This document shows positions 1 through 64,000 of a stretch of 64,000 bases of DNA, piece by piece. The DNA is from Armatimonadota bacterium. GTDB lineage: Bacteria > Armatimonadota > UBA5829 > DTLH01. Position numbers and translations under genes: made by a program. Position 1 is the stretch's first letter; each line of letters begins with the position of its first letter. Where the stretch lies: positions 1-64,000 of the forward strand of contig JBDKSP010000077.1 of NCBI GenBank assembly GCA_039680575.1. The letters run 5' to 3'. The notes below the pieces were generated by a model. The model did not search any database. It was not told the origin of the DNA and worked only from the letters and a program-made list of their open reading frames with translations.

Positions 1-126
1 CATAGTTGCTTGCTAACAATTCTACGGAGTCACAGGGCGAAGGATCACTCCTCCGCCCTTTTTCAATTCACGGGTGGTACAATTTCAGACCGGCCAGTTT
101 GGATCATTTTAGCACCGGCGGGGACA
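1..126 (-). mobile_element. Terminal region of an IS21-family insertion sequence (element continues beyond window start)
   Basis: Minus strand reads TGTCCCCGCCGGTGCTAAAATGATCCA-aactg-GCCGGTCTGAAATTGTACCA from 126: TG terminus plus tandem subterminal repeats typical of IS21 ends. The HARE-HTH frame turns to junk at this point. Confidence 0.65.
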
Positions 127-448
127 CAAAACTTTTTGAGCAGATTCAATGAAAGAGAGGCCCGTCGTCTCAGATGAAACAGTATCTTCTGTTTGCTTAT
201 ACTCTTCAGGTGTGATGACACAACCGTCGAAATTCTTTAAAGCAAAGGTCTGGGGTGCTACCTTGATGAATCTCGATTTGTCGCCATTCTTCTTGATATC
301 TGTATAAAGCCTTGCGCTCACCGTTGCTTCGGGTGTCTTGCCTGATGTCTGCCACAACCCGGCTCAAAGATCATTCAGTGATCTCCTTGGTGGTAAGTGC
401 TTTTCCTGCCCTTAATAGCACCCGCGCGGTAGCTTCACGGATGTTCAT
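127..448 (-). pseudogene. HARE-HTH (HB1/ASXL/restriction endonuclease HTH) protein remnant, Mrr-fusion-like
   Basis: ATG at 448 gives MNIREATARVLLRAGKALTTKEITE*; a shifted frame continues LWQTSGKTPEATVSARLYTDIK..SRFIKVAPQTFAL and begins a second repeat (LSFIESAQKVL) before the IS end. Confidence 0.7.
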
Positions 449-838
449 CGGTCATTTCTCCATCGACTCTAATGACATGCACAAGGTTATAATTCCATAG
501 GTTCCACACAAATCCAGCACATCGCTCTTTAAGATACTAATTAGACTTCTTTGTATTATATCACAGTGTTTTTCTATACTTGGTGACTAAATACTGGCAG
601 GTCGCCATCAGACACAACAATCGATGAATAACAGTTAGTTCGTATGGTGCTTGTACTGTGGAGCATTTGAATAGAGATCAGGTGTTGTGGACATCGGATT
701 AAGAAGAATCGAGAAAAAAGCTGACTGCCTGAGCTGTGCACCGAATAGAAAATAGTCCAAAGTCATACTCGTCGGAGTAAGCACAGCTTCATCCATTGCG
801 CGCCATGAACCGCCAACTCATGTCGGTGCTGGATTAGC

Positions 839-876
839 AAGCTAAGTCCCTGCCAATAGTGACAGGGACTTAGCTT
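839..876. terminator. 14-bp perfect hairpin downstream of the secreted-protein operon
   Basis: AAGCTAAGTCCCTG (839-852) / CAGGGACTTAGCTT (863-876), ~35 bp after the stop at 911. Confidence 0.6.
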
Positions 877-910
877 AGATGACACTGCTATAGCGGATAT
901 ACAAGCTCGA

Positions 911-1561
911 TCATTGAGCGTCGGAATCAGAAGAAGCTGGTTCTGCTGCTCTGCAGCACTCCTCAGCAAATTGCCGCAGGTCCACATCAGGATCATTCAA
1001 CCCTTCTTGAAGTGCTCCTAAAGCTGCCGACCTGACCTTTCCAGATCGGCTGATAGCCAAGTTCCTCAGTCCAACCATCGCACTCCTACGAACATCTGGC
1101 TTTCTGTCGTAGATAGATCGGTGTAGCAGCGTAGCAGACAAAGAGTCGGCAACAGTATTCTCCTTGGGTAAATTCTTACTCGAATCTAAGGTACACCTCA
1201 ACGCGAACACGGCTTTCTTGCGTGTCTCGTCATCCTGAGATTCCATCAATTCCTGGATAATGGCAATGGCAGCAGAACCCGAGCGATGTAATCCGTCTTT
1301 AAGAGCTTTCAGCGTAGCCGGTTTCGTAAGATCGAGTTCGCCTACAAGTTTTCGAGTCGAATTAGCTTCTTCGTCAGATAAAGCTGAGCCTTTCTCAAGA
1401 TCTGCCAATTGTGTAGTTGCCAATCCAGCCAATTCTTGGGGTGGCTCGCGGAAATAGAGACTACGTGAAGTATTCTTTCCGTCATCGGCAGCAAAACTCA
1501 TGGTTCCAATAGTGAAATAGCTTAACACTAGCAATGGCAAACATAACCATAGCTTTTTCAT
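911..1561 (-). CDS. Secreted HEAT-repeat protein
   Basis: Likely start MKKLWLCL at 1561 with signal peptide; HEAT-like motifs DETRKKAVFAL, PDVRRSAMVGL, DPDVDLRQFA. Confidence 0.7.
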   Translation of the reverse strand: MKKLWLCLPLLVLSYFTIGTMSFAADDGKNTSRSLYFREPPQELAGLATTQLADLEKGSALSDEEANSTRKLVGELDLTKPATLKALKDGLHRSGSAAIAIIQELMESQDDETRKKAVFALRCTLDSSKNLPKENTVADSLSATLLHRSIYDRKPDVRRSAMVGLRNLAISRSGKVRSAALGALQEGLNDPDVDLRQFAEECCRAAEPASSDSDAQ

Positions 1562-1658
1562 TGCAAATTCTCCTTTCTTATCTGTCAGGTCACAACCGGA
1601 TAGCAATAGACTGTGTCTTGAGCCTGTTCTACTGTATGGGTGCAATGCACAGTCTCAA

Positions 1659-2735
1659 TCATTCTTTGCCCTTCCAGACAAATTTTCCAGTCTTGTCTAT
1701 ATAGCTCGGCTCGCCACCAGCATCACGACTACTCAACCATATTCGTGCTAGCCCATTATGGAAACTTTCAGCTTGCTCGGCATATAGCTTGATGATAGTT
1801 CTGCCCTGTTTGTCTATAAAGGCAAAATATGGCATGTGAATATCATCATCAGGTGGACTATACCCACGATCTGACGGACAGATGGTCACTAGAGCCAAAC
1901 CATTTGAGAAGCTCTCAGCGTCAGAGAAGCGTGATGCAATTACCATCTTGCCGGTTTTATCTATGTAGCCCCATTTATTTGACTCGACACACACAGCAGC
2001 CAGTCTTTCAGAGAAATTCTTGGCATCTGAATATCTTGGCTTGATTACAACCTTGCCCTGCATGTCGATATAACCCAGCCTCCCATATTCCTCATCCGTT
2101 GGAACCGCAGCCAGACCCTCAGAAAACTTAATAGCTTTAAGATATTTTTTCTCTACATCCAAGACCCCTTTACTATTGATGTAGGCAAACTCCTTGTAGC
2201 CCTCCATTGCCGTAGGAAAACGTCTGCTAAGTATGATTTTGCCGGTCTTGTTTATGCACGCCAGTTCATCTTCATCTTTTAATGCGTTGAGCCATACATT
2301 CGCAAGCCCGTTGAGGAAACTGCCAGCTTCCTCAAACCGCGGCTTGATCACCCACTCACCATTTTTGTTGATGTAACCCCACTTTGTGTTTACGCCTTGG
2401 TTCTTGCTGACAGATACAGCAGCCAGTCCATCTGAAAAAGACGTCACCTCATTGAATCTGGGAGTGATTACGACCTTGCCCGTCTGATTGATGTAGCCAT
2501 ATCTGGCTTTGCTTCCAGCGCCTTGCTTTATGGAAGCAAGCCCCTCTGAGAAATAGTCGGCGCCATCGAACTGAGGCATGATGACCACCTTACCAGCCCT
2601 GTTGATGTAGCCCCATCGCGTGCCGCTCATAATTGGAAAAAGCTGGATCATCCCATCACTCGATGTACTCCAAGCCGGGAAGATACTTAGCAGTAATCCC
2701 AATAGAAGAATCACTATGAATATCTTTTGGTTCAT
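1659..2735 (-). CDS. WG-repeat (KWG/WG_beta_rep) secreted protein
   Basis: Signal peptide; repeated FSEGLA.V...WGYI.K.GK.VI.P.F units. Confidence 0.9.
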   Translation of the reverse strand: MNQKIFIVILLLGLLLSIFPAWSTSSDGMIQLFPIMSGTRWGYINRAGKVVIMPQFDGADYFSEGLASIKQGAGSKARYGYINQTGKVVITPRFNEVTSFSDGLAAVSVSKNQGVNTKWGYINKNGEWVIKPRFEEAGSFLNGLANVWLNALKDEDELACINKTGKIILSRRFPTAMEGYKEFAYINSKGVLDVEKKYLKAIKFSEGLAAVPTDEEYGRLGYIDMQGKVVIKPRYSDAKNFSERLAAVCVESNKWGYIDKTGKMVIASRFSDAESFSNGLALVTICPSDRGYSPPDDDIHMPYFAFIDKQGRTIIKLYAEQAESFHNGLARIWLSSRDAGGEPSYIDKTGKFVWKGKE

Positions 2736-2779
2736 AAAACACTACTTTCCAATAAATACGACTTCGGCATAATAGATAG

Positions 2780-3862
2780 CTATTTACCGGAAGCTTTATA
2801 GACGACAACATCCACCCCGTCTTTATTAAATATAAGGTGATAAATACTCCCATCCGGTGCCACTGTAATATTAGACGCGATGCCTTTGAAAGGACTACCC
2901 TGTAAGCGGAGATGTGTCATATATTTTCCATCAGCATCATACCGATTGAGAATTATATCTTTTCCTATTACAGCTGTTGCCGATATCTTTGCTGGGTTGG
3001 AGGAGCGAGCATACGAGATGGTAATGAAGCCACCTTGGCGATCACTGAGTGTTGCAGACACTCCGAACCTAACACCAGCATAATGAGAACTGTGTTCAGC
3101 TTTATTACCAAGTGAAATCTGCTTTACTAAAGTCCCGTCCATGTCGTACAACATGACATCAATAGATGAGGGAGGCTCTCCATCCGCTCCGGTCGATTTG
3201 TAGGCTAGTAGTCTTCCACTAGACTCCATCCCAAAGATTGGTAGAGCTTTTACCATTTTACCATCGCCATCGAGTACCAAACCCAGACTCCTAGGTTTGC
3301 GAGTGTTTTGGTCCCAACCATTCAGTTCGACGATTATATTGTCATTAGACATAACCGTCAGTTTGCCTCCAAATCCGCTTAGCAACTCTACATTTTGATC
3401 TTTTTCAACCTTGGCCATCTGTGATGGAGGAATAACCTCTACGCTTGAATAAGACCAGATGAGCTTGCCTGTCGGTGAAAACTTCGTAATACGAGAGTCC
3501 TGGCCTTCATTATGTACTACGATGTCTCCCTGTTTGTCGATATCGAATACCTGAATGTTGTCCAGCACCGTCCCAGTAACAGCCAATAGCTTCCCGGAAC
3601 CAGAGAACTTCTTAATCTTGCCGTTAATGTAATCTCCAATGTAGATATTTCCATTGCCGTCCACAGCAATGCCTCTCAAGCCTTCATTGCGCAGCCCTTC
3701 AGTGTTGGACTTTGTTTCGTCAACCCACGACACTCCTAACTGAGAGTCTAATACACCGAAATCAATCCGTGCAGTTTTGTGCGGATTGTAATCTATCTCC
3801 GCCTGCAAACTGGCATTCGATAAAACAACAAAAAATATCACGCTGAATATCCTAAATCTCAT
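2780..3862 (-). CDS. Secreted NHL-like beta-propeller protein
   Basis: Signal peptide; GIAVDGNGNIYIGD..NGKIKKF and ITVAPDGSIY blades. Confidence 0.75.
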   Translation of the reverse strand: MRFRIFSVIFFVVLSNASLQAEIDYNPHKTARIDFGVLDSQLGVSWVDETKSNTEGLRNEGLRGIAVDGNGNIYIGDYINGKIKKFSGSGKLLAVTGTVLDNIQVFDIDKQGDIVVHNEGQDSRITKFSPTGKLIWSYSSVEVIPPSQMAKVEKDQNVELLSGFGGKLTVMSNDNIIVELNGWDQNTRKPRSLGLVLDGDGKMVKALPIFGMESSGRLLAYKSTGADGEPPSSIDVMLYDMDGTLVKQISLGNKAEHSSHYAGVRFGVSATLSDRQGGFITISYARSSNPAKISATAVIGKDIILNRYDADGKYMTHLRLQGSPFKGIASNITVAPDGSIYHLIFNKDGVDVVVYKASGK

Positions 3863-3891
3863 TTAACCGAACCTCCTATTCTTTTGATCAA

Positions 3892-6800
3892 TTATTTTAC
3901 CACAAGCCTGAATTGCTTATAATTACACGTTGGATCATCATACGGGTCGTTCAACCAATCCTCAAGGCTCTGGTTCTCTTGAATCCTTACCACACTACCA
4001 GGAGGATTTCTGTTCGGACTGCCACCGGCTGCTTCTATGATGCTAATGTTATCTCCGTCTCGATAATATACAGAAACAACATGACCCTCGTGTCCTCGCC
4101 TAGTGTATTTGCAGTAGCATAGAATATCACCAGGTCCAAACGGATCGTCTTCAGGAAATGCTTCCGTGGTAACAGTATTTCCTGTATAAAGACTAGGCGT
4201 AGAGTGCACCCAAGCTAATCCTTGGTTGTTTCCCCAATTATATCCAGCCCACCGCGCTGCCTGAGATACTAATCCACGACAGTCTACACCATACCCACTG
4301 TAAGCGGAGCCTCCGTGCCAACTATCTGTGGATCTTCCGCCAAACCAATATCCACCAAACTCGTAAGGTTCACCTTTGTAAGCAAATATCCATCGCAAAT
4401 AATTGATTCTTCTGTCATTGGTGATACCGAAGTTGCGATGATCTCTTACCGCTATCCGAGTAGCCTTTTCATTATCAAGAGATGTCTTCTTTTGATTATC
4501 GAGTTGTACCGTGACTCTAAGTCGAACGAGACCCGAAGCACCAAACTCAATTCCATCATCGGTTGTACCCCAACCACTCCACGTTGACGGAGCGGCTTGG
4601 CGGTAATCATATTTTCTGCCAGATTCCCCTTTTGCATAGCAATGGTGGTAGCGTTTTCTCCAGGTAAAGGTTGGGATTCCCCAATTGGCAGTATCCCACT
4701 GATAAATCCTGGAGAACTTTGAACTCTCATCCGATAGCCATCGATAATCGGGCCAGTCGTTTGGTAGGTTAGAACCTTGTGCACCGTAGATGTGCCACGT
4801 TCCACCATCTCGCCAACCAGATTCTGCTGTGTCCTTGTCGCCAAGGTCGGTGTAAACTCTTTTTTGGCCATTAACGGTTGCCACAACCATAGCTTTAATG
4901 ACGACATCTGTATTGTCATATGGAAAAGCCATGTTGCTGGTCCCAGTGCCAACTGTTCTATAAGCTACATAGACAGCTGTTATCTGTGGAAGAGTAGAAA
5001 AACATGCCTTTACCTTCACCTTATCCTTGGCTCTGTTACCTATCCTGACTTTTACCTCATCATTACTAGTTGTGGTCGAAGATAATAGTGACCTCATTGC
5101 TGTTGCAACTTGTTCTTCAGTTTGGGATTGAACAGCTTCGATATAGAGTGTTACTGTTCGCTTATTACTGGTGAAACCCAATTGTGAAGCAGTAAAGGTT
5201 CCTGACGGAACATAATCGCCACCCTGTGTCACGTTCGCAGGATCCCGGGCTTGATCTCCGTTCTTTGTCCATATCCTGAAAGTTCCTGGAGCAGGCGTAT
5301 AAGTAAAGTCGGGATCTTCTCCCTCTCGCGTGACTCCCAAGGGGTCTGAAGCATCATATATCAATTCGATTTGATCCGAAGGTTCTAATGGTCGTTCTAG
5401 ATCGAGAACCAACGGTACGAATTCAGTTTGAGCCGATATGTCATCATTGTTACCTGGCTCATCGTCCCAGTTAAAACCATCAGCAAAACCTGGGATGTCA
5501 TCATCGTCGATGTCGTCGCTATCTATCTGAATTTGTTTTGCCATTGTAGCTTCAATTGAGTCTTCCTCAGACGACCTATCAGGCGGATCATCGCCGTTAT
5601 TGTTGTCCGAATCAACATCCAAATCTAGTTTAGTTCCTTGTAGCAATGCTTCCTTTAGACGCGGAAAATAGTAAGCACCCAAATCATCTTCTATTGAACC
5701 ATTGATAGCCAAGTCGATATAGTTATCGCTCGCTGTATCACCGTCAATGTAGACTTCAGCCCCAGACGTCGATAGCAGTGATATCACTTGCGCTTCTATG
5801 TAAACGCTGAATTCAGTCCCATCACCAGCAAAATGGAACTCAGAGTTTGTGGCAAGGGCTATGAGTTTTCGACCTGTGCCAGAAAGCATGTCGTTGGCCG
5901 ACGCAAGTGCATCCAGTTGAAGTTCGGGGCCATCATCACCACTGGATCCCGATTGATTGCCGAGATCTATCCATGTAGTTACTGCATCGAAATCACGTGT
6001 AAAATCAAGAGTGTTACACAGCTCATCCAGTACCTTGATTCCTGCTATTTTCACCCATGGAGTGTGCGTTCTGATGTAGTTTATCAGTTCTTCGAGCCCG
6101 CCTTTTGCTGATGCGCCGTTACTCATAGACCCCGTTACATCGAAACAGATGACCAAACCTACTTCAGCATTGGGATCATAACAGAAACTAGAAAGGGAGG
6201 CAGACGCCAGAGAAGTCTGCGAGGCAGACTGCATACTCATCATTTGACTGGCTCCTGCGACCTGAGCACTGATATTCATAAAGAGGTTGCCTTCGTCGCC
6301 GATGCCAGCTACAACGGTTACATATATTTGTCCTGAATCGTTTGTAGCACAGCTGCCGGACACCGGAGGCTCATCTATTGTGCCGGTCACCACATTATTT
6401 GTGATATTTGTTATCGATGATCCTGTGATCTGGACGATGATATTGGTTCCCGCGATTGGCTGTCCGGTTGAATCCTTAAGCGTGATCGTATAAGTCAGAT
6501 TGTCGCCAACAGCACAGTAAGGCGGGTTTGCTGTGATGTTTATCGTGTTCCAACTACTACCATCTGTTTCATCTGCCCCAATATCTACTATGTTATCCTG
6601 TGTTCTAGACTGGCCATCGATGTCGACATCCGGTAAACCAGGAGCACTGTTCCATCCCGCATCTTTACAAGGCGACCCCGGTTGTATATGAGGATCAGAA
6701 TTCACACTCGCTATCTTAGGATCAGACGAAATGTCACCAGACGGAGTCGGTGTCCAGGAGTAGTTGGAGGAACCGTTGCTCCAGACGTCATTGTTGCGTA

Positions 6801-9800
6801 TCTGGAATGTTGGCTGTCCGGATTCATACTTGTAAATACCGGACGAATTCGAGGATATAATGTTGTTGGCGATAACCAGAGCCGAGGTAATACTACGCAG
6901 GTAGATCCCTCCGCCGCCATACGTTGATGCTGTGTTGCTTGTGATCGTATTACCAACAATCTTACCATTGGAGTTTTCACAGTAGATTCCTCCGCCTCGT
7001 GAGTCTGATCGGAATCCCCGATTTCCAACAACCCAATTGTTCAGGATAGTTGGGAGGGAGTTATAGCAGTAGATTCCAGCGCCATCTGCTGAAGCTGTAT
7101 TGTATTTAATTGTATTGTTGGAGATAGTTGCACTAGCATTATTGCAGTAAATGCCGCCACCCTTGGTGGCACTACCATATTGTATTGTAAACCCATCGAC
7201 AATACAGCCCTGCCCGCCATCTATTGTCACGATTCGACCTGTTATGCCCGGGCTACCAAGGACAGTCACGTTTGTGGTCCAGTCTCTATCAGTTCTGTTT
7301 TCTTCAGAGCCACAGAAGCCACCATATACCTGAACGTATGACGGCAGTATAATGGACTCAGTGTACGTGCCCGATCTGACCCATACTTCACCTCCAACTG
7401 CAGAAGCAGAATCGATTCCAGCTTGCACTGTTCTTTTTGCTACTTCCCAAGACGACCCGTCGTTAGCGTCGTCTCCATCCGGGCTCACCATTACGACGCG
7501 AGGTGTTATGCTCCAAATAGTGCCATCAGACTCATCAGCACCAATATCAACTGTGCTTTCTTCCGGGTAAATCCTGGGATCTCCGTCGATATCCAACCAG
7601 TCTGATTGAACGAAGGTATTGTTTCCGGTTCCGACGCAGGGGGAATCTGACTGAATGTGCACATCGCCGGTGGTATAGTTAGCAAATTTAGGATCAATGG
7701 ATATATTCCCATTTGTTCCGGTAGGATCAGTTATCCCAGAGTAGTTGTATATCGTGTTCGCATATACACAGTTATTTCTTAACGTTGGCGTGTTTATGCC
7801 AGACTTATAGATACCTGAGGAGTTGAACGATACTATGTTGTTGCTAATACTCACTGCGCTATTATCGCAGTAAATACCTGCACCAGTTCCGGTTGCATAG
7901 TTAACTGCAATCGTATTGTTCAAGATGGACGACGAAGCTGAATAACAGTAGACAGCACTACCATTAGTTGCAGAGTTTGCCGTGAAGCAGTTGTTTGCAG
8001 CAATACCTTGAGCAGAGTAAAGATATAGCCCTCCGCCGTTCATTGCGTTGTTTGAGGTCAATGTATTGTTGGTGAGGTTTGGTGTCCCACCAGAGATGTA
8101 TATCCCACCGCCGCCGTCATAAGATCCGGTTCCACCAGCACTATTGGCTGTGATGATGTTGTTATTGATCTTGGGAAACGATGCGGTGCAATAGATACCA
8201 CCTCCATCATAAGTTGCAGTATTCGCTGTGATTGTGTTGTTTGCAATACTCGGAAAACCGTGGTTGCAGTATATACCTGCCCCGTATTGCGCTTTTCCGT
8301 TCTTGATTGTAAATCCATCGATTGATGTTGGGCCGGCAGTAGCAATGGTGACTACTGAGCCTCCCTGTTGCCCGTCTATGATGGTTCCTGAAGAACCTGT
8401 ATCTCGGTCATATTCATAAACCTCTTCTCCACAGAAACCTCCATAAACATAGACAAATGGGCTAAGAGACAGCCTTTCTGGATATTCTCCTTCCTTTACC
8501 CACACTTCTCCGCCGTCAGCACTTGCTCTTCCGATGGCAGCTTGAATAGTGCGCATAGTGGACTGCCACGTCGATCCGTCATCTGCATCGTCTCCATTTT
8601 GACTGACTCTCACTATGCTAGGAGAGACATCAGGTATGGTTCCGTCAGATTCATCTGCACCAATGTCAACGTTTCCTCCTGTTGGCTGTAACCTCGACTG
8701 GCCATCGAGATCAACCCATCCAGATTGCACATAGCCGTTGTTGCCAGTGCCTATACACGGAGAATCAGGCATAATGTGCATGTTGCCGTAGTCTCGGCTT
8801 GCTAATTTGGGATCGGCAGAGATATTCCCATTCTGCCCAATTGGATTCCAGCCACTAGCAAAATTAATGTCGTTACCATAAATACAGTTATTCTTAAGAG
8901 TTATTCCCCCAAGATAGCTGTATATTCCGTACGAATTGTAAGCAATGATATTATTTACAGCAGTGACCGAGCAATAATAAGAATAATATATACCGCCACT
9001 ACTGCCACCTCTGTTGTCTGTTATTGTGTTATTTATAATTGCAGGCGAACCACCATCAATGTAGATCCCACCGCTTGTACCACCACAATTAGCACTGATA
9101 CTATTGTTGGCGATTATTGGGGATGCCGACGTGCAATAAATGCCACCGCAGCCGCCGTTGTCCCCCGTTCCATTACCTACTATTCTATTATTGATGATAG
9201 TAGGATTCGCTCTATCGCAGTAGATTCCACCGGCAGCTCCGTTGCGGTTGCCCCAATTGCCTGTTATGACATTGTTGGCAATTCTGCCGGAACTGCAATC
9301 GCAGAATATCGCGCCAGCAGGAATATCATTCCATTCATCGGCTTTACCATTACTTATTGTGAACCCATCGATTGAGCAGCATCCACGCATCACTACTACG
9401 GTCCAGGTTTGATATCCATCCAAAAACGTGATGTTATCTTTCCAGTTCCTTTCAGAAAGGTTGGCTTCGGAACCTGCAAATCCCCCGAAAAGGTGAACAC
9501 AAGGAAGTAGCGTGACAGCCTCGCGATAAGTTCCGGCCCTGACCCAGACCTGTCCACCTTGTCCAGTAGTAGCATTGATAGCCGCTTGCACTGTCTGCTT
9601 AGCTGAAGACCAAGATGATCCATCATCCATATCGTTGCCTTCAGGGCTGACATAGATAATGTTAGTAGATCCAGTAGGCCAGATGGTACCGTCTGATTCA
9701 TCAGCACCGATGTCCACTGTTCCCTCTTCTGGCAGGATTCTGGGTTGATTATCCATATCGACCGACGGGAGACCCGAAGCAGAATTCCATCCAGCATTGA

Positions 9801-12747
9801 TACAAGGCGATCCAGATTGCATGTGAAAGTTGCCATAGGATCTATCGGCGAAGAGCGGATCCTGGGAAATATCCCCTTGGCCTGCAGATAGTCCACTAGA
9901 ATAGTTGTATTCGTTGTTACCAAACACACAATTGTTGCGAAGCGTGACTGTTGCGTTGTCGTTGTGAACACCAGAGCTATTGAAGGATAGGATGTTGTTA
10001 GACAGAGTAGGATTACCAGAGTAGCAATATATAGCTCCGCCATAATATGCCGAGTTGTCACTTAATGTGTTGTTTGTAAATACTGCAGAGCTACTGGAGG
10101 TATAAATACCTCCTCCATAATAGGGAGATGTATTACCGATGATCGTGTTGTTCGTAATGACTGGGGAACTGCCATAGCAGTATATTCCACCACCATTACC
10201 TGATTGGTAATTTAGACCATTGCCAGCTATCCTATTGTTGGCAATAATAACAGGGCTATTGGAGCAGCAGATTCCCCCACCATGACTCCCCACGTTGCCG
10301 GCAATCAAATTTTCCTTGATAATAGCTGAACTGTTAGAGCAGTATATCCCTCCACCATTATACTTGGAAGAGTTGGTTATGATAACATTGTGGATGACAG
10401 TTGCAGATGCATTTGAACAGTTAATGCCGCCTCCGTAGCCAGATTTCCCATTTCTGATTACGAAACCATCTATGACTGTGGTAATCGTCGCACCGCTCGA
10501 TACTGTCACAACACCTCTGGTACCAGACCCATCCAGTATGGTCTCATACAATGTGGAATTTCTTAGCTCTCGACTATCCTCGGTGCCAACGAAACCGCCG
10601 TACAGCCCGACACCATCTTTCAGAGATATTGATGCAGACTCTTGATACTTACCTGTGGCAACCCATATCTCTTGGCCAGGTGCCGCCGCAGTCATAGCAG
10701 CTATCACTGTTTTCTTCGGTAGCTGCCAACTTGCACCATGGTTTGCATCATCACATGCATTAGGATCGGAGCCGTTGACATAAATGACTGTGACAGCGGA
10801 TACAGTGATGTCTTGATTAATTGTTGATGTTCGTCCCGTAAAGTCGGTTGCTTTTATCCAAACTCTTTGAGTCTGCGGATTCTGCCAACCAAGTGACCAG
10901 ATATGGGTAGCATGGTTATAGTCTGCAACTGACCAAGTCGTTGGCGGTATATCTACTCTCGTGGCTGTGAAACCAACCTGAACCGAGACAACTCCCGTAT
11001 CAGCATCCGTGGCAGTACCTGATATCTGGATGGTAGTTTGTCCAGTATGCACCTCTCCTCTTGGAGGAGTGGTCATATCAACATAGGGATCAGTGCTATC
11101 TTCAGGTTGAACAACCCGCATATCCTCCTGTCTGCGCAGCCTGAGCACGCGAACAGTCTGAGAACCTGATATCTCACTGCTGCTGATGCCGTTTGCACAG
11201 ACGTACCAGCCTTCCTCTGGAGCCGCTATCGGTGGATTGCCATCTTGGCTGCCATGCCACTCCCAGCTTACTTTCACTCCCCTAGGACTGCCTTCTCCGT
11301 TATTGACATTGGAGCCGTCATCGAGATAGAAGTAGTGTGGATCGGTATTGGGATCAACAGAGGTGACTCTACCACAAATGCGGACAAAGAGCCCCACATT
11401 CGGCATCTCGAAAGAACCTGTTATACCGGGTGTATAAACGTTGAAGCCTCCACCTCCAAGGACTCTGTTGTTCATTCCGAGTGTTCCAGGTGGGTCGGTG
11501 GACCCGGTGATTGTGACATTGGTCGGTGTCAAAAGTCGTTCTCCATCTAAGCTTGATATAGCTCCGGAGATGGTTATTGTGGTACCTGGCTGAACTGCTT
11601 GTGCAAATGTTTGGTTATATATCCTGATTCCAGACGATCTTCCCGGTTCTTGAACATAGAAATACCCAATAGAAGGATATGACCTCGAAACCACTTTGTT
11701 GTCAAGAGATAGAGGAAGAGTGGTTCCATCAGCAAAAGTCTTTGCCCATCCTATTGACTGGTGGGTAGTTATCTGGAGCACGCCTTCTAGTACTTGGGGA
11801 TCATAGCCTGGACCGTCGTTAACGCAAATCACGGGAACTGAATTGACATGTTGTATCTGACCAGTGATCCTATTCACTCGGTCATCGGTCGAGATAGTAA
11901 AGCTCCCTGAATAATAACAGCGAATCCAGTCTGCCGAAGGCAGATCATCGGCAATATCAATATATTTGTATGTTACACTATCTACTGTGTCAGTACCATA
12001 TCCGATAATTCTTTTGCATTGGAACTCTACTTTAGCATAATCTGCCAATCCGGTGACTTCACCTATACCATCGTACAGTGAGGCCAATCGCGCCATCTGT
12101 GGTTGTGCTTCGGTTGTGTCCATAAAAACATCACCAACCGATTGATAGTAAGTGGGCGGTTCAGCAGGAGATGAGTTCGGTTCTGAATCCGAAGTGCTTG
12201 TATCTGTAGTGAGCTCAGATTGTGTGTTTGACTTTGTAAGTGGATATTCTTCAGTGAGATCGACCTTATAATCCCAGGGTTGTGGAGCCATGATTCCTTT
12301 GCTGGTCGGGCCTCCGTGGACAAGGAGCGTTCCATCCTTGTCAGTATAACCCCAGACTATTACATTTTTGATTGCACGTTCGCCACTTGGTAAAGTAGTA
12401 AGATAGCCGTCGATGTCAAGCAGTTGACCTCTGCGAAGCAACTCATTTGGCATCGCCAGTATGCAAACCCTAGAAGTAGCATTCCAAGTTTCTCTCACCG
12501 TGAAATACGGTGTTGCTTCTCTTGTAATGATCTTATCAATCACAACTGCGTCGAGATAGACATGAGTGTCGTCATCCTGTGATATAGCATTAGCAACAGT
12601 CCCAGGTCTTGTCATCCACTCAGGGACTAGCGCCATTGTTGCGGTGGCTAGGCATAATATTGATGCTAGCACGAATAGCACTACTAACTTGGCTTTATTA
12701 CTCCCGTTCATTCTGACCTTCATTCCTCCAAAATAGTTTACAGACAT
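3892..12747 (-). CDS. Giant secreted protein: OB-fold repeats, parallel beta-helix blocks, Ig-like, vWA, C-terminal NlpC/P60-like domain
   Basis: 2951 aa (start may be 12723 or 12711); signal peptide; FYLDDGS..GVKV OB repeats; four blocks with GGGIYC turns ending DIGADE; FDVTGSMS MIDAS; C-terminal EPYEFGG..GVDCRGLV..GHV. Confidence 0.8.
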   Translation of the reverse strand: MSVNYFGGMKVRMNGSNKAKLVVLFVLASILCLATATMALVPEWMTRPGTVANAISQDDDTHVYLDAVVIDKIITREATPYFTVRETWNATSRVCILAMPNELLRRGQLLDIDGYLTTLPSGERAIKNVIVWGYTDKDGTLLVHGGPTSKGIMAPQPWDYKVDLTEEYPLTKSNTQSELTTDTSTSDSEPNSSPAEPPTYYQSVGDVFMDTTEAQPQMARLASLYDGIGEVTGLADYAKVEFQCKRIIGYGTDTVDSVTYKYIDIADDLPSADWIRCYYSGSFTISTDDRVNRITGQIQHVNSVPVICVNDGPGYDPQVLEGVLQITTHQSIGWAKTFADGTTLPLSLDNKVVSRSYPSIGYFYVQEPGRSSGIRIYNQTFAQAVQPGTTITISGAISSLDGERLLTPTNVTITGSTDPPGTLGMNNRVLGGGGFNVYTPGITGSFEMPNVGLFVRICGRVTSVDPNTDPHYFYLDDGSNVNNGEGSPRGVKVSWEWHGSQDGNPPIAAPEEGWYVCANGISSSEISGSQTVRVLRLRRQEDMRVVQPEDSTDPYVDMTTPPRGEVHTGQTTIQISGTATDADTGVVSVQVGFTATRVDIPPTTWSVADYNHATHIWSLGWQNPQTQRVWIKATDFTGRTSTINQDITVSAVTVIYVNGSDPNACDDANHGASWQLPKKTVIAAMTAAAPGQEIWVATGKYQESASISLKDGVGLYGGFVGTEDSRELRNSTLYETILDGSGTRGVVTVSSGATITTVIDGFVIRNGKSGYGGGINCSNASATVIHNVIITNSSKYNGGGIYCSNSSAIIKENLIAGNVGSHGGGICCSNSPVIIANNRIAGNGLNYQSGNGGGIYCYGSSPVITNNTIIGNTSPYYGGGIYTSSSSAVFTNNTLSDNSAYYGGAIYCYSGNPTLSNNILSFNSSGVHNDNATVTLRNNCVFGNNEYNYSSGLSAGQGDISQDPLFADRSYGNFHMQSGSPCINAGWNSASGLPSVDMDNQPRILPEEGTVDIGADESDGTIWPTGSTNIIYVSPEGNDMDDGSSWSSAKQTVQAAINATTGQGGQVWVRAGTYREAVTLLPCVHLFGGFAGSEANLSERNWKDNITFLDGYQTWTVVVMRGCCSIDGFTISNGKADEWNDIPAGAIFCDCSSGRIANNVITGNWGNRNGAAGGIYCDRANPTIINNRIVGNGTGDNGGCGGIYCTSASPIIANNSISANCGGTSGGIYIDGGSPAIINNTITDNRGGSSGGIYYSYYCSVTAVNNIIAYNSYGIYSYLGGITLKNNCIYGNDINFASGWNPIGQNGNISADPKLASRDYGNMHIMPDSPCIGTGNNGYVQSGWVDLDGQSRLQPTGGNVDIGADESDGTIPDVSPSIVRVSQNGDDADDGSTWQSTMRTIQAAIGRASADGGEVWVKEGEYPERLSLSPFVYVYGGFCGEEVYEYDRDTGSSGTIIDGQQGGSVVTIATAGPTSIDGFTIKNGKAQYGAGIYCNHGFPSIANNTITANTATYDGGGIYCTASFPKINNNIITANSAGGTGSYDGGGGIYISGGTPNLTNNTLTSNNAMNGGGLYLYSAQGIAANNCFTANSATNGSAVYCYSASSSILNNTIAVNYATGTGAGIYCDNSAVSISNNIVSFNSSGIYKSGINTPTLRNNCVYANTIYNYSGITDPTGTNGNISIDPKFANYTTGDVHIQSDSPCVGTGNNTFVQSDWLDIDGDPRIYPEESTVDIGADESDGTIWSITPRVVMVSPDGDDANDGSSWEVAKRTVQAGIDSASAVGGEVWVRSGTYTESIILPSYVQVYGGFCGSEENRTDRDWTTNVTVLGSPGITGRIVTIDGGQGCIVDGFTIQYGSATKGGGIYCNNASATISNNTIKYNTASADGAGIYCYNSLPTILNNWVVGNRGFRSDSRGGGIYCENSNGKIVGNTITSNTASTYGGGGIYLRSITSALVIANNIISSNSSGIYKYESGQPTFQIRNNDVWSNGSSNYSWTPTPSGDISSDPKIASVNSDPHIQPGSPCKDAGWNSAPGLPDVDIDGQSRTQDNIVDIGADETDGSSWNTINITANPPYCAVGDNLTYTITLKDSTGQPIAGTNIIVQITGSSITNITNNVVTGTIDEPPVSGSCATNDSGQIYVTVVAGIGDEGNLFMNISAQVAGASQMMSMQSASQTSLASASLSSFCYDPNAEVGLVICFDVTGSMSNGASAKGGLEELINYIRTHTPWVKIAGIKVLDELCNTLDFTRDFDAVTTWIDLGNQSGSSGDDGPELQLDALASANDMLSGTGRKLIALATNSEFHFAGDGTEFSVYIEAQVISLLSTSGAEVYIDGDTASDNYIDLAINGSIEDDLGAYYFPRLKEALLQGTKLDLDVDSDNNNGDDPPDRSSEEDSIEATMAKQIQIDSDDIDDDDIPGFADGFNWDDEPGNNDDISAQTEFVPLVLDLERPLEPSDQIELIYDASDPLGVTREGEDPDFTYTPAPGTFRIWTKNGDQARDPANVTQGGDYVPSGTFTASQLGFTSNKRTVTLYIEAVQSQTEEQVATAMRSLLSSTTTSNDEVKVRIGNRAKDKVKVKACFSTLPQITAVYVAYRTVGTGTSNMAFPYDNTDVVIKAMVVATVNGQKRVYTDLGDKDTAESGWRDGGTWHIYGAQGSNLPNDWPDYRWLSDESSKFSRIYQWDTANWGIPTFTWRKRYHHCYAKGESGRKYDYRQAAPSTWSGWGTTDDGIEFGASGLVRLRVTVQLDNQKKTSLDNEKATRIAVRDHRNFGITNDRRINYLRWIFAYKGEPYEFGGYWFGGRSTDSWHGGSAYSGYGVDCRGLVSQAARWAGYNWGNNQGLAWVHSTPSLYTGNTVTTEAFPEDDPFGPGDILCYCKYTRRGHEGHVVSVYYRDGDNISIIEAAGGSPNRNPPGSVVRIQENQSLEDWLNDPYDDPTCNYKQFRLVVK

Positions 12748-12985
12748 ATTACCAAGCTAGTCTGTCAATTACCGGCTGCCAAGATAACATTAAGATCACA
12801 TCTTTAGTCTCAAAAACTTGATAACAATAAATTGGGTAAGTAACAGAGTAGCGAGTGAAGTCTGGCGTTATGCTTGAATTCGTCCGGCCAATGTACAACT
12901 ACATTCAAATCTCCTCCCTGCATGACATGTGCCAGAAGCTTGCAGGCATACTGTCAGATTACCCCAGGAATACAGCTTAGTCAAG

Positions 12986-12998
12986 GACTACTGTAGTC
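12986..12998. promoter_or_regulatory. Palindromic operator candidate
   Basis: GACTAC-T-GTAGTC in the divergent gap between the giant gene and the XRE gene. Confidence 0.4.
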
Positions 12999-13108
12999 AA
13001 AAAGCAGGCAATCATAATAATCCCATTATGCCTCCAGCTGCACGAGCTGTCAAATATCTTGTCTAGCTAGTCCATTGAGGCAAGCTTGCTAAACCCGTAA
13101 ACTTCGAT

Positions 13109-13480
13109 ATGATGAAACAACAGACTAAGACAGAACAACTGCTCAGCACACTGGCCCAACGCATGCGCGACCGCCGCAAGACCCTGGGGATTACCCAGGA
13201 GCAACTGGCTGAGAGGTCCGACCTAAGCACCAACTACATAGCCAAGCTTGAGCTGGGGAAAAGGGTCCCTTCGTTTGGTACACTCATCTCACTTGCGGAA
13301 GCTCTGGACGTAGAGGTGTATGAACTCCTTACTGTAAGCACGGAACGTCCCTGGGCTGGTGCCGCACAGGAGGTCGAACGTGTTATGGCACTATTAAACG
13401 AACAGGACTCCCAGTTTCTCCTTGGTGAGTTCCAGAACATCGCTCATTACATAAGGTCGCTTCGTAAAGAACAAAGCTAA
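13109..13480 (+). CDS. XRE-family HTH transcriptional regulator
   Basis: RRKTLGITQEQLAERSDLSTNYIAKLELGKRVPSFGTLISLAEALDV. Confidence 0.9.
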   Translation: MMKQQTKTEQLLSTLAQRMRDRRKTLGITQEQLAERSDLSTNYIAKLELGKRVPSFGTLISLAEALDVEVYELLTVSTERPWAGAAQEVERVMALLNEQDSQFLLGEFQNIAHYIRSLRKEQS

Positions 13481-14371
13481 GCCAGGTTCTCCTTTGACAT
13501 GGCTTTTGAGCATGCATCCGTCTTCTCTGCGGGTAACGTGATGACTTTTCACCTCCTTTGTTTCGACTGTGACATTAACCCCGTTTGATGTCACAACAAT
13601 AGTCCCTACTTCTGCGGTCACATAAGTGACTGCTCCGACAGCTTGCAGAGCATCAAGTGTGGCCTTGTCCGGGTGGCCGAATGGATTGTCTCTTCCACAC
13701 GAGATCACAGCGATCTTCGGTTTTACCTGCCGGAGGAGAGCAGGATCGGTACCATCAAAACTTCCATGATGGGCGACCTTCAGTACTGTACTCTCCGGCC
13801 AGAAGTCGACAGACTGTCTCTCCTGACTCTCCATATCTCCGGCAAGAAGGAAACTTGTTTTGCCATAGACTATTAGGATCACAAGACTCTGGTTGTTAGC
13901 GCTATCAGCTTTAGCCCCGGCTTGTGGAGCCAGGACTGATACACTGACATCGCCAACCTTTTCAGTAAACCCGGCTTTTGGCGTAAAAAAGAGAATACCT
14001 CTCTCATCTATGGTAGAAAGCATATCTTTCTGTGTGCCAGACCCATGGTAGAAGCCGCTGTCCCAGAACCTGCCTACAGGAAATGCATTAAGGACTGCTT
14101 TCATTCCTCCGATGTGATCCTCATGTGGGTGAGTGGCTACAATAGTGTCCAGAGCTTTCACGCCTCTACTTTTAAGATAGTCCACCACAGGTCTTCCGGC
14201 ACTTGACGGTCCGGCATCTACGAGTATTGTCTTACCACAGGGAAACTCGACTAGTATTGAGTCTCCTTGTCCTACGTCTATGAAGCTTACAGAAAGCTCC
14301 GCTGCAGCTGACTGCCCAGTCAGTACAACGAGCAGTAAAAACCATACGAACAGCAGCTTTACAGCCTTCAT
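13394..14371 (-). CDS. Secreted ComEC/Rec2-like metallo-beta-lactamase-fold hydrolase
   Basis: RBS GGAGG then ATG at 14371; signal peptide; DVGQGDS, THPHEDHIGG, GD, HHGS, GHP motifs. The 3' end runs antisense into the XRE gene, so it may be truncated. Confidence 0.85.
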   Translation of the reverse strand: MKAVKLLFVWFLLLVVLTGQSAAAELSVSFIDVGQGDSILVEFPCGKTILVDAGPSSAGRPVVDYLKSRGVKALDTIVATHPHEDHIGGMKAVLNAFPVGRFWDSGFYHGSGTQKDMLSTIDERGILFFTPKAGFTEKVGDVSVSVLAPQAGAKADSANNQSLVILIVYGKTSFLLAGDMESQERQSVDFWPESTVLKVAHHGSFDGTDPALLRQVKPKIAVISCGRDNPFGHPDKATLDALQAVGAVTYVTAEVGTIVVTSNGVNVTVETKEVKSHHVTRREDGCMLKSHVKGEPGLALFFTKRPYVMSDVLELTKEKLGVLFV

Positions 14372-14456
14372 CTTTGTAAGCCTCCACACATGCCACTTAA
14401 AAGAGCATCTAGCATATAGGCAGACAGCCCACACAGAAGCGGGTATCATCTCATAG

Positions 14457-14673
14457 ATGCGATAAGACAGTATTCGCGGAAGCTAGAAGCCCATATTTCT
14501 CCTCATTTTCATTTAGTCCTTGACTTAATCCCGTTATCCCTTTATCCTTCATAGTCACGGCGACTCCATCTAATCCATAGATCACGCCCAAATATGACGA
14601 TGTGTGAAAATATTACTTGCGTATGCCTGATTGCCATGCTATACTAGGTTCTGGAAATACTGTCTTCCGGGAA
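14457..14673. promoter_or_regulatory. Promoter-bearing segment flanked by two inverted lox-like sites
   Basis: ATGCGATAA-GACAGTA-TTCGCGGAA (14457-14481) and TTCTGGAAA-TACTGTC-TTCCGGGAA (14649-14673); spacers are exact reverse complements. Sigma70 promoter TTGCGT-17-TATACT at 14617-14645. Confidence 0.6.
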
Positions 14674-15621
14674 GTGACGGAGAACCTCTCTCCTGAACTT
14701 CTTGATATCCTAAAAGAAGCCCAAAAGTTCCTCTCAACCACCGTTGCCGACAGCACCCAGGAGGTCTACCAAAGAGACTGGCAGTCGTTTTCTGACTGGT
14801 GCACCAGGATGGGACTTATCAGCCTGCCGTCCACCCCTGAGATAGTAGCCTGCTATTTTACATCCCTTGCAATTAAGGGGTTTCGTGTGACTACCATAAG
14901 GAGACATTCCGCAGCTATTGCTGCAGCTCACAGAGCATCCGGCTATCCAACGCCGACTACTCATCCCGCTATAAAGGAACTCCTACGGGGGATGACCAGG
15001 AAACTTGGCACACCACCAAAACCTGTAGATGCGCTGCTTTCTGAAGACATCAAGCGGATGGTCAAAGCTTTGCCGGGGACACTGATCGGCATACGTGACA
15101 AGGCACTTATTCTTCTGGGGTTTGCCGGGGCGTTTCGAAGATCTGAGATAGTAGGACTGGATACAGGTGATATAAGCTACAGGGATGAGGGAATGCTGGT
15201 CCTCATCCGCCGCAGCAAGACAGACCAGAAAGGTGAAGGCCGCTGGGTAGGCATCCCATACGGCAAGAGCCAGGACACCTGTCCTGTAGCTGCTCTTAGA
15301 AACTGGCTAAAAGCCTCCGGTATATCAGAAGGTGCAGTCTTTAGGGGGCTCGACCGACATGGAAACATCGTCTCAGACAGACTGTCCAGGAGGGCAGTGG
15401 GAGAAGTCATCAAACGAGCCGCAAAAGCTGCAGGGTTTGACCCGAAGAGATACAGTGGCCACAGCCTGAGAAGTGGTCACTGCACCCAAGCGGCAAGGTC
15501 CGGTGTTGCAGATAGGATTATCATGCAGCAGACCGGACATCGCTGCCAGTCCACACTCAAGCGTTATGTAAGGCTCGGCAGGCTCTTTGAGGAAAACAGT
15601 GCTGACTCGCTTGGACTGTGA
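14674..15621 (+). CDS. Cre-like tyrosine recombinase
   Basis: SAM-like N-domain; catalytic R (FRRSE), K (SKTDQ), HSLR, TGH, Y (KRYVR). GTG 14674 preferred because the track's TTG at 14617 is the -35 box. Confidence 0.9.
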   Translation: MTENLSPELLDILKEAQKFLSTTVADSTQEVYQRDWQSFSDWCTRMGLISLPSTPEIVACYFTSLAIKGFRVTTIRRHSAAIAAAHRASGYPTPTTHPAIKELLRGMTRKLGTPPKPVDALLSEDIKRMVKALPGTLIGIRDKALILLGFAGAFRRSEIVGLDTGDISYRDEGMLVLIRRSKTDQKGEGRWVGIPYGKSQDTCPVAALRNWLKASGISEGAVFRGLDRHGNIVSDRLSRRAVGEVIKRAAKAAGFDPKRYSGHSLRSGHCTQAARSGVADRIIMQQTGHRCQSTLKRYVRLGRLFEENSADSLGL

Positions 15622-15627
15622 GTCTTG

Positions 15628-16143
15628 CTATGGCCAGCAGGACTTCCTCGTTGGGACTATACTTTTCCTCAGGTTTCCTCCATCAATATAGCACCATGCA
15701 GGTAGAACATCATTTTCTGTCACTACAGGTACCAACACACGGATGTAAAGACTCGGACAGCCCGGCATGAACCCTTCCAGACGATCCATTGGCGGCAGTG
15801 AGAGCTCTGGGTGTGGAAACACGATCATCTCCCCTCGTATCATCTCTCGGCATGCAGGATCGCAGATGGTATCGACCGCCATCTGATCCAGGTATCGCTC
15901 TTGCGTTATAGCGTCAGCCAAAGGATCTGATGTTCCAAAAGCGAGTATGTCATTATCCGGCACTCGAAGGACCGGAATCCTTGAAGGCAGTTCGTAAAGC
16001 TGTCCTCGAAGAGCAGCCTCTTTGATATAAAGTGCATCCCGGCAGAACATATCGTGGTTCCAGAACCCTTTCTTTAGCGTGCCGTATACGAAGACCCTGA
16101 GCGCAGCGTCTTTGGTCTGCGGTCCGGGTATATTTCTGCTCAT
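15628..16143 (-). CDS. Gamma-glutamylcyclotransferase (GGCT/AIG2-like)
   Basis: VFVYGTLKKG..NH, DRLEG, AWCY motifs. Confidence 0.9.
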   Translation of the reverse strand: MSRNIPGPQTKDAALRVFVYGTLKKGFWNHDMFCRDALYIKEAALRGQLYELPSRIPVLRVPDNDILAFGTSDPLADAITQERYLDQMAVDTICDPACREMIRGEMIVFPHPELSLPPMDRLEGFMPGCPSLYIRVLVPVVTENDVLPAWCYIDGGNLRKSIVPTRKSCWP

Positions 16144-16148
16144 AGCCC

Positions 16149-16961
16149 TTACCTCTCTTTTTCATCCGGGATAATAAACCGTCTAAAACTTGAGTGTTTG
16201 CTCGTTCCTGCCAGCCGAAATGGCGTAACACTGTAGCTCATAAGGTCACTGCAGTGGAACGCAGCCATCTCCATTTCCTTTACCGGGACATTCCCCCAGC
16301 CATTAGCAGGTGCAAGGACACTCTCCAGATAGTCTGCACATGATGCATAGACTATGACATTAAAACCCTTGTGGTACCTTAGCTCAAGAGGCTTGTTGCC
16401 TTTTATCAGGACTATCACCTCCGGATCGAGCTTTGATACTATCACAGCAGTCATCTCTCCTTTGCAGAGTGCAAGGCGTTTGGCTAAAGGCTCTTTATCA
16501 ATACGACCACCTGCCAGTGAGTTATCTGCCATCCTGAAGATGAGTTCGCTGTCTACTTCAGCAAACCTCGGAAGCTTAAGGCGGCTAAAGAGCAGGTCTG
16601 CATTTGTTATTGTTCCGTTATGTGTTCCTATTACGGTTCCTGCCCTTATTGGGTGATTGTTGGCGTTGTTTCTTGCGTCCCCTCTGGTCTGCCAGCGGGT
16701 ATGTCCTGCAAGCCAGGTGGTGTTACTGTTGACACTTTTGAGCAGGTCCGTAAACGCGTCGTCATCTACAAACTCTCTTGCCCTAACAGGCTGCTTAAAT
16801 ATATTGTGCTCACCGGCTCTGTTAAGCCAGGCTGCACCTGTAGCGTGAGGCCCTCGTGCCTCGCTTCTTAGCAGCAGGTAACTGAAGAGTTTCCGAAAGT
16901 AGTCCATCTCCTTCTGATTCCGCTTTTTTGCGCCGAAAATGATCCCAGCCTGTCCACACAT
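16149..16961 (-). CDS. Class II glutamine amidotransferase
   Basis: N-terminal MCG, RGPHATG, GHTRWQT, NNHP, HNG, DSE. Confidence 0.9.
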   Translation of the reverse strand: MCGQAGIIFGAKKRNQKEMDYFRKLFSYLLLRSEARGPHATGAAWLNRAGEHNIFKQPVRAREFVDDDAFTDLLKSVNSNTTWLAGHTRWQTRGDARNNANNHPIRAGTVIGTHNGTITNADLLFSRLKLPRFAEVDSELIFRMADNSLAGGRIDKEPLAKRLALCKGEMTAVIVSKLDPEVIVLIKGNKPLELRYHKGFNVIVYASCADYLESVLAPANGWGNVPVKEMEMAAFHCSDLMSYSVTPFRLAGTSKHSSFRRFIIPDEKER

Positions 16962-17233
16962 CAGAAGTCACCTCTTTCGCTGTCGAGAAATTTTGTCGCC
17001 ATTTCGATGAGCGTGTCTTCATCAAGCCTCTCGGTTGGTCTAAATCCTCTGAAGACTCCAGCCGCGTACAGAGCCTGGTGCTCATCTATCCACAGGGTAG
17101 TCTGAGGAAACCCCATCTCCAGGGCAAGCTTCATTACCACGGGTACATCGAGCATGTTGGTCCTACCCGATGTCCTGACAGCCTCCAGCCCCTCCAGCAC
17201 ATCGGCAGGAATTGGCACCTTAGTCTGCTGCAT
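16961..17233 (-). CDS. DUF5049-like small protein
   Basis: Start MQQTK at 17233; [18 protein letters not shown] motif, commonly next to amidoligases. Confidence 0.65.
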
Positions 17234-18155
17234 GGCACACCTCCGGTTCCACCGCAGGCTTCGGGGACTTTGACTTCGGCCTGCCGTTCTTCCAGGCAGC
17301 GTCTCCCGGCATGGCATGAAGCAAGTGAAGCCTTGCAGTCTTAAACTCTTCGCCGTTTAGCCCTAAGTGGATGAGGAAGACCCGGAAGTCGTACTTAGCT
17401 GAAGCAGGATCATACTCACGTTTCCTGCTCGATGCCCCGCGGCTGTTTAAGGCTTTTGCTGCGATTGCGAGCACGAACTGGACAGCCGCTTTCACCTTGC
17501 CAGCGTGAAGTGTCGCCTCAAACATCCTGAACTCAATAGTCCCTCTAAACCAGACGTTGTGGAGGTTTAAGCAGCTGTAGCGGCTTGAGTCATAATGTGC
17601 GGGATGGGTATTTAGATGTCCATACCACAGTCTGTTCACCTGATCGAGCGTCTTTGGTCGGCTCTTCTCAAGTCTTTCGATGAACTCGGGGCTTATCGGC
17701 TTGGTGTACTGCCTAAGTCTTGACGCACTTACTCCAAGTGCCGTCAGGATGAGTGGCTCCTGCTTGAACATTATCTTTGCGAGGTTTGCGAGTGTCTTTC
17801 CGGTAAAGGCGCTTGAGTCAACGTGGATGTGCATTCCGCATTTTCCGTCAACTGCTGCACCGCACTTTCGGATCGCCCTCACGACTTCCTGAAGCGTAGA
17901 AATGTCCTCATATTTAAGGACCGGGCTTACCACCTCTGCCCGCAGGTTAGGGGGAACACTTGTTAAGGATGAATCCGCAACGACCTTCCATACTCTTCCC
18001 TGTTCATCTCTTACTTCCCACGGATCGTAAGATGATGGGCTTCCCACATGCCTTACTTCACCGCCTAACACTGACTGTATGGCTCTTGCCACATCTCCCC
18101 GGCTGCGCCTTATCGTCTCTATCTCGCAGCCAAACCTTAGTTCTTGAAGCTTCAC
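17220..18155 (-). CDS. Amidoligase_2 family COOH-NH2 ligase
   Basis: [39 protein letters not shown] then GTG at 18155. Confidence 0.9.
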
Positions 18156-18300
18156 TTGCTGCTTTACCTCCACTAGACTTAGAACAGAACATCTGTTCTC
18201 TATCACAATGAATGCCTCAGATCGAAAGAAACATCAAGTCATTTGAAGGGGTTTTAGGAAGATTCTTCTGTTACTTTCCAGGCGGCTGTGATACGAAATA

Positions 18301-18341
18301 ATGGCTGTGGGATGAGATTAGCTACCCACCGCCACAGCCAT
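18301..18341 (-). terminator. Hairpin after the tail-fibre gene
   Basis: ATGGCTGTGG / CCACAGCCAT 10-bp stem, 10 nt past the stop codon. Confidence 0.45.
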
Positions 18342-18351
18342 GTAAAGAAGG

Positions 18352-19914
18352 TCAGACTACAATGGCTTTGTCTGCTCTATCAGGGTCGAGATCGAAGCAT
18401 ATCTGCCGCTCGTCTCCGGGGTATATTTTAAGTGCGAACCCTACATCTCCTGACCCCGTAACGTTTATCACTACGCTGGTAAATGTGTCCGGGTAGAGGT
18501 CCACAAGATATATCTTTCCACCGGGCACAGTCGGAGGATATGATCCTGAATCGGCCAGCCTCACCCTGCTTCCTGTCTGCATAGTGACAGTTCCTGCCAT
18601 GTGGTAGAGCTCAAACTCTGCTGTAATATGCGATGAGGCAGATCGGATGATGGCTTGAAGGATTTGGGTGGAGTTGCTGTCACACCTGCCTTTCCAGAGC
18701 AGACCGTCTCGGCCTGATAACAAGCTGTAGGGCATTGTTCCTGCTCCATCATTTTCGTAGTCGTACCTGCCGCTCCAGAATATGAGCTTTGTAAGACATT
18801 CATAGACCTCTTTTGGAATGAACCCCGCTTGGGCTACAGTTGCAAGCGCGTGCGCAGAGCCACCAGACTCCACATGCGAAATAGGCGCATAACGACCATC
18901 TGAGACAGTCTTTGTGTAATACCTGCTGTCGTGGTCGGACGATGATTTATGTGTATTAAGCGCATTTGATACTGCCGTGACATCAGCGGTATTGGCTTTG
19001 TTCGGTAGAGTGCTTTCAATTGTTGTGATCCTCGACTGGTGGTCGTTAAGCTGCGATTTATCGGCAGCACTCATAAACCCAGCAGCTGAACTGGTTGCCG
19101 CTGGATGCTGTGATGTGCTGCTCGATCCTACGTGACCTATCGGTGCGAACCTGGCATTTGACTCTGTCTCAGTGTAGTACCTGCTGTCGTGGTCTGCGGA
19201 TGTCTTGTGTGCAGTCAGCGCACCTGATAGACCGGTGAGGTCGGATTCGGCTGCATCAAGCCTTATCTCGTGATCTGCAACCGAAGACACCTGTTCAGGA
19301 GTCATGAAGCCTGCCATCTCTTCCGTTGCCGCAGGATGACGATCTAGCCCTCCGTGACCTGCGTGATTCGCGAAGCTGGAGACGATACTTCCGCCATCCC
19401 CGGACCCGCCTGCTGCGGGTTTGACCTCACCGGTGTCCCGGTTGAATATATGCACCGGCGCAACGGACCTGCTTTTCGCTCCCTGCGGCAGCGGATCACC
19501 GGAGGTGTCCCTTGCCTGAAGCGTCGCGATCCACTTCTCTCGCTCGGCGGTCGGCTCTCCGGTCAGTGGGTTTACAAGTGTCGGGTCTTCCGATGCAGTC
19601 ACGTCTCTTTTGAAGACATCCACGTAGATAATGTGCTCTCCAGGCTCAGAAAAGCTTAGTGTTGCACCCGAAACTTGGACAGCGCAGCCGCCCAGGTAAA
19701 CAAACCCATCTGTGATTGTGACATCATTGCCCGCTGCCGTAGCTACAAGGCCGGATAGTATTGCTCCGGGAGATAGTATCCTGTCGAAGAGCATCGCGTG
19801 GTCGTGCGCCGCTACGTCCTGCATCTCGTTTAGCTCAGTATTAAGAAGGTCACGGTCTTCCCGGTAGCAGACTCTTTTATAATTCTTTGCTGCATCAAAT
19901 GTGCTGTCATTCAT
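18352..19914 (-). CDS. Tail fibre / baseplate-anchored protein
   Basis: N-terminal YKRVCY..ELNEMQD anchor (DUF4815-like); internal HK.S.DHDSRYYT and HP.AT...AGF repeats; last gene of the baseplate block. Confidence 0.7.
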   Translation of the reverse strand: MNDSTFDAAKNYKRVCYREDRDLLNTELNEMQDVAAHDHAMLFDRILSPGAILSGLVATAAGNDVTITDGFVYLGGCAVQVSGATLSFSEPGEHIIYVDVFKRDVTASEDPTLVNPLTGEPTAEREKWIATLQARDTSGDPLPQGAKSRSVAPVHIFNRDTGEVKPAAGGSGDGGSIVSSFANHAGHGGLDRHPAATEEMAGFMTPEQVSSVADHEIRLDAAESDLTGLSGALTAHKTSADHDSRYYTETESNARFAPIGHVGSSSTSQHPAATSSAAGFMSAADKSQLNDHQSRITTIESTLPNKANTADVTAVSNALNTHKSSSDHDSRYYTKTVSDGRYAPISHVESGGSAHALATVAQAGFIPKEVYECLTKLIFWSGRYDYENDGAGTMPYSLLSGRDGLLWKGRCDSNSTQILQAIIRSASSHITAEFELYHMAGTVTMQTGSRVRLADSGSYPPTVPGGKIYLVDLYPDTFTSVVINVTGSGDVGFALKIYPGDERQICFDLDPDRADKAIVV

Positions 19915-20450
19915 AAACTCGCTGTCTCCTCTCCAATCCAGACTATTGTCCCCGCAGGTTGGTGCTGAAGGACGATCTGCAGAAATTCATCAGTATTAAT
20001 GGGATCAGTTATCCCGTAGATCCCGTGGTTATACTTATGCCCAGGGAGCTTCTGCCTGCCGAGCCTGGCATGGTAGTTTAGGCGGAGGATCTTCCTGAAG
20101 GTCTCGATTATTTCTCCCTTCCAGCCAAGCCTTGATAGCTCTTTTCTTAACCCTTCATATGTGCCGCATCTTCTGTAGCGCTCTATCGCCTCGATTATCC
20201 TCTGCCTCTGTGGAGATGGATTTCTTTGTGGGTCATATTCTGCTCCAACAAGCGAAGCAAGACAGCCGAGGAAGTCCGGTGGGCAATACCTCGGAAATGC
20301 AAGCCCGGGGATACGGTCAATACGTACCTTCAGGTCATCGAGAGTGAGACCGACGACCGAGAGGAACACATCAATGTCGCCGCTTGCGTCGCTCAGGGTG
20401 TACACTTCCGGCAGAAGCCGTTTCATTGTTTCCTTCATCCCTGCCATCAC
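19911..20450 (-). CDS. Phage tail protein (P2 gpI-like baseplate wedge)
   Basis: LLPEVY..D, CPPDFLGCLASLVG, YRRCGT; follows baseplate J. Confidence 0.75.
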   Translation of the reverse strand: MMAGMKETMKRLLPEVYTLSDASGDIDVFLSVVGLTLDDLKVRIDRIPGLAFPRYCPPDFLGCLASLVGAEYDPQRNPSPQRQRIIEAIERYRRCGTYEGLRKELSRLGWKGEIIETFRKILRLNYHARLGRQKLPGHKYNHGIYGITDPINTDEFLQIVLQHQPAGTIVWIGEETASL

Positions 20451-21868
20451 CTGACCACCTGGGTATCAATCGTTACAGTGCCAAGAGTGGGTATCTCCCT
20501 GAAGCCTGAGGTAACATCCTTCATTGGCTCCCGGAGGACGACGTGGCTTACCCCCTCCACGCCATCAAGGAGCGCTACAAGATCGGAGAGATACACGGGG
20601 CTTCCAAAGTCTTGGCCTTCAAATGCAAACTGCGACTCAAGCACTTCTAGTGCGCGCTTTTTCACCACTTGAATGTCCTGGCCGGGATAGGTGTATAGAA
20701 GTGCGCTCACATTGACGGGAATATAGGCGGGATCTACTATACCTGCATCAATGGTGAGAAGTCTTCTCGCATCGAGGTAACTCTCAAGATGTTCTTTCAA
20801 GAGTGGTGAGGGTAGTCCACCGCCGTCAGGCGCTATACAGATCCGGACCGTGTAGATCCGTAGGTTCGGGTCATCGTTGATATCCATCACCCTGGCTTTC
20901 GCTATTCCTGGGAAGGCAAGACATAGCGCCGTGTAATCGTCTCTTGTCACAGCCTTCCAGGTTGAACGAAGTACCGCCGGTGCGGTCTCTTTAGCATGGT
21001 CTGCCGACTCTCGTTCCGATCCACCGGTTGCTGGGAGCGGATTATCGACAGTCAACTGAACCAATTCATTACCGCTCGTATATATGTAAGAGATGATTTC
21101 AGTAACGCGATGCGGAGCAAGGTTACCGTCTGGACCGAGCGTCGCTAGGTAAGAGACATCAATTGTCGCACCCTGCCGGGGAAACGTTCCCCATTTGCCG
21201 TCGCCAAAGATTATGGAGACTCGATCAAGCCCATCCCGCTCGACCCGGAAATGAGTGTTCTCCGCGCCGCTGTCGGTGAAATGTTCCACCTCCTGCCACT
21301 CTACACTGGCTACAACTACTTTGACCGTACCTTCGGCAATGTCTGTTCGGGCAAGAGTAATCCTTGCCATCTGCTGGCCCGTCCCGGTAAAGCTCTCTGT
21401 AACGGCCTCACCTTGCACGGCATTAGTCTCAGCCTCGGTCGCACCCGCCTTGATTGTAAGTCCAGCGGTTGTAACGAAAGGAACAGGTGTATTTGCATCG
21501 GGCGCTCGCACCAGAGTGCCTGCCGGAATCACTATGTCATCAGCCTGCGACTCTTTTAGGGTAAAGCGAAGCGTGGTAGTCGAAGCGACCGGCCCATGCA
21601 AGCTGTAGTCGATTAGTGAACAGAGGTTTATGATGTTCTGCCGCTGCCTGGCTGTCGGAAGGTAGCACTCGGCTGCCTGTGCATCGATGTAGTATGCGAG
21701 CATATCTGCAATCCCTGCAAAGAGCTCGAGGAGCACCACTCCAAGGTCACTTGCGTTGAAATCGGTCCAGCGGTCGGTAAGCTGCGGTATCCGGGACATA
21801 AGCTCCTCCCGGATTGATTCATAGTCCTTGTTTACGTACGGGAGCCTCCCGCGCTTTGCCTGTGCCAT
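20447..21868 (-). CDS. Baseplate J/gp47-like protein
   Basis: KDYESIR, WTDFNASDLGVVLLELFA, GGSERES, AVTRDDY. Confidence 0.9.
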   Translation of the reverse strand: MAQAKRGRLPYVNKDYESIREELMSRIPQLTDRWTDFNASDLGVVLLELFAGIADMLAYYIDAQAAECYLPTARQRQNIINLCSLIDYSLHGPVASTTTLRFTLKESQADDIVIPAGTLVRAPDANTPVPFVTTAGLTIKAGATEAETNAVQGEAVTESFTGTGQQMARITLARTDIAEGTVKVVVASVEWQEVEHFTDSGAENTHFRVERDGLDRVSIIFGDGKWGTFPRQGATIDVSYLATLGPDGNLAPHRVTEIISYIYTSGNELVQLTVDNPLPATGGSERESADHAKETAPAVLRSTWKAVTRDDYTALCLAFPGIAKARVMDINDDPNLRIYTVRICIAPDGGGLPSPLLKEHLESYLDARRLLTIDAGIVDPAYIPVNVSALLYTYPGQDIQVVKKRALEVLESQFAFEGQDFGSPVYLSDLVALLDGVEGVSHVVLREPMKDVTSGFREIPTLGTVTIDTQVVR

Positions 21869-22717
21869 CTATTCCGACTCCCTGTAAAATGGGTACACCA
21901 TGTTCCCTTCGACCTGGCTTGAGATGAGCCTGTAGCTGATATTTACCAGGACCAGGTGCTCGTCATCCCCTTGTTCGACCGCTATATCCGTTACAATAAT
22001 CCTTGGCTCCCACTTATCCAGTGCGTCCACCACCTCGTGTCTGATAAGGCCGTACAGTATACGGTCGTTCGGTTCAAAGATGAGCTTGTGGAGGTCTGAT
22101 CCAAACTCAGGTCTCATAAACCTTTCGCCTTTCCTCGTCCCGAGGGTCTGCCTTATGCTCTCGTGGATGTGTGCGTGGTCCGAAGATGTTGCCGTCGAGA
22201 TCTGCGTCCCACCTGATCTCCTCTGGAATGTGAACGGGAACTTGAGACCTTTGCCGAGGAACTCAAGCGCAGGGTCTCTGGTGCCGGTAGTCCCATAACC
22301 TTCGACTGTGTAGTCATCATCACAGCTCGTATCAACAATGATGATCTGGATGTCGACATAAGTCATAGTCGGCTGTACGATGCTAGAGGTCAGATCACAA
22401 GAGATCCCAAACGCCTCCGAAACGGCAAGCGCCAGGTCCACATCCACCAGGAACTTTCCTGTCAAAGCCGCGAAGAGGTCAATATTTATGTCTGCTCTGC
22501 TATCTAAATTGATCGAGACATCTGATACAAGACCTGACACTATCGCAGAGATGGTCAGGACATCTGCAAGCAGGCTAAATTCTTCACTTGAAGTTGGAAC
22601 TATACCGTAAGTGTGTCCAGCCTGGCCTGGCCTTGCCATACGAAACCTCGGTGAGACAGACCCGGCGTTCAGAGGGCTGATGCAGATGTCTACCTCCTTG
22701 CCACTATGTGCCGTCAC
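21869..22717 (-). CDS. GPW/gp25 baseplate protein with N-terminal extension
   Basis: LGKGLKFPF, ESIRQTLGTRKGERFMRPEFGS, WEPRI in the C-terminal half. Confidence 0.85.
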   Translation of the reverse strand: MTAHSGKEVDICISPLNAGSVSPRFRMARPGQAGHTYGIVPTSSEEFSLLADVLTISAIVSGLVSDVSINLDSRADINIDLFAALTGKFLVDVDLALAVSEAFGISCDLTSSIVQPTMTYVDIQIIIVDTSCDDDYTVEGYGTTGTRDPALEFLGKGLKFPFTFQRRSGGTQISTATSSDHAHIHESIRQTLGTRKGERFMRPEFGSDLHKLIFEPNDRILYGLIRHEVVDALDKWEPRIIVTDIAVEQGDDEHLVLVNISYRLISSQVEGNMVYPFYRESE

Positions 22718-22835
22718 GTCGCAAGGTTCCTTTTATCCTGATGGCTTTCAGATTGCGGATGAAAAGCTTATTCCGGATCGCATATACGCCAGCCTTTATT
22801 TCTATTTGGACCAACTTCCCAGGTCTCACTGCCAC
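22704..22835 (-). CDS. Small hypothetical protein (43 aa, below the ORF-track cutoff)
   Basis: GGGAG RBS then GTG: MAVRPGKLVQIEIKAGVYAIRNKLFIRNLKAIRIKGTLRRDGT*; fills the operon gap. Confidence 0.45.
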   Translation of the reverse strand: MAVRPGKLVQIEIKAGVYAIRNKLFIRNLKAIRIKGTLRRDGT

Positions 22836-22839
22836 TTTG

Positions 22840-23817
22840 TTACTCCCTCACTGCTATCCATGTGCTTGGTCCGCCGCTTACGTAGAATATTTTGTAGGTA
22901 GAAGTTCCCAGGTCGAGCACATCTTCGGACGCACCTGCTCCTGAACCAATTGAATACACATCAATAAGCTCACCGCGTAGTTCATCATCGCCAGTGACGA
23001 GGATAGGGTACATCGCTACCAGGCGATACCTGTTGTCTGGATCGCTTACACCTGTCTGGTAACCGGAAAACTCACGGGCACTGCATGGATGTGACATCTG
23101 TCCGGCATATCCGTCGCATCTGTTCAGTAAATACCCGCCCGGCATGCCTGAACAGCTGACCATTACCGGCTGAGGGTCTTCTCCGATCTTAGCCCCTGCT
23201 GCGTATGCAGTTGCAAGAGAGGCTATGGTTACCGTATTTGGAGTAGACGAGACATCGGTTGCTGTGACCTGGGTGCGTGCGATGTTCGCGTTGTCTTTTA
23301 TGACGTAGAACTTGCCTGGAGAAAGGATTGAGGCATCGTTGACCGAAACAGTGACATTTGTTCCCGCGTCTGCTCCGTCCTGCGTAACAGCGATCTGGTC
23401 CGACCAGAACCGTTTTATGACTCCGCTGTAATGTCCGTAATAGGTAGCGCCGATCCTCGTCACAACGTAGACCCTGTCAGGGTTGACATATATCCAGTAG
23501 TTAAACGGAGCCGAGTCCGATGTGACAATTACCGTTGACCCGGACGAAAACACAGGCTTTATCGCAGTGTGGCTTGATGCGTCCCAGTAGAGTGCTGCTT
23601 TGACCAGGATATTATTGGTGGCCGCATCGTTTATAAATTGCAGATATATGTCTTCTCTACCTGACTCTCCGGCAGAGAATGCAACAAAATACGGCTGTGC
23701 CTGTGTCATCTGGTCATCGTGTAGAGTCCAACCACACGTTTCGATGATGAAATCCTTTAACCTGATGAGCATGTCTGCAGTGTTGCTCGCTGTTCCAGAA
23801 GTGCTTTTATATGCCAA
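22840..23817 (-). CDS. Putative virion structural protein
   Basis: RBS AGGAGG and TTG start; beta-rich; within the baseplate operon. Confidence 0.6.
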   Translation of the reverse strand: MAYKSTSGTASNTADMLIRLKDFIIETCGWTLHDDQMTQAQPYFVAFSAGESGREDIYLQFINDAATNNILVKAALYWDASSHTAIKPVFSSGSTVIVTSDSAPFNYWIYVNPDRVYVVTRIGATYYGHYSGVIKRFWSDQIAVTQDGADAGTNVTVSVNDASILSPGKFYVIKDNANIARTQVTATDVSSTPNTVTIASLATAYAAGAKIGEDPQPVMVSCSGMPGGYLLNRCDGYAGQMSHPCSAREFSGYQTGVSDPDNRYRLVAMYPILVTGDDELRGELIDVYSIGSGAGASEDVLDLGTSTYKIFYVSGGPSTWIAVRE

Positions 23818-23831
23818 TTGGTCCTCCTTGT

Positions 23832-24419
23832 CTAGACCAGGCTCATGCTGCCGGTAAGCCTTAGTTTAAGGTCGGTTTTCTTGTCCAATCCTGTTCCTGC
23901 GGGAACGCTTAGCCTTCGGAAGAAGGAAACAGTAGAGCTATAGCTCTTATCGCCAAGAACAAGTTCATGCCCAGGTGCAGCATCCAGTCCTTCTTTTGTT
24001 GGTGCAAGTGTGCACCAAGAAGACTCGTCTGTCCCTGATGTGTCCACAGGCGCTATTTTGAGGTTTGTATAGTTGCATGCGCTGTAGACTTTTGTGCCCT
24101 GTGCATGGGATGCAGGCTGTGTCCCGTAGATTGCCCTTTGGACCGTGAGGACAGTTGTCCCACCGCCTGATATGACCCGCATCTCTTCGGAATCGATGAT
24201 GATGACTTCCCCGTCTGAAAAGCGCGGGACAGCGAGCACTAAGTCTGAGGAGACTGCGTCAATGGCATCAGAAAGAGTGGTCTGCTCATTTGCCACAAAA
24301 AGCTCGCGGTCTTTTGATTCACCAGATGAGCCGTCGAGAGTCTCTGTGTCAGGGCTTGCCATATCGCCTTCAGATATCTGTTCGGTGAGCTCTATATCCT
24401 TATATATATGAATTGCCAT
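23832..24419 (-). CDS. Putative virion structural protein
   Basis: IIIDSEEM..LTVQRA..GT..ASH motif seen in tail proteins; operon context. Confidence 0.6.
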   Translation of the reverse strand: MAIHIYKDIELTEQISEGDMASPDTETLDGSSGESKDRELFVANEQTTLSDAIDAVSSDLVLAVPRFSDGEVIIIDSEEMRVISGGGTTVLTVQRAIYGTQPASHAQGTKVYSACNYTNLKIAPVDTSGTDESSWCTLAPTKEGLDAAPGHELVLGDKSYSSTVSFFRRLSVPAGTGLDKKTDLKLRLTGSMSLV

Positions 24420-24686
24420 TTATCCAACCTCTGTATCAGGACTACCTGATATGATGACTGCACCGCATTCGGTAATATCGCCTGTGCGTGCCGCGGGCTG
24501 TCCTTCAATAGTCACATTGGCACTTCCGGTCACAATCGGTGTTACGCCGTGGCCGGGTATGGGACAGGAATGAAGGTCACCCTTTCGCGCTGCCGGTATG
24601 CCGTTTATGAGTGTTCTCAGAGAGCCTGATATGATGGTGCCTCCGTGGTCCGTCCTGTCTCCAAGTCTTGCCTGAGCTAATCCCAA
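24420..24686 (-). CDS. PAAR spike-tip protein
   Basis: ARLGD, PAARKGD, PAARTGD repeats with His/Cys ligands. Confidence 0.95.
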   Translation of the reverse strand: MGLAQARLGDRTDHGGTIISGSLRTLINGIPAARKGDLHSCPIPGHGVTPIVTGSANVTIEGQPAARTGDITECGAVIISGSPDTEVG

Positions 24687-24689
24687 GGA

Positions 24690-25064
24690 CTATCTCCTAA
24701 AGTATGTGAGAGCCGAGCTTATGATGCCGGAGAGTATCCCGCCAATAGTGACAATGATTGCTGCAAGCTTCCAGAGACTGTCGGTCCCGGCTTTAGTGTC
24801 GAGTGCAGCATGGATCCCTTTTATCTCTCCGTCATGCCGTAAGAGTTCATCACGGATGCCGCGGACTAAAAGGTCCACGTTTTCCTTATCACTCTTAAGC
24901 TCGATCTGCCGCTCTATCTTCTCAAGTCGGCTTTGGATGTCACGCCGGTGGTCTTCGAGTATCTCTCTAAACTCTGCTCGCCAGGTATCGAAGGTCTTTG
25001 CAAGAAGCCTCTCGCTTTCAACCCAACCGCACTTTGTCGGTCCCTGGCACTCGTTTTCTGTCAT
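24690..25064 (-). CDS. Coiled-coil protein with C-terminal TM helix (holin/hemolysin-like)
   Basis: Coiled coil followed by LAAIIVTIGGILSGIISSAL. Confidence 0.55.
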   Translation of the reverse strand: MTENECQGPTKCGWVESERLLAKTFDTWRAEFREILEDHRRDIQSRLEKIERQIELKSDKENVDLLVRGIRDELLRHDGEIKGIHAALDTKAGTDSLWKLAAIIVTIGGILSGIISSALTYFRR

Positions 25065-25073
25065 GCTGCCTCC

Positions 25074-25745
25074 CTATGGGTTGATGTGGACTTTGCCAGC
25101 TGAGATGATCGTGATATCGCCGCTTGCGGCGTCCATGACAATCCTGCTTCCTGCTTTGTCGGTGATCTCGACTCTGCGTCCGGACTGGAGTGTTATCTCT
25201 TGCCCAGATGAGTCTACAATCCTGATGCAGGCATCAATCTCCCTGTCGTCCAGAAGGATAGTATGTCCTGCTGGAGTCTTCGCTAAGACGAACACCTTTG
25301 GGCACCAGTACGGCGGGTGAGCGTGGAACTTCCTATGTTCCAGGTTGTCCTCGGCACTCTTCTCATGCTCTGCCCTGTCCGGACAGACCGTGCATTCAGT
25401 GCCGCTGCAGAGGCGTTTTGCTTCATCAGGCATCTCACCGGGGTTCGTACCGGCAAGCCAGACTCCCGACCAGATCGGAAACTGGGGGTCCCCGCCTTCA
25501 AACTCCGCCCAGACGGACGCACCCTCAGGTGGGACAAGGAACGTGCCACAGTTGTCTATTCCACCGAATGAAAAGCATGGGTAGGCCCAGTCTGACCAGT
25601 TCTCTGGGCCTATTCCAAGGACTGCAGGTATCTCCAGCCTACATCTGCCGAGCCTCTCCGGGTCGTGATTGTCGCGGACGAAGGCACGATACTTTCCGTA
25701 GAAATGGGACCCAGCGTGCCCACCGTCTTCAAAAGGAAGTGCCAC
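25074..25745 (-). CDS. Baseplate spike protein (gpV/gp5 OB-fold)
   Basis: FYGKYRA.V.DN.DPERLGR, VWAEFEGGDP..PIW.G, KTPAGH. Confidence 0.9.
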   Translation of the reverse strand: MALPFEDGGHAGSHFYGKYRAFVRDNHDPERLGRCRLEIPAVLGIGPENWSDWAYPCFSFGGIDNCGTFLVPPEGASVWAEFEGGDPQFPIWSGVWLAGTNPGEMPDEAKRLCSGTECTVCPDRAEHEKSAEDNLEHRKFHAHPPYWCPKVFVLAKTPAGHTILLDDREIDACIRIVDSSGQEITLQSGRRVEITDKAGSRIVMDAASGDITIISAGKVHINP

Positions 25746-26048
25746 CTAAAGACCCCTGAACATCTCCCGAACGATCTTTAGTCCGGTAGTAAGCGGTGAC
25801 TTCTTTGGATCAGCCTTTGCTACGGAATCATCTAGTGCATCTCTGGCTGCAGTCGGAAGGCTTATCTGAGCTGAAGCGACTCCGGTCTTTACTTCCCGGA
25901 TGCCTAAGCGTTCTATGACCCCGACCACTGCATCGAGAGCTCTTGCCTGGGCTTTTCCCCAAGCTGTAAGCTTGATGACGGCTATGAGGGAAATGATGAA
26001 GGTCGCAATGACCTCCTTGTTCTCTATTACAAACCCTATTACTTGCAT
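25746..26048 (-). CDS. Small membrane protein, holin candidate
   Basis: Single N-terminal hydrophobic segment; tail operon context. Confidence 0.5.
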   Translation of the reverse strand: MQVIGFVIENKEVIATFIISLIAVIKLTAWGKAQARALDAVVGVIERLGIREVKTGVASAQISLPTAARDALDDSVAKADPKKSPLTTGLKIVREMFRGL

Positions 26049-26064
26049 GAGTCTTTCCTCCTGA

Positions 26065-27381
26065 TCATTTGCTGATTACTTTGCCGGTATTGGCATCTAT
26101 CCGGACCATCTTTGGCACAGGCTTTACCGGCTGCGCCTGAGTCTTGGCCGTCTCTCTGGACAAGTTTATGACCTGCCGCTTAGGGCTTTGGGGGGCATGA
26201 GTCTCGTTTTTCTTGCCCTTAACTTCTGTTGATTTGTTTCCAGCGCCTTTTCCAAGGGCATTTCGCTTTAGCTTGAGCTCACAAAAATACCCGTCCTGAA
26301 AGGTGTGCCTGACCGATGTGCAGTAGTATATGCCTGAGAACTTTCTCCCGACTCCACGCACCTCGATGTTTTGCTTGGCAACAAGAGCCGGGATACCTAC
26401 CGTTACAGCCGTCGCCTCTATCTGCCGCATCTCCGCTTCTTTGAACTGGCTCTCGGACCTGCCCTGAACTGGTTCCTGACGAGGCTCCTCATGGAACCCT
26501 TCAGACCGCTCAAAGCTCTGCACTATCTTGCCGGACTCCTGGTCCCTGAACCTGCCTTCGCCGGTGTTGCCGTTCACAAGGTAAGTGTTCTTTCCAAGAG
26601 ACGTCCGTTCTGGAGTCGTATCGTTGTTTGCTCTGTGTTCGACAGGCCTCTTTTTGCGTGGGTCTACTCCGACGGCTTTCGTCTCTGTCCCCGCACCTTT
26701 TGCAAATTGGGACTGAGTGGACGGCTTAAACGACCGGAGCAACCCTTCCTGGTCTGTGAAATACTCAAGGACGATGGCTGGCTGTGACTGAAGGTTTCTT
26801 GGGTGAAAGTGCAGTTCGTTGTCCTCAATATAGAACACGTATCCTGCTACCCCTTTTCCGTTTCGGTCCCTGGACCTCTCAGCAAGCTCCTTTAGAAACT
26901 TTGCATCCGACCTGGCTCCCTGCACTATGCGAAGATGCCATCCTATAGTCTTAGTTACAACAGATGTTAGCCCGTGTTCCTTAGCGATCTGTTCCGCAAT
27001 TTCCGAGTAGAGGATCCCCGGTGCAGGTTTTTGCCATACCCTCTGGATCTGCTTTCCTGTAAGCTTATGCCCCTTGTCATATGCCTTGATCTTGATACTA
27101 GGCTCGCCGCTTTCAGGGAAGTCATAGTCTATATCCTTGATGACAGCGACTTTTCTTACTGAAAGATCACCTGCGTATCCAAACCGGGCAATGATCTCGT
27201 TTCCTTCCTGGAAAAGCGGATCATCGACGAACTGCAGGTTCCTGTCGGAGATGGATATCTCAAGGACATCCATCTCCTCCTCATTGTCTTCAAAGGTGAA
27301 CGAGGTGATCTCATCTGTAACATCCTTTAGTAGCCTGTGGCCCTCGATCTCTATAAGGAATGTAGGCTGATAGGTGTCCAG
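26065..27381 (-). CDS. Baseplate hub / late control D-like protein
   Basis: Frame open upstream of ATG 27273 to CTG 27381 (LDTYQPTFLIEIEG..); SDAKFLKELA, GVGRKFSGIYY..SVRH motifs. Confidence 0.8.
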   Translation of the reverse strand: MDTYQPTFLIEIEGHRLLKDVTDEITSFTFEDNEEEMDVLEISISDRNLQFVDDPLFQEGNEIIARFGYAGDLSVRKVAVIKDIDYDFPESGEPSIKIKAYDKGHKLTGKQIQRVWQKPAPGILYSEIAEQIAKEHGLTSVVTKTIGWHLRIVQGARSDAKFLKELAERSRDRNGKGVAGYVFYIEDNELHFHPRNLQSQPAIVLEYFTDQEGLLRSFKPSTQSQFAKGAGTETKAVGVDPRKKRPVEHRANNDTTPERTSLGKNTYLVNGNTGEGRFRDQESGKIVQSFERSEGFHEEPRQEPVQGRSESQFKEAEMRQIEATAVTVGIPALVAKQNIEVRGVGRKFSGIYYCTSVRHTFQDGYFCELKLKRNALGKGAGNKSTEVKGKKNETHAPQSPKRQVINLSRETAKTQAQPVKPVPKMVRIDANTGKVISK

Positions 27382-27392
27382 TTCCTTGCACC

Positions 27393-27431
27393 TCTACTTG
27401 ATATGTACTGTTGGAATCACGGAACTGTCGG
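27393..27431 (-). promoter_or_regulatory. Phage late-promoter-like motif, copy 1
   Basis: CCGACA-N16-AGTACATATCAAGTAGA directly before the baseplate operon. Confidence 0.7.
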
Positions 27432-27508
27432 GATTCTTTGTGAACTGGCGTTGCAGGCTAACGTGGTATAATGGAGCGAGATATTTGAACTTGGAAGGCC
27501 CTCCACTG

Positions 27509-29377
27509 ATGACAGTCCAATTCGACAACTCAATAACGGACCGCGCCCGCGAGATACTCAGCCGGATCTTTGGATACGACGAGTTCTGGGGTGAACAGCA
27601 GGAGATCATCGATCATGTCATCCGTGGCGGCGATGCCTTTGTTCTGATGCCTACAGGTGGAGGTAAATCGCTCTGCTACCAGATACCTGCGATGCTAAGA
27701 GAAGGTGTGGGAGTTGTAATATCGCCGTTGATTGCCCTGATGCAGGATCAGGTAACCGCCCTAAAAGAGCTTGGAGTGAACGCGGAGATGCTTAACTCCG
27801 CGCTGAGCCCGTCGGAACAGTCGAGTGTCATAAGCAGGCTGCACAGTAAAGAAATCGATCTTTTGTATGTTGCTCCGGAACGGCTCGTGCTGGACTCGAT
27901 GCTCGATATGCTCTCTGGCATGGATCTGGCGCTTTTTGCTATCGACGAGGCCCACTGCGTGTCTCAGTGGGGGCATGACTTCAGGGAAGAATACCTCGCG
28001 CTCTCGATTCTCCACGAACGATTCCCCGACGTTCCCCGGATTGCTCTGACCGCGACAGCGGATGAGCCTACACGTAGAGAGATAGTCGAGCGACTGAATC
28101 TTAGTGAAGCGCGTCTCTTCGTTGCCGGGTTCGACCGTCCCAATATCCGTTACCAGATTGTGGTGAAGGAGAACCCTAAAAAGCAACTGCTTTCGTTCCT
28201 GAACGATGAACATGATGGCGACGCAGGGATCGTCTACTGCCTTTCCCGCAAGAAGACTGTGGAAGTGGCAAAATGGCTTAAGGACGCAGGAAAAAACGCG
28301 CTTCCATACCATGCTGGACTAAGTGCAGGCATTCGAAAACGAAATCAAGAGCGATTTCTGAGGGAGGATGGCGTCATCATGGTCGCCACAATAGCCTTTG
28401 GAATGGGGATCGATAAGCCTGACGTGCGATTCGTTGCACATCTAGATCTGCCGAAGAGCATCGAAGCCTACTATCAAGAAACAGGACGCGCCGGACGCGA
28501 TAGGCTGCCAGCTGACGCCTGGATGGCTTATGGGCTGGCCGACGTGGCTGTACACAGAAGCCTCATCGATTCATCGTACGCGGACGATGCTCACAAGCGT
28601 CTGGAGCATCGGAAACTGAGCGCTCTCCTGGGTCTGTGCGAAGCCGCGACCTGCCGCAGACAGATACTTCTTTCCTACTTCGGAGATGCGCCGACAGGAC
28701 CTTGCGGAAACTGTGATACCTGTCTTTATCCCGTCGAAACCTGGGATGGCACGCTTGCCGCAAAGAAGGCTATCTATCTGGTGAAGCAGACCGGGCAGCG
28801 ATTTGGAGCGACGTATCTTACCGATATAATGCTCGGCAAGACCAACGATCGGATGAGTCGTCTTGGACACGATAAACTAACTGCTTTCGGCAAGGGCACA
28901 GAGCTCTCCGAACGGGAATGGTCATCAGTATTCCGCCAACTCGTGTCTACGGGATATCTGGCAGTCGATATGGAGCGATACGGAAGCATTCAACTTACAT
29001 CCGAGAGCACAAGAGTACTACAAGGGGATGCAAGCATATCTCTAAGGAAGGATCATCTGGGTCGTGAGAAGAAGAAAAAGGTCAGTGCCGCAAGCAAGTT
29101 AGTTAATCCAGAGTCGGTTGGCCTCTTCGAAGCACTGAGAACCCGCAGATTGGATCTTGCCAGGGAACTGGGCGTACCTCCCTACGTCATCTTTCACGAC
29201 TCGACTCTCAAAGCGATGGCCGAAACTCGGCCTACAAGTTTGGAAGAGATGAGCCACATCAGTGGTGTGGGCGAACACAAGCTGGAAAAGTACGGCGCGA
29301 TCTTCCTTGAAGTGATTGGTGTATCAACTACACCCAAGCAGATTAATCCAGCAATCTCATCTGCATGTGCTCGATAG
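27509..29377 (+). CDS. recQ: ATP-dependent DNA helicase RecQ (moron)
   Basis: MPTGGGKS, DEAHCVSQWGHDFR, QETGRAGRD, Zn cysteines, RQC and HRDC (PPYVIFHD); TGGTATAAT at 27462-27470; ATG 27509. Confidence 0.95.
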   Translation: MTVQFDNSITDRAREILSRIFGYDEFWGEQQEIIDHVIRGGDAFVLMPTGGGKSLCYQIPAMLREGVGVVISPLIALMQDQVTALKELGVNAEMLNSALSPSEQSSVISRLHSKEIDLLYVAPERLVLDSMLDMLSGMDLALFAIDEAHCVSQWGHDFREEYLALSILHERFPDVPRIALTATADEPTRREIVERLNLSEARLFVAGFDRPNIRYQIVVKENPKKQLLSFLNDEHDGDAGIVYCLSRKKTVEVAKWLKDAGKNALPYHAGLSAGIRKRNQERFLREDGVIMVATIAFGMGIDKPDVRFVAHLDLPKSIEAYYQETGRAGRDRLPADAWMAYGLADVAVHRSLIDSSYADDAHKRLEHRKLSALLGLCEAATCRRQILLSYFGDAPTGPCGNCDTCLYPVETWDGTLAAKKAIYLVKQTGQRFGATYLTDIMLGKTNDRMSRLGHDKLTAFGKGTELSEREWSSVFRQLVSTGYLAVDMERYGSIQLTSESTRVLQGDASISLRKDHLGREKKKKVSAASKLVNPESVGLFEALRTRRLDLARELGVPPYVIFHDSTLKAMAETRPTSLEEMSHISGVGEHKLEKYGAIFLEVIGVSTTPKQINPAISSACAR

Positions 29378-29633
29378 ACGGTATTCTCAGCACCCTCCCT
29401 ATCTCAATCTCCAGTGGGAAAAATAAACCGTTATAATCACAGACAATCCACCATAAGTCGGCACTTCCGAGGTAGCGATAGGCGATTAGGTCGATCCGGT
29501 CGCCTTCAATAACGGTGTGGAAAGTATCGTCGGGCTGTGGAGTCGTATCTATACGTTGTCGAGCGCCGAAAAACTCGTCGCCGCCATCTACGTAGAGTAC
29601 GCAACCCGCATATCGTGAATCCGGGCCAATCAT
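29343..29633 (-). CDS. LysM / tail X-like baseplate protein
   Basis: HTVIEGDRIDLIAYRYLG..LWW.VCDYN..LRIP. Confidence 0.85.
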   Translation of the reverse strand: MIGPDSRYAGCVLYVDGGDEFFGARQRIDTTPQPDDTFHTVIEGDRIDLIAYRYLGSADLWWIVCDYNGLFFPLEIEIGRVLRIPSIEHMQMRLLD

Positions 29634-30100
29634 TTTCTAACCTCCGAATAGCTAACCGACTTCTGCACTACCTCCTCAATGGTCAGGTCCACCTCGGCGT
29701 GCTGCGGGAGAAGACTGCTGCTGTCAAACATGTGAAAGTACCGAACCCTCACCTGCCGCACAACGGAGAGGACCCCTGGATAGAGATCTCCAAAGAAGAA
29801 CAGGACCTTGTGGGGAGCATTTCTCAAGACCGTCTTTGCGTGCTCAGGATAGAGGAGAGATTGAAGCCACGCCACCTTCTCTTTAACCGGCCCCTTGAAG
29901 AAGGTGACCTTGAAAGTAATACGCCGGGCTTCCCCCGCCACATATTGGTATCTTGGATGGCTCATCCCAGGTACCTTTATGGTCGCGAAGTCGGTGCTCT
30001 TCTCGTCTATGATCTCGTCCGGGTTGTGCTGGAACTCGAGTTTCTCCCGCGTTACAACGTCCACCAGGTATCCGGTTGTAATCTTTACGTCAGTTGGCAA
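29630..30100 (-). CDS. Tail tube initiator-like protein
   Basis: EFQHNP.EI...K, VPGMSHPRYQYVAG; between tape measure and LysM genes. Confidence 0.7.
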   Translation of the reverse strand: MPTDVKITTGYLVDVVTREKLEFQHNPDEIIDEKSTDFATIKVPGMSHPRYQYVAGEARRITFKVTFFKGPVKEKVAWLQSLLYPEHAKTVLRNAPHKVLFFFGDLYPGVLSVVRQVRVRYFHMFDSSSLLPQHAEVDLTIEEVVQKSVSYSEVRK

Positions 30101-30435
30101 TCTGTTAGCTCCTGAATCTCCATGATGGGTTTGCCAAGCCTGTGGGCACGCTCCGTTTCAGTCTGCATGCCTTCAGAAATGCCATTGCCCGTGTAGACCC
30201 ACACCTCGTCGCAAGACTCCATGAACTTTAGCCCCAACCGTATGCCGAGCACCCGTTGTTTCGGATCGTCATCGTCCAAGAACCGCGTGTAGAGAAGATG
30301 AGGAGCGAAGGGAGCATAGCCTGAGCGGATTGCCATCCGGCACAGAGCCTTGGCGACCTCGACGTTCTTTTCCACGTCGCCGGCATACCGACTGCAGATA
30401 AAGACCTTCTTCCTGTATCCGTCAGAGCGTTTCAT
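30085..30435 (-). CDS. DUF4406-like (nucleoside deoxyribosyltransferase-like fold) protein
   Basis: VFICSRYAGD, PFAPHL, CDEVWV, SEGM..E. Confidence 0.7.
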   Translation of the reverse strand: MKRSDGYRKKVFICSRYAGDVEKNVEVAKALCRMAIRSGYAPFAPHLLYTRFLDDDDPKQRVLGIRLGLKFMESCDEVWVYTGNGISEGMQTETERAHRLGKPIMEIQELTDCQLT

Positions 30436-33400
30436 AGTTCTTGACCCTCTGCTCCTTCATGTCTTTGTAGACTGCCCGGGCGATCTGCCGACCGTCGAGC
30501 TTCGTCGTAACCGACACCTCTATCGGCCGCTCGGACATGCCATCGAGTTTGGAGAGGATCGCTCCAAGGAGCGCTCGGACGTCAGCTGAGGGTTCACCCG
30601 GGGCTGCATTCTGTTCGGACGCGAGTGAGCCGCGCGTGACAGCCAGAAGCTGGGTTCTATCTTCACTTCTGCTGACTGGACCGGCTGTGTGTGGAGTCGA
30701 ACCAGTGACCACCGGAGTGAGTGCTAGAGTGCCCGCAACCGCGCCTGCCGGAAGCCCTACACTAAGAAGGCTCCTCGCTGCCCCAAGACTGTTCGCGAGT
30801 ACGCGAGCAGGTAAATCGGATGCTTGTGCAATTCCGGAGCTGAATGCCTCAAGAAGTGCCGATCCACTTCGAGTGATCGACGACAGTGGCCCTTCCTTCG
30901 CATCTGAAAATGGCAGAAGTCTCCGAAGCCTCGCGAGCGCTGATCTCGCCGCCTCAAAAGGCGCAGCCGCAGCGGACCTTATACCGTTGGCAATCGTAGT
31001 CATCACTGATCTACCGCTCTGGAAAGCTTGAGAGACCAGGTTCCTTGCGCTCGACATGATAGATGAGAAGGCTCCCGATACCGCGCTTGTGACAGTGCTC
31101 CAGGCAGAGGATGCTGCGCGGGCTAGGTTAGTGAAAGGTGCTCGGAGCCACCCAATAGCGGATGAAGCCATTGACCTAATACTCGACCATGCCGATGAAG
31201 CAATGGATGTGATCCACGACCACGCCGCTGTGGCATTACTTGCCACCCACCTGAACGGTGCGGCGACACTCTCGTATGCTGATGCGCCGATGGATGCGAT
31301 TGTCCGCCAAGCCGCTCTCGCCATATCCCTTGCCCATAGAAATGGAGTCGCGAGATAGCTCATGACGGCGTCTCCAATGGCTCGGATGCCATTCACAACC
31401 GAGATGTTGCCTGTGATCATCTGCCAGACAGTATATATGACCCGACCGACTGTGACGAGCGCCTGGATGAGCATCTTTAGTGGCAGGAAGAGCTTGTAGA
31501 CGTAGGGCGCGGCCGCCGTGAAAGCACCTGCTATGGTTCTCCCCAGCCAAACCACAGCCTTCACAACGAGCGTCACCACGCGGATGGTGAACACGAAGTT
31601 GTAGATCACGAACTTCAAGAGATATGCTCCCACCTGTGCAATCACGCCGAGTATCTTCCCGAGAGTCTGCCCCAGGCTCCGGTATGAGGAGGCATCGATG
31701 GCTGTTGCAGTCTTTCCGAAGATACCGAAGACCGACAGAAGCGCCTTCCCGAGTTCTGCAAACGCTCCCATCACAGCCCTTACGGCTGGCTCAAGGATGG
31801 TGCGGATCCTGCCGAAGACGGACGAGAACGCCTGCCAGAGCCCCGAGAGGAACTCCCGCACACGGTAGTAGACCTGAAAGACCGTCGTCACGAACTTCAT
31901 AAGCCCGGCAGCTTCAAGCTTCTTCGCAAGATCCGCAGACATCTGCCCTGTGCCGCCGGAGAGCGACACGATGAGCGCGCGGATACCCTGGAACGCGAGC
32001 GAAACCTTGTTCCAGACGCCCATGATCGTGTCTCTGATACCGCCGAAGTTCGTCTCCCATGCTTTCTTCAGGAACACCACCGCAATAACCACAGCAGCGA
32101 TGACTGCAACGACCGGCCAGAAATACGCCGATACGGCGGCTCCGACACCTGCGAGCATCGGAGTTATGGCGGCAAGTCCGGCTTCAAGGGCAGGAAGAAG
32201 AATGCCGATGGTGCCTATAGCGGATATGATCGTGCCGCCGACCACCAAGAGTATCCCGAGAGCAGCGCAGACTGTGAGTATGGCTCTCGTTACCCCGGGT
32301 GTGGACTTGGCCACACCCTGCAGGTAGAGGATAAACCGCGATATCCCCTGGAATAGCGGGGTGACTACCGGAAGAAGTGTCCTTCCGAGTATCTCCGCCA
32401 AGTTCTGGACCTGCTGCTTGACGATGCCATACTGCGAGCCGATGTCCATGTTCATCGCACGGGCCATCTCAAGCGTTACGGCAGTGCCGCCTTTCATAGC
32501 AGTCTCGATGCTCTTGATGTTACCTTCGAGCTGGTCAAGTCCCATAGACATTTGAAGAAGGAACCGTACGGCCTCGTCCGAGCCGAACGCTTTCTTCAGC
32601 TTCACCTGTGCAGCTGCCTGAGACAGGTCAGGGAATCCCCGTTTCAGTTCCTCCAGTATTGGCACTATGCCCTTCAGTTTCCCAGTGGAGTCGACGAAAG
32701 AGAGACCGAGTTCCTTCCCCGCCTCGGCGACCTTAAGCATGAACGCCTTGTAGAGGGTGCCTGCCTCGCTTCCCGGCATTGTCGTCTGAAGCTGTCCGAG
32801 GATCGCCATCTGTTCCTGAAGGGGCACGTTGGATGCGGCCGCTATCGCGCCGATGTTCTTTATCGCCTCAGCCATCTGCGGACCGGTCGTCTTGAACACG
32901 CCGACAGTCTCCGAGAGTGCCCCGGAGAACATCCTCGCCCAGTCCATGTCGGACATATCCTTCATGATGGGCTTGAATATTCCGTATGCCGTGGTGAAGG
33001 TCTCCACCATCTCCTGCGTTGTGGCTTTGGTCGCTTTACCGGTTATGGCCGCCATGGCAGCAAATGTGCCGACGGCTGTGTCAGAGAGATTGGCAAGCGC
33101 TGACTTTACGTCATACGCCGCGCCTATGAACTCGGCCTTGCTTGAGCCTGCCCACTTATTGGTAAACGACTCTGCCGCGTCTTCCATAGCATGAAAGTCC
33201 TTCACCCCAACAGAAGCGAGTTCTCCAAGTGCTTTCTGTGTTGCAGCGGTAGATGCGACAAGGCCCGCCGGGACAGCAAGAAGTGCAAGACCTGCGCCAA
33301 TCATCATCGTGCCGCGCTCGATTAGGCCGAGGTTTCTGGTCATGTTCTCGGATGCCTTCGCGACTGATGAGTCGAGCGTCTCCATCGACGACTGAACACG

Positions 33401-33463
33401 CATCGCGTTCTGCGTAAAGGCGTCTTTGAGTGATACGATTATGCCAAGGCCAAGGTCATTCAT
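30422..33463 (-). CDS. Tail tape measure protein
   Basis: ~1013 aa, Ala/Gly-rich amphipathic, WETNFGGIRD, LPFSDAKEGPL, LDGRQIA; ATG overlaps the upstream TGA. Confidence 0.9.
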   Translation of the reverse strand: MNDLGLGIIVSLKDAFTQNAMRVQSSMETLDSSVAKASENMTRNLGLIERGTMMIGAGLALLAVPAGLVASTAATQKALGELASVGVKDFHAMEDAAESFTNKWAGSSKAEFIGAAYDVKSALANLSDTAVGTFAAMAAITGKATKATTQEMVETFTTAYGIFKPIMKDMSDMDWARMFSGALSETVGVFKTTGPQMAEAIKNIGAIAAASNVPLQEQMAILGQLQTTMPGSEAGTLYKAFMLKVAEAGKELGLSFVDSTGKLKGIVPILEELKRGFPDLSQAAAQVKLKKAFGSDEAVRFLLQMSMGLDQLEGNIKSIETAMKGGTAVTLEMARAMNMDIGSQYGIVKQQVQNLAEILGRTLLPVVTPLFQGISRFILYLQGVAKSTPGVTRAILTVCAALGILLVVGGTIISAIGTIGILLPALEAGLAAITPMLAGVGAAVSAYFWPVVAVIAAVVIAVVFLKKAWETNFGGIRDTIMGVWNKVSLAFQGIRALIVSLSGGTGQMSADLAKKLEAAGLMKFVTTVFQVYYRVREFLSGLWQAFSSVFGRIRTILEPAVRAVMGAFAELGKALLSVFGIFGKTATAIDASSYRSLGQTLGKILGVIAQVGAYLLKFVIYNFVFTIRVVTLVVKAVVWLGRTIAGAFTAAAPYVYKLFLPLKMLIQALVTVGRVIYTVWQMITGNISVVNGIRAIGDAVMSYLATPFLWARDMARAAWRTIASIGASAYESVAAPFRWVASNATAAWSWITSIASSAWSSIRSMASSAIGWLRAPFTNLARAASSAWSTVTSAVSGAFSSIMSSARNLVSQAFQSGRSVMTTIANGIRSAAAAPFEAARSALARLRRLLPFSDAKEGPLSSITRSGSALLEAFSSGIAQASDLPARVLANSLGAARSLLSVGLPAGAVAGTLALTPVVTGSTPHTAGPVSRSEDRTQLLAVTRGSLASEQNAAPGEPSADVRALLGAILSKLDGMSERPIEVSVTTKLDGRQIARAVYKDMKEQRVKNYETL

Positions 33464-33639
33464 CACTTGCGGTGTCTATTCAAATCCTCTCGCTCGAAGT
33501 CGAGCTGATTCTCCAACGCCCGAACAAACTGTTGACGTTTGGAGATGGGAAGAGCGGAGACTTCTGAGTAACTCCAGTGAAGTCCCCCATAGGCAAGGAA
33601 GAAGGTGTCCCTTACGAGCGAACTCCTGGGAATAAAAAA
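33463..33639 (-). CDS. -1 frameshift extension of the tail assembly chaperone (gpGT-like)
   Basis: Slippery T TTT TTA at 33639-33633; -1 frame reads IPRSSLVRDTFFLAYGGLHWSYSEVSALPISKRQQFVRALENQLDFEREDLNRHRK*. Confidence 0.75.
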   Translation of the reverse strand, partial: FFIPRSSLVRDTFFLAYGGLHWSYSEVSALPISKRQQFVRALENQLDFEREDLNRHRK

Positions 33640-34289
33640 GCCGGTTCAGTCTCAAGTCTGGTCCTCAGCCTTGTGCCGCAGGACTCGCAGTCACATTCGA
33701 TGGTCGTGTCAATCCCGGCATCCACCCGTAGCATCTCAGCACGAAGCGCACTGCGGTCTCGCATGGACATCTCGGAAAGGGCCTTCTTCGTGGGAGCAGA
33801 GCCGTCTATCTCTAGGATGCGGATCATCATTGCAGACGAGATGTTTGGCTCCTGCATTTGGGCCAGGCGTTTTTCCTTATGTCCATCAAGGTAGGTAAAT
33901 CGGACCTTTCGGCCGGATCCCGGTAGTACAAACGTGAATTCCCGATCCTCTCCGTAGGAGGTAACCACGAGATCATCGATATTCACCGTGAGGCGGTTCT
34001 TGGCTCTGCACACAGGGTTTGGACAAGCAAGTTCAAGCTCGACTTCTTCGCCTAGTGAGACCTCTCTAAGTCTCACCAGGACAAAGAGCCTGTCGCCTGA
34101 GAGCATGTCGAGGACGTCCTTAGTAGATACATCCTCCCTGTCTCCCAGCCGGACTATGCAGTTAGCCAGAACCTGGTTCACTGCGTCACCGGAGCGGATC
34201 AGCCTCTGGTTTGTAAGGAGTTCCTCCTCGACCCCAGTCATCTCACGTAGCTCTATCTCAGTGCCACTTGGCAGTATAAATATATACAA
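33612..34289 (-). CDS. Tail assembly chaperone
   Basis: RBS GGAGG then TTG 34289; LPSG..LREMTG.EE, two CxxC-type motifs; between tube and tape measure. Confidence 0.8.
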   Translation of the reverse strand: MYIFILPSGTEIELREMTGVEEELLTNQRLIRSGDAVNQVLANCIVRLGDREDVSTKDVLDMLSGDRLFVLVRLREVSLGEEVELELACPNPVCRAKNRLTVNIDDLVVTSYGEDREFTFVLPGSGRKVRFTYLDGHKEKRLAQMQEPNISSAMMIRILEIDGSAPTKKALSEMSMRDRSALRAEMLRVDAGIDTTIECDCESCGTRLRTRLETEPAFLFPGVRS

Positions 34290-34323
34290 GAATATCCTCC
34301 AGTCTTCTGCAAACCTGTACAGT

Positions 34324-34782
34324 TTAGTCCCAATACTGATAGCAGATCGATATCTTCTCAATGGTGTTGTCGGAGCTTCCACCCTCGAGTTCGTCGTACT
34401 CTAGGGACTTAATCCATGCGCCATGTAGTGTCCACCTGCGGGTCTCGTTCCCGCTTCTGTCGTAGCGGACAATATCGATGTCTCGCATGTATTCATCCGG
34501 GAGCGCCCCGACACCGGCGTTTATGTCAGCCTGGAGCCTGACCCAGTCACGCGCGGATTCATCGGACCCATCGGCAAGGACTCCCTTCTCAAAGGTGATG
34601 TCTTCGAACTTGAGTCTTCCGGCGACCTTCTGGTCAAACATGGAGCCTGCGGGTGAGAAGGCGACCTCCTCAAACTCCGTCTTTGGCTCCTGGCCTTTTC
34701 TAAAAAGAGCCACATCAAAGCCGTTTATCTCGATGGCAAACTGCCAGTTCTGATAGAGACTCTGGGGCATTGTCACTTCCAC
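34324..34782 (-). CDS. Tail tube protein (T4 gp19-like)
   Basis: F.IEING, GRLKFEDITFEKG, RRWTLHGAW. Confidence 0.9.
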   Translation of the reverse strand: MEVTMPQSLYQNWQFAIEINGFDVALFRKGQEPKTEFEEVAFSPAGSMFDQKVAGRLKFEDITFEKGVLADGSDESARDWVRLQADINAGVGALPDEYMRDIDIVRYDRSGNETRRWTLHGAWIKSLEYDELEGGSSDNTIEKISICYQYWD

Positions 34783-34797
34783 TTATCTCACCTCCTA

Positions 34798-36333
34798 TTA
34801 GTAGAGCTCTCTAAAGAGAGTCCCTGTCGCCGTCAGGACGAAAGAGAGTTCCACAAACTCTGCCGTCTTCGTCGGCTTCACGAACACCCTCGCAACCATC
34901 TGGTTCTGGTCTATCATAGCCGGTGTGTTCGTCTCATCGTCGCACTGGACTCTATAGTCATAAAACCCGCCACGGCTCTTGATATTTCCGAGGAACGGGT
35001 TAATGAGCCGGATGAGCCCGCGCCATGTCGCCTGGTTGTTAGGCTCGAAGACCACGAACTTGGCGGATTCTGAGATGGCCTCCTCGATATACATCATCAG
35101 GCGGCGAACATTGATGCGGTCCGTTGCGGACGGCTGACTCTGAAGTGTCTTCTGGCCCCAGATGTTGATGCCGGTATCAGGGAAGCTTGCGATAACGTTG
35201 ATGCCCTCGGAGTAGAGCGCGTCACGCTCACCCCGACTTGTCTTGTAGCCAAGAGACAGCACTCCGAAGATCCTTCCCCGGTCAATCCCTGCAGGCGCGC
35301 ACCAGACGTCTGTCTTCTCGTCCGACCGTGCGATGCAACCTGCAACCGCACCAGTGGGCGGAATGAGCTTCGTCTTTCCGGTCAGGGGATCGGAGATTTC
35401 CAGCCATGGATAGTAGAGCGCCGCGTATGATGAGTTGAAAGCTGCATGTGTATAAGTTTCTTCGCCCTTCCTGAACTCAACCGCCTCAAGTGGCTCAAGG
35501 AGGATCGGCGTCTCCGCAATGAAGAGCAGATCCTTTCTGCCTTCTGCGTAGGTGATGCCGCCAGCTATAACCGTCGCTGTCGTCACACCAGGAACCGCAA
35601 GGATGTTCAAGGCATCTATTTCATCGAACGCATAAAGTCCGGTATGCTGGGACGAATCGCCGATGTAGTCTCCGTCCGCCATGCCGGTAATCCCGTCATC
35701 GCCAGCGGCAAGGTTGAACGTCCCCGCGGCCGGTCTGTTCTCCGCGGCGTTAGCCGCTCCCGAGAGGTCTTCTACGGTGATGAATTCAGACTTCTCACTC
35801 ACGACAAGCTCGACGTGGTTTGGCTTCGACTCGTCCATCGAGAGGTTTCTGAACACCTCGACAGTCTCACCCTTATACTGGACAGTCAGATCGAACTCGT
35901 TTGCAGAGTCGGCCGTGCCATCCGCGATTTCCACCGAGATGCTATCGCCCCACTTGCCTTCGTTTATCGCCGTGGCGCGCAGTGTATCCTTGGCAGCTTC
36001 TCCGACCCCTCTGTCCTTGAGTGCGACGGTTGCACACTTGGCTGCAAGCGTCGTGCGGTCGGTCGGGTCAGTCTGGTGAGCCACGCGGTTTACATATAGT
36101 ACCTGCCCACCGTTATCAAAGAAGGCACGTGCGGCGTACGCGAGGTAGCCATCAGCGATGTATGAGCCGAACTTCCTGACGAACTGCTCCCAGCTTGTCA
36201 CAAGTGTCGGCTTGCTGATTGGACCTTTCTCAGCAAGCCCGACCATTCCGCAGGCAGAGGTCGATATCTGCTTTACGTAGTAGCTGAAGTCTACTTCTTT
36301 TGTGTAGACACCAGGTGAAAGATATGATGTCAT
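34798..36333 (-). CDS. Contractile tail sheath protein
   Basis: YLSPGVYTKE, AFFDNGG, YYPW, WGQKTL, INVRRL, FEPN, AEFV. Confidence 0.95.
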   Translation of the reverse strand: MTSYLSPGVYTKEVDFSYYVKQISTSACGMVGLAEKGPISKPTLVTSWEQFVRKFGSYIADGYLAYAARAFFDNGGQVLYVNRVAHQTDPTDRTTLAAKCATVALKDRGVGEAAKDTLRATAINEGKWGDSISVEIADGTADSANEFDLTVQYKGETVEVFRNLSMDESKPNHVELVVSEKSEFITVEDLSGAANAAENRPAAGTFNLAAGDDGITGMADGDYIGDSSQHTGLYAFDEIDALNILAVPGVTTATVIAGGITYAEGRKDLLFIAETPILLEPLEAVEFRKGEETYTHAAFNSSYAALYYPWLEISDPLTGKTKLIPPTGAVAGCIARSDEKTDVWCAPAGIDRGRIFGVLSLGYKTSRGERDALYSEGINVIASFPDTGINIWGQKTLQSQPSATDRINVRRLMMYIEEAISESAKFVVFEPNNQATWRGLIRLINPFLGNIKSRGGFYDYRVQCDDETNTPAMIDQNQMVARVFVKPTKTAEFVELSFVLTATGTLFRELY

Positions 36334-36581
36334 CGAGTCCTTCCTCTCTTCTGCTCAGTCTGCTCGAACATCGCCTCCGGCTTCTCTCCTGTGCTGCTGT
36401 CCTCCGGCGCTACCGCCTTCTCGATCAGTGAGACCAGGCCGCGCCGAGCCGCAAGTCGAATCTCATTGGAAATCCGGTCCTTCAGTATCTGCCGACACTC
36501 CCTTGCCGAAAGGTGTAGCCCTTCACCGTCGCCCGCCAGATGAAGCGCGAGCGGCTGGAAGAGCAGGTTCTTTATCTTCAT
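36330..36581 (-). CDS. Hypothetical phage protein
   Basis: Translationally coupled to the sheath gene (ATGA overlap). Confidence 0.6.
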   Translation of the reverse strand: MKIKNLLFQPLALHLAGDGEGLHLSARECRQILKDRISNEIRLAARRGLVSLIEKAVAPEDSSTGEKPEAMFEQTEQKRGRTR

Positions 36582-36593
36582 AGAGATTGCTCC

Positions 36594-37112
36594 TTATATG
36601 CCAAGTTCCAGTTTGAGGCCGGTCGCGAGCTTCCCGCTCACCACCCGGCCATCGTAGATGGGGCAGTCCTCGATCCGGCATTTGCCGGACGCCTGCCGCA
36701 GGTTCGACAGGTTCACCCGCCTAAGTCCTCCAAGCGGGACAAGTTCAGTGACCGCAAGTGCCCCGCGATCCGGCACGTCAAGTGTCGGATGAAGCTGATA
36801 GAACCGAGCTATACGCTCTGTCAGGTCCAGGAGATCAGCCTCCTTACCACAGGTGACGATGACATCGAAGTCAAGATGATACAGCCTCGGGGCTTTTCGC
36901 TGCTCGAACGTCAACTCTGCCTCGTTTCGAAGGACGAGCATTGCTGGCGTCCGGCGTAGAGCATCTTCACTGATCGTTGGTCCTTGGAAGACTACGCTCG
37001 GTACGTTGGTCACCTCGAACATATCATCTGCCGCAACCAGCAATGCGCCAGGGTCAATCTCCGACTTCGCAAGCCGGATGAAAGCCTCGACCACCTCGCG
37101 GATAAGCTCCAC
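36594..37112 (-). CDS. Putative tail terminator / neck protein
   Basis: Position before sheath; RBS GAGGTG. Confidence 0.55.
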   Translation of the reverse strand: MELIREVVEAFIRLAKSEIDPGALLVAADDMFEVTNVPSVVFQGPTISEDALRRTPAMLVLRNEAELTFEQRKAPRLYHLDFDVIVTCGKEADLLDLTERIARFYQLHPTLDVPDRGALAVTELVPLGGLRRVNLSNLRQASGKCRIEDCPIYDGRVVSGKLATGLKLELGI

Positions 37113-37121
37113 ATCGTCACC

Positions 37122-37610
37122 TCACTTCAGGACCGAGAGGAGCGCCTCACGGTAGTTCCCTATAACCTGGTCTCGATACTTCTCCATCGTCGGATGCAGA
37201 AACGGCCTTGGCGGGATAACTATCACGGCACCTGATGGGTGGTTGATGGTCGCCCCGTACTCCATGATCGCGGCGATGTTCGCGACGCTCTCCCCGTCCC
37301 TGTAGACACTCGCCCGAAGAAGTCCCACGAAGGCACCATCTGAGAGTATCTTCTGGGTGATGCTGTTTATCAGGAATCCTGTGTCGATGAGGGCCTTCGA
37401 GGACCCTTTTCGGTCAATGGTCACCTGCGCGAGTGGCGCGAACGCCTCGCCGCCTGGTGCCTGATCTCGAATCCCTCGCTTTATCTCCCGCACGAGAAGC
37501 ACGGCGTTTTTGACGGTCGCCTGCCGAATCGCTCGCGCGAGCCGTTGATTGAACCCGTCCGTGAGGAGCGCCTTTGCCCTCTCCCAGTCTCCAAACCGCC
37601 TAACCGCCAT
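37122..37610 (-). CDS. Virion morphogenesis / tail completion protein
   Basis: LIDTG.L..SI, EYG, IPPRPFL. Confidence 0.8.
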   Translation of the reverse strand: MAVRRFGDWERAKALLTDGFNQRLARAIRQATVKNAVLLVREIKRGIRDQAPGGEAFAPLAQVTIDRKGSSKALIDTGFLINSITQKILSDGAFVGLLRASVYRDGESVANIAAIMEYGATINHPSGAVIVIPPRPFLHPTMEKYRDQVIGNYREALLSVLK

Positions 37611-37962
37611 GAAGCCTCACCAACTCAAGGATCTTGTGAGTCACGATCCCAAAGAGCGACTGGGGTACAACAGTCTGCACCCGGTAGTCCTGGCGCTCAA
37701 AACGAACACGATCCTCCACGCGCACATCAAGCTCCGGGAGAACACAAGCTGTGGCATCCGTTCTCTTTGCCAGGTCGACCGGCGGAGTCAGCGAAACTTC
37801 GACCGCGAACGCACAGACTTCCGAAAACTCGCCATCATCAGAGCCGTAAAGGGACTCACCAGCCTGCTTTCTGAGGAGCACTGCCGTCTGACCTGACGCC
37901 GTGATGAGTTCACGAACCTCCGATGCCACTGCTGTCTTCTCCGTATCAGTGAGTATGGTCAT
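37600..37962 (-). CDS. Putative head closure protein
   Basis: Neck position; beta-rich, DRVRF..YRV. Confidence 0.55.
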   Translation of the reverse strand: MTILTDTEKTAVASEVRELITASGQTAVLLRKQAGESLYGSDDGEFSEVCAFAVEVSLTPPVDLAKRTDATACVLPELDVRVEDRVRFERQDYRVQTVVPQSLFGIVTHKILELVRLHGG

Positions 37963-38419
37963 GGTGATGATGATGCCACCGTCCCTGCTCGTATATCACG
38001 GGCCTGAGCGGCTTCGGCGTGATGATCGAGCCGTCATCGACTGTTGCATCAGGCTTCATCTCGCGAAGCCGCTCGTGATATGTTGCCGTCAGGTCTGATT
38101 CAAGCTTTGCCCAGTGCTCCGGCTGGCTCGTCTTGTCCACACGTTTGTCGCCGGATGAAAACGAGAAAGCGTTCGCGGTAGCAGCGCGCATGACCTGGCA
38201 CGCCGCGATCTGCGCCTGAATCAAGAGAAGCTCAAGCGCCTCTCCAACCGGCTCCGGTACGACCTCGCCGCCCGAGACAGACATCTCTAATCCGAGATCC
38301 CTCCCGACAGGAAAGGCGCTCTTCAGAATGCAGCGCGTGAGCACTTCATCCGAAAAGCGTTCCGCTCCCGGGTCGGCAAGATCGGTCCTGAGTGTGCCGA
38401 CGAGATCAGCGAGAGCCAT
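37946..38419 (-). CDS. Putative head-tail adaptor
   Basis: Start MALADL at 38419; LR.DL.D....FSDE.L helical pattern. Confidence 0.6.
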   Translation of the reverse strand: MALADLVGTLRTDLADPGAERFSDEVLTRCILKSAFPVGRDLGLEMSVSGGEVVPEPVGEALELLLIQAQIAACQVMRAATANAFSFSSGDKRVDKTSQPEHWAKLESDLTATYHERLREMKPDATVDDGSIITPKPLRPVIYEQGRWHHHHHDHTH

Positions 38420-38720
38420 CGGCTTCCTCAGTAGAGCCACTGTCCGCAGCATCTCCCGTGGCAGGCGGTGTTACACCCGTCTGCTCCTCGCCCTTTGGCT
38501 CCGGTTTCTGTACCGCCGTCCTGGCGGGTGCCTTCGCCTTCAGCTTAGCCTCGGGCTTTGCCTCTGCCTGGGTTTCCACAGTCGCGAGCATTCCCGCATC
38601 GATGGCTTTCGACATCTGCGGGGTCAGCTTCTCAAGCTCTACGACTTCACCGGGGGCGAGTTTCAGCCCGGCATCAGCAATGATCACGATGCCGGGCCTG
38701 ATGTTCTTTACCTTGGTCAC
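38406..38720 (-). CDS. Hypothetical phage protein
   Basis: AGGAGG RBS; directly follows the capsid gene. Confidence 0.6.
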   Translation of the reverse strand: MTKVKNIRPGIVIIADAGLKLAPGEVVELEKLTPQMSKAIDAGMLATVETQAEAKPEAKLKAKAPARTAVQKPEPKGEEQTGVTPPATGDAADSGSTEEADGSR

Positions 38721-38732
38721 TTCATGTCCTCC

Positions 38733-39593
38733 TTAGGGCTTCACCACGATCTTCGCGAGAATCTCCGGTCGGGTGATGCCTTGGCCAAGCTCCGACCAGA
38801 CGAGCCATCCGGTCTTGAAGCGGGTCTTCTGCTCGATTGCCTCCGTCTTCAGTGACTCCCGGATCGGCATCTTCCCGACCTCGTCATCCGGAACGATAAG
38901 GATCTCGTTGATGTCAGCCGACGCCGTGAGAAGAATCCCGCCGGTGCCGTAGTTCTTGATGACACCCTTCGTGCGCAGCTCGGCTCTCGTCTCCGGGTCG
39001 AGGTCCCAGTCCCTCATATCGTTGAAGCGGCGTCCCCGCATCACGATGTACTTCACCGAGAGTTCCAGATCCTCAATGATGGAGATGGCCTCGTTAAGAG
39101 CCGTGTCAGTGAGCTTGCCACCGGTGACCTCTATTGTGTTCGCCGCCGGCACTGCCGCCGAGAGCACTGTGAGTGTTCTTCGGTCGATTTCCTTCCGTAT
39201 CTCGTCGGCTGAGGACGTCTGGATGTCCATCAGGGTCCCGATGTTGCCGTTCTTCAGGACCGAGACATCAACCATAGGGGTCGAGTGGATCCTGTTTGTC
39301 GGGAACTCCACCTCGTCCTGGCCCAGTTCCTGTTCTCTTGCCTCTCCCTCTGTGCTGATCCAGTAAGCCTTCACCTTCGGCTTCTTCTGGTAGACGGGCC
39401 GCTCGCCTTTCGGGAGGGTGTGCTGCGTGAGGAGAAGCGAAGTGATTTCCTTCCGCTTTATCTCCTGCTCGATGGGTGCCGCTATCGCTGCTGCGAGGGC
39501 GCGCATCCCTTCGGGAGACTCCAAGGCCTCGCTCATGAGGCGAGCCATTGTCTCCATGTATTCCTGGCTGTGAATGTTTGTCTTGTTCTTCAA
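38733..39593 (-). CDS. Major capsid protein (HK97-fold)
   Basis: 286 aa, strong RBS and TTG start, after scaffold and cement genes; C-terminal GITRPEILAKI. Confidence 0.8.
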   Translation of the reverse strand: MKNKTNIHSQEYMETMARLMSEALESPEGMRALAAAIAAPIEQEIKRKEITSLLLTQHTLPKGERPVYQKKPKVKAYWISTEGEAREQELGQDEVEFPTNRIHSTPMVDVSVLKNGNIGTLMDIQTSSADEIRKEIDRRTLTVLSAAVPAANTIEVTGGKLTDTALNEAISIIEDLELSVKYIVMRGRRFNDMRDWDLDPETRAELRTKGVIKNYGTGGILLTASADINEILIVPDDEVGKMPIRESLKTEAIEQKTRFKTGWLVWSELGQGITRPEILAKIVVKP

Positions 39594-39603
39594 GCGCTCC
39601 CTC

Positions 39604-39966
39604 CTATATCAAGAGCAGAAACTTCAGCGTCCCGCTTGCCGAGGATATGGCGCGGGCCACGACTACGTCGCCTACACCGGCACCGGCAGTAAGCTTTCCC
39701 GCAGCAGATACCTTCAGGTCGTCCCCGGCGTTGATGACGCCTTCAAAGACGTCGGTTTCATAGATGCCTCCCATGCAGAAGATTCCGGGCATGTCGCCTG
39801 CCTTGTAGTCCTTGATGAGGATGCCGAAGCTCTTCGCGGTCGGATCGGTGTTAACGGCAAAGAGGTCGTTTCCGGCAAGCTTCACGAACTGGCCGCACGA
39901 CCCCGCGCCCTGCATGTAGCCGTCGCCATAGGCGAGGCCGCGATGGTTAGGATTGAGATATGCCAA
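39604..39966 (-). CDS. Capsid cement/decoration protein
   Basis: Small Gly-rich beta protein between scaffold and capsid. Confidence 0.65.
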   Translation of the reverse strand: MAYLNPNHRGLAYGDGYMQGAGSCGQFVKLAGNDLFAVNTDPTAKSFGILIKDYKAGDMPGIFCMGGIYETDVFEGVINAGDDLKVSAAGKLTAGAGVGDVVVARAISSASGTLKFLLLI

Positions 39967-39983
39967 CTCTTGGTCCTTCCTTT

Positions 39984-42900
39984 CTAGTTCTCGGAGTGGT
40001 CCCCGACGCGTTCGCGGTACGCAGTCATGAAGCCGTCGCGGAGCTTGTCCTCAAGGCTCATCTTCCTGTCGTCCACGTCCGCAGGCCGTACACCAGCCGC
40101 AGTCCTCATGGGCGGCGCAGAAGACGCGGACGCGTTCGGCTTCTCTGCTGATCCCTTGTCCTCAGACTTTTCGGAGCAGCCGCATCCGGACTTCGTCTGG
40201 ATGGCCCGCTCATACGCGGCTTCCGTCGCGGCGAAGGCATCGTCGGAAAGCTCCGCGAGTCTCCCAAGCTCCTTCTCCCGCTCATCGTCGGACGCAAACG
40301 GCATGCCGGACTTCTCGAGCTTTACGATGAGCTTGCCTGCGCGGGTCTTGTTGGCAGCAGCCTTGCTTTCCGCTTGGAGGTCCTGGACCTGCTTCTGGAG
40401 GTCGAGAACCTGCTGTTTCAGGTCCTTGTTCTCCGCCTCAAGCTCCCTTATGCGGGCCTTGTCGTCTACTGGGGGTGCGCCGCCTCCACCTGGTGGTGCG
40501 GCTTTCTTGGCAGCATCCTCGTGCTGCTCATCAGTCTTCTCTTTCTCTTTATCTTCCAATGAGTCGCCTCCTGAAGGTGATTGATCGGTCTGCCTCTCTG
40601 AGGCGACCTGAGTGATACGTGCGTTTTCGTCCGCCCCTTTTCGGTCGAGGAGTCCGAGGCCGGTGAACGTGACTCCGTGCAGGATCTCAAAGACCGGCTT
40701 CCCTTGATACTCCGCGCCTTTGAACTTCCGAAGGTGTACGCAGTAGTCGTTCTTGTTTGAGACGGTCTTCCCGCAGATGGAGCACTCACCGGCCTCGTAG
40801 TCGCACTCCATGGAAACCTGGGCGATGATGCCGCGTTTCATGAGCTTGTAGGCGAGCGCGGCTGTAGGGGAGTCGGCCGTATATAGCTCGCCTGCGCACT
40901 CGACGCGTCCACCGGTCTCGTCCTCCACGAACTCGGAGGAGACGATCCCGCCTACGATGTCCGTGAGGTCCTGGGAGTGCTTGAGGTCAATCTTCTTGTT
41001 GATAGCCGTCGTGTAGCGGGCCGCAAGTTCGTCGGGAGTGAAATGGTCCCCGTTCCTGTTGGTCCCGGCCCGGCACATGATGAACGCAAACTGCGGATCT
41101 GCGGCGTTCTGGTTAAGATCAATAGCCGACGCCGAAAGCGCACTGCCCGAGAGAGCAACATCCACCGGAATGGATGTATGGCAGTTGGCGGCAAGCGAAG
41201 CCGCAGCCGATTTGGGAGCCGACCTTCCGCCGGATGCTATGAAGAGCAACTCGCGGGCGTTCTTTCCGCCGCCTCCGTCACCGGAGACGATGTTATACTC
41301 GATGTCCATTCCCTTGATCCGCACCTGCCCGAAGCGATCCGCGAAGATATCGTGGATCTCCTTCTCCGTCGGGTACGCTCTGTCACGGTAGGACATGATG
41401 ACGGTCTTGTACTTGCCGTGCGACTCGGAGGCGAGGCTGTCGATAAGGGAGTGCATACTTTCCTTGTCGTAAGCAGTTCTCGACTTGTAGCTTCGCCTGC
41501 CGTCATCGAGGAGTTCCTTATCCGCCCAGCAGTTCATAAGCCCCTCGATGAAGTGCATCGCGCCTTCATAGTCGTTGCTGTTGAACTCCGTTACGTACGG
41601 AGGGTCGAGATACAGCACGTCCGCGCCGAACTTTCTAACCGCTTCAACAGCGTCACCCCGATAGGCCTTGCACTCCACACCACTGTCGAACACGAGCCTG
41701 TTCAGCTGGCTTGCGTAACGCTTGAAGCTCTCGACCATCCTGGAGACGGGCACGTTCTTAAGCTGGCTTTCCTGGAGACCCGCCATAGCGTCAAGGTCTG
41801 CTCTCGTGTTGCGCTTCGAGCGGTGGAACTGCCCGAATGCGCTTTTGGCCTTCACCGTGTTGCCGAGAGCCGCCAGGGCGAGGTCCTTCTTGTAGCCGGA
41901 GAGCTTCTGGATGTTCGCCCAGACCTGGTCCAGCCAGAAGAGGACCTTCTTCGTGTAGTAGTAGCCGTAGAAGTTGTCGACGATGAAGGTACCGGCATCC
42001 GGATTTGGAGCCAGTATCCGCTCAATATCTTCATCCGAGAGCGTCTCATGCGAGTTCTCCACGACAGCTCGGGCAACGTGGTATGGAAAGAGCAGAAGGT
42101 CGTTCGCAATGACCTTCATGCCCCTGCGCTTCATGTGGTAAGCCACGTTCGCCCCGCCGGAGAATGCATCGAGGAACGTCTTCGCGTCCTTCGGCACTTG
42201 CCGCTCGATCCAGCCGAGCATCATATACTTGTTGCCCATGAACCCCGTGACCCGGACCGGGTCCATCCCAGCCTGGCATGAGAGTAGATCGAGGTCATCA
42301 CCATACGGCGCATCAGCGAGTGCAGCCATGTTCTCTTCTATGCGCGCAGTGACCTCGGGTGAACAGTCGTCTTCATCATCGGCCTGCGCCGATCGTCCGG
42401 ATTTCGTGCAAACGAAAAGCCGCTCCATGGCGACTGAGTTCTCGGAATGCTTAGATGAGATATGGTACTTGTGCTCCATCGACTGCATCCGGCTCTCTTT
42501 GCCGTTTGCAGAGATGATGTCTTTCATCTCCGACTCGTTCGGGTAGGCGTGGTCGCGGTAGGAGATGAGCCAGTTCGGGATGTGCTTGGCGCTTGTGAGA
42601 AACGTCGTGAAGAACTCACCGGCATTTGCCTTGGTGACCGTCTTATGGTCCGTCTCGTAGTGATGGGTCTTTGAGTCCGAGACGATCTTCAGGCCGTCCC
42701 AATAGGTCATCAGACCCTCGACGAAATGATAGCTCTTCTCGTAGTTCGTCGTCGAAAACTCGGTCGCGTAAGGCGGGTCGAAGTAGGCGAGGTCCACTTT
42801 TGCCGCCGGAAGCGCCTCGTTGATGTCTTTGTTCTCTGCCTTGCACTCCTTACCGGAGTCAAAGATGAGCGCGTTGATGCGGGCGATATTGTCCGCAAAC

Positions 42901-43523
42901 CGCTCCTTGAACTCCTCGGGCGTGTCCTGGCGCTTCCCGTAGTCTGTGGATGAGGAAAAGTGGCCGAAGCCGCCCTTGCCGGACATGCAGGTCTTCCCGA
43001 GAGCGAAGAGAGCGATGTCCTTCTTGTACCCCTCGAGGTTATCAGCGTTTGCCCTAATCTGATCGATGACGCCGTGCACTCCCTTGGCGAAGAAAATCCC
43101 TTTGAAGTTGTCACGGACAAAGGTCCCAGCCTTTGGATTATCCGCAAGGAGTGCCGAGAGTTCATCTTCAGATATCCGGACATTCTTGTTCTCTACGATG
43201 GCCCGGGCAGCGTGGTAGCTGTAGCGAAGCCTATCGTTGGCGATGACCGAGAGACCCTTGGTCTTGTACATATAGGCGACGACCCCGGAGCCTGAGAATG
43301 CATCGATAACCGAATCCACTCCCTCAGGAGTGTGCTTCCAGATCCAGTCGATTAGCTTCTGCTTACTTCCGATATAGTTGGTTATGTATTTCGGACGCTT
43401 GTCTTCCGGCAGCTCCTCCGTGACAAGCTCTGCGCCCTCGGCAACAAGCTCGTCGAGGCGGCGGGACGCGTCTGTCTCAAGAAGAAATGCCAGCCGGTCG
43501 CGGTCCGTGACAAATAGCTGCAT
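39984..43523 (-). CDS. Fusion: two DNA adenine methyltransferases + prohead protease + scaffold
   Basis: YIGSK/DAFSGSG/DPPY and FMGNK/DAFSGG/DPPY domains; then NRNGDHF..KH..VSMEC..CSIC..CVH protease region; then a coiled-coil tail. Confidence 0.85.
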   Translation of the reverse strand: MQLFVTDRDRLAFLLETDASRRLDELVAEGAELVTEELPEDKRPKYITNYIGSKQKLIDWIWKHTPEGVDSVIDAFSGSGVVAYMYKTKGLSVIANDRLRYSYHAARAIVENKNVRISEDELSALLADNPKAGTFVRDNFKGIFFAKGVHGVIDQIRANADNLEGYKKDIALFALGKTCMSGKGGFGHFSSSTDYGKRQDTPEEFKERFADNIARINALIFDSGKECKAENKDINEALPAAKVDLAYFDPPYATEFSTTNYEKSYHFVEGLMTYWDGLKIVSDSKTHHYETDHKTVTKANAGEFFTTFLTSAKHIPNWLISYRDHAYPNESEMKDIISANGKESRMQSMEHKYHISSKHSENSVAMERLFVCTKSGRSAQADDEDDCSPEVTARIEENMAALADAPYGDDLDLLSCQAGMDPVRVTGFMGNKYMMLGWIERQVPKDAKTFLDAFSGGANVAYHMKRRGMKVIANDLLLFPYHVARAVVENSHETLSDEDIERILAPNPDAGTFIVDNFYGYYYTKKVLFWLDQVWANIQKLSGYKKDLALAALGNTVKAKSAFGQFHRSKRNTRADLDAMAGLQESQLKNVPVSRMVESFKRYASQLNRLVFDSGVECKAYRGDAVEAVRKFGADVLYLDPPYVTEFNSNDYEGAMHFIEGLMNCWADKELLDDGRRSYKSRTAYDKESMHSLIDSLASESHGKYKTVIMSYRDRAYPTEKEIHDIFADRFGQVRIKGMDIEYNIVSGDGGGGKNARELLFIASGGRSAPKSAAASLAANCHTSIPVDVALSGSALSASAIDLNQNAADPQFAFIMCRAGTNRNGDHFTPDELAARYTTAINKKIDLKHSQDLTDIVGGIVSSEFVEDETGGRVECAGELYTADSPTAALAYKLMKRGIIAQVSMECDYEAGECSICGKTVSNKNDYCVHLRKFKGAEYQGKPVFEILHGVTFTGLGLLDRKGADENARITQVASERQTDQSPSGGDSLEDKEKEKTDEQHEDAAKKAAPPGGGGAPPVDDKARIRELEAENKDLKQQVLDLQKQVQDLQAESKAAANKTRAGKLIVKLEKSGMPFASDDEREKELGRLAELSDDAFAATEAAYERAIQTKSGCGCSEKSEDKGSAEKPNASASSAPPMRTAAGVRPADVDDRKMSLEDKLRDGFMTAYRERVGDHSEN

Positions 43524-43561
43524 GAATCACTCCGACACTGGTGAGGCCCACTATATGGCCT

Positions 43562-43600
43562 TCTACTTGATATGTACTTCTGGAAACCAGGAAGTGTCGG
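43562..43600 (-). promoter_or_regulatory. Phage late-promoter-like motif, copy 2
   Basis: CCGACA-N16-AGTACATATCAAGTAGA, 38 nt before the MTase-protease ATG. Confidence 0.7.
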
Positions 43601-44024
43601 AGGATACCAGACGTGGTCTTTGATCGGAGTTGGGAGGAGCATCCCAGCCCCTAGAGGGGTCTGGTTCAACCTCCACTATACGCAAAGTTGCTCGACATGC
43701 AGTCAGGCGTGGTCTGCCCAAGGACTACCGGATGGCACAACCATTCGTGGGAATGGACACTTCTTGGGAGTTTACGCGAATGAAAGCTGCGGGCATCGAA
43801 ACCCAGAAGAAACAGGCAGGCTGGCCCCATTTGTATCTTCCGGCATGGATAGAAATACCCGCAGATGTCAACAAATGTGGGTGATGCTATCATGCGAACA
43901 GTGATGCGGCGTGAAGTGGCGGTCGAGTGCCGGATAAGTGCGCGATTGAACGCTTACCACAAGAGCCTGCCCCATTGTCCTGACCGCTCCACGCATTCCC
44001 ACAGTACGCTGTATAATGGCACTG

Positions 44025-45098
44025 ATGGAACGAACACGCATTTACCCAATCTTGCAGGCTGTTCTGGCCGCGGTTCTGTTTGGCGCAAGCACTCCATTTG
44101 CGAAGCTGCTTCTGGGCAGTGTGCATCCACTGGCGTTGGCGGGCTTGCTGTATCTTGGAAGTGGCATCGGCTCGGCACTACTCATGCTGGCGCGACGCTT
44201 GATGCGCCAGAGGGATCAGGCAGAAGCACCTCTGACACGGAGTGACCTACCGTGGCTTTTTGGAGCCGTCGCCGCAGGAGGAGTGGCTGCACCTATCACA
44301 CTGATGCTGAGCCTGAAGGTAACAGCTGCCGCGACTGCATCTCTGTTGCTCAACTTCGAGGGGGTGGCGACAGTCCTCATAGCTGTCTGGTTTCTCCGAG
44401 AAGCCGTCGGACGACGTGTCTGGGCGGCCGCAGCGTGCGTCACTGTCGCAGGTGCATTGCTCTCTGTCGATCTCTCAGGCAGATGGGGTATCTCGCCTGG
44501 AGCCATCGGGGTAGTAGTAGCCTGCATCTTCTGGGGAATAGACAACAACCTGACGCGCAATATCTCCGCGAAAGACCCTCTCCAGATAGTGGCAGCTAAG
44601 GGATTGTCTGCGGGGCTGTTTTCGCTCTCGCTGGCGACAGTGATCGGACAGCGACTTCCCACTCTCGGAAGTGCGGTGACGGCCATGCTCCTTGGCTTTG
44701 TGAGCTATGGAGCCAGCATTATGCTCTTTGTTCTTGCCTTGCGCGGCCTGGGGGCGGCGAGGACGAGTTCGTATTTCGGAGCGGCTCCGTTCATAGGTGC
44801 CATGCTGTCTTTCGTTCTGTTCAGAATGCTGCCGAATGCTTTCTTTGCCCTGTCGATCCCGTTCATGGTGGTCGGAGTTGCCCTGCTTCTCACTGAGGAA
44901 CACGCACACGCACACCAACACCTCGCCATAGAGCATGAGCACCGTCATCGACACGATGGGCTGCACCACGCACATTCGCACGAAGAAGAGGTGAGGGCAG
45001 AGGAGATCCATTCGCACCGACATCGACACGAAGGGAATCGACATTCACATCCTCACGCGCCGGACATTCATCATCGCCATGAGCACGAATCGCCGTAG
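44025..45098 (+). CDS. DMT/EamA transporter with His-rich C-terminus (moron)
   Basis: Ten hydrophobic segments, TASLLLNFE, DNNLTR, HxH-rich tail; TATAAT at 44012-44017, 7 nt before ATG 44025. Confidence 0.9.
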   Translation: MERTRIYPILQAVLAAVLFGASTPFAKLLLGSVHPLALAGLLYLGSGIGSALLMLARRLMRQRDQAEAPLTRSDLPWLFGAVAAGGVAAPITLMLSLKVTAAATASLLLNFEGVATVLIAVWFLREAVGRRVWAAAACVTVAGALLSVDLSGRWGISPGAIGVVVACIFWGIDNNLTRNISAKDPLQIVAAKGLSAGLFSLSLATVIGQRLPTLGSAVTAMLLGFVSYGASIMLFVLALRGLGAARTSSYFGAAPFIGAMLSFVLFRMLPNAFFALSIPFMVVGVALLLTEEHAHAHQHLAIEHEHRHRHDGLHHAHSHEEEVRAEEIHSHRHRHEGNRHSHPHAPDIHHRHEHESP

Positions 45099-45143
45099 CG
45101 TTAGCCAGGCCGCTTACCGCCTGCCAGATGGGCATGTGTCGGT

Positions 45144-45479
45144 TCATTGACGCCCAAGGCCAGCAAGCACTCTCGTCGCGCACTCTTCCGCCGTGACAAA
45201 CTCCTCAGTTTCTGAAATCTCCCCGCACATCCCGCGATACGGCGACATCGCCGCCCGGTGATACTCCGGGAAGTCCTCCGGCAGACTCTTGACGCCGTTC
45301 TCCACCAGCCGGTTGATGACCCAGTCTGCTTCTTCCTGAGCGTCATCATTCCCCGGCAGATACTCCATCAGGATATCGAGCCCCGGCCCGGGCCCCTGCA
45401 CCCAGACGCCGATTGGCTCATAGTGCGGGCTGGTGTCTCGATCCCGAAGAGCATATTCAACCATATATCTCAGCTTCAT
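45144..45479 (-). CDS. Hypothetical protein downstream of MuF
   Basis: ATG 45479 overlaps the upstream stop (ATGA). Confidence 0.65.
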   Translation of the reverse strand: MKLRYMVEYALRDRDTSPHYEPIGVWVQGPGPGLDILMEYLPGNDDAQEEADWVINRLVENGVKSLPEDFPEYHRAAMSPYRGMCGEISETEEFVTAEECATRVLAGLGRQ

Positions 45480-45952
45480 TCCCACGTCTCCGCTATCCGC
45501 ACGTGCTCCTCCATAAGCTCTAGGTCTATCTCCTCGAACATCTGCTGGTTCGCTGCCTTGTAGCTCTGCCAAGTCCTCCAATCCAACACCATGTCGTGCT
45601 CTGAAACATCCATGATGAGTTCGATGTGGAACCTGCGGCCCCGGTCATCAGTCAGATCGAGGAGGTAGGTATCATCCCGGCTCCAAGCGACGACCTTTAT
45701 CGTGTGGGAATACTGCCAGCCGTTGTGGTAGCCCGCGGACTTGAAGAGGAGCCAGAAGTCGATCTTGGTCACGTTGCCCGAACTATCGAAATGTGGCGAA
45801 ACTCGTGTAACGATGTAGCTGTCGATTAGGCCAAACTCAAGCGGTTCGTCTCTACCTTCCCGCATATCCATCCAGGAGCCGTCCCTGTTGAACGCATCAA
45901 AGAGCGACTGTAGCTTTGCTTTTTCCTCTGCTATGAAGTCTTTCATCATCAC
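45476..45952 (-). CDS. Hypothetical acidic protein, immunity candidate
   Basis: Start overlaps the MuF stop; acidic. Confidence 0.65.
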   Translation of the reverse strand: MMMKDFIAEEKAKLQSLFDAFNRDGSWMDMREGRDEPLEFGLIDSYIVTRVSPHFDSSGNVTKIDFWLLFKSAGYHNGWQYSHTIKVVAWSRDDTYLLDLTDDRGRRFHIELIMDVSEHDMVLDWRTWQSYKAANQQMFEEIDLELMEEHVRIAETWE

Positions 45953-48900
45953 CTCGTAAGGACTACTTCCTCAACCTTGCGTCCATCCGGCAGCACCGAT
46001 ACCCCGTGCTTTCTGAACACGTCGAGGACGCTTCTTCTCTCACTCTCGCTCCCGACAACGATGTGCTCCACGTTATCGAGGAGAGTCACTGAGTACTTGA
46101 GGATGGTCTCGTTGCTCGAGTTGCGGGAGAAGTCCTTCCAGGACCTGGGATCGGAACCACGGTGCTGGACCACATAGTCGTCCTTCACCTTGCCGAAAGC
46201 ATCGTGGTCGTAGCTTATCGCGTCCATTCGCCTAAGGAGCCGCTTCTTGAAGTAGATGCCTGTGTTTCTGTCTCCGCCAGAGACGGGCGACTTCCTGATC
46301 CTGGTGAAGACATAGGTCGCGCCGCCGCTATTCATATCCTCCTCCGGCGACATCCCTCCAGGAGCCACACCAGACCGCAGTTTCTCAACCGTGCTTATCA
46401 TCGCGCCGTTGTTCTCTAACGCCGTATCGATGAAGGAACTCATGGAGTTGCCGTTGGTAAGACTATGGTATAGGGTGTAGCCTTTCATCTCCTTCTCAAG
46501 GTCCGCGTCGGAGAGATCGAAACGATACTGGTGCCGGTAGCCGCCGGCGAGCGACTTGTCCTTGAACCCGAGCTGATACTCACCTACGGGGTCATAACCA
46601 GACATCCGTGTGATGTCGGACACACCAAGCCGCTTCTCCCAGTACGACCGCATCGCCTGGACCCGCTCGGGCTTACTCGCTCCCCGCTGGTCGAGCCCTG
46701 AGAGCATCTGGGCGTAATCATTCTCACGGTCGGCTTTGCTTAGATACGCCTGTTTCGTCAGATACATCAGCTCTGCATCCTCGGAGGTGGCGACGTTCGC
46801 TTTCAGCCCGAGCTTCTCCACGTGCTGAAGCGCCCGGTCCAGGCTCTTCGGATCGGGGCGCTCCGGGACGACCAGCTCAAACTCGCCCTGCTGGGCGTAG
46901 TGGTTCTTGTCAGACCAGGGACGATACACCGCCCGGACACCGTCACCGAAGTCTATCTCATACTGCTCGCCTGCCTTCATCGTGCGGCCCCGGAAAAAGG
47001 ATGTGTTGTTGGCGTCCTCCCGTTCGACCGACAACTCGCCTTTCTTCAGGGCGCGCTTGGTCAAAAGCACCTTGCTCTTGCGGACCGTGAAGTCGACCTT
47101 CGCCTCCTTCTTCTTCGGAGAAGCGTGCTTCTTCAGATACGCCGAGAACATCTCGGGGATCGGCTTTCTCTCCTTTGCAGCCTGCTTAACCTGCTCTATC
47201 CAGCCGATGTAACTCTCTGCCATCTCGCGCACGTCCGGGTCCGCCGACTTCGCAAGCTCTCGAAGAGCGTCCAAGTGCTTTGCGGCTCTATCGATGGTGG
47301 ACTGGTTGTAAGCACCGTCTCCTGCGTGGTGGTTGATGGTCTTCACCGCACCGAGGATATCGTCCGAGAAGGAATCCTCGGGAAGCGTCTGCCCGACCTT
47401 CGTTGCCGTCACCTGCCGATCCGCTTTCCTAAGCTGCGGCAGGATCTTCGACTCTGCTTCGGGTCGGACTTTCATCTTGATCACGGTCCGGGTCTGCCCG
47501 TTCAGAGTTTCCGTGAAGATGAGCGCGTTCTGGTCCTCGATATCGCTCTCGTCAATCGGGAGAGCCTTCCCTTGCCATCCCAGCACCCGTGCCTCCTCGA
47601 TAATCTGCTCCTCTGCCTTCCCAATCCGGTCCACTGCTTGCGGTTCGACTGCATCCTCAAATCGGAAGCCAGGCTTCTTCAGGATGTCCGCATAGAAGCC
47701 CTCGAAGTTGCTTCTCAGGCTGTGCTTCCTTGCGATGGCCAGATCATAGAAGGCCTTCTGCTGTGCCGCATTTCCCTTGAACCTGCCCTCCACATAAGGT
47801 CTAAGTAGCGAGAGGTAATCATCGTCAGATATCCGCTCGACCTCCCGGATGTAACGCAGCGTCACCGAGGGATCGACCTTTACCTTACCCTGCTTTGCCG
47901 CACGGAAGAGGGTGTTGTAGAACGGCTCACTCTCTCCGCAGGCGGCATTCGGGTGGTAGTCTATCGAGAGCTTGTCTGACCCTAAAAACTTGAAAAGCTG
48001 TCCCTTGTCGATGCCATAAACGTGGCCGTCTTTCCCTCTGATGAACTGCTTTGAGTGTCCATCGTGGTTTGAGATGAGCCAGTCGATGACATGCTCCCTC
48101 TGGACCTGGGTGATCTCATCCGCTGAAAGCTCCGCGATATCGAAGCTGGAGAAGTCATACTTCGAGGCAAGGTCGGTGCGCCATTTCTGGATGGAGCCTG
48201 TGCGGCTGTTCAGGCTGATGACTCTGACCTCAATAGCGTCAGGGTCAATGAGCCTGCCGATTTTGTATGCCGCCTCTTCACCTTGGGCGATGAAGTCATC
48301 ACTGGTCTTTCCGAGCGGCTTGAACATCCACTTCTCGCCGGCCTCATCGATCCAGAACTCTTTCTCATGCGCGCCGCCGACACTTGCCTTGCCGTCAAAC
48401 TTGAACTGCTCAGGCTTACCGGTGGCTCCCCAGGCGACGTCCACTGACTCGAACTCCGAACCCTTCTTCGCAAATGTGTTCGAAGAGGCGACCGTGACAG
48501 GTTGCTGGATGGGCTGTGCTGGCTGAGGCTTGGGTTTGGCGGGTGCTGCAGTCGGCGTCTTCGCCAGGTGCTTCTCGGCCCATTTCGCGTGCTTTGCCTC
48601 AATACCGTCTGTAGCTTTCGAGACCTTTGCCTGGTCGGTCTCCGTGAAGACAGCCACCAACTCATCCTTTGACGCCCACTGCCAGTGCTTGACCTTCGTC
48701 TCTTTCGCCAGCGACTTCAGGTCTCCGACTTTCATCGCCGATATCTGCTGCTGGAACGCGAGCTTCTTTAGCGCGACTTCTTTCGCGTGCGCCTCAAGGA
48801 CAGATGCAGGAAGTCCGGAGCCCTTGGCTAGTTCCGTTTCAGCCGATTTCACCGAATCTAGGAAACCGGAGTAGCTGGAAGGCGATGATGGCAGCACGAC

Positions 48901-50541
48901 CTGTGCCGTGGCATCCTTCAGTGCTTGCTCGGCCTTCTTCAGGGCCTGCTGTTTCGCCGCATCAAGAGCCTGCTGCTTTGCCTGCTCGGCCATCTGCTGA
49001 CCGGCGGACTTCTGAAGCGCCTTGACGAGCTGCTCCTTGTTTTTGAGGGGTGGAATCCCGAACTTGGTCTTAGCAGCGATGAGAGTCTTGCCGGAATAGT
49101 TGTAGTGATCGATGTGCGGCTCAAGCGCGTCCAGCATCTCGATCACCTCGCTCTTTGTGAGGTTCAACGACACCCCGTGCTGCTTCGCAATATCCTTCAG
49201 CTGGACCATCGTAAGACCCGACAGGTCCGCCTGAGGCGATGCTGCCTTTGCCGCTTCCTCCAAGAGCTTCGCCTGCTTTACCGCCGCTTGTTTATCAGCC
49301 AGAAGCTTCGCCAGATCGTCCTTGCTTCGGAGGGCCGCGATGTTGTACTGCTTGACCTTGGACATGAGGGCAGATCCGGAGAGATCCATGTGATGGACAC
49401 CCGGCTCCGCCGCGTCGAGGAGCTTTATGAAGTCCGCCTTGGTGCGTGCGATGGAGATGCCGTTCTGCTTGGCGAGCGTCTGGAGCTGCTTTACCGTGAG
49501 CGCTGAGAGGTCCGAGATCTGACCCGACTCAAACGCGTCCTTGAGCTTCTTCTCTTCCTCGGCCTTCTGCTTGGCCTCTGCATCAATTGCCTGTGGCGGA
49601 AGGATACACGCTTTGGTTTCGCTGGCTGCACTAGCTCCCAGTTCGCCGCCACAGATGACCAACGGCCACGCGACGACGCTCGTGCATCGGCAGTTGGGAT
49701 GCGCCGGCTGACTGGGGAAGTGGTCGGTGTCAAAAACCTTGCCGTCAAGACCACCGCAGACCGGGCAGGTCCGCTCATCCTCCATCGTCAGCCACTCGAG
49801 CCTCGAGACTCCGACTTGGCTGTGGAACTTGATGCGGCCCTGGTTGTGCGCGCGGAGCACTTCCGTCCGGGCAATCATCTCCATCCGGTACTGCGCCTTC
49901 GTGAACACCTTGCTCCCGGCGTGGCGGAAACTCTCCTTGTCCTCGATCACGATCCCCATTTCCCGGACGATGTCCCGGACGCTCTTTCCGCTCGTTATCC
50001 CGGAGAGGATGGTCCGCTTGATGCCGGAGGCAAGTTCCGTGTGCACGTCCCCGAGAAGCACAAGGTTGTAGTTTGCCATGAAGTCGAGCGCGTCGGTGTC
50101 GATAAGCGTGAAGACTGATGTGGTGAGCTTATCGATTCCCTGTGGTGTGAGATCCTTGTAGAATGGCATCTGCGCCGATGCGAACTCTTCGATGCCTCGA
50201 TAGACGCCGGAGCGGAATGATGCTTGCCCAGCCTTCCTGAACATCAGGCTCTGCTCCCGCTTAAGCGCCTTCATCGCCTCCGCAATCTCGGCGTCCAGCT
50301 TCTCCAGACTATTCACCACCGCAAGTTTGTTCTCGGGAAGCGACCCAACGCTGCCATAGCCCAGAAGTGCCTTATGGACCTGATCCTGTGCGGACTTGAG
50401 CCCCCCGGTAAGCTGGAACACGACCTGTTCTGCGTACAGGTCCCGAGCCATCAGGCTCTTGTCCGTGGCTTCTCGTATTGCCTGGGCCTGCGCGGTGGTG
50501 TCGGCAATCGCACACATCATCGGTGTGGCGTCTGCGGTCAC
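45949..50541 (-). CDS. Long MuF (SPP1 gp7-like) minor head protein with kinase-like and ART-like C-terminal domains
   Basis: GTG 50541 overlaps the portal stop; IARTE..DERTCPVC..PAHPNCRC; three LTxxQLxxxAK repeats; WMFKP..EEAAY..DWLISNHDGH..IDKG; YH..YVFTR..NE. Confidence 0.8.
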   Translation of the reverse strand: MTADATPMMCAIADTTAQAQAIREATDKSLMARDLYAEQVVFQLTGGLKSAQDQVHKALLGYGSVGSLPENKLAVVNSLEKLDAEIAEAMKALKREQSLMFRKAGQASFRSGVYRGIEEFASAQMPFYKDLTPQGIDKLTTSVFTLIDTDALDFMANYNLVLLGDVHTELASGIKRTILSGITSGKSVRDIVREMGIVIEDKESFRHAGSKVFTKAQYRMEMIARTEVLRAHNQGRIKFHSQVGVSRLEWLTMEDERTCPVCGGLDGKVFDTDHFPSQPAHPNCRCTSVVAWPLVICGGELGASAASETKACILPPQAIDAEAKQKAEEEKKLKDAFESGQISDLSALTVKQLQTLAKQNGISIARTKADFIKLLDAAEPGVHHMDLSGSALMSKVKQYNIAALRSKDDLAKLLADKQAAVKQAKLLEEAAKAASPQADLSGLTMVQLKDIAKQHGVSLNLTKSEVIEMLDALEPHIDHYNYSGKTLIAAKTKFGIPPLKNKEQLVKALQKSAGQQMAEQAKQQALDAAKQQALKKAEQALKDATAQVVLPSSPSSYSGFLDSVKSAETELAKGSGLPASVLEAHAKEVALKKLAFQQQISAMKVGDLKSLAKETKVKHWQWASKDELVAVFTETDQAKVSKATDGIEAKHAKWAEKHLAKTPTAAPAKPKPQPAQPIQQPVTVASSNTFAKKGSEFESVDVAWGATGKPEQFKFDGKASVGGAHEKEFWIDEAGEKWMFKPLGKTSDDFIAQGEEAAYKIGRLIDPDAIEVRVISLNSRTGSIQKWRTDLASKYDFSSFDIAELSADEITQVQREHVIDWLISNHDGHSKQFIRGKDGHVYGIDKGQLFKFLGSDKLSIDYHPNAACGESEPFYNTLFRAAKQGKVKVDPSVTLRYIREVERISDDDYLSLLRPYVEGRFKGNAAQQKAFYDLAIARKHSLRSNFEGFYADILKKPGFRFEDAVEPQAVDRIGKAEEQIIEEARVLGWQGKALPIDESDIEDQNALIFTETLNGQTRTVIKMKVRPEAESKILPQLRKADRQVTATKVGQTLPEDSFSDDILGAVKTINHHAGDGAYNQSTIDRAAKHLDALRELAKSADPDVREMAESYIGWIEQVKQAAKERKPIPEMFSAYLKKHASPKKKEAKVDFTVRKSKVLLTKRALKKGELSVEREDANNTSFFRGRTMKAGEQYEIDFGDGVRAVYRPWSDKNHYAQQGEFELVVPERPDPKSLDRALQHVEKLGLKANVATSEDAELMYLTKQAYLSKADRENDYAQMLSGLDQRGASKPERVQAMRSYWEKRLGVSDITRMSGYDPVGEYQLGFKDKSLAGGYRHQYRFDLSDADLEKEMKGYTLYHSLTNGNSMSSFIDTALENNGAMISTVEKLRSGVAPGGMSPEEDMNSGGATYVFTRIRKSPVSGGDRNTGIYFKKRLLRRMDAISYDHDAFGKVKDDYVVQHRGSDPRSWKDFSRNSSNETILKYSVTLLDNVEHIVVGSESERRSVLDVFRKHGVSVLPDGRKVEEVVLTR

Positions 50542-52025
50542 TCGACCCTCCCGCGCCTGATGAACCTGCATGCCGGACTGTCGAAGGTGACATCGGCCCC
50601 GGTAACGCCGCACTTGTTCCTGTCGCCCTCGAAGAAACCGCAGGTGTCACATACCTCGTCAGCGTAAGCTGAAGCCTGTGAGGAAGGCCGGTTCTTCGCG
50701 GGATCGAGTCCGAGCATTTCCTGAGCTGCCTCGATGCTCATTATGCCGGCGACGACCATATCGACGATTGGTTTCACCTGCTTCTCATCGAGGATGTCCA
50801 CGGACTTCTCTTCGCTCTCCCGGTTAGCCTCCTCGATGTCCGGGTCGAGGTCCATCTTAATCTGAAGGCTGGACCGGCTGATGAGCTTCCTGTCGTAGAG
50901 CTCAATCAAGAGCTTCTTTACGTCCACTGCGTCCGTCGGGTCAAGGTCGTTGAAGACAAACTGAACGTTCTTCCCGGAGTGACCTGATAACTCTAGCCAG
51001 TCGCAGTAGATCCAGTCGAGGATTGTTCGTGCCGCGTGCTTTATCTCCCGGATCATGATGATCATCTTCTGCATAGAGACAGAGGCTGTTGCGAAGTTGG
51101 GACCATCTCCCGCGACAAGAGAGCGGGACAGTCCGAGCGCGATCACGATGTCTTCCTTGACCTCCTTTACCTTGTCCTCGACATTCAGGACCTGTCCTTC
51201 GGTGCCGTGGGTCTCCACCGTCACGTAGAAAGGAACGACCAGGCCGCTTTTCAGGTCCATCTTGTTCACCATGTCGCGGACGCTCTCAAGCATCTTCTGG
51301 TCGGGCATCACCATCTTGGCTCCGTATGCCCCTCCCACCTTTAACAGCCGAAAGGGCGTCGCCCAGCGCTTGGCTATCGCCTTTTCTGCCCGCCGATAGT
51401 CACGCAGGAGTTCGATTGACTCGAAGGCGGGAAGGACGAGCGAGTTGCCGCGCGGAGAGAACTCAGGTGCATCCCATTTCAGGTGTATGGTCTGCTCGAC
51501 CGGAAGTTCGAGCCCTTCTCCGGCTGCAGGTGTATCCTCGGGATACTGCCTTACCTCGATAAGCTCTCCGTGAGCATACTTGACTTTGATAGAGACGGGG
51601 TTTACGCAGGTGAGGTCTTCGATGCCCTTGCCGTCTTTCGTGAAGCGTTTGAACCCAACGCAGTCGCCCTTAACAAGTAGCTGGAGGATCATATCCTTCA
51701 CGAACTCAGAGACACCCAACCGGTCGGCAAGCGTGTTCGCTTCTTCCTTCACTCCCTCATCGTCACTCGTGATCTTTATCTCGTCCCCCACAGCGAACGT
51801 CCGCCAGGAGTTGATGCAGTTCTTGACGAGCGGCTCCTCGACGTAATACTCCCACGCACGCCTTGCCCGGTCTTCCCATGACTCGGGAATAGCGCAGGTG
51901 GCATGAAGACTGCCAAATGCCGATGAGTCGAGGGCAGCGGCAGTTGCCATTGGGGAGACCACTACTGCGTATGCATGGTTCTCCTCAGATGAGAACCCTT
52001 GAGCTTCCATGTTATTGCTGTCCAA
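50538..52025 (-). CDS. Portal protein
   Basis: Directly after terL; EPLVKNCI, HLK..PRG.S, NFATA. Confidence 0.85.
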   Translation of the reverse strand: MDSNNMEAQGFSSEENHAYAVVVSPMATAAALDSSAFGSLHATCAIPESWEDRARRAWEYYVEEPLVKNCINSWRTFAVGDEIKITSDDEGVKEEANTLADRLGVSEFVKDMILQLLVKGDCVGFKRFTKDGKGIEDLTCVNPVSIKVKYAHGELIEVRQYPEDTPAAGEGLELPVEQTIHLKWDAPEFSPRGNSLVLPAFESIELLRDYRRAEKAIAKRWATPFRLLKVGGAYGAKMVMPDQKMLESVRDMVNKMDLKSGLVVPFYVTVETHGTEGQVLNVEDKVKEVKEDIVIALGLSRSLVAGDGPNFATASVSMQKMIIMIREIKHAARTILDWIYCDWLELSGHSGKNVQFVFNDLDPTDAVDVKKLLIELYDRKLISRSSLQIKMDLDPDIEEANRESEEKSVDILDEKQVKPIVDMVVAGIMSIEAAQEMLGLDPAKNRPSSQASAYADEVCDTCGFFEGDRNKCGVTGADVTFDSPACRFIRRGRVE

Positions 52026-52155
52026 TCCATTCCTCCGATTGCGGTAAGCTTAGCGTTTGTTCGCGCCACGTCGCCGAACGTAGCGCGGAAGCGTCTCTCT
52101 TCGATAGATGAGCCGGACGCCTGTTCTTGTCGCGACACAGGCGGCTTGGCGCGCA

Positions 52156-53682
52156 TCAGATGAAGACAGGGTTTGTGAGGACCGGCATCACTGAAACCGT
52201 CTCCTCACTGACAGAATCTAGCGTCCCCTGTTCGTGGGAGAGCATTGCGCAGCGGACCGCATCGACGATGTGGTCGTTGCCCTTCGAGTAGATGATGTTC
52301 CCGTTTGAGAGCGTATAGGTGTGAGTCGTGAACTGGTCCTCCACCTCAGAGTCCTCTGCCGGGAGTATCATCTGCCGTCTCTGGAGCGCGCCATTGATGA
52401 GGCTAGTCATAAGCTCCTTGGTGCGCTTCCGGATCTCCCGGCCGTCCCGGATGGCAAGGGTTGTCATGCCGCCGAAGTCGAAGCCTTTGAGCCTCCCCTC
52501 AAGCTGCAGTAGTCGATACTTGTCGAGCATGAGGAGTTCCTGCACAACCGCCAAGCCGTTCCCGCCGTTATCGACGCCGATTCCGACCGGCGTGAAGTAC
52601 CGCTCAAGGAGCGCGATGGTCTGGGCGATGTGCGGATACGAGACGTGCTCCATATGGATCCGGAGCACCATACTCATAACCGACCGATCTCCCGCCTCAG
52701 ACTCTCGGAAGACCACGATCTCCGTAGGGTCGTTCGTGTAACCAAGGTCTCCGCCGATCCAGAACACTCCTGTCTGCGGCACGAGATTAAGGAGCATCTC
52801 CAGTCGGTCGTAGGATTCTTCTTCGGTCTCGCACGAGCTTAGGTCTTCACCAAGGATCGTGACCTTGCGATATTCCAGAACCTCCTGCCGGCAGATGTTC
52901 AGGTTCTCCATGCTGAACGCGCCGTATGAGGGCTTGCCGTGTTCGCCCGCGACCTCGTGCTGCCATCCGGCTGTATCCCTGCCTCCGTAGAACTCCAATA
53001 GCTCCTGTTCGCGAGCCTCGTCCCAGTTGGGGTTGAGCCAGGACGGCCAGCGGAACACCTTGAACTGGGAAGAGCTCGTAAGCCGGTAGTAAGTCGTGTC
53101 CCGAAGGCCGTTTGGTGTGGAGTAGATACGGAGCTTGCCGCCCGCCTTTAGGCATTGTCTGAGCGCCTTCCATGCCTTCTCCGAAAGCCACGCGCCTTCG
53201 TCAACCCATACGCGCTCTACGTGCAGCGACCGGAAGGCATCTCCGTAAGCGCCTGCGGGCCGGAAATAGAGGACGCTTCCGTTCGTGAACTCCAGCCTGA
53301 AGTAAGGCTTTCGATATATCTTGGGCTTGCTGTACTTGGTGATCGCAATGCTTCCCATAAGGTCAGGGTTCGCATCAAGCTGAAACTCTATCTCCTCGAT
53401 AAGCGTGTCGAGATGTCCCTGGTGGGGTGCTGCGACGAGCCCTTGGCCACCGCGAGTCGTGAAGGCGAAGTGCAGAGCGTCTGTCGTAAGCGATATCGAC
53501 TTGCCCGAATCCCTCCCGTCGAGGTGGATGATGTTCCTCTCCTCACACTGGAGGTCCTCCACCTGGTGCGGCCAGTACCCGCGGGAAGAGCCGTCCCGGT
53601 TCCTAAGATAGCTCTGGCCCCAGAGGATCGGGTCCCGAAGGGACATCCCCAGTCGCTCTTCTTCCTGTGTTACCTGACTCAA
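52156..53682 (-). CDS. terL: Terminase large subunit
   Basis: RBS AAGGAG then TTG 53682; GRDSGKS, VWVDEG, STP, GGDLG, DHIVDA. Confidence 0.9.
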   Translation of the reverse strand: MSQVTQEEERLGMSLRDPILWGQSYLRNRDGSSRGYWPHQVEDLQCEERNIIHLDGRDSGKSISLTTDALHFAFTTRGGQGLVAAPHQGHLDTLIEEIEFQLDANPDLMGSIAITKYSKPKIYRKPYFRLEFTNGSVLYFRPAGAYGDAFRSLHVERVWVDEGAWLSEKAWKALRQCLKAGGKLRIYSTPNGLRDTTYYRLTSSSQFKVFRWPSWLNPNWDEAREQELLEFYGGRDTAGWQHEVAGEHGKPSYGAFSMENLNICRQEVLEYRKVTILGEDLSSCETEEESYDRLEMLLNLVPQTGVFWIGGDLGYTNDPTEIVVFRESEAGDRSVMSMVLRIHMEHVSYPHIAQTIALLERYFTPVGIGVDNGGNGLAVVQELLMLDKYRLLQLEGRLKGFDFGGMTTLAIRDGREIRKRTKELMTSLINGALQRRQMILPAEDSEVEDQFTTHTYTLSNGNIIYSKGNDHIVDAVRCAMLSHEQGTLDSVSEETVSVMPVLTNPVFI

Positions 53683-53791
53683 ACTTTTCTCCTTCACTTT
53701 GATGCACATCTGGGCACGTATGAGACTTGACTTCATATGCCGATAAGAGCGTGAATGTGACTCACACAAACCACACCAGGAGGTAACTCAC

Positions 53792-54178
53792 ATGGCAGAT
53801 AAGACTCTGCAAGACGCCCTTCAGGAATACCTGGACCACCTGAAAGATCAGGGCAAGAGCGAAAGCACGCTCTACACCTATAACAAGGATGCCGAACAGA
53901 TCGTCTCGTTCTTCGGAGCGGACAAGAAGCTCACATCGATCCTCATCCCGCACGTCTCGGGGTTCCTCAAGTCAGATGCGCTCCTCAAGCTCCCGAGTGG
54001 GAAAGACCGCTCCGAGCCAACGGTCCGGAAAACCATCCGGGTATTCCGGATGTTTCTCGTCTGGGCTCTCGAGCAGGGCTACATCACCAATCTACCACTC
54101 CCAAAGGAGATGCCGATGGGAAGAAGCTCCACTACCAGATCGGAGGCAGACGATGCAGACAACGCTTCGGCTGTTTGA
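53792..54178 (+). CDS. Standalone integrase SAM-like N-terminal-domain protein
   Basis: YLDHL...GKSESTLYTY..D, T.RK.IRVFRMFLVWA; strong RBS. Confidence 0.75.
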   Translation: MADKTLQDALQEYLDHLKDQGKSESTLYTYNKDAEQIVSFFGADKKLTSILIPHVSGFLKSDALLKLPSGKDRSEPTVRKTIRVFRMFLVWALEQGYITNLPLPKEMPMGRSSTTRSEADDADNASAV

Positions 54179-55070
54179 GCCGGCTGATGACATTCAATCC
54201 CAGGTAGCAGGCTTTGCGGTAAGGCTCCAGGCGCAGGGTAGCTCGGAGCACACCATCTCCGCTTATCTACGCGACCTCACATGCTTCACACAGGCGCTTC
54301 CTGCCGTCACCATCCACGATATCACCCCGGCGATGATCGACGCGGCACTCACGGATCCTGCGGTTGCCACGTCGAGCGATGGCAGGCAGAAGTCCCCGGC
54401 TACAATGCATCGCATGAAGGCTGTCGTCCGGTCCTTCTTTGTCTGGGCAACCGAAAGCGGTCTCATCGACTCCAGCCCGGCCTCGTCGGTGACCACAAAA
54501 CGCCTCTCGCGCAAGCCCCCGGAGTTCCTGACCGAATCCGAGAAGCGCAAGCTCCTCAAAGAACTCCACGACCGGTCGAACCCGCTTGCCCGACGCGACC
54601 GTGTTATCTTCGAGCTCTTCCTCGGGACCGGCATCCGACTTGCCGAACTGGTAAACTTGGACATAGAGGATGTCGATCTCGACGGAAAACACATCCGCAT
54701 CATGGGCAAGGGTAACGTCCCGCAGGTCAAGTTCCTGAAGACGACTCTCAGGATGCTGCTGAGGGATTACCTCAAGGAACGCCGTCGGCTCACAACCGGA
54801 AGCTATCGCGCGCTCTTCGTCTCCTCTCGCAGCACTAGACTTTGTGATAGGCAGATCGCAGAGCGCCTGAAGCACTGGCTGGACAAAGCCGGCATCAGGA
54901 AAAACATCTCGCCTCACGGACTCCGGCACACGTTTGCGACCCACCTCTACGCGAGCACCTCTGACCTGCTCCTCGTGAAGCGCGCACTCGGACACCGAGA
55001 CATCTCGACGACCGAAATCTACACTCACCTTGCCGACGAGGTGCTGGAGGATGCACTCGAACGCATCTGA
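54153..55070 (+). CDS. XerC/D-like tyrosine recombinase
   Basis: TGIRLAEL, GKG, HGLRHTFATHL, LGH..STTEIYTH; ATG 54153 after GGAGG. Confidence 0.92.
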   Translation: MQTTLRLFEPADDIQSQVAGFAVRLQAQGSSEHTISAYLRDLTCFTQALPAVTIHDITPAMIDAALTDPAVATSSDGRQKSPATMHRMKAVVRSFFVWATESGLIDSSPASSVTTKRLSRKPPEFLTESEKRKLLKELHDRSNPLARRDRVIFELFLGTGIRLAELVNLDIEDVDLDGKHIRIMGKGNVPQVKFLKTTLRMLLRDYLKERRRLTTGSYRALFVSSRSTRLCDRQIAERLKHWLDKAGIRKNISPHGLRHTFATHLYASTSDLLLVKRALGHRDISTTEIYTHLADEVLEDALERI

Positions 55071-55078
55071 CGAGTCGT

Positions 55079-55111
55079 TTGACATGAGAGATAGTTGGTG
55101 ATACATTGTAT
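55079..55111 (+). promoter_or_regulatory. Sigma70 promoter and palindromic operator of the TA operon
   Basis: TTGACA-17-TACATT with extended TG; ATACA-T-TGTAT palindrome over the -10. Confidence 0.7.
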
Positions 55112-55142
55112 GTACGGAATAACCTGTTGAAGGAGCCTGACT

Positions 55143-55370
55143 ATGATTAAGAAACTCACCAAACACGGCAACAGCATGGCACTGGTCATTGAGCGCAGTG
55201 TGCTCGATCTGCTGAAGATTGATACCGACACTCCGGTTGAAGTCACGACCGACGGAAGTGTGCTCATAATCACGCCGGTACGGGATGAAGCCCACGCAGC
55301 TAAGTTCAAGGAAGCCCTTGAGAAGACGAACCGCAAGTATGGGCGTGCCCTGAAGAACCTGGCGGACTAA
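55143..55370 (+). CDS. AbrB/MazE-family antitoxin
   Basis: KLTKHGNSMALVI swapped-hairpin motif; directly before the toxin. Confidence 0.9.
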   Translation: MIKKLTKHGNSMALVIERSVLDLLKIDTDTPVEVTTDGSVLIITPVRDEAHAAKFKEALEKTNRKYGRALKNLAD

Positions 55371-55760
55371 ATGGCTGATATAGAGTTTCTCGGTCTTGAT
55401 GAGGTTCTCGAAATCCATCGAGACCAGATCGAGCGCTACGGTGGATCGGCTGGCATACGAGACATGGGACTCTTGCAGTCCGCGGTCGCAATGCCTGCTG
55501 CCGGGTTCGGCGAGCGATATCTGCACGAAGACATGTCCGAGATGGCTGCGGCGTACCTGTTTCACATCACGCAGAACCATCCATTTGTGGATGGTAACAA
55601 GCGAACTGGAGCCGTTGCAGCAATCGTCTTCCTTGAGATCAACGGCGTTGAACTGAACGCTGACGAGGACGAACTGGAGACCCTTGTCCGTAGTGTGGCA
55701 ACGGGACAATCGGACAAGGTTGCCGTCGCCGTGTTCTTCAGACACAACTGCCGCAAGTAA
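55371..55760 (+). CDS. doc: Doc (death-on-curing) family toxin
   Basis: HPFVDGNKRTG Doc-type Fic motif. Confidence 0.92.
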   Translation: MADIEFLGLDEVLEIHRDQIERYGGSAGIRDMGLLQSAVAMPAAGFGERYLHEDMSEMAAAYLFHITQNHPFVDGNKRTGAVAAIVFLEINGVELNADEDELETLVRSVATGQSDKVAVAVFFRHNCRK

Positions 55761-55864
55761 TGTGAGACGCAACCAACAGCCGGGGAGAGGAACACACAGA
55801 AGCTTCTCCTCGGCTTCCATTTGCCCCAGCCATTGTTCCGCCAAGCCATTTGCACCTGCAGACA

Positions 55865-55892
55865 AGTTCCGAGAACACGTCTTATCCGAACT
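55865..55892. other. dif/lox-like 11-6-11 recombination site candidate
   Basis: AGTTCCGAGAA-CACGTC-TTATCCGAACT; extra exact copy of the right arm at 55957-55967. Confidence 0.55.
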
Positions 55893-55966
55893 CCGTCCGT
55901 CAATCGAACTGAAAGCCACGCGTGAATTTGGCCGAGCCGTCACGGCAGCGCCGGTGTTATCCGAAC

Positions 55967-56473
55967 TCATTCCTGCGTTTTCTCCGATCCTGACTCGCTT
56001 CGTGTGTTCTCAGCCGCGGCCAGCTTCTCAAGTAGCGCCGTGGCCCACTCGGCAGGAGTAGTCTCAGCACCCTTCGGCTCCTCACCCTCACGGGCAATCT
56101 TGGTCGCCTTCAGGTCCTTCAAGTGGCAGCGGATCATCCGGTCCAGCCGCTCAGCAGCATCCCAGTCTCCAGCCTCCTGCGCACGTCCAAGCTTCAAGAA
56201 GTACACCGCAACGAGTTCCACCTGCATAAAGTCAGAGCTCTTGTTGAACACGAAGTCCTCGTGGAGCTGAGCAATGATGGCGTCGAAGAGCGGCTTCTCT
56301 TCAGGCGAGAGGAACCGGTCCGCATAGATGCCGTGCTTTAGTGCGTTGGTGTTGCCTTCGGGAGCGCCGCCCTTGCCTGTGGCTCCGCTGTTTCTTCGCC
56401 ATCGGCTGCTTCCGGCCTGGTCGCGAACGCCGATGGCCGCTTGGGTCTCTTCGGTTATCTTATTTTCAGTCAT
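55967..56473 (-). CDS. terS: Terminase small subunit
   Basis: GGAPEGNTNALKHG motif; ATG 56473. Confidence 0.75.
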   Translation of the reverse strand: MTENKITEETQAAIGVRDQAGSSRWRRNSGATGKGGAPEGNTNALKHGIYADRFLSPEEKPLFDAIIAQLHEDFVFNKSSDFMQVELVAVYFLKLGRAQEAGDWDAAERLDRMIRCHLKDLKATKIAREGEEPKGAETTPAEWATALLEKLAAAENTRSESGSEKTQE

Positions 56474-56549
56474 AAATGTGTTCCTATCGAGTCTGTTGTT
56501 ACGGCAAGTCGGAGATGGGCGGGGAAGGCATTTCTCGCCTCCAGAACGC

Positions 56550-57365
56550 TCACGCCGCCGCCTCTGTATCGAAGAGAGACTGCTGAAGAGCCGCTGCAGG
56601 CACGACGTCGCCGCCCGGTTTCCTGATGCCAAACGGACCATTATCCCCAGGCACCACTTTGCCGCCGAACACACGCTTTACCTCGCATACCGTCTTCAGC
56701 GCTTCGGGCTCAATGCCGACAAGCTCTTTCACTTCATCCAGAGTGAACGTAACCCTCTCTGACCACTTGGCCGGGATGAAAACAGTCTCGTCTCTTGCGA
56801 TGACGATCACATCATCGAAGATACTCGTCCGCAGGACTGCGTAACCTTGTGTGGAAAGCCGTAGCCACAGATTCCTGGCTTCGGGAGATGACGGTGTGCC
56901 GAAGGAAGCGGTTCTTCGATAGTCTTCGTATGTCTTCTCGGATGGAGGAGTGTATGTGCTGGGCTTAAGCGCTCCAACTGCCCGCAAAAGTTCCTCTTCA
57001 CCTATATGCTTTACCGCCCATTTGTGGATCGCATTGAACCGGGTCCGCAGTTCCTCGAAGATCTCCGGCTTCATCCGGCTAGCATCATGAGCCTTCTTCA
57101 CCTGAGTCATCTTGTCTCGAAGCCAGGCATAGTAAGGAGGGTCGAGCTGTCTGTAGCATACATCCGCCATCAGCTCATATCCGTAACGGACGTCGTCGGC
57201 ATCGAAGGAGTCGAGGTTGGTGGCGACAAACAGGATGTCGCGCGCGTAAGGGTTCGGTGTGGCGTTCTCCTTCACTTGGGAATCTGCTGGTTCGGTCTGT
57301 ATCGTATCTGCCTTCTCGACGCTCTCGACAAGCGGAAGACTGTTCATCAGGCTCACTCGTATCAC
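56550..57365 (-). CDS. Hypothetical phage protein
   Basis: First gene after motif copy 3; start may be GTG 57356. Confidence 0.7.
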   Translation of the reverse strand: MIRVSLMNSLPLVESVEKADTIQTEPADSQVKENATPNPYARDILFVATNLDSFDADDVRYGYELMADVCYRQLDPPYYAWLRDKMTQVKKAHDASRMKPEIFEELRTRFNAIHKWAVKHIGEEELLRAVGALKPSTYTPPSEKTYEDYRRTASFGTPSSPEARNLWLRLSTQGYAVLRTSIFDDVIVIARDETVFIPAKWSERVTFTLDEVKELVGIEPEALKTVCEVKRVFGGKVVPGDNGPFGIRKPGGDVVPAAALQQSLFDTEAAA

Positions 57366-57385
57366 CTCGTTGGGGACATCCCCAA

Positions 57386-57419
57386 TTGATATGTACTTGC
57401 GAAAACTACGGGGTGTCGG
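57386..57419 (-). promoter_or_regulatory. Phage late-promoter-like motif, copy 3
   Basis: CCGACA-N16-AGTACATATCAA. Confidence 0.7.
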
Positions 57420-57435
57420 GATTTTTCGCCGAGGG

Positions 57436-57830
57436 GAAAGGTGGCACTGAAAGGTGGAGGCGAAAGGGGTGAAAGGTTATTAGGCCTGAGAACAACCTTT
57501 CACCCGACCCTTTCACCGGCCCAAGAAAGCCTCATTTGAGCTCTTTTTCCTTACCTCTATCTCTATAAAGGTGAAAGGGTGAAAGGTTATTAGTATATAC
57601 ACACCTACATGCGCGCGTGCATGTAATACAGGTGCGCACGCATGCATGAGAAGGGGGATAGAGGATATATTTATTCGCGCGTGTAGATAGGGGTGCGTTT
57701 CCGCCGGAACCTTTCACCCTTTCACCCATGAGGCCGGAACATGGGCGGATTTGAGCGTGAAATGCTCTCCTTTGCCCGAGTGAAAGGGTTCCGAAGACCT
57801 TTCACCCGGCTATCGTAAGAAAGTGAAAGG
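57436..57830. repeat. Iteron array / replication-origin-like region
   Basis: Ten GTGAAAGG copies in both orientations plus degenerate ones, around a purine-pyrimidine alternating palindromic core (57594-57650). Confidence 0.75.
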
Positions 57831-58157
57831 TCCCCGGATTCTCAAGGGTCGATTAAGCTATGTCAAAGGTTCGGACATAGTCGGCACCGTCATTCATCCT
57901 CACGATGAATCGCGCGTCCTACATGGTCTTCATATCGTTTGCCGCGCTATTCACAAAACGCAACAACCTTTTGACCTGAGACAACGCTACTGTACGATTT
58001 GCGGAGTGAACAATTTCTCCACCAAATTGGAAGATAGAATTTGGATATTCGAGGGCCACGCTCATTTGTGCCGATGTGAGCGTGGTTTTGCTTTGTACGG
58101 GGCCTGAGTCTGTGACGAGCTCCTCTGGACTGGGTTGAGGTGGATGTCACCCCAAAC

Positions 58158-58866
58158 TTACTCAACAGATTTTCTTTCTATCAGCTTTTCTTTGTTCTCT
58201 CTTATGGCCAACGCAGTAATTTCACGAACCATATCTGACTTACCATCAATGTACGATTGACGATCGTCATTAAACTACTTGCATAACCCCACTTTGTGCT
58301 TTGATAGTTTCTCTACCCATTCAGGATGGCCACGCATGAAATCACGGAAAAGCAAATGGTCGCGCAATGCAGCAGCGCCGGTAATACACACGTAGAAATG
58401 GTGAGGCGGTAAGGATTGCTGCAATTGAGGGTCGGTCAGCGTGAACGCTTCGCGGTCTGGAATGTCTAGATCTCCTAGTGCAGTTTCCAAAAAGTAGTTG
58501 TTAATTTCCAGATGGCAACATGCTCTCTGCGATATCGGATCAACAGGCCACTCTGAGATCAAAATAACCGTTAGCCCGCCTTCAACGATTGCATGCCAGA
58601 AATGTAATGTTATTTACTGGAAAATGCACTAGACGAACATATCCGATCGTCGCCAGGCAATCTCTGACTGTTGGGAATAGATCACTATCCACAATTACAT
58701 CGATATCAATAATGGGTTTTGCAGTCATCCCTGGAACGGCAGTGCTTCCAACGTGTTGAATCATATAAGGCACGCTGGCTAGAGAGGGTTCCACAAATGC
58801 TTTTACTCTTTCGAACCAATGAGGCCATTCATCATTATAGGGCTGAACCAGGGTAACTCCATTCAT
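58158..58866 (-). pseudogene. GrpB-family (UPF0157) protein, disrupted
   Basis: HVGSTAVPG..AKPIIDID, HLLFRD, YIDGKS; split by a 150-bp insert plus an in-frame TAG at 58277-58275. Confidence 0.85.
58479..58628. mobile_element. 150-bp MITE with terminal inverted repeats flanked by CTAG
   Basis: CTAG at 58475-58478 and 58629-58632; TIRs TGCAGTTTCCAAAAAGTA / TGCATTTTCCAGTAAATA (14/18); removal restores GYVRLGDLDIPDREAF. Confidence 0.85.
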
Positions 58867-59595
58867 AACATATGTCTCTTTCCATCGTAATGACTATTGC
58901 TCTTATATGAGAATAAGCAACGCAATTATACATTGATTCGTTCCAGACCACCAAGCTCTAAAGGCCCTACTGTATAGCGAGAGGGCGGAAGTCCCAGGAC
59001 TCTCTTGCGAGCAACTAATGTTTTCGATAAGTCCCCATCTGTTTCAGCTAGGCCATCGGTAGGTCATAGCCAAGGCATTCAATAGAATTGGACTTGATGA
59101 CACCTATGACGAGCAGGCACTTGTTCCTAACGCGTAACTGAACTCCTCGACATACCAAACAACTTGACCCTACACCCTGATAATCAGCGCTCAAGCGAGC
59201 TTCTCGCATATGGTCATCTTTTTTGTCTAGGTTGCTTCGAATAGATCTTCGTTTAGACTTTCAAGCACAAAGCAATGCTCGTGCAAAGTGGCAACACACC
59301 CAGTGTCTCAGTAGCACCTGTCGTTCTGTGAAAACGACCGAGCGTCCACAATTTGTATGTTGGACAAGACTGGAATCCTTTATTGCCTTCTTCTTTTGTC
59401 GGAATGCAGTTTCAATAAATAGGAGCAGAGCACCTATTGTCCGATATTTGATATATTTGACAATTCAGACTACCTGCTGTAAATTACTTTATGAGCCCTA
59501 GGTAGTTTGAGGACTGCTGTTGGGCTATTTTCGTATTACCTTCTGCCATGAATCGCGATTGGGCGTAATAGATTACACACAATGGAGGAATCGCT

Positions 59596-62500
59596 ATGTC
59601 TGAAGATGCGGATCTTATGCATAGCCTACTGGACCGAGAGATCAGCACGGAGTCAGCTGATGAATTCGGTCACAGACACTTTGCAAAGGCACTTCAGAGC
59701 CTTATTGAGTTGCCGAACAAACCGCCATATAGCATAGGTCTTCTGGGCAAGTGGGGCACAGGCAAGAGCTCAATCAAAGAGCTGTACCGCGCTTGTTTGG
59801 AGGATGATGCCGCAAGATCCAAAGCAATAAAGCCAATCACTTTCAACGCCTGGAGGCACGGCGGTGAAGATATTAAGCGGGCTCTATTGCGGCACGTGTT
59901 TATGGAATTGAACGGCAATGAGGATGAGTTGCTTGATGCGCTTTCTCGACACGTCCAGACCGTGATACCGCAGCACAAGAGCTTCCGAATGGTCTTGCGC
60001 GACGTGGCGTTGAGGATACCTATCGCGCTTAGTTTGCTGATTATAGCAATATTGGTCAGCGCGTCAGCAACTTGGTACCTGAAGTGGCTACTAAATCTAT
60101 CTGAAAAGCCAACATTAACACTTATCGCAGGTGCTATGGGGGTTGCCATTACATTTCTGATCGGTAAACTCCTCGAGATTGGTAATTCTACGAACATTAC
60201 CCGCATAGAGCCGCCCAGTTCTACAGCGGAAGATTACGAACGTTTCCTTCTAAAGCAGATGCATACTTTTAAGGACGCGAACGGTGCGGATTGTACCAGA
60301 CTTGTTGTGTTCGTGGACGATCTAGATCGTCTCGGACCTGAAGAGATGGTGCGTGGATTGGATGCGATTCGCACTTTTATGGAGATTCCAACAAATCGAA
60401 TACCTGCCGGGCTAGGTGTAGTATTTGTGATATCGTGTGACGAAGAACGCGTGGCAAAGGTTTTGTCGGACCGTGACTGTAAACCAGGCGCCAGCCTGCC
60501 GGGCACAGTGTCTACACTCGGTGATGCTCACCGTTTCTTGGACCGCATTTTTCAATTTCGGCTCGATATACCGCCATTTCCTAAGCGCGACATGCGCACC
60601 TACGCAAAGAAACGACTTTGCCAAGATTTGCCTGAAATCGCTGCCGAACTTAATAAGCGAGGTGTGCTCGAAGAGGTCGTCAGCAGATTGATACATGTCG
60701 GAGTGCAGAGCCCGAGAAATGCAGTCCAACTTCTGAATATGTTTGCTCAGTGTTGGTGGCTGGCTAAGACGCGTGAAAGAGATGGATCGGGAACCGAGCG
60801 AACTGGTGGTCTACGGCAAGGAGCTGTCACCAGTCATCCAATCACCCTAGCGGTCGTCTGTGTACTTCGTGTTGACTTTCCCGACTTCTATGAAGATCTT
60901 CTGCAAGAACCAGAGTTAGTAGATTCATTCACTAAAGTCTGCATTCGCGGAGGAGCTTTCGGCGAGCAAGCAGAATCAGTACAAAGAATCTTAAGGAAGT
61001 ATTTCAATCCTGAAACAAATGATTTAACGAACGAAGACTATCGTCCACTGCTGCGCTATATCAACAGCCTTCAGGAACTCGTATGGCCCTCATCCAAGAT
61101 GCCACTGCTGCTATTATCTCAAGACCCGCTGACTCGTAAGGTTGGTGATAGGGGCCCGAGGCTCAATGATGCGCTTGTTTCTGCAGATCATCGTGAGGTG
61201 CTGAGAATTCTCGGTCATGATAAGGATGCCAAACCATTATCTCAGGATGATATTGACCAACTTCACGAAGTTATGGAGGACTTCATAGAAGACGAATCAA
61301 TCGACCGACGTAGAAATGCGGATGTAGCAATCGCAGCTCTATTAGACCGATTGCCGGAAAAACACTCGGACAAGCTGCTGATACGTCTTATCCGCCGTTT
61401 GATTCAATACCCTGAACTGCGATGGAGGCTGGGCATTGTCAAGATAGGTCATGTCCTTAGTCGAGGGCACACTGGTGACCGAAGAGAATTGGCACGCATA
61501 CTAGTAGATAGTGTACTCAAAACGGAAGGTGAGATCGGTTTTCGACGTACAGTTGAGAATGCTCTAACACTAGATGAGGCCATATCAGTGGCACGAGAAA
61601 CGTGCAGCATAGTATTAGAAGTCCGTGCGAAGGACGGTCTGGACAATCAGTCAGAGACGGCCTTACTCAACTGGCTCGAAAAGCGGCATGTTATGGTCGG
61701 TGGAGAAGAAGGCCATCTGCAAATCCAGGATTTGGAGCAATGGATGTCCGAGTACGAAGACGGTTTACTGTTACCGATGGGGGCAAGCTACACTCGTTCA
61801 TTGCTGGAAGAACTGGATGCCGGACACCCAGTTGAAAACGATGCTATAGATCGGGCTCGGTGTGTGTTTGAGATGCTTCGAGGAGGGGATGCATTTGAGC
61901 AAGCGGAGCTTTGGGCACAGCTCTGTCGGTACGTTGCCGTGGTTCAACCACAAGCAGTTACACTCGCGCATGAATGTGCAAGCAAGAACGTGGGAAATGC
62001 GGACGAGAAAACGATCTCGGCGTTCACGAAATCATTTGCCGACCGTATAGCTAGGCATGCCGTCAAGAATCAAAAGCGCTACGCAATCGACGACTTAACG
62101 CAGGGTCATACGCTGCTCAATCTTATCAGGCAGCGACCAGAATCGCTCGATGAAGAATGCCGGCAGGCACTAATTCCACTTGCTAAGTCATGGGGAACGA
62201 CTGCAGAAAAAGCCAATATGGCGATAGGCATTCTTGATGTGTTGTGTGAGCTAGACAAGCGAAGCAGCCAAATAATATCGGATTGGATCGAAAGGCTATT
62301 GAACGACTTGCCTGAGCCATGTCTTGACTGGCTAAGCCAGCATTTCACGGACAAGCTTACTAATAGTCAGCGCACTGGCATAACGGACCAGATGCGCGTC
62401 CTCTGTGGCCGAGATGATATCTCGAAGGACGAAGGCAAGCGGTATTGCCGAATACTCAAGACAATGTCGCCTGAGTCCATCAAGTCAAAGCCTATGCAGG

Positions 62501-63609
62501 ATCATCTTGCATTTCTTCTTGACCAGATTGGGGAGCGCTGTATCAGTCTTGATGGATTCTTCTATCGTGTATTCGAGGCCGTACCACCATTACTATCTAG
62601 CATTCCGTCGACAATTGTTGGGCCAATGCTGCAAAAGGTGTTTGATGGCCTGATTAATGAGCATGTTGCGTACGGTTGGGCTCATTATTGGATGGTGTCC
62701 TACTGGCCGCTTCCAAGTGATAAGCTGCAACCGTATAACCCACAGCATATCTTCGAACAAGGGCCCGTCGTGCTTGGCCAGTTTCCGGCTGACAAATGGG
62801 ATTGGGCCGTTCATATTGTGACTTCTATGGAGAAGATGATGGAGCGTGGGGTTGTTAGCAACGAGAATGCCGGGTCTTTAGTTGAGGCTGCTTGCCTTCT
62901 GTGGCCTTACAAGCAGGAAAAGGCTCTTAACACCATAACCGGGCAGGACGTTTCGCCTGATGTTCGCAAGATCGCCGGTCTTATGAACGGTATTGACTTC
63001 ACCAACGAGGAACAACGTGACCGTTTGTGTGAAGCTTGGCGGCATTTTGCAGGGCTGATCACTGAAGACGAAAGCCGCTTGGTAGCGAAGTCCATTCTAC
63101 AAAGTGCTCCTTTAGGAACGGAGCGTGACCCAGACTTGGCCCTTCAGGTGTGGGTGGACGAGAACCAAGTTCATCAATCGATTTTGCTTGATGGTTTGCT
63201 GCGTGATCTCGATCTCAATGATGACCAACGACAGAGAGTCTGGTTGCAGACTGAACGCCTTGCTCCTCATGTGGGTCTGAGCGTCTTCATTACTGTTCTT
63301 CCAGGGTTGCTTGGACTGCAGGACATTCCGAACACAACGAAGGCAGTGATTGAAGCACAGACGACGTTGACCAGATTGTGTGTAAATGACAGGGATCGAA
63401 TTAAACTCGGAACGGCGCTGCTAGATGCCTTCTTGCGTACATCATCTTTAGACTTAAAGAATAAGCTGGCTCTATGGATAAAGGAGGCCAAGGCCGCTTC
63501 CTCGCTTAACCAGATGCAAAAATTGGGTAATCCGACTAAGGATGATATTCAGATACTTAAGAGTTACTTTCCTGGTTCTCGCGCACTTAAGAAGTACAAG
63601 AACATATAA
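59596..63609 (+). CDS. KAP-family P-loop NTPase with long C-terminal extension
   Basis: GKWGTGKS, FNAW, two TM helices, VVFVDDLDR, FLDRIFQ, SPRN. Confidence 0.9.
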   Translation: MSEDADLMHSLLDREISTESADEFGHRHFAKALQSLIELPNKPPYSIGLLGKWGTGKSSIKELYRACLEDDAARSKAIKPITFNAWRHGGEDIKRALLRHVFMELNGNEDELLDALSRHVQTVIPQHKSFRMVLRDVALRIPIALSLLIIAILVSASATWYLKWLLNLSEKPTLTLIAGAMGVAITFLIGKLLEIGNSTNITRIEPPSSTAEDYERFLLKQMHTFKDANGADCTRLVVFVDDLDRLGPEEMVRGLDAIRTFMEIPTNRIPAGLGVVFVISCDEERVAKVLSDRDCKPGASLPGTVSTLGDAHRFLDRIFQFRLDIPPFPKRDMRTYAKKRLCQDLPEIAAELNKRGVLEEVVSRLIHVGVQSPRNAVQLLNMFAQCWWLAKTRERDGSGTERTGGLRQGAVTSHPITLAVVCVLRVDFPDFYEDLLQEPELVDSFTKVCIRGGAFGEQAESVQRILRKYFNPETNDLTNEDYRPLLRYINSLQELVWPSSKMPLLLLSQDPLTRKVGDRGPRLNDALVSADHREVLRILGHDKDAKPLSQDDIDQLHEVMEDFIEDESIDRRRNADVAIAALLDRLPEKHSDKLLIRLIRRLIQYPELRWRLGIVKIGHVLSRGHTGDRRELARILVDSVLKTEGEIGFRRTVENALTLDEAISVARETCSIVLEVRAKDGLDNQSETALLNWLEKRHVMVGGEEGHLQIQDLEQWMSEYEDGLLLPMGASYTRSLLEELDAGHPVENDAIDRARCVFEMLRGGDAFEQAELWAQLCRYVAVVQPQAVTLAHECASKNVGNADEKTISAFTKSFADRIARHAVKNQKRYAIDDLTQGHTLLNLIRQRPESLDEECRQALIPLAKSWGTTAEKANMAIGILDVLCELDKRSSQIISDWIERLLNDLPEPCLDWLSQHFTDKLTNSQRTGITDQMRVLCGRDDISKDEGKRYCRILKTMSPESIKSKPMQDHLAFLLDQIGERCISLDGFFYRVFEAVPPLLSSIPSTIVGPMLQKVFDGLINEHVAYGWAHYWMVSYWPLPSDKLQPYNPQHIFEQGPVVLGQFPADKWDWAVHIVTSMEKMMERGVVSNENAGSLVEAACLLWPYKQEKALNTITGQDVSPDVRKIAGLMNGIDFTNEEQRDRLCEAWRHFAGLITEDESRLVAKSILQSAPLGTERDPDLALQVWVDENQVHQSILLDGLLRDLDLNDDQRQRVWLQTERLAPHVGLSVFITVLPGLLGLQDIPNTTKAVIEAQTTLTRLCVNDRDRIKLGTALLDAFLRTSSLDLKNKLALWIKEAKAASSLNQMQKLGNPTKDDIQILKSYFPGSRALKKYKNI

Positions 63610-64000
63610 AGGCAGCGTGCTATGGCACGGCGATGGATTTGTCTACTCAGACCAGATAAAGCCTGCTACACAATGATGAGGTCGTGGCGTTACCTCTTAC
63701 TGACTTGAGATTAAGGAGCCAGATGTGGGAACTGCAGCGGCTGTGTTCTGGGGCAGTGACATCAAGATCTCATCGGCAGAATCCTTATCCGATAACAGTG
63801 CATCCCTGCGAAGCTGCAGTTTGTCGAGCACGAACTTGTGGCGCAGTTCTACGTTCGTCCATACCTCACTCCATCTCAGCACGTATACTTTGTAGCGGCC
63901 GATCTTGTGCGCTAGATGCTTCTCGCCGTGTGGCTTGCAGTTTTCGATCTCCTGCTCAATGTGCTTGTCATAATCCTTGCCGATGAGGTAAAACTCCCAA

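Follow-up and report, generated by a model that had tools for sequence, protein, structure and literature searches.

A prophage polyprotein uniting two predicted adenine methyltransferases with a prohead protease-like region and scaffold: a candidate self-processing head cargo

Lambda C/Nu3, Mu I/Z, and herpesvirus UL26/UL26.5 are nested protease/scaffold genes; to our knowledge, the lambda C, Mu I, and herpesvirus UL26 proteases carry no enzymatic N-terminal cargo. T4 gp21 processes internal proteins of the head. Likewise, SPN3US gp245 is a prohead protease that cuts the capsid protein, the portal protein, itself, and internal proteins at a short motif, according to the available excerpts of PMC10052503. 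Iyer et al. 2017 (PMC5512222), in the part of the text available, described polyvalent phage proteins in which effectors lie N-terminal to an assemblin-like peptidase, and proposed that these proteins undergo processing as the virion assembles and reach the host upon infection. P1 DarB, a head protein with a methyltransferase (MTase) domain, protects phage DNA in cis (PMC9024508 and PMC5512222, both in excerpt). A literature search, with most subscription journals outside its scope, returned no paper on an MTase-protease-scaffold fusion, and the available text of PMC5512222 makes no mention of such a fusion with a D12-class MTase.

Architecture and conservation of the polyprotein

This study analyzed a 64,000-nucleotide stretch of DNA from an Armatimonadota bacterium (the window). 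The initial annotation described a single 1179-aa ORF in the protease slot ahead of the cement and capsid genes, holding two full MTase domains, each with motif I and DPPY; both descriptions were borne out. The ORF is flanked by MuF, portal, and terminase genes on one side and by cement-like and major head genes on the other:

38733..39593, minus strand: major head protein (phrog_2522, E 5e-88), with candidate cut motifs at residues 17, 23, and 34
39604..39966, minus strand: cement/decoration-like protein (weak PF23982 and PF22758 matches)
39984..43523, minus strand: polyprotein ORF, 1179 aa, in the order leader, MTase-1, MTase-2, predicted prohead protease, scaffold
41229..42260, minus strand: MTase-2, residues 422-765, 36% identical to MTase-1, with motif I (DAFSGG) from 42170 and DPPY at 41606
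42261..42407, minus strand: linker between MTase-1 and MTase-2, with two candidate cut motifs, MAALA (42315-42329) and LSCQA (42270-42284, loose form)
42408..43397, minus strand: MTase-1, residues 43-372, D12 class, with motif I (DAFSGSG) from 43304 and DPPY at 42779
43398..43523, minus strand: conserved 42-aa leader containing FLLETDA, with a candidate cut after Ala19 (motif 43467-43481)
45949..50613, minus strand: MuF protein, 1554 aa, with C-terminal cargo and a candidate cut motif, LGASA (49627-49641), directly after the MuF domain
50538..52025, minus strand: portal protein, with a candidate cut motif at residue 30

In both MTase domains, the SAM-binding motif I precedes the catalytic DPPY, and both motifs are intact. 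Pfam PF02086 covers two stretches of the polyprotein (E 6.7e-46, 157.5 bits against a gathering cut-off of 22), and by sequence both are D12-class (group alpha) N6-adenine DNA MTases with predicted activity. The curated cut-off of the Dam family proper (GATC; TIGR00571) was not reached (54.2 bits against 114.85), PDB sequence searches retrieved no relative of the MTases or the protease, and a word-usage scan of the prophage for a target site showed only the palindrome avoidance that the host itself has. DPPY was kept in 109/109 MTase-1 and 54/54 MTase-2 domains. The median dN/dS was 0.154 for MTase-1, 0.135 for MTase-2, and 0.139 for the protease; the MTase domains are under purifying selection (dN/dS ~0.14). 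In many relatives, a module of approximately 100 aa (module X) occupies the position of the linker between the two MTases.

The two domains had been likened to M.FokI, as a pair that methylates both strands. Of 109 complete relatives, 55 carry MTase-1 but lack MTase-2, so this proposal fares poorly. M.FokI/M.AlwI-type enzymes combine two dissimilar halves, one per strand and both needed, an arrangement not found here, and an obligate FokI-type pair was rejected: MTase-2 is optional, and both domains match just the C-terminal half of AlwI-type enzymes. The AlwI-family tandem adenine MTases WP_011229482.1 and WP_171264956.1 are among the best annotated plasmid relatives, their C-terminal half being 31-32% identical to MTase-1 and 27-29% identical to MTase-2. 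The AlwI-family halves are mutually unlike and adjoin an AlwI-type endonuclease gene, whereas the phage domains are paralogues, one of which is optional; beside the polyprotein ORF, no endonuclease gene was observed. In a quick tree that included no one-clade test, the MTase-2 domains formed one clade among the phage MTase-1-type domains. Given this single clade and the likeness of both domains to the AlwI-type C-terminal half, MTase-2 looks like a duplication within the phage family and not a captured FokI-type unit.

A homolog search revealed that the fusion is conserved. The MTase was in frame with the protease in 80/80 viral loci chosen by protease peptides (the best 80 of 135) and in 77/79 scored genome loci; on these counts, the sequencing artefact considered in the initial annotation was rejected. 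A search restricted to proteins of 648-2064 aa, a range that cannot show the absence of unfused forms, gave fused matches in 120/120 cases (query included). Searches with shorter proteins (116 matches, many on short contigs) and with profiles revealed that MTase-less forms exist. The protease-scaffold genes P0189/L228 and P0177 have no MTase, so members of the wider family can evidently assemble heads without the MTase cargo. In the related phage L228, an MTase-1-type gene stands free in the replication region, without the leader and without the cut motif. P0262 comprises two MTases, no protease, and a C-terminal scaffold-tail-like helix (9.5 bits; 0/2000 shuffles; a single protein); searches for the genomic context of P0262 and P0284 gave ordinary fusions only, or nothing. 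A protease tree for the order of MTase gain and loss was poorly resolved, with 4 of 44 inner branches starred. The family consists of widespread temperate myoviruses whose prophages can be nearly identical across bacterial phyla, some showing 97-99% identity in genomes assigned to different phyla.

Expression signals, nested scaffold, and candidate cut sites

Two elements precede the polyprotein ORF:

43570..43600, minus strand: promoter-like motif CCGACA-N17-GTACATAT, with other prophage copies at 57389-57419 and 27401-27431
43530..43600, minus strand: long hairpin predicted by folding, with arms at 43593-43600 and 43532-43539

The initial annotation had placed a late-promoter motif ahead of the ORF. 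The motif is real, with three copies of the same spacing in the prophage; the term "late" derives from its position. Of 62 distinct leaders, counting that of the window, 49 have this spacing. In read-through RNA, the hairpin is predicted to hide the Shine-Dalgarno (SD) sequence GGAG (43530-43533); in the folding prediction, RNA that begins downstream of the promoter motif lacks it. The SD sequence had a mean unpaired probability of 0.14 for read-through RNA, 0.46 for the late transcript, and 0.34 when the 5' arm was shuffled, and the real value was below the shuffled one in 47 of 49 cases.

The C-terminal part and its candidate cut motifs are arranged as follows:

39984..40571, minus strand: nested scaffold gene with a coiled coil, GGAGG at 40567-40571, and a TTG start at 40557-40559 (residue 989)
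40095-40109, minus strand: candidate cut motif MRTAA in the scaffold, 36 aa from the C-terminal end
40599..41123, minus strand: predicted prohead serine protease, His849 (40977-40979) and Ser904 (40812-40814), carrying a Cys3His zinc-finger-like insert
41124..41138, minus strand: candidate cut motif LSASA (Ala800) ahead of the protease core, found in 30/30 non-redundant homologues
41781-41795, minus strand: candidate cut motif LDAMA in a variable loop of MTase-2

As in the initial annotation, this part resembles a prohead protease, of the HK97/herpes type, followed by a coiled-coil scaffold; the protease assignment draws on profile and language-model evidence. Among 91 diverse relatives, His849 was present in 90 and Ser904 in 88. 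In a weak alignment with HK97 gp4 (E 0.019, probability 2.4%), His849 aligned with His65 and Ser904 with the serine of the GMSVG motif (Ser114 in the record numbering; we take the catalytic serine of gp4 to be 116). Protease family profiles scored below their curated cut-offs (PF04586, E 0.0036, 17.9 against 21 bits; TIGR01543, E 0.005, 17 against 59 bits). Of the named Atlas clusters, those lying closest include S77, S78, and S80 proteases (0.92-0.93); PF06684 "peptide synthase" clusters account for two of the three best Atlas matches.

The scaffold appears to have its own conserved internal in-frame start. An SD sequence and a start codon were found there in 50/50 distinct ORFs (translation predicted), and the start codons among 79 loci were ATG in 58, GTG in 8, and TTG in 7, the remainder being 2 mis-picks and 4 unparsed loci. 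Ahead of the protease, just 5 of 42 distinct segments have an SD sequence and start, and the window has none at this position; a separate protease start was rejected, the peak at residue ~773 having come mostly from one near-identical clade. Since no conserved start precedes the protease, it is probably made together with the MTases as one product.

The initial annotation proposed that cleavage frees the MTases; a candidate cut motif is located at the module joints, as this claim predicts. The motif, [LM]-x-[ATS]-x-A, is likely the cut site of the protease. It was defined post hoc from the alignment, is degenerate, and was counted in related sequences: among non-redundant fusions, it occurred in the leader of 23/26 (shuffled mean 5.3, maximum 12), in the pre-protease linker of 29/31 (mean 7.2, maximum 14), and in the scaffold tail of 26/31 (mean 3.0, maximum 8). 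In the same set, it was depleted in the MTase-1 core (7 against 15.5±3.7 in shuffled sequences) and in the scaffold body (3 against 16.1±3.9). A conserved motif also lies within MTase-2 (21/23). Among other head proteins, it was found at the capsid N-terminus (17/17), the MuF linker (13/17), and the portal N-terminus (6/7); six neck and tail proteins had no site held by at least 40%, and the terminase had one conserved match (4/4).

Proposed mechanism and alternatives

We propose that the polyprotein enters the prohead, is cut at the candidate motif, and leaves at least MTase-1 in the head for delivery with the DNA against restriction, a reading to which we assign a probability of roughly 0.5. 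The full-length precursor would very probably dock in the prohead through its scaffold tail, beside free 21-kDa scaffold. With comparably high likelihood, the protease would cut after Ala19, 403/418, 800, and 1143, yielding an intact ~43-kDa MTase-1 and an MTase-2 nicked at 581. In the least certain step, the freed MTase would be kept in the mature head and would methylate the phage DNA once a new cell is infected, ahead of renewed expression of the polyprotein as a late gene. Several points weigh against this sequence of events. The scaffold body, free of cut sites, presumably exits the head in one piece, so the 43-kDa MTase might exit as well; the cut within MTase-2 could inactivate that domain; and if the precursor already methylates DNA where progeny are produced, as it may, there would be less need for injection.

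The evidence for loading and cleavage fits equally with MTases that act only in the prohead, using the SAM of the producing cell during packaging, and are then expelled or inert, so that virion DNA is pre-methylated and no injection occurs. Under this somewhat unlikely alternative, the tail tube need not admit a 43-kDa protein, and cleaved propeptides generally exit heads (PMC10052503, in excerpt). A simpler way to pre-methylate progeny DNA would, however, be a free late MTase, and L228 has a free form; access to DNA inside a filling head would also be restricted.

Methylation licenses packaging at the P1 pac site. The fusion may merely couple the timing and dose of the MTases to head assembly, with cytoplasmic action on replicating DNA as protection or as a packaging licence and with head entry incidental. 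The promoter-like motif and the predicted hairpin over the ribosome binding site would confine translation to late transcripts, and the conserved internal motif could switch MTase-2 off at maturation. Yet equal timing could be achieved with an unfused MTase gene in the operon, the fusion, leader, and flanking motifs are kept in very divergent relatives while MTase-1 stays motif-free, and the protease-less P0262 still ends in a scaffold-tail-like helix; we consider this explanation quite improbable. The few frameshifted or interrupted copies would suit MTase domains that ride along as passengers or serve as core proteins binding DNA without catalysis, or an assembly artefact, but the presence of the fusion in hundreds of independent assemblies, among them complete chromosomes from cultured strains, the invariant or nearly invariant catalytic motifs, and the dN/dS of about 0.14-0.15 make this highly unlikely.

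Extending the proposed loading, cleavage, and delivery to the whole family is tentative and somewhat doubtful. The head-maturation gene might then be a self-processing cargo cassette, in which each protease would bring one or two MTases into the prohead and cut at the same motif; the virion would inject an active MTase that marks the genome on arrival, aiding passage over restriction barriers between phyla.

Comparison with known systems

If true, the proposal would provide a simple, built-in route for an anti-restriction enzyme into the capsid without a separate targeting system, with MTase dose set by the protease and release through the protease's own cleavage code. It would bear on whether virion-borne MTases methylate incoming DNA and on how highly identical prophages appear in genomes of different phyla, and the N-terminal slot hints at a ready-made way to load proteins into phage heads. 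Since the cut sites are predicted, the idea lends itself to a direct mass-spectrometric test in cultured hosts, for example Desulfosarcina alkanivorans or Syntrophus buswellii.

Cargo fused to C-terminal prohead proteases and the capsid-borne P1 DarB are already known. Similar to lambda C/Nu3, Mu I/Z, and UL26/UL26.5, the locus would make its scaffold from an in-frame internal start, and the candidate cut after Ala near the scaffold C-terminus resembles the herpes M-site. SPN3US differs in its motif, A-X-E, and in cargo proteins encoded by separate genes, as far as the excerpts of PMC10052503 describe it. The polyprotein shares with polyvalent proteins several effector domains, a packaging-gene context, and a C-terminal peptidase; the MTases in the available text of PMC5512222 are mostly EcoKI/TaqI-like and fused to a SWI2/SNF2 helicase, whereas those of the polyprotein are D12-class. 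That DarB-type combination was not found here, and profile searches of the ORF detected no helicase domain. Like P1 DarB/DarA in the available accounts, the polyprotein would be a head-borne MTase-domain protein with a short N-terminal targeting region. DarB, as described there, is a separate 250-kDa MTase-helicase protein that needs helpers, whereas the D12-class, helicase-free MTases of the polyprotein are covalently joined to the predicted protease-scaffold.

The fusion ORF, its locus and its conservation

The prophage that carries the fusion ORF is contractile-tailed and occupies roughly 14.6-58 kb of the window. Its late region comprises the terminase, portal and MuF genes, two small ORFs, an oppositely oriented EamA gene and the fusion ORF, followed by genes for a cement-like protein and the major head protein, and then by neck, sheath and baseplate genes.

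39984..43523, minus strand: fusion ORF, 1179 aa, in the head module
45949-50613, minus strand: MuF protein, 1554 aa, with about 1200 aa of cargo past a candidate cut motif
45476-45952 and 45144-45581: two small ORFs past the MuF gene and adjoining it
within 44016-45098, plus strand: EamA transporter with a His-rich tail, an opposite-strand insertion in the late region
within 27374-29377, plus strand: RecQ helicase, a further such insertion
within 55143-55760, plus strand: MazE-like/Fic-Doc toxin-antitoxin pair, likewise inserted

Two tyrosine-recombinase genes and a lone integrase SAM-like domain gene (53792-55070 and 14617-15621, plus strand) lie inside the prophage or at its edge, and an amidoligase, glutamine amidotransferase and gamma-glutamyl cyclotransferase trio (15628-18206, minus strand) occupies the distal end of the tail module.

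PF02086 matched the fusion ORF twice, and the methyltransferase (MTase) motifs reported in the initial annotation were recovered at their positions. Residues 780-1179 as a query returned 438 matches, each of 648-2064 aa, and the best 120 (query included) all carried one or two MTases with protease and scaffold. Searches driven by protease peptides, with no length limit, revealed an in-frame MTase in 80/80 viral loci (best 80 of 135) and in 77/79 scored genome loci (best 80 of 152, L103 left out of the scoring); the remaining two contained frameshifted MTase DNA, and 3 of the 77 had an interruption inside the MTase part. The fusion is real and conserved. PHROG family 27806, whose label reads just 'DNA methyltransferase', is a single 798-column profile spanning MTase, protease and scaffold, so a one-MTase form was already in that library under the MTase label.

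Among 50%-identity representatives, the architectures of MTase-1 (M1), MTase-2 (M2), protease (PR), scaffold (SC) and an extra module (X) included M1-PR-SC, M1-M2-PR-SC, M1-X-M2-PR-SC, M1-X-X-PR-SC, X-M2-PR-SC, X-PR-SC and bare PR-SC. Module X has about 90 aa and only unnamed viral look-alikes. Given this variety, the region preceding the protease behaves as a variable cargo slot.

Unusual forms were also observed. P0262 (820 aa, 4.5-kb contig; searches for its context found none) has the leader and two MTases, no protease, and a terminal helix weakly like the scaffold C-terminal tail; this single sequence could be a stand-alone capsid-targeted MTase. P0284 (924 aa, 5.2-kb contig), also a single sequence, joins an MTase and a scaffold-like region to an HK97-fold major capsid protein without protease or cement, and we read it as a probable derived or satellite-like form. 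Many distant relatives (P0308-P0363) have the same protease N-terminally, followed by 600-1300 aa of unassigned sequence; one contains a LAGLIDADG-like insert and another a second, Mu I-type protease.

Methyltransferase domains and expression signals

DPPY was kept in all 109 MTase-1 and 54 MTase-2 domains of 109 distinct complete ORFs, and median pairwise dN/dS (pairs not independent) was 0.154 for MTase-1, 0.135 for MTase-2 and 0.139 for the protease; both MTases look active by these measures. They share 36% identity, and the similarity of each to AlwI-family tandem MTases (27-32%) is confined to the C-terminal half of those enzymes. A quick tree placed 10/10 MTase-2 rows in one clade among phage MTase-1-type rows. 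The initial annotation had likened the domains to tandem enzymes that methylate both strands of a site; because MTase-2 is missing from 55/109 ORFs, an obligate pair of this kind is unlikely, and we infer two specificities.

AGGAG followed by ATG, GTG or TTG (here TTG at residue 989) precedes the scaffold, as judged by codon in 73/79 loci and by SD energy in 50/50 distinct ORFs. A conserved SD and start was not found before the protease (5/42 segments, none in the window) or at the beginning of MTase-2, so the protease is probably translated only behind the MTases. The motif CCGACA-N17-GTACATAT lies upstream of the fusion ORF, occurs in three prophage copies, each preceding a morphogenesis block, and was present in 49/62 distinct leaders. 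The predicted unpaired probability of the SD averaged 0.14 in read-through RNA; it rose to 0.34 when the 5' arm was shuffled, the real value being the lower of the two in 47/49 leaders, and to 0.46 in a transcript starting past the motif. This predicted pairing in read-through RNA suggests a late-only gate on translation.

Predicted protease and candidate cleavage motif

Residues ~801-975 gave weak, below-cut-off matches to Peptidase_S78 and an HK97 prohead protease model, and matched phage G gp19 and Gordonia phage proteins annotated as capsid maturation protease. The nearest Atlas clusters were S77, S78, S80, DUF2213 and YonD_N, plus PF06684. His849 (90/91 diverse relatives) and Ser904 (88/91) line up, in a weak alignment, with His65 and the Ser of GMSVG in HK97 gp4.

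The motif [LM]-x-[ATS]-x-A was first spotted in alignment A1, and its copies were afterwards counted across 31 of the 32 non-redundant fusions. Leader, inter-module linkers and scaffold tail carried it at a density of 1.9-3.3 per 100 aa. Its frequency was above that of every one of 300 composition shuffles for the leader, the tail, and the pre-protease and M1-X linkers; other linker classes had too small a number of rows to be tested firmly. Both the core of MTase-1 and the body of the scaffold contained fewer copies than expected. One copy (looser pattern) occurred in the MTase-2 variable loop in 21/23 domains; the most distant MTase-2 domains apparently lack it.

Among proteins not used in defining the motif, it was kept at the capsid N-terminus (17/17), past the MuF domain (13/17) and at the portal N-terminus (6/7); six neck or tail proteins had no conserved site, and terminase had one conserved match (4/4). 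The related phage L228 has a bare protease-scaffold and, after a helicase gene, a free MTase-1-type gene (48% identical) without leader or motif (one case). The free gene sits in the replication region of L228, which also encodes a portal-MuF fusion; together with the bare protease-scaffold these occupy L228:2280-3407, 5768-8008 and 7863-9179. In herpesviruses, the scaffold is cut after an Ala close to its end. The motif pattern fits a prohead protease site by analogy with that cut and with A-X-E of SPN3US (PMC10052503). We assumed the scissile bond to lie behind the final Ala of the motif.

Head loading, its alternatives and known systems

The most likely reading, to which we assign a probability of about 0.5, is that the precursor would join prohead assembly via its scaffold tail, that cleavage would leave MTase-1 whole (~43 kDa by computed size) but MTase-2 nicked and would yield a protease-scaffold, and that the MTase would be delivered with the DNA. 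The scaffold presumably leaves the head uncut, so the MTase may leave too, and relatives without MTase exist; both points speak against this reading. That the MTases act only during packaging is a rather doubtful alternative, and that they act in the cytoplasm, with head loading incidental, is more doubtful still. It is very improbable that they are passengers or that the fusion is an artefact. Overall, the co-assembly and delivery mechanism is plausible, and it is sharply testable.

Host breadth offers circumstantial support for the most likely reading. Comparison of 24/80 loci across hosts identified these head regions:

L104/L110, L112/L114 and L145/L150: near-identical prophage pairs from genomes assigned to different phyla, 14.6 kb each

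Over these stretches, a Zixibacteria chromosome shares 99.1% identity with a Desulfosarcinaceae contig, a Nitrospiraceae contig 97.9% with Syntrophus buswellii, and a Verrucomicrobiota contig 97.3% with Desulfosarcina alkanivorans, with mis-binning of MAG contigs possible. These pairs suggest recent cross-phylum infection.

In the MuF cargo, SAP/Rho_N-like repeats are accompanied by a weak kinase-like match to HipA_C (E 5e-4) and by a C-terminal domain without assignment; in many relatives the cargo is missing, shorter or swapped for other sequence. We read it as a putative second head-loading route of the same phage, and the two adjoining small ORFs are possibly immunity genes. Toxin loading into capsids via MuF was proposed in PMC3482391.

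None of the papers turned up by literature search concerns a D12 MTase-protease-scaffold fusion. According to PMC5512222, polyvalent proteins carry cargo preceding a C-terminal assemblin-like peptidase, and the fusion ORF likewise has its cargo N-terminal to the protease. P1 DarB is a head-borne protein with an MTase domain (PMC5512222 and PMC9024508). Cargo before an assemblin-like peptidase and a head-borne MTase are known, and the combination of D12 MTase, protease and scaffold appears to be new.
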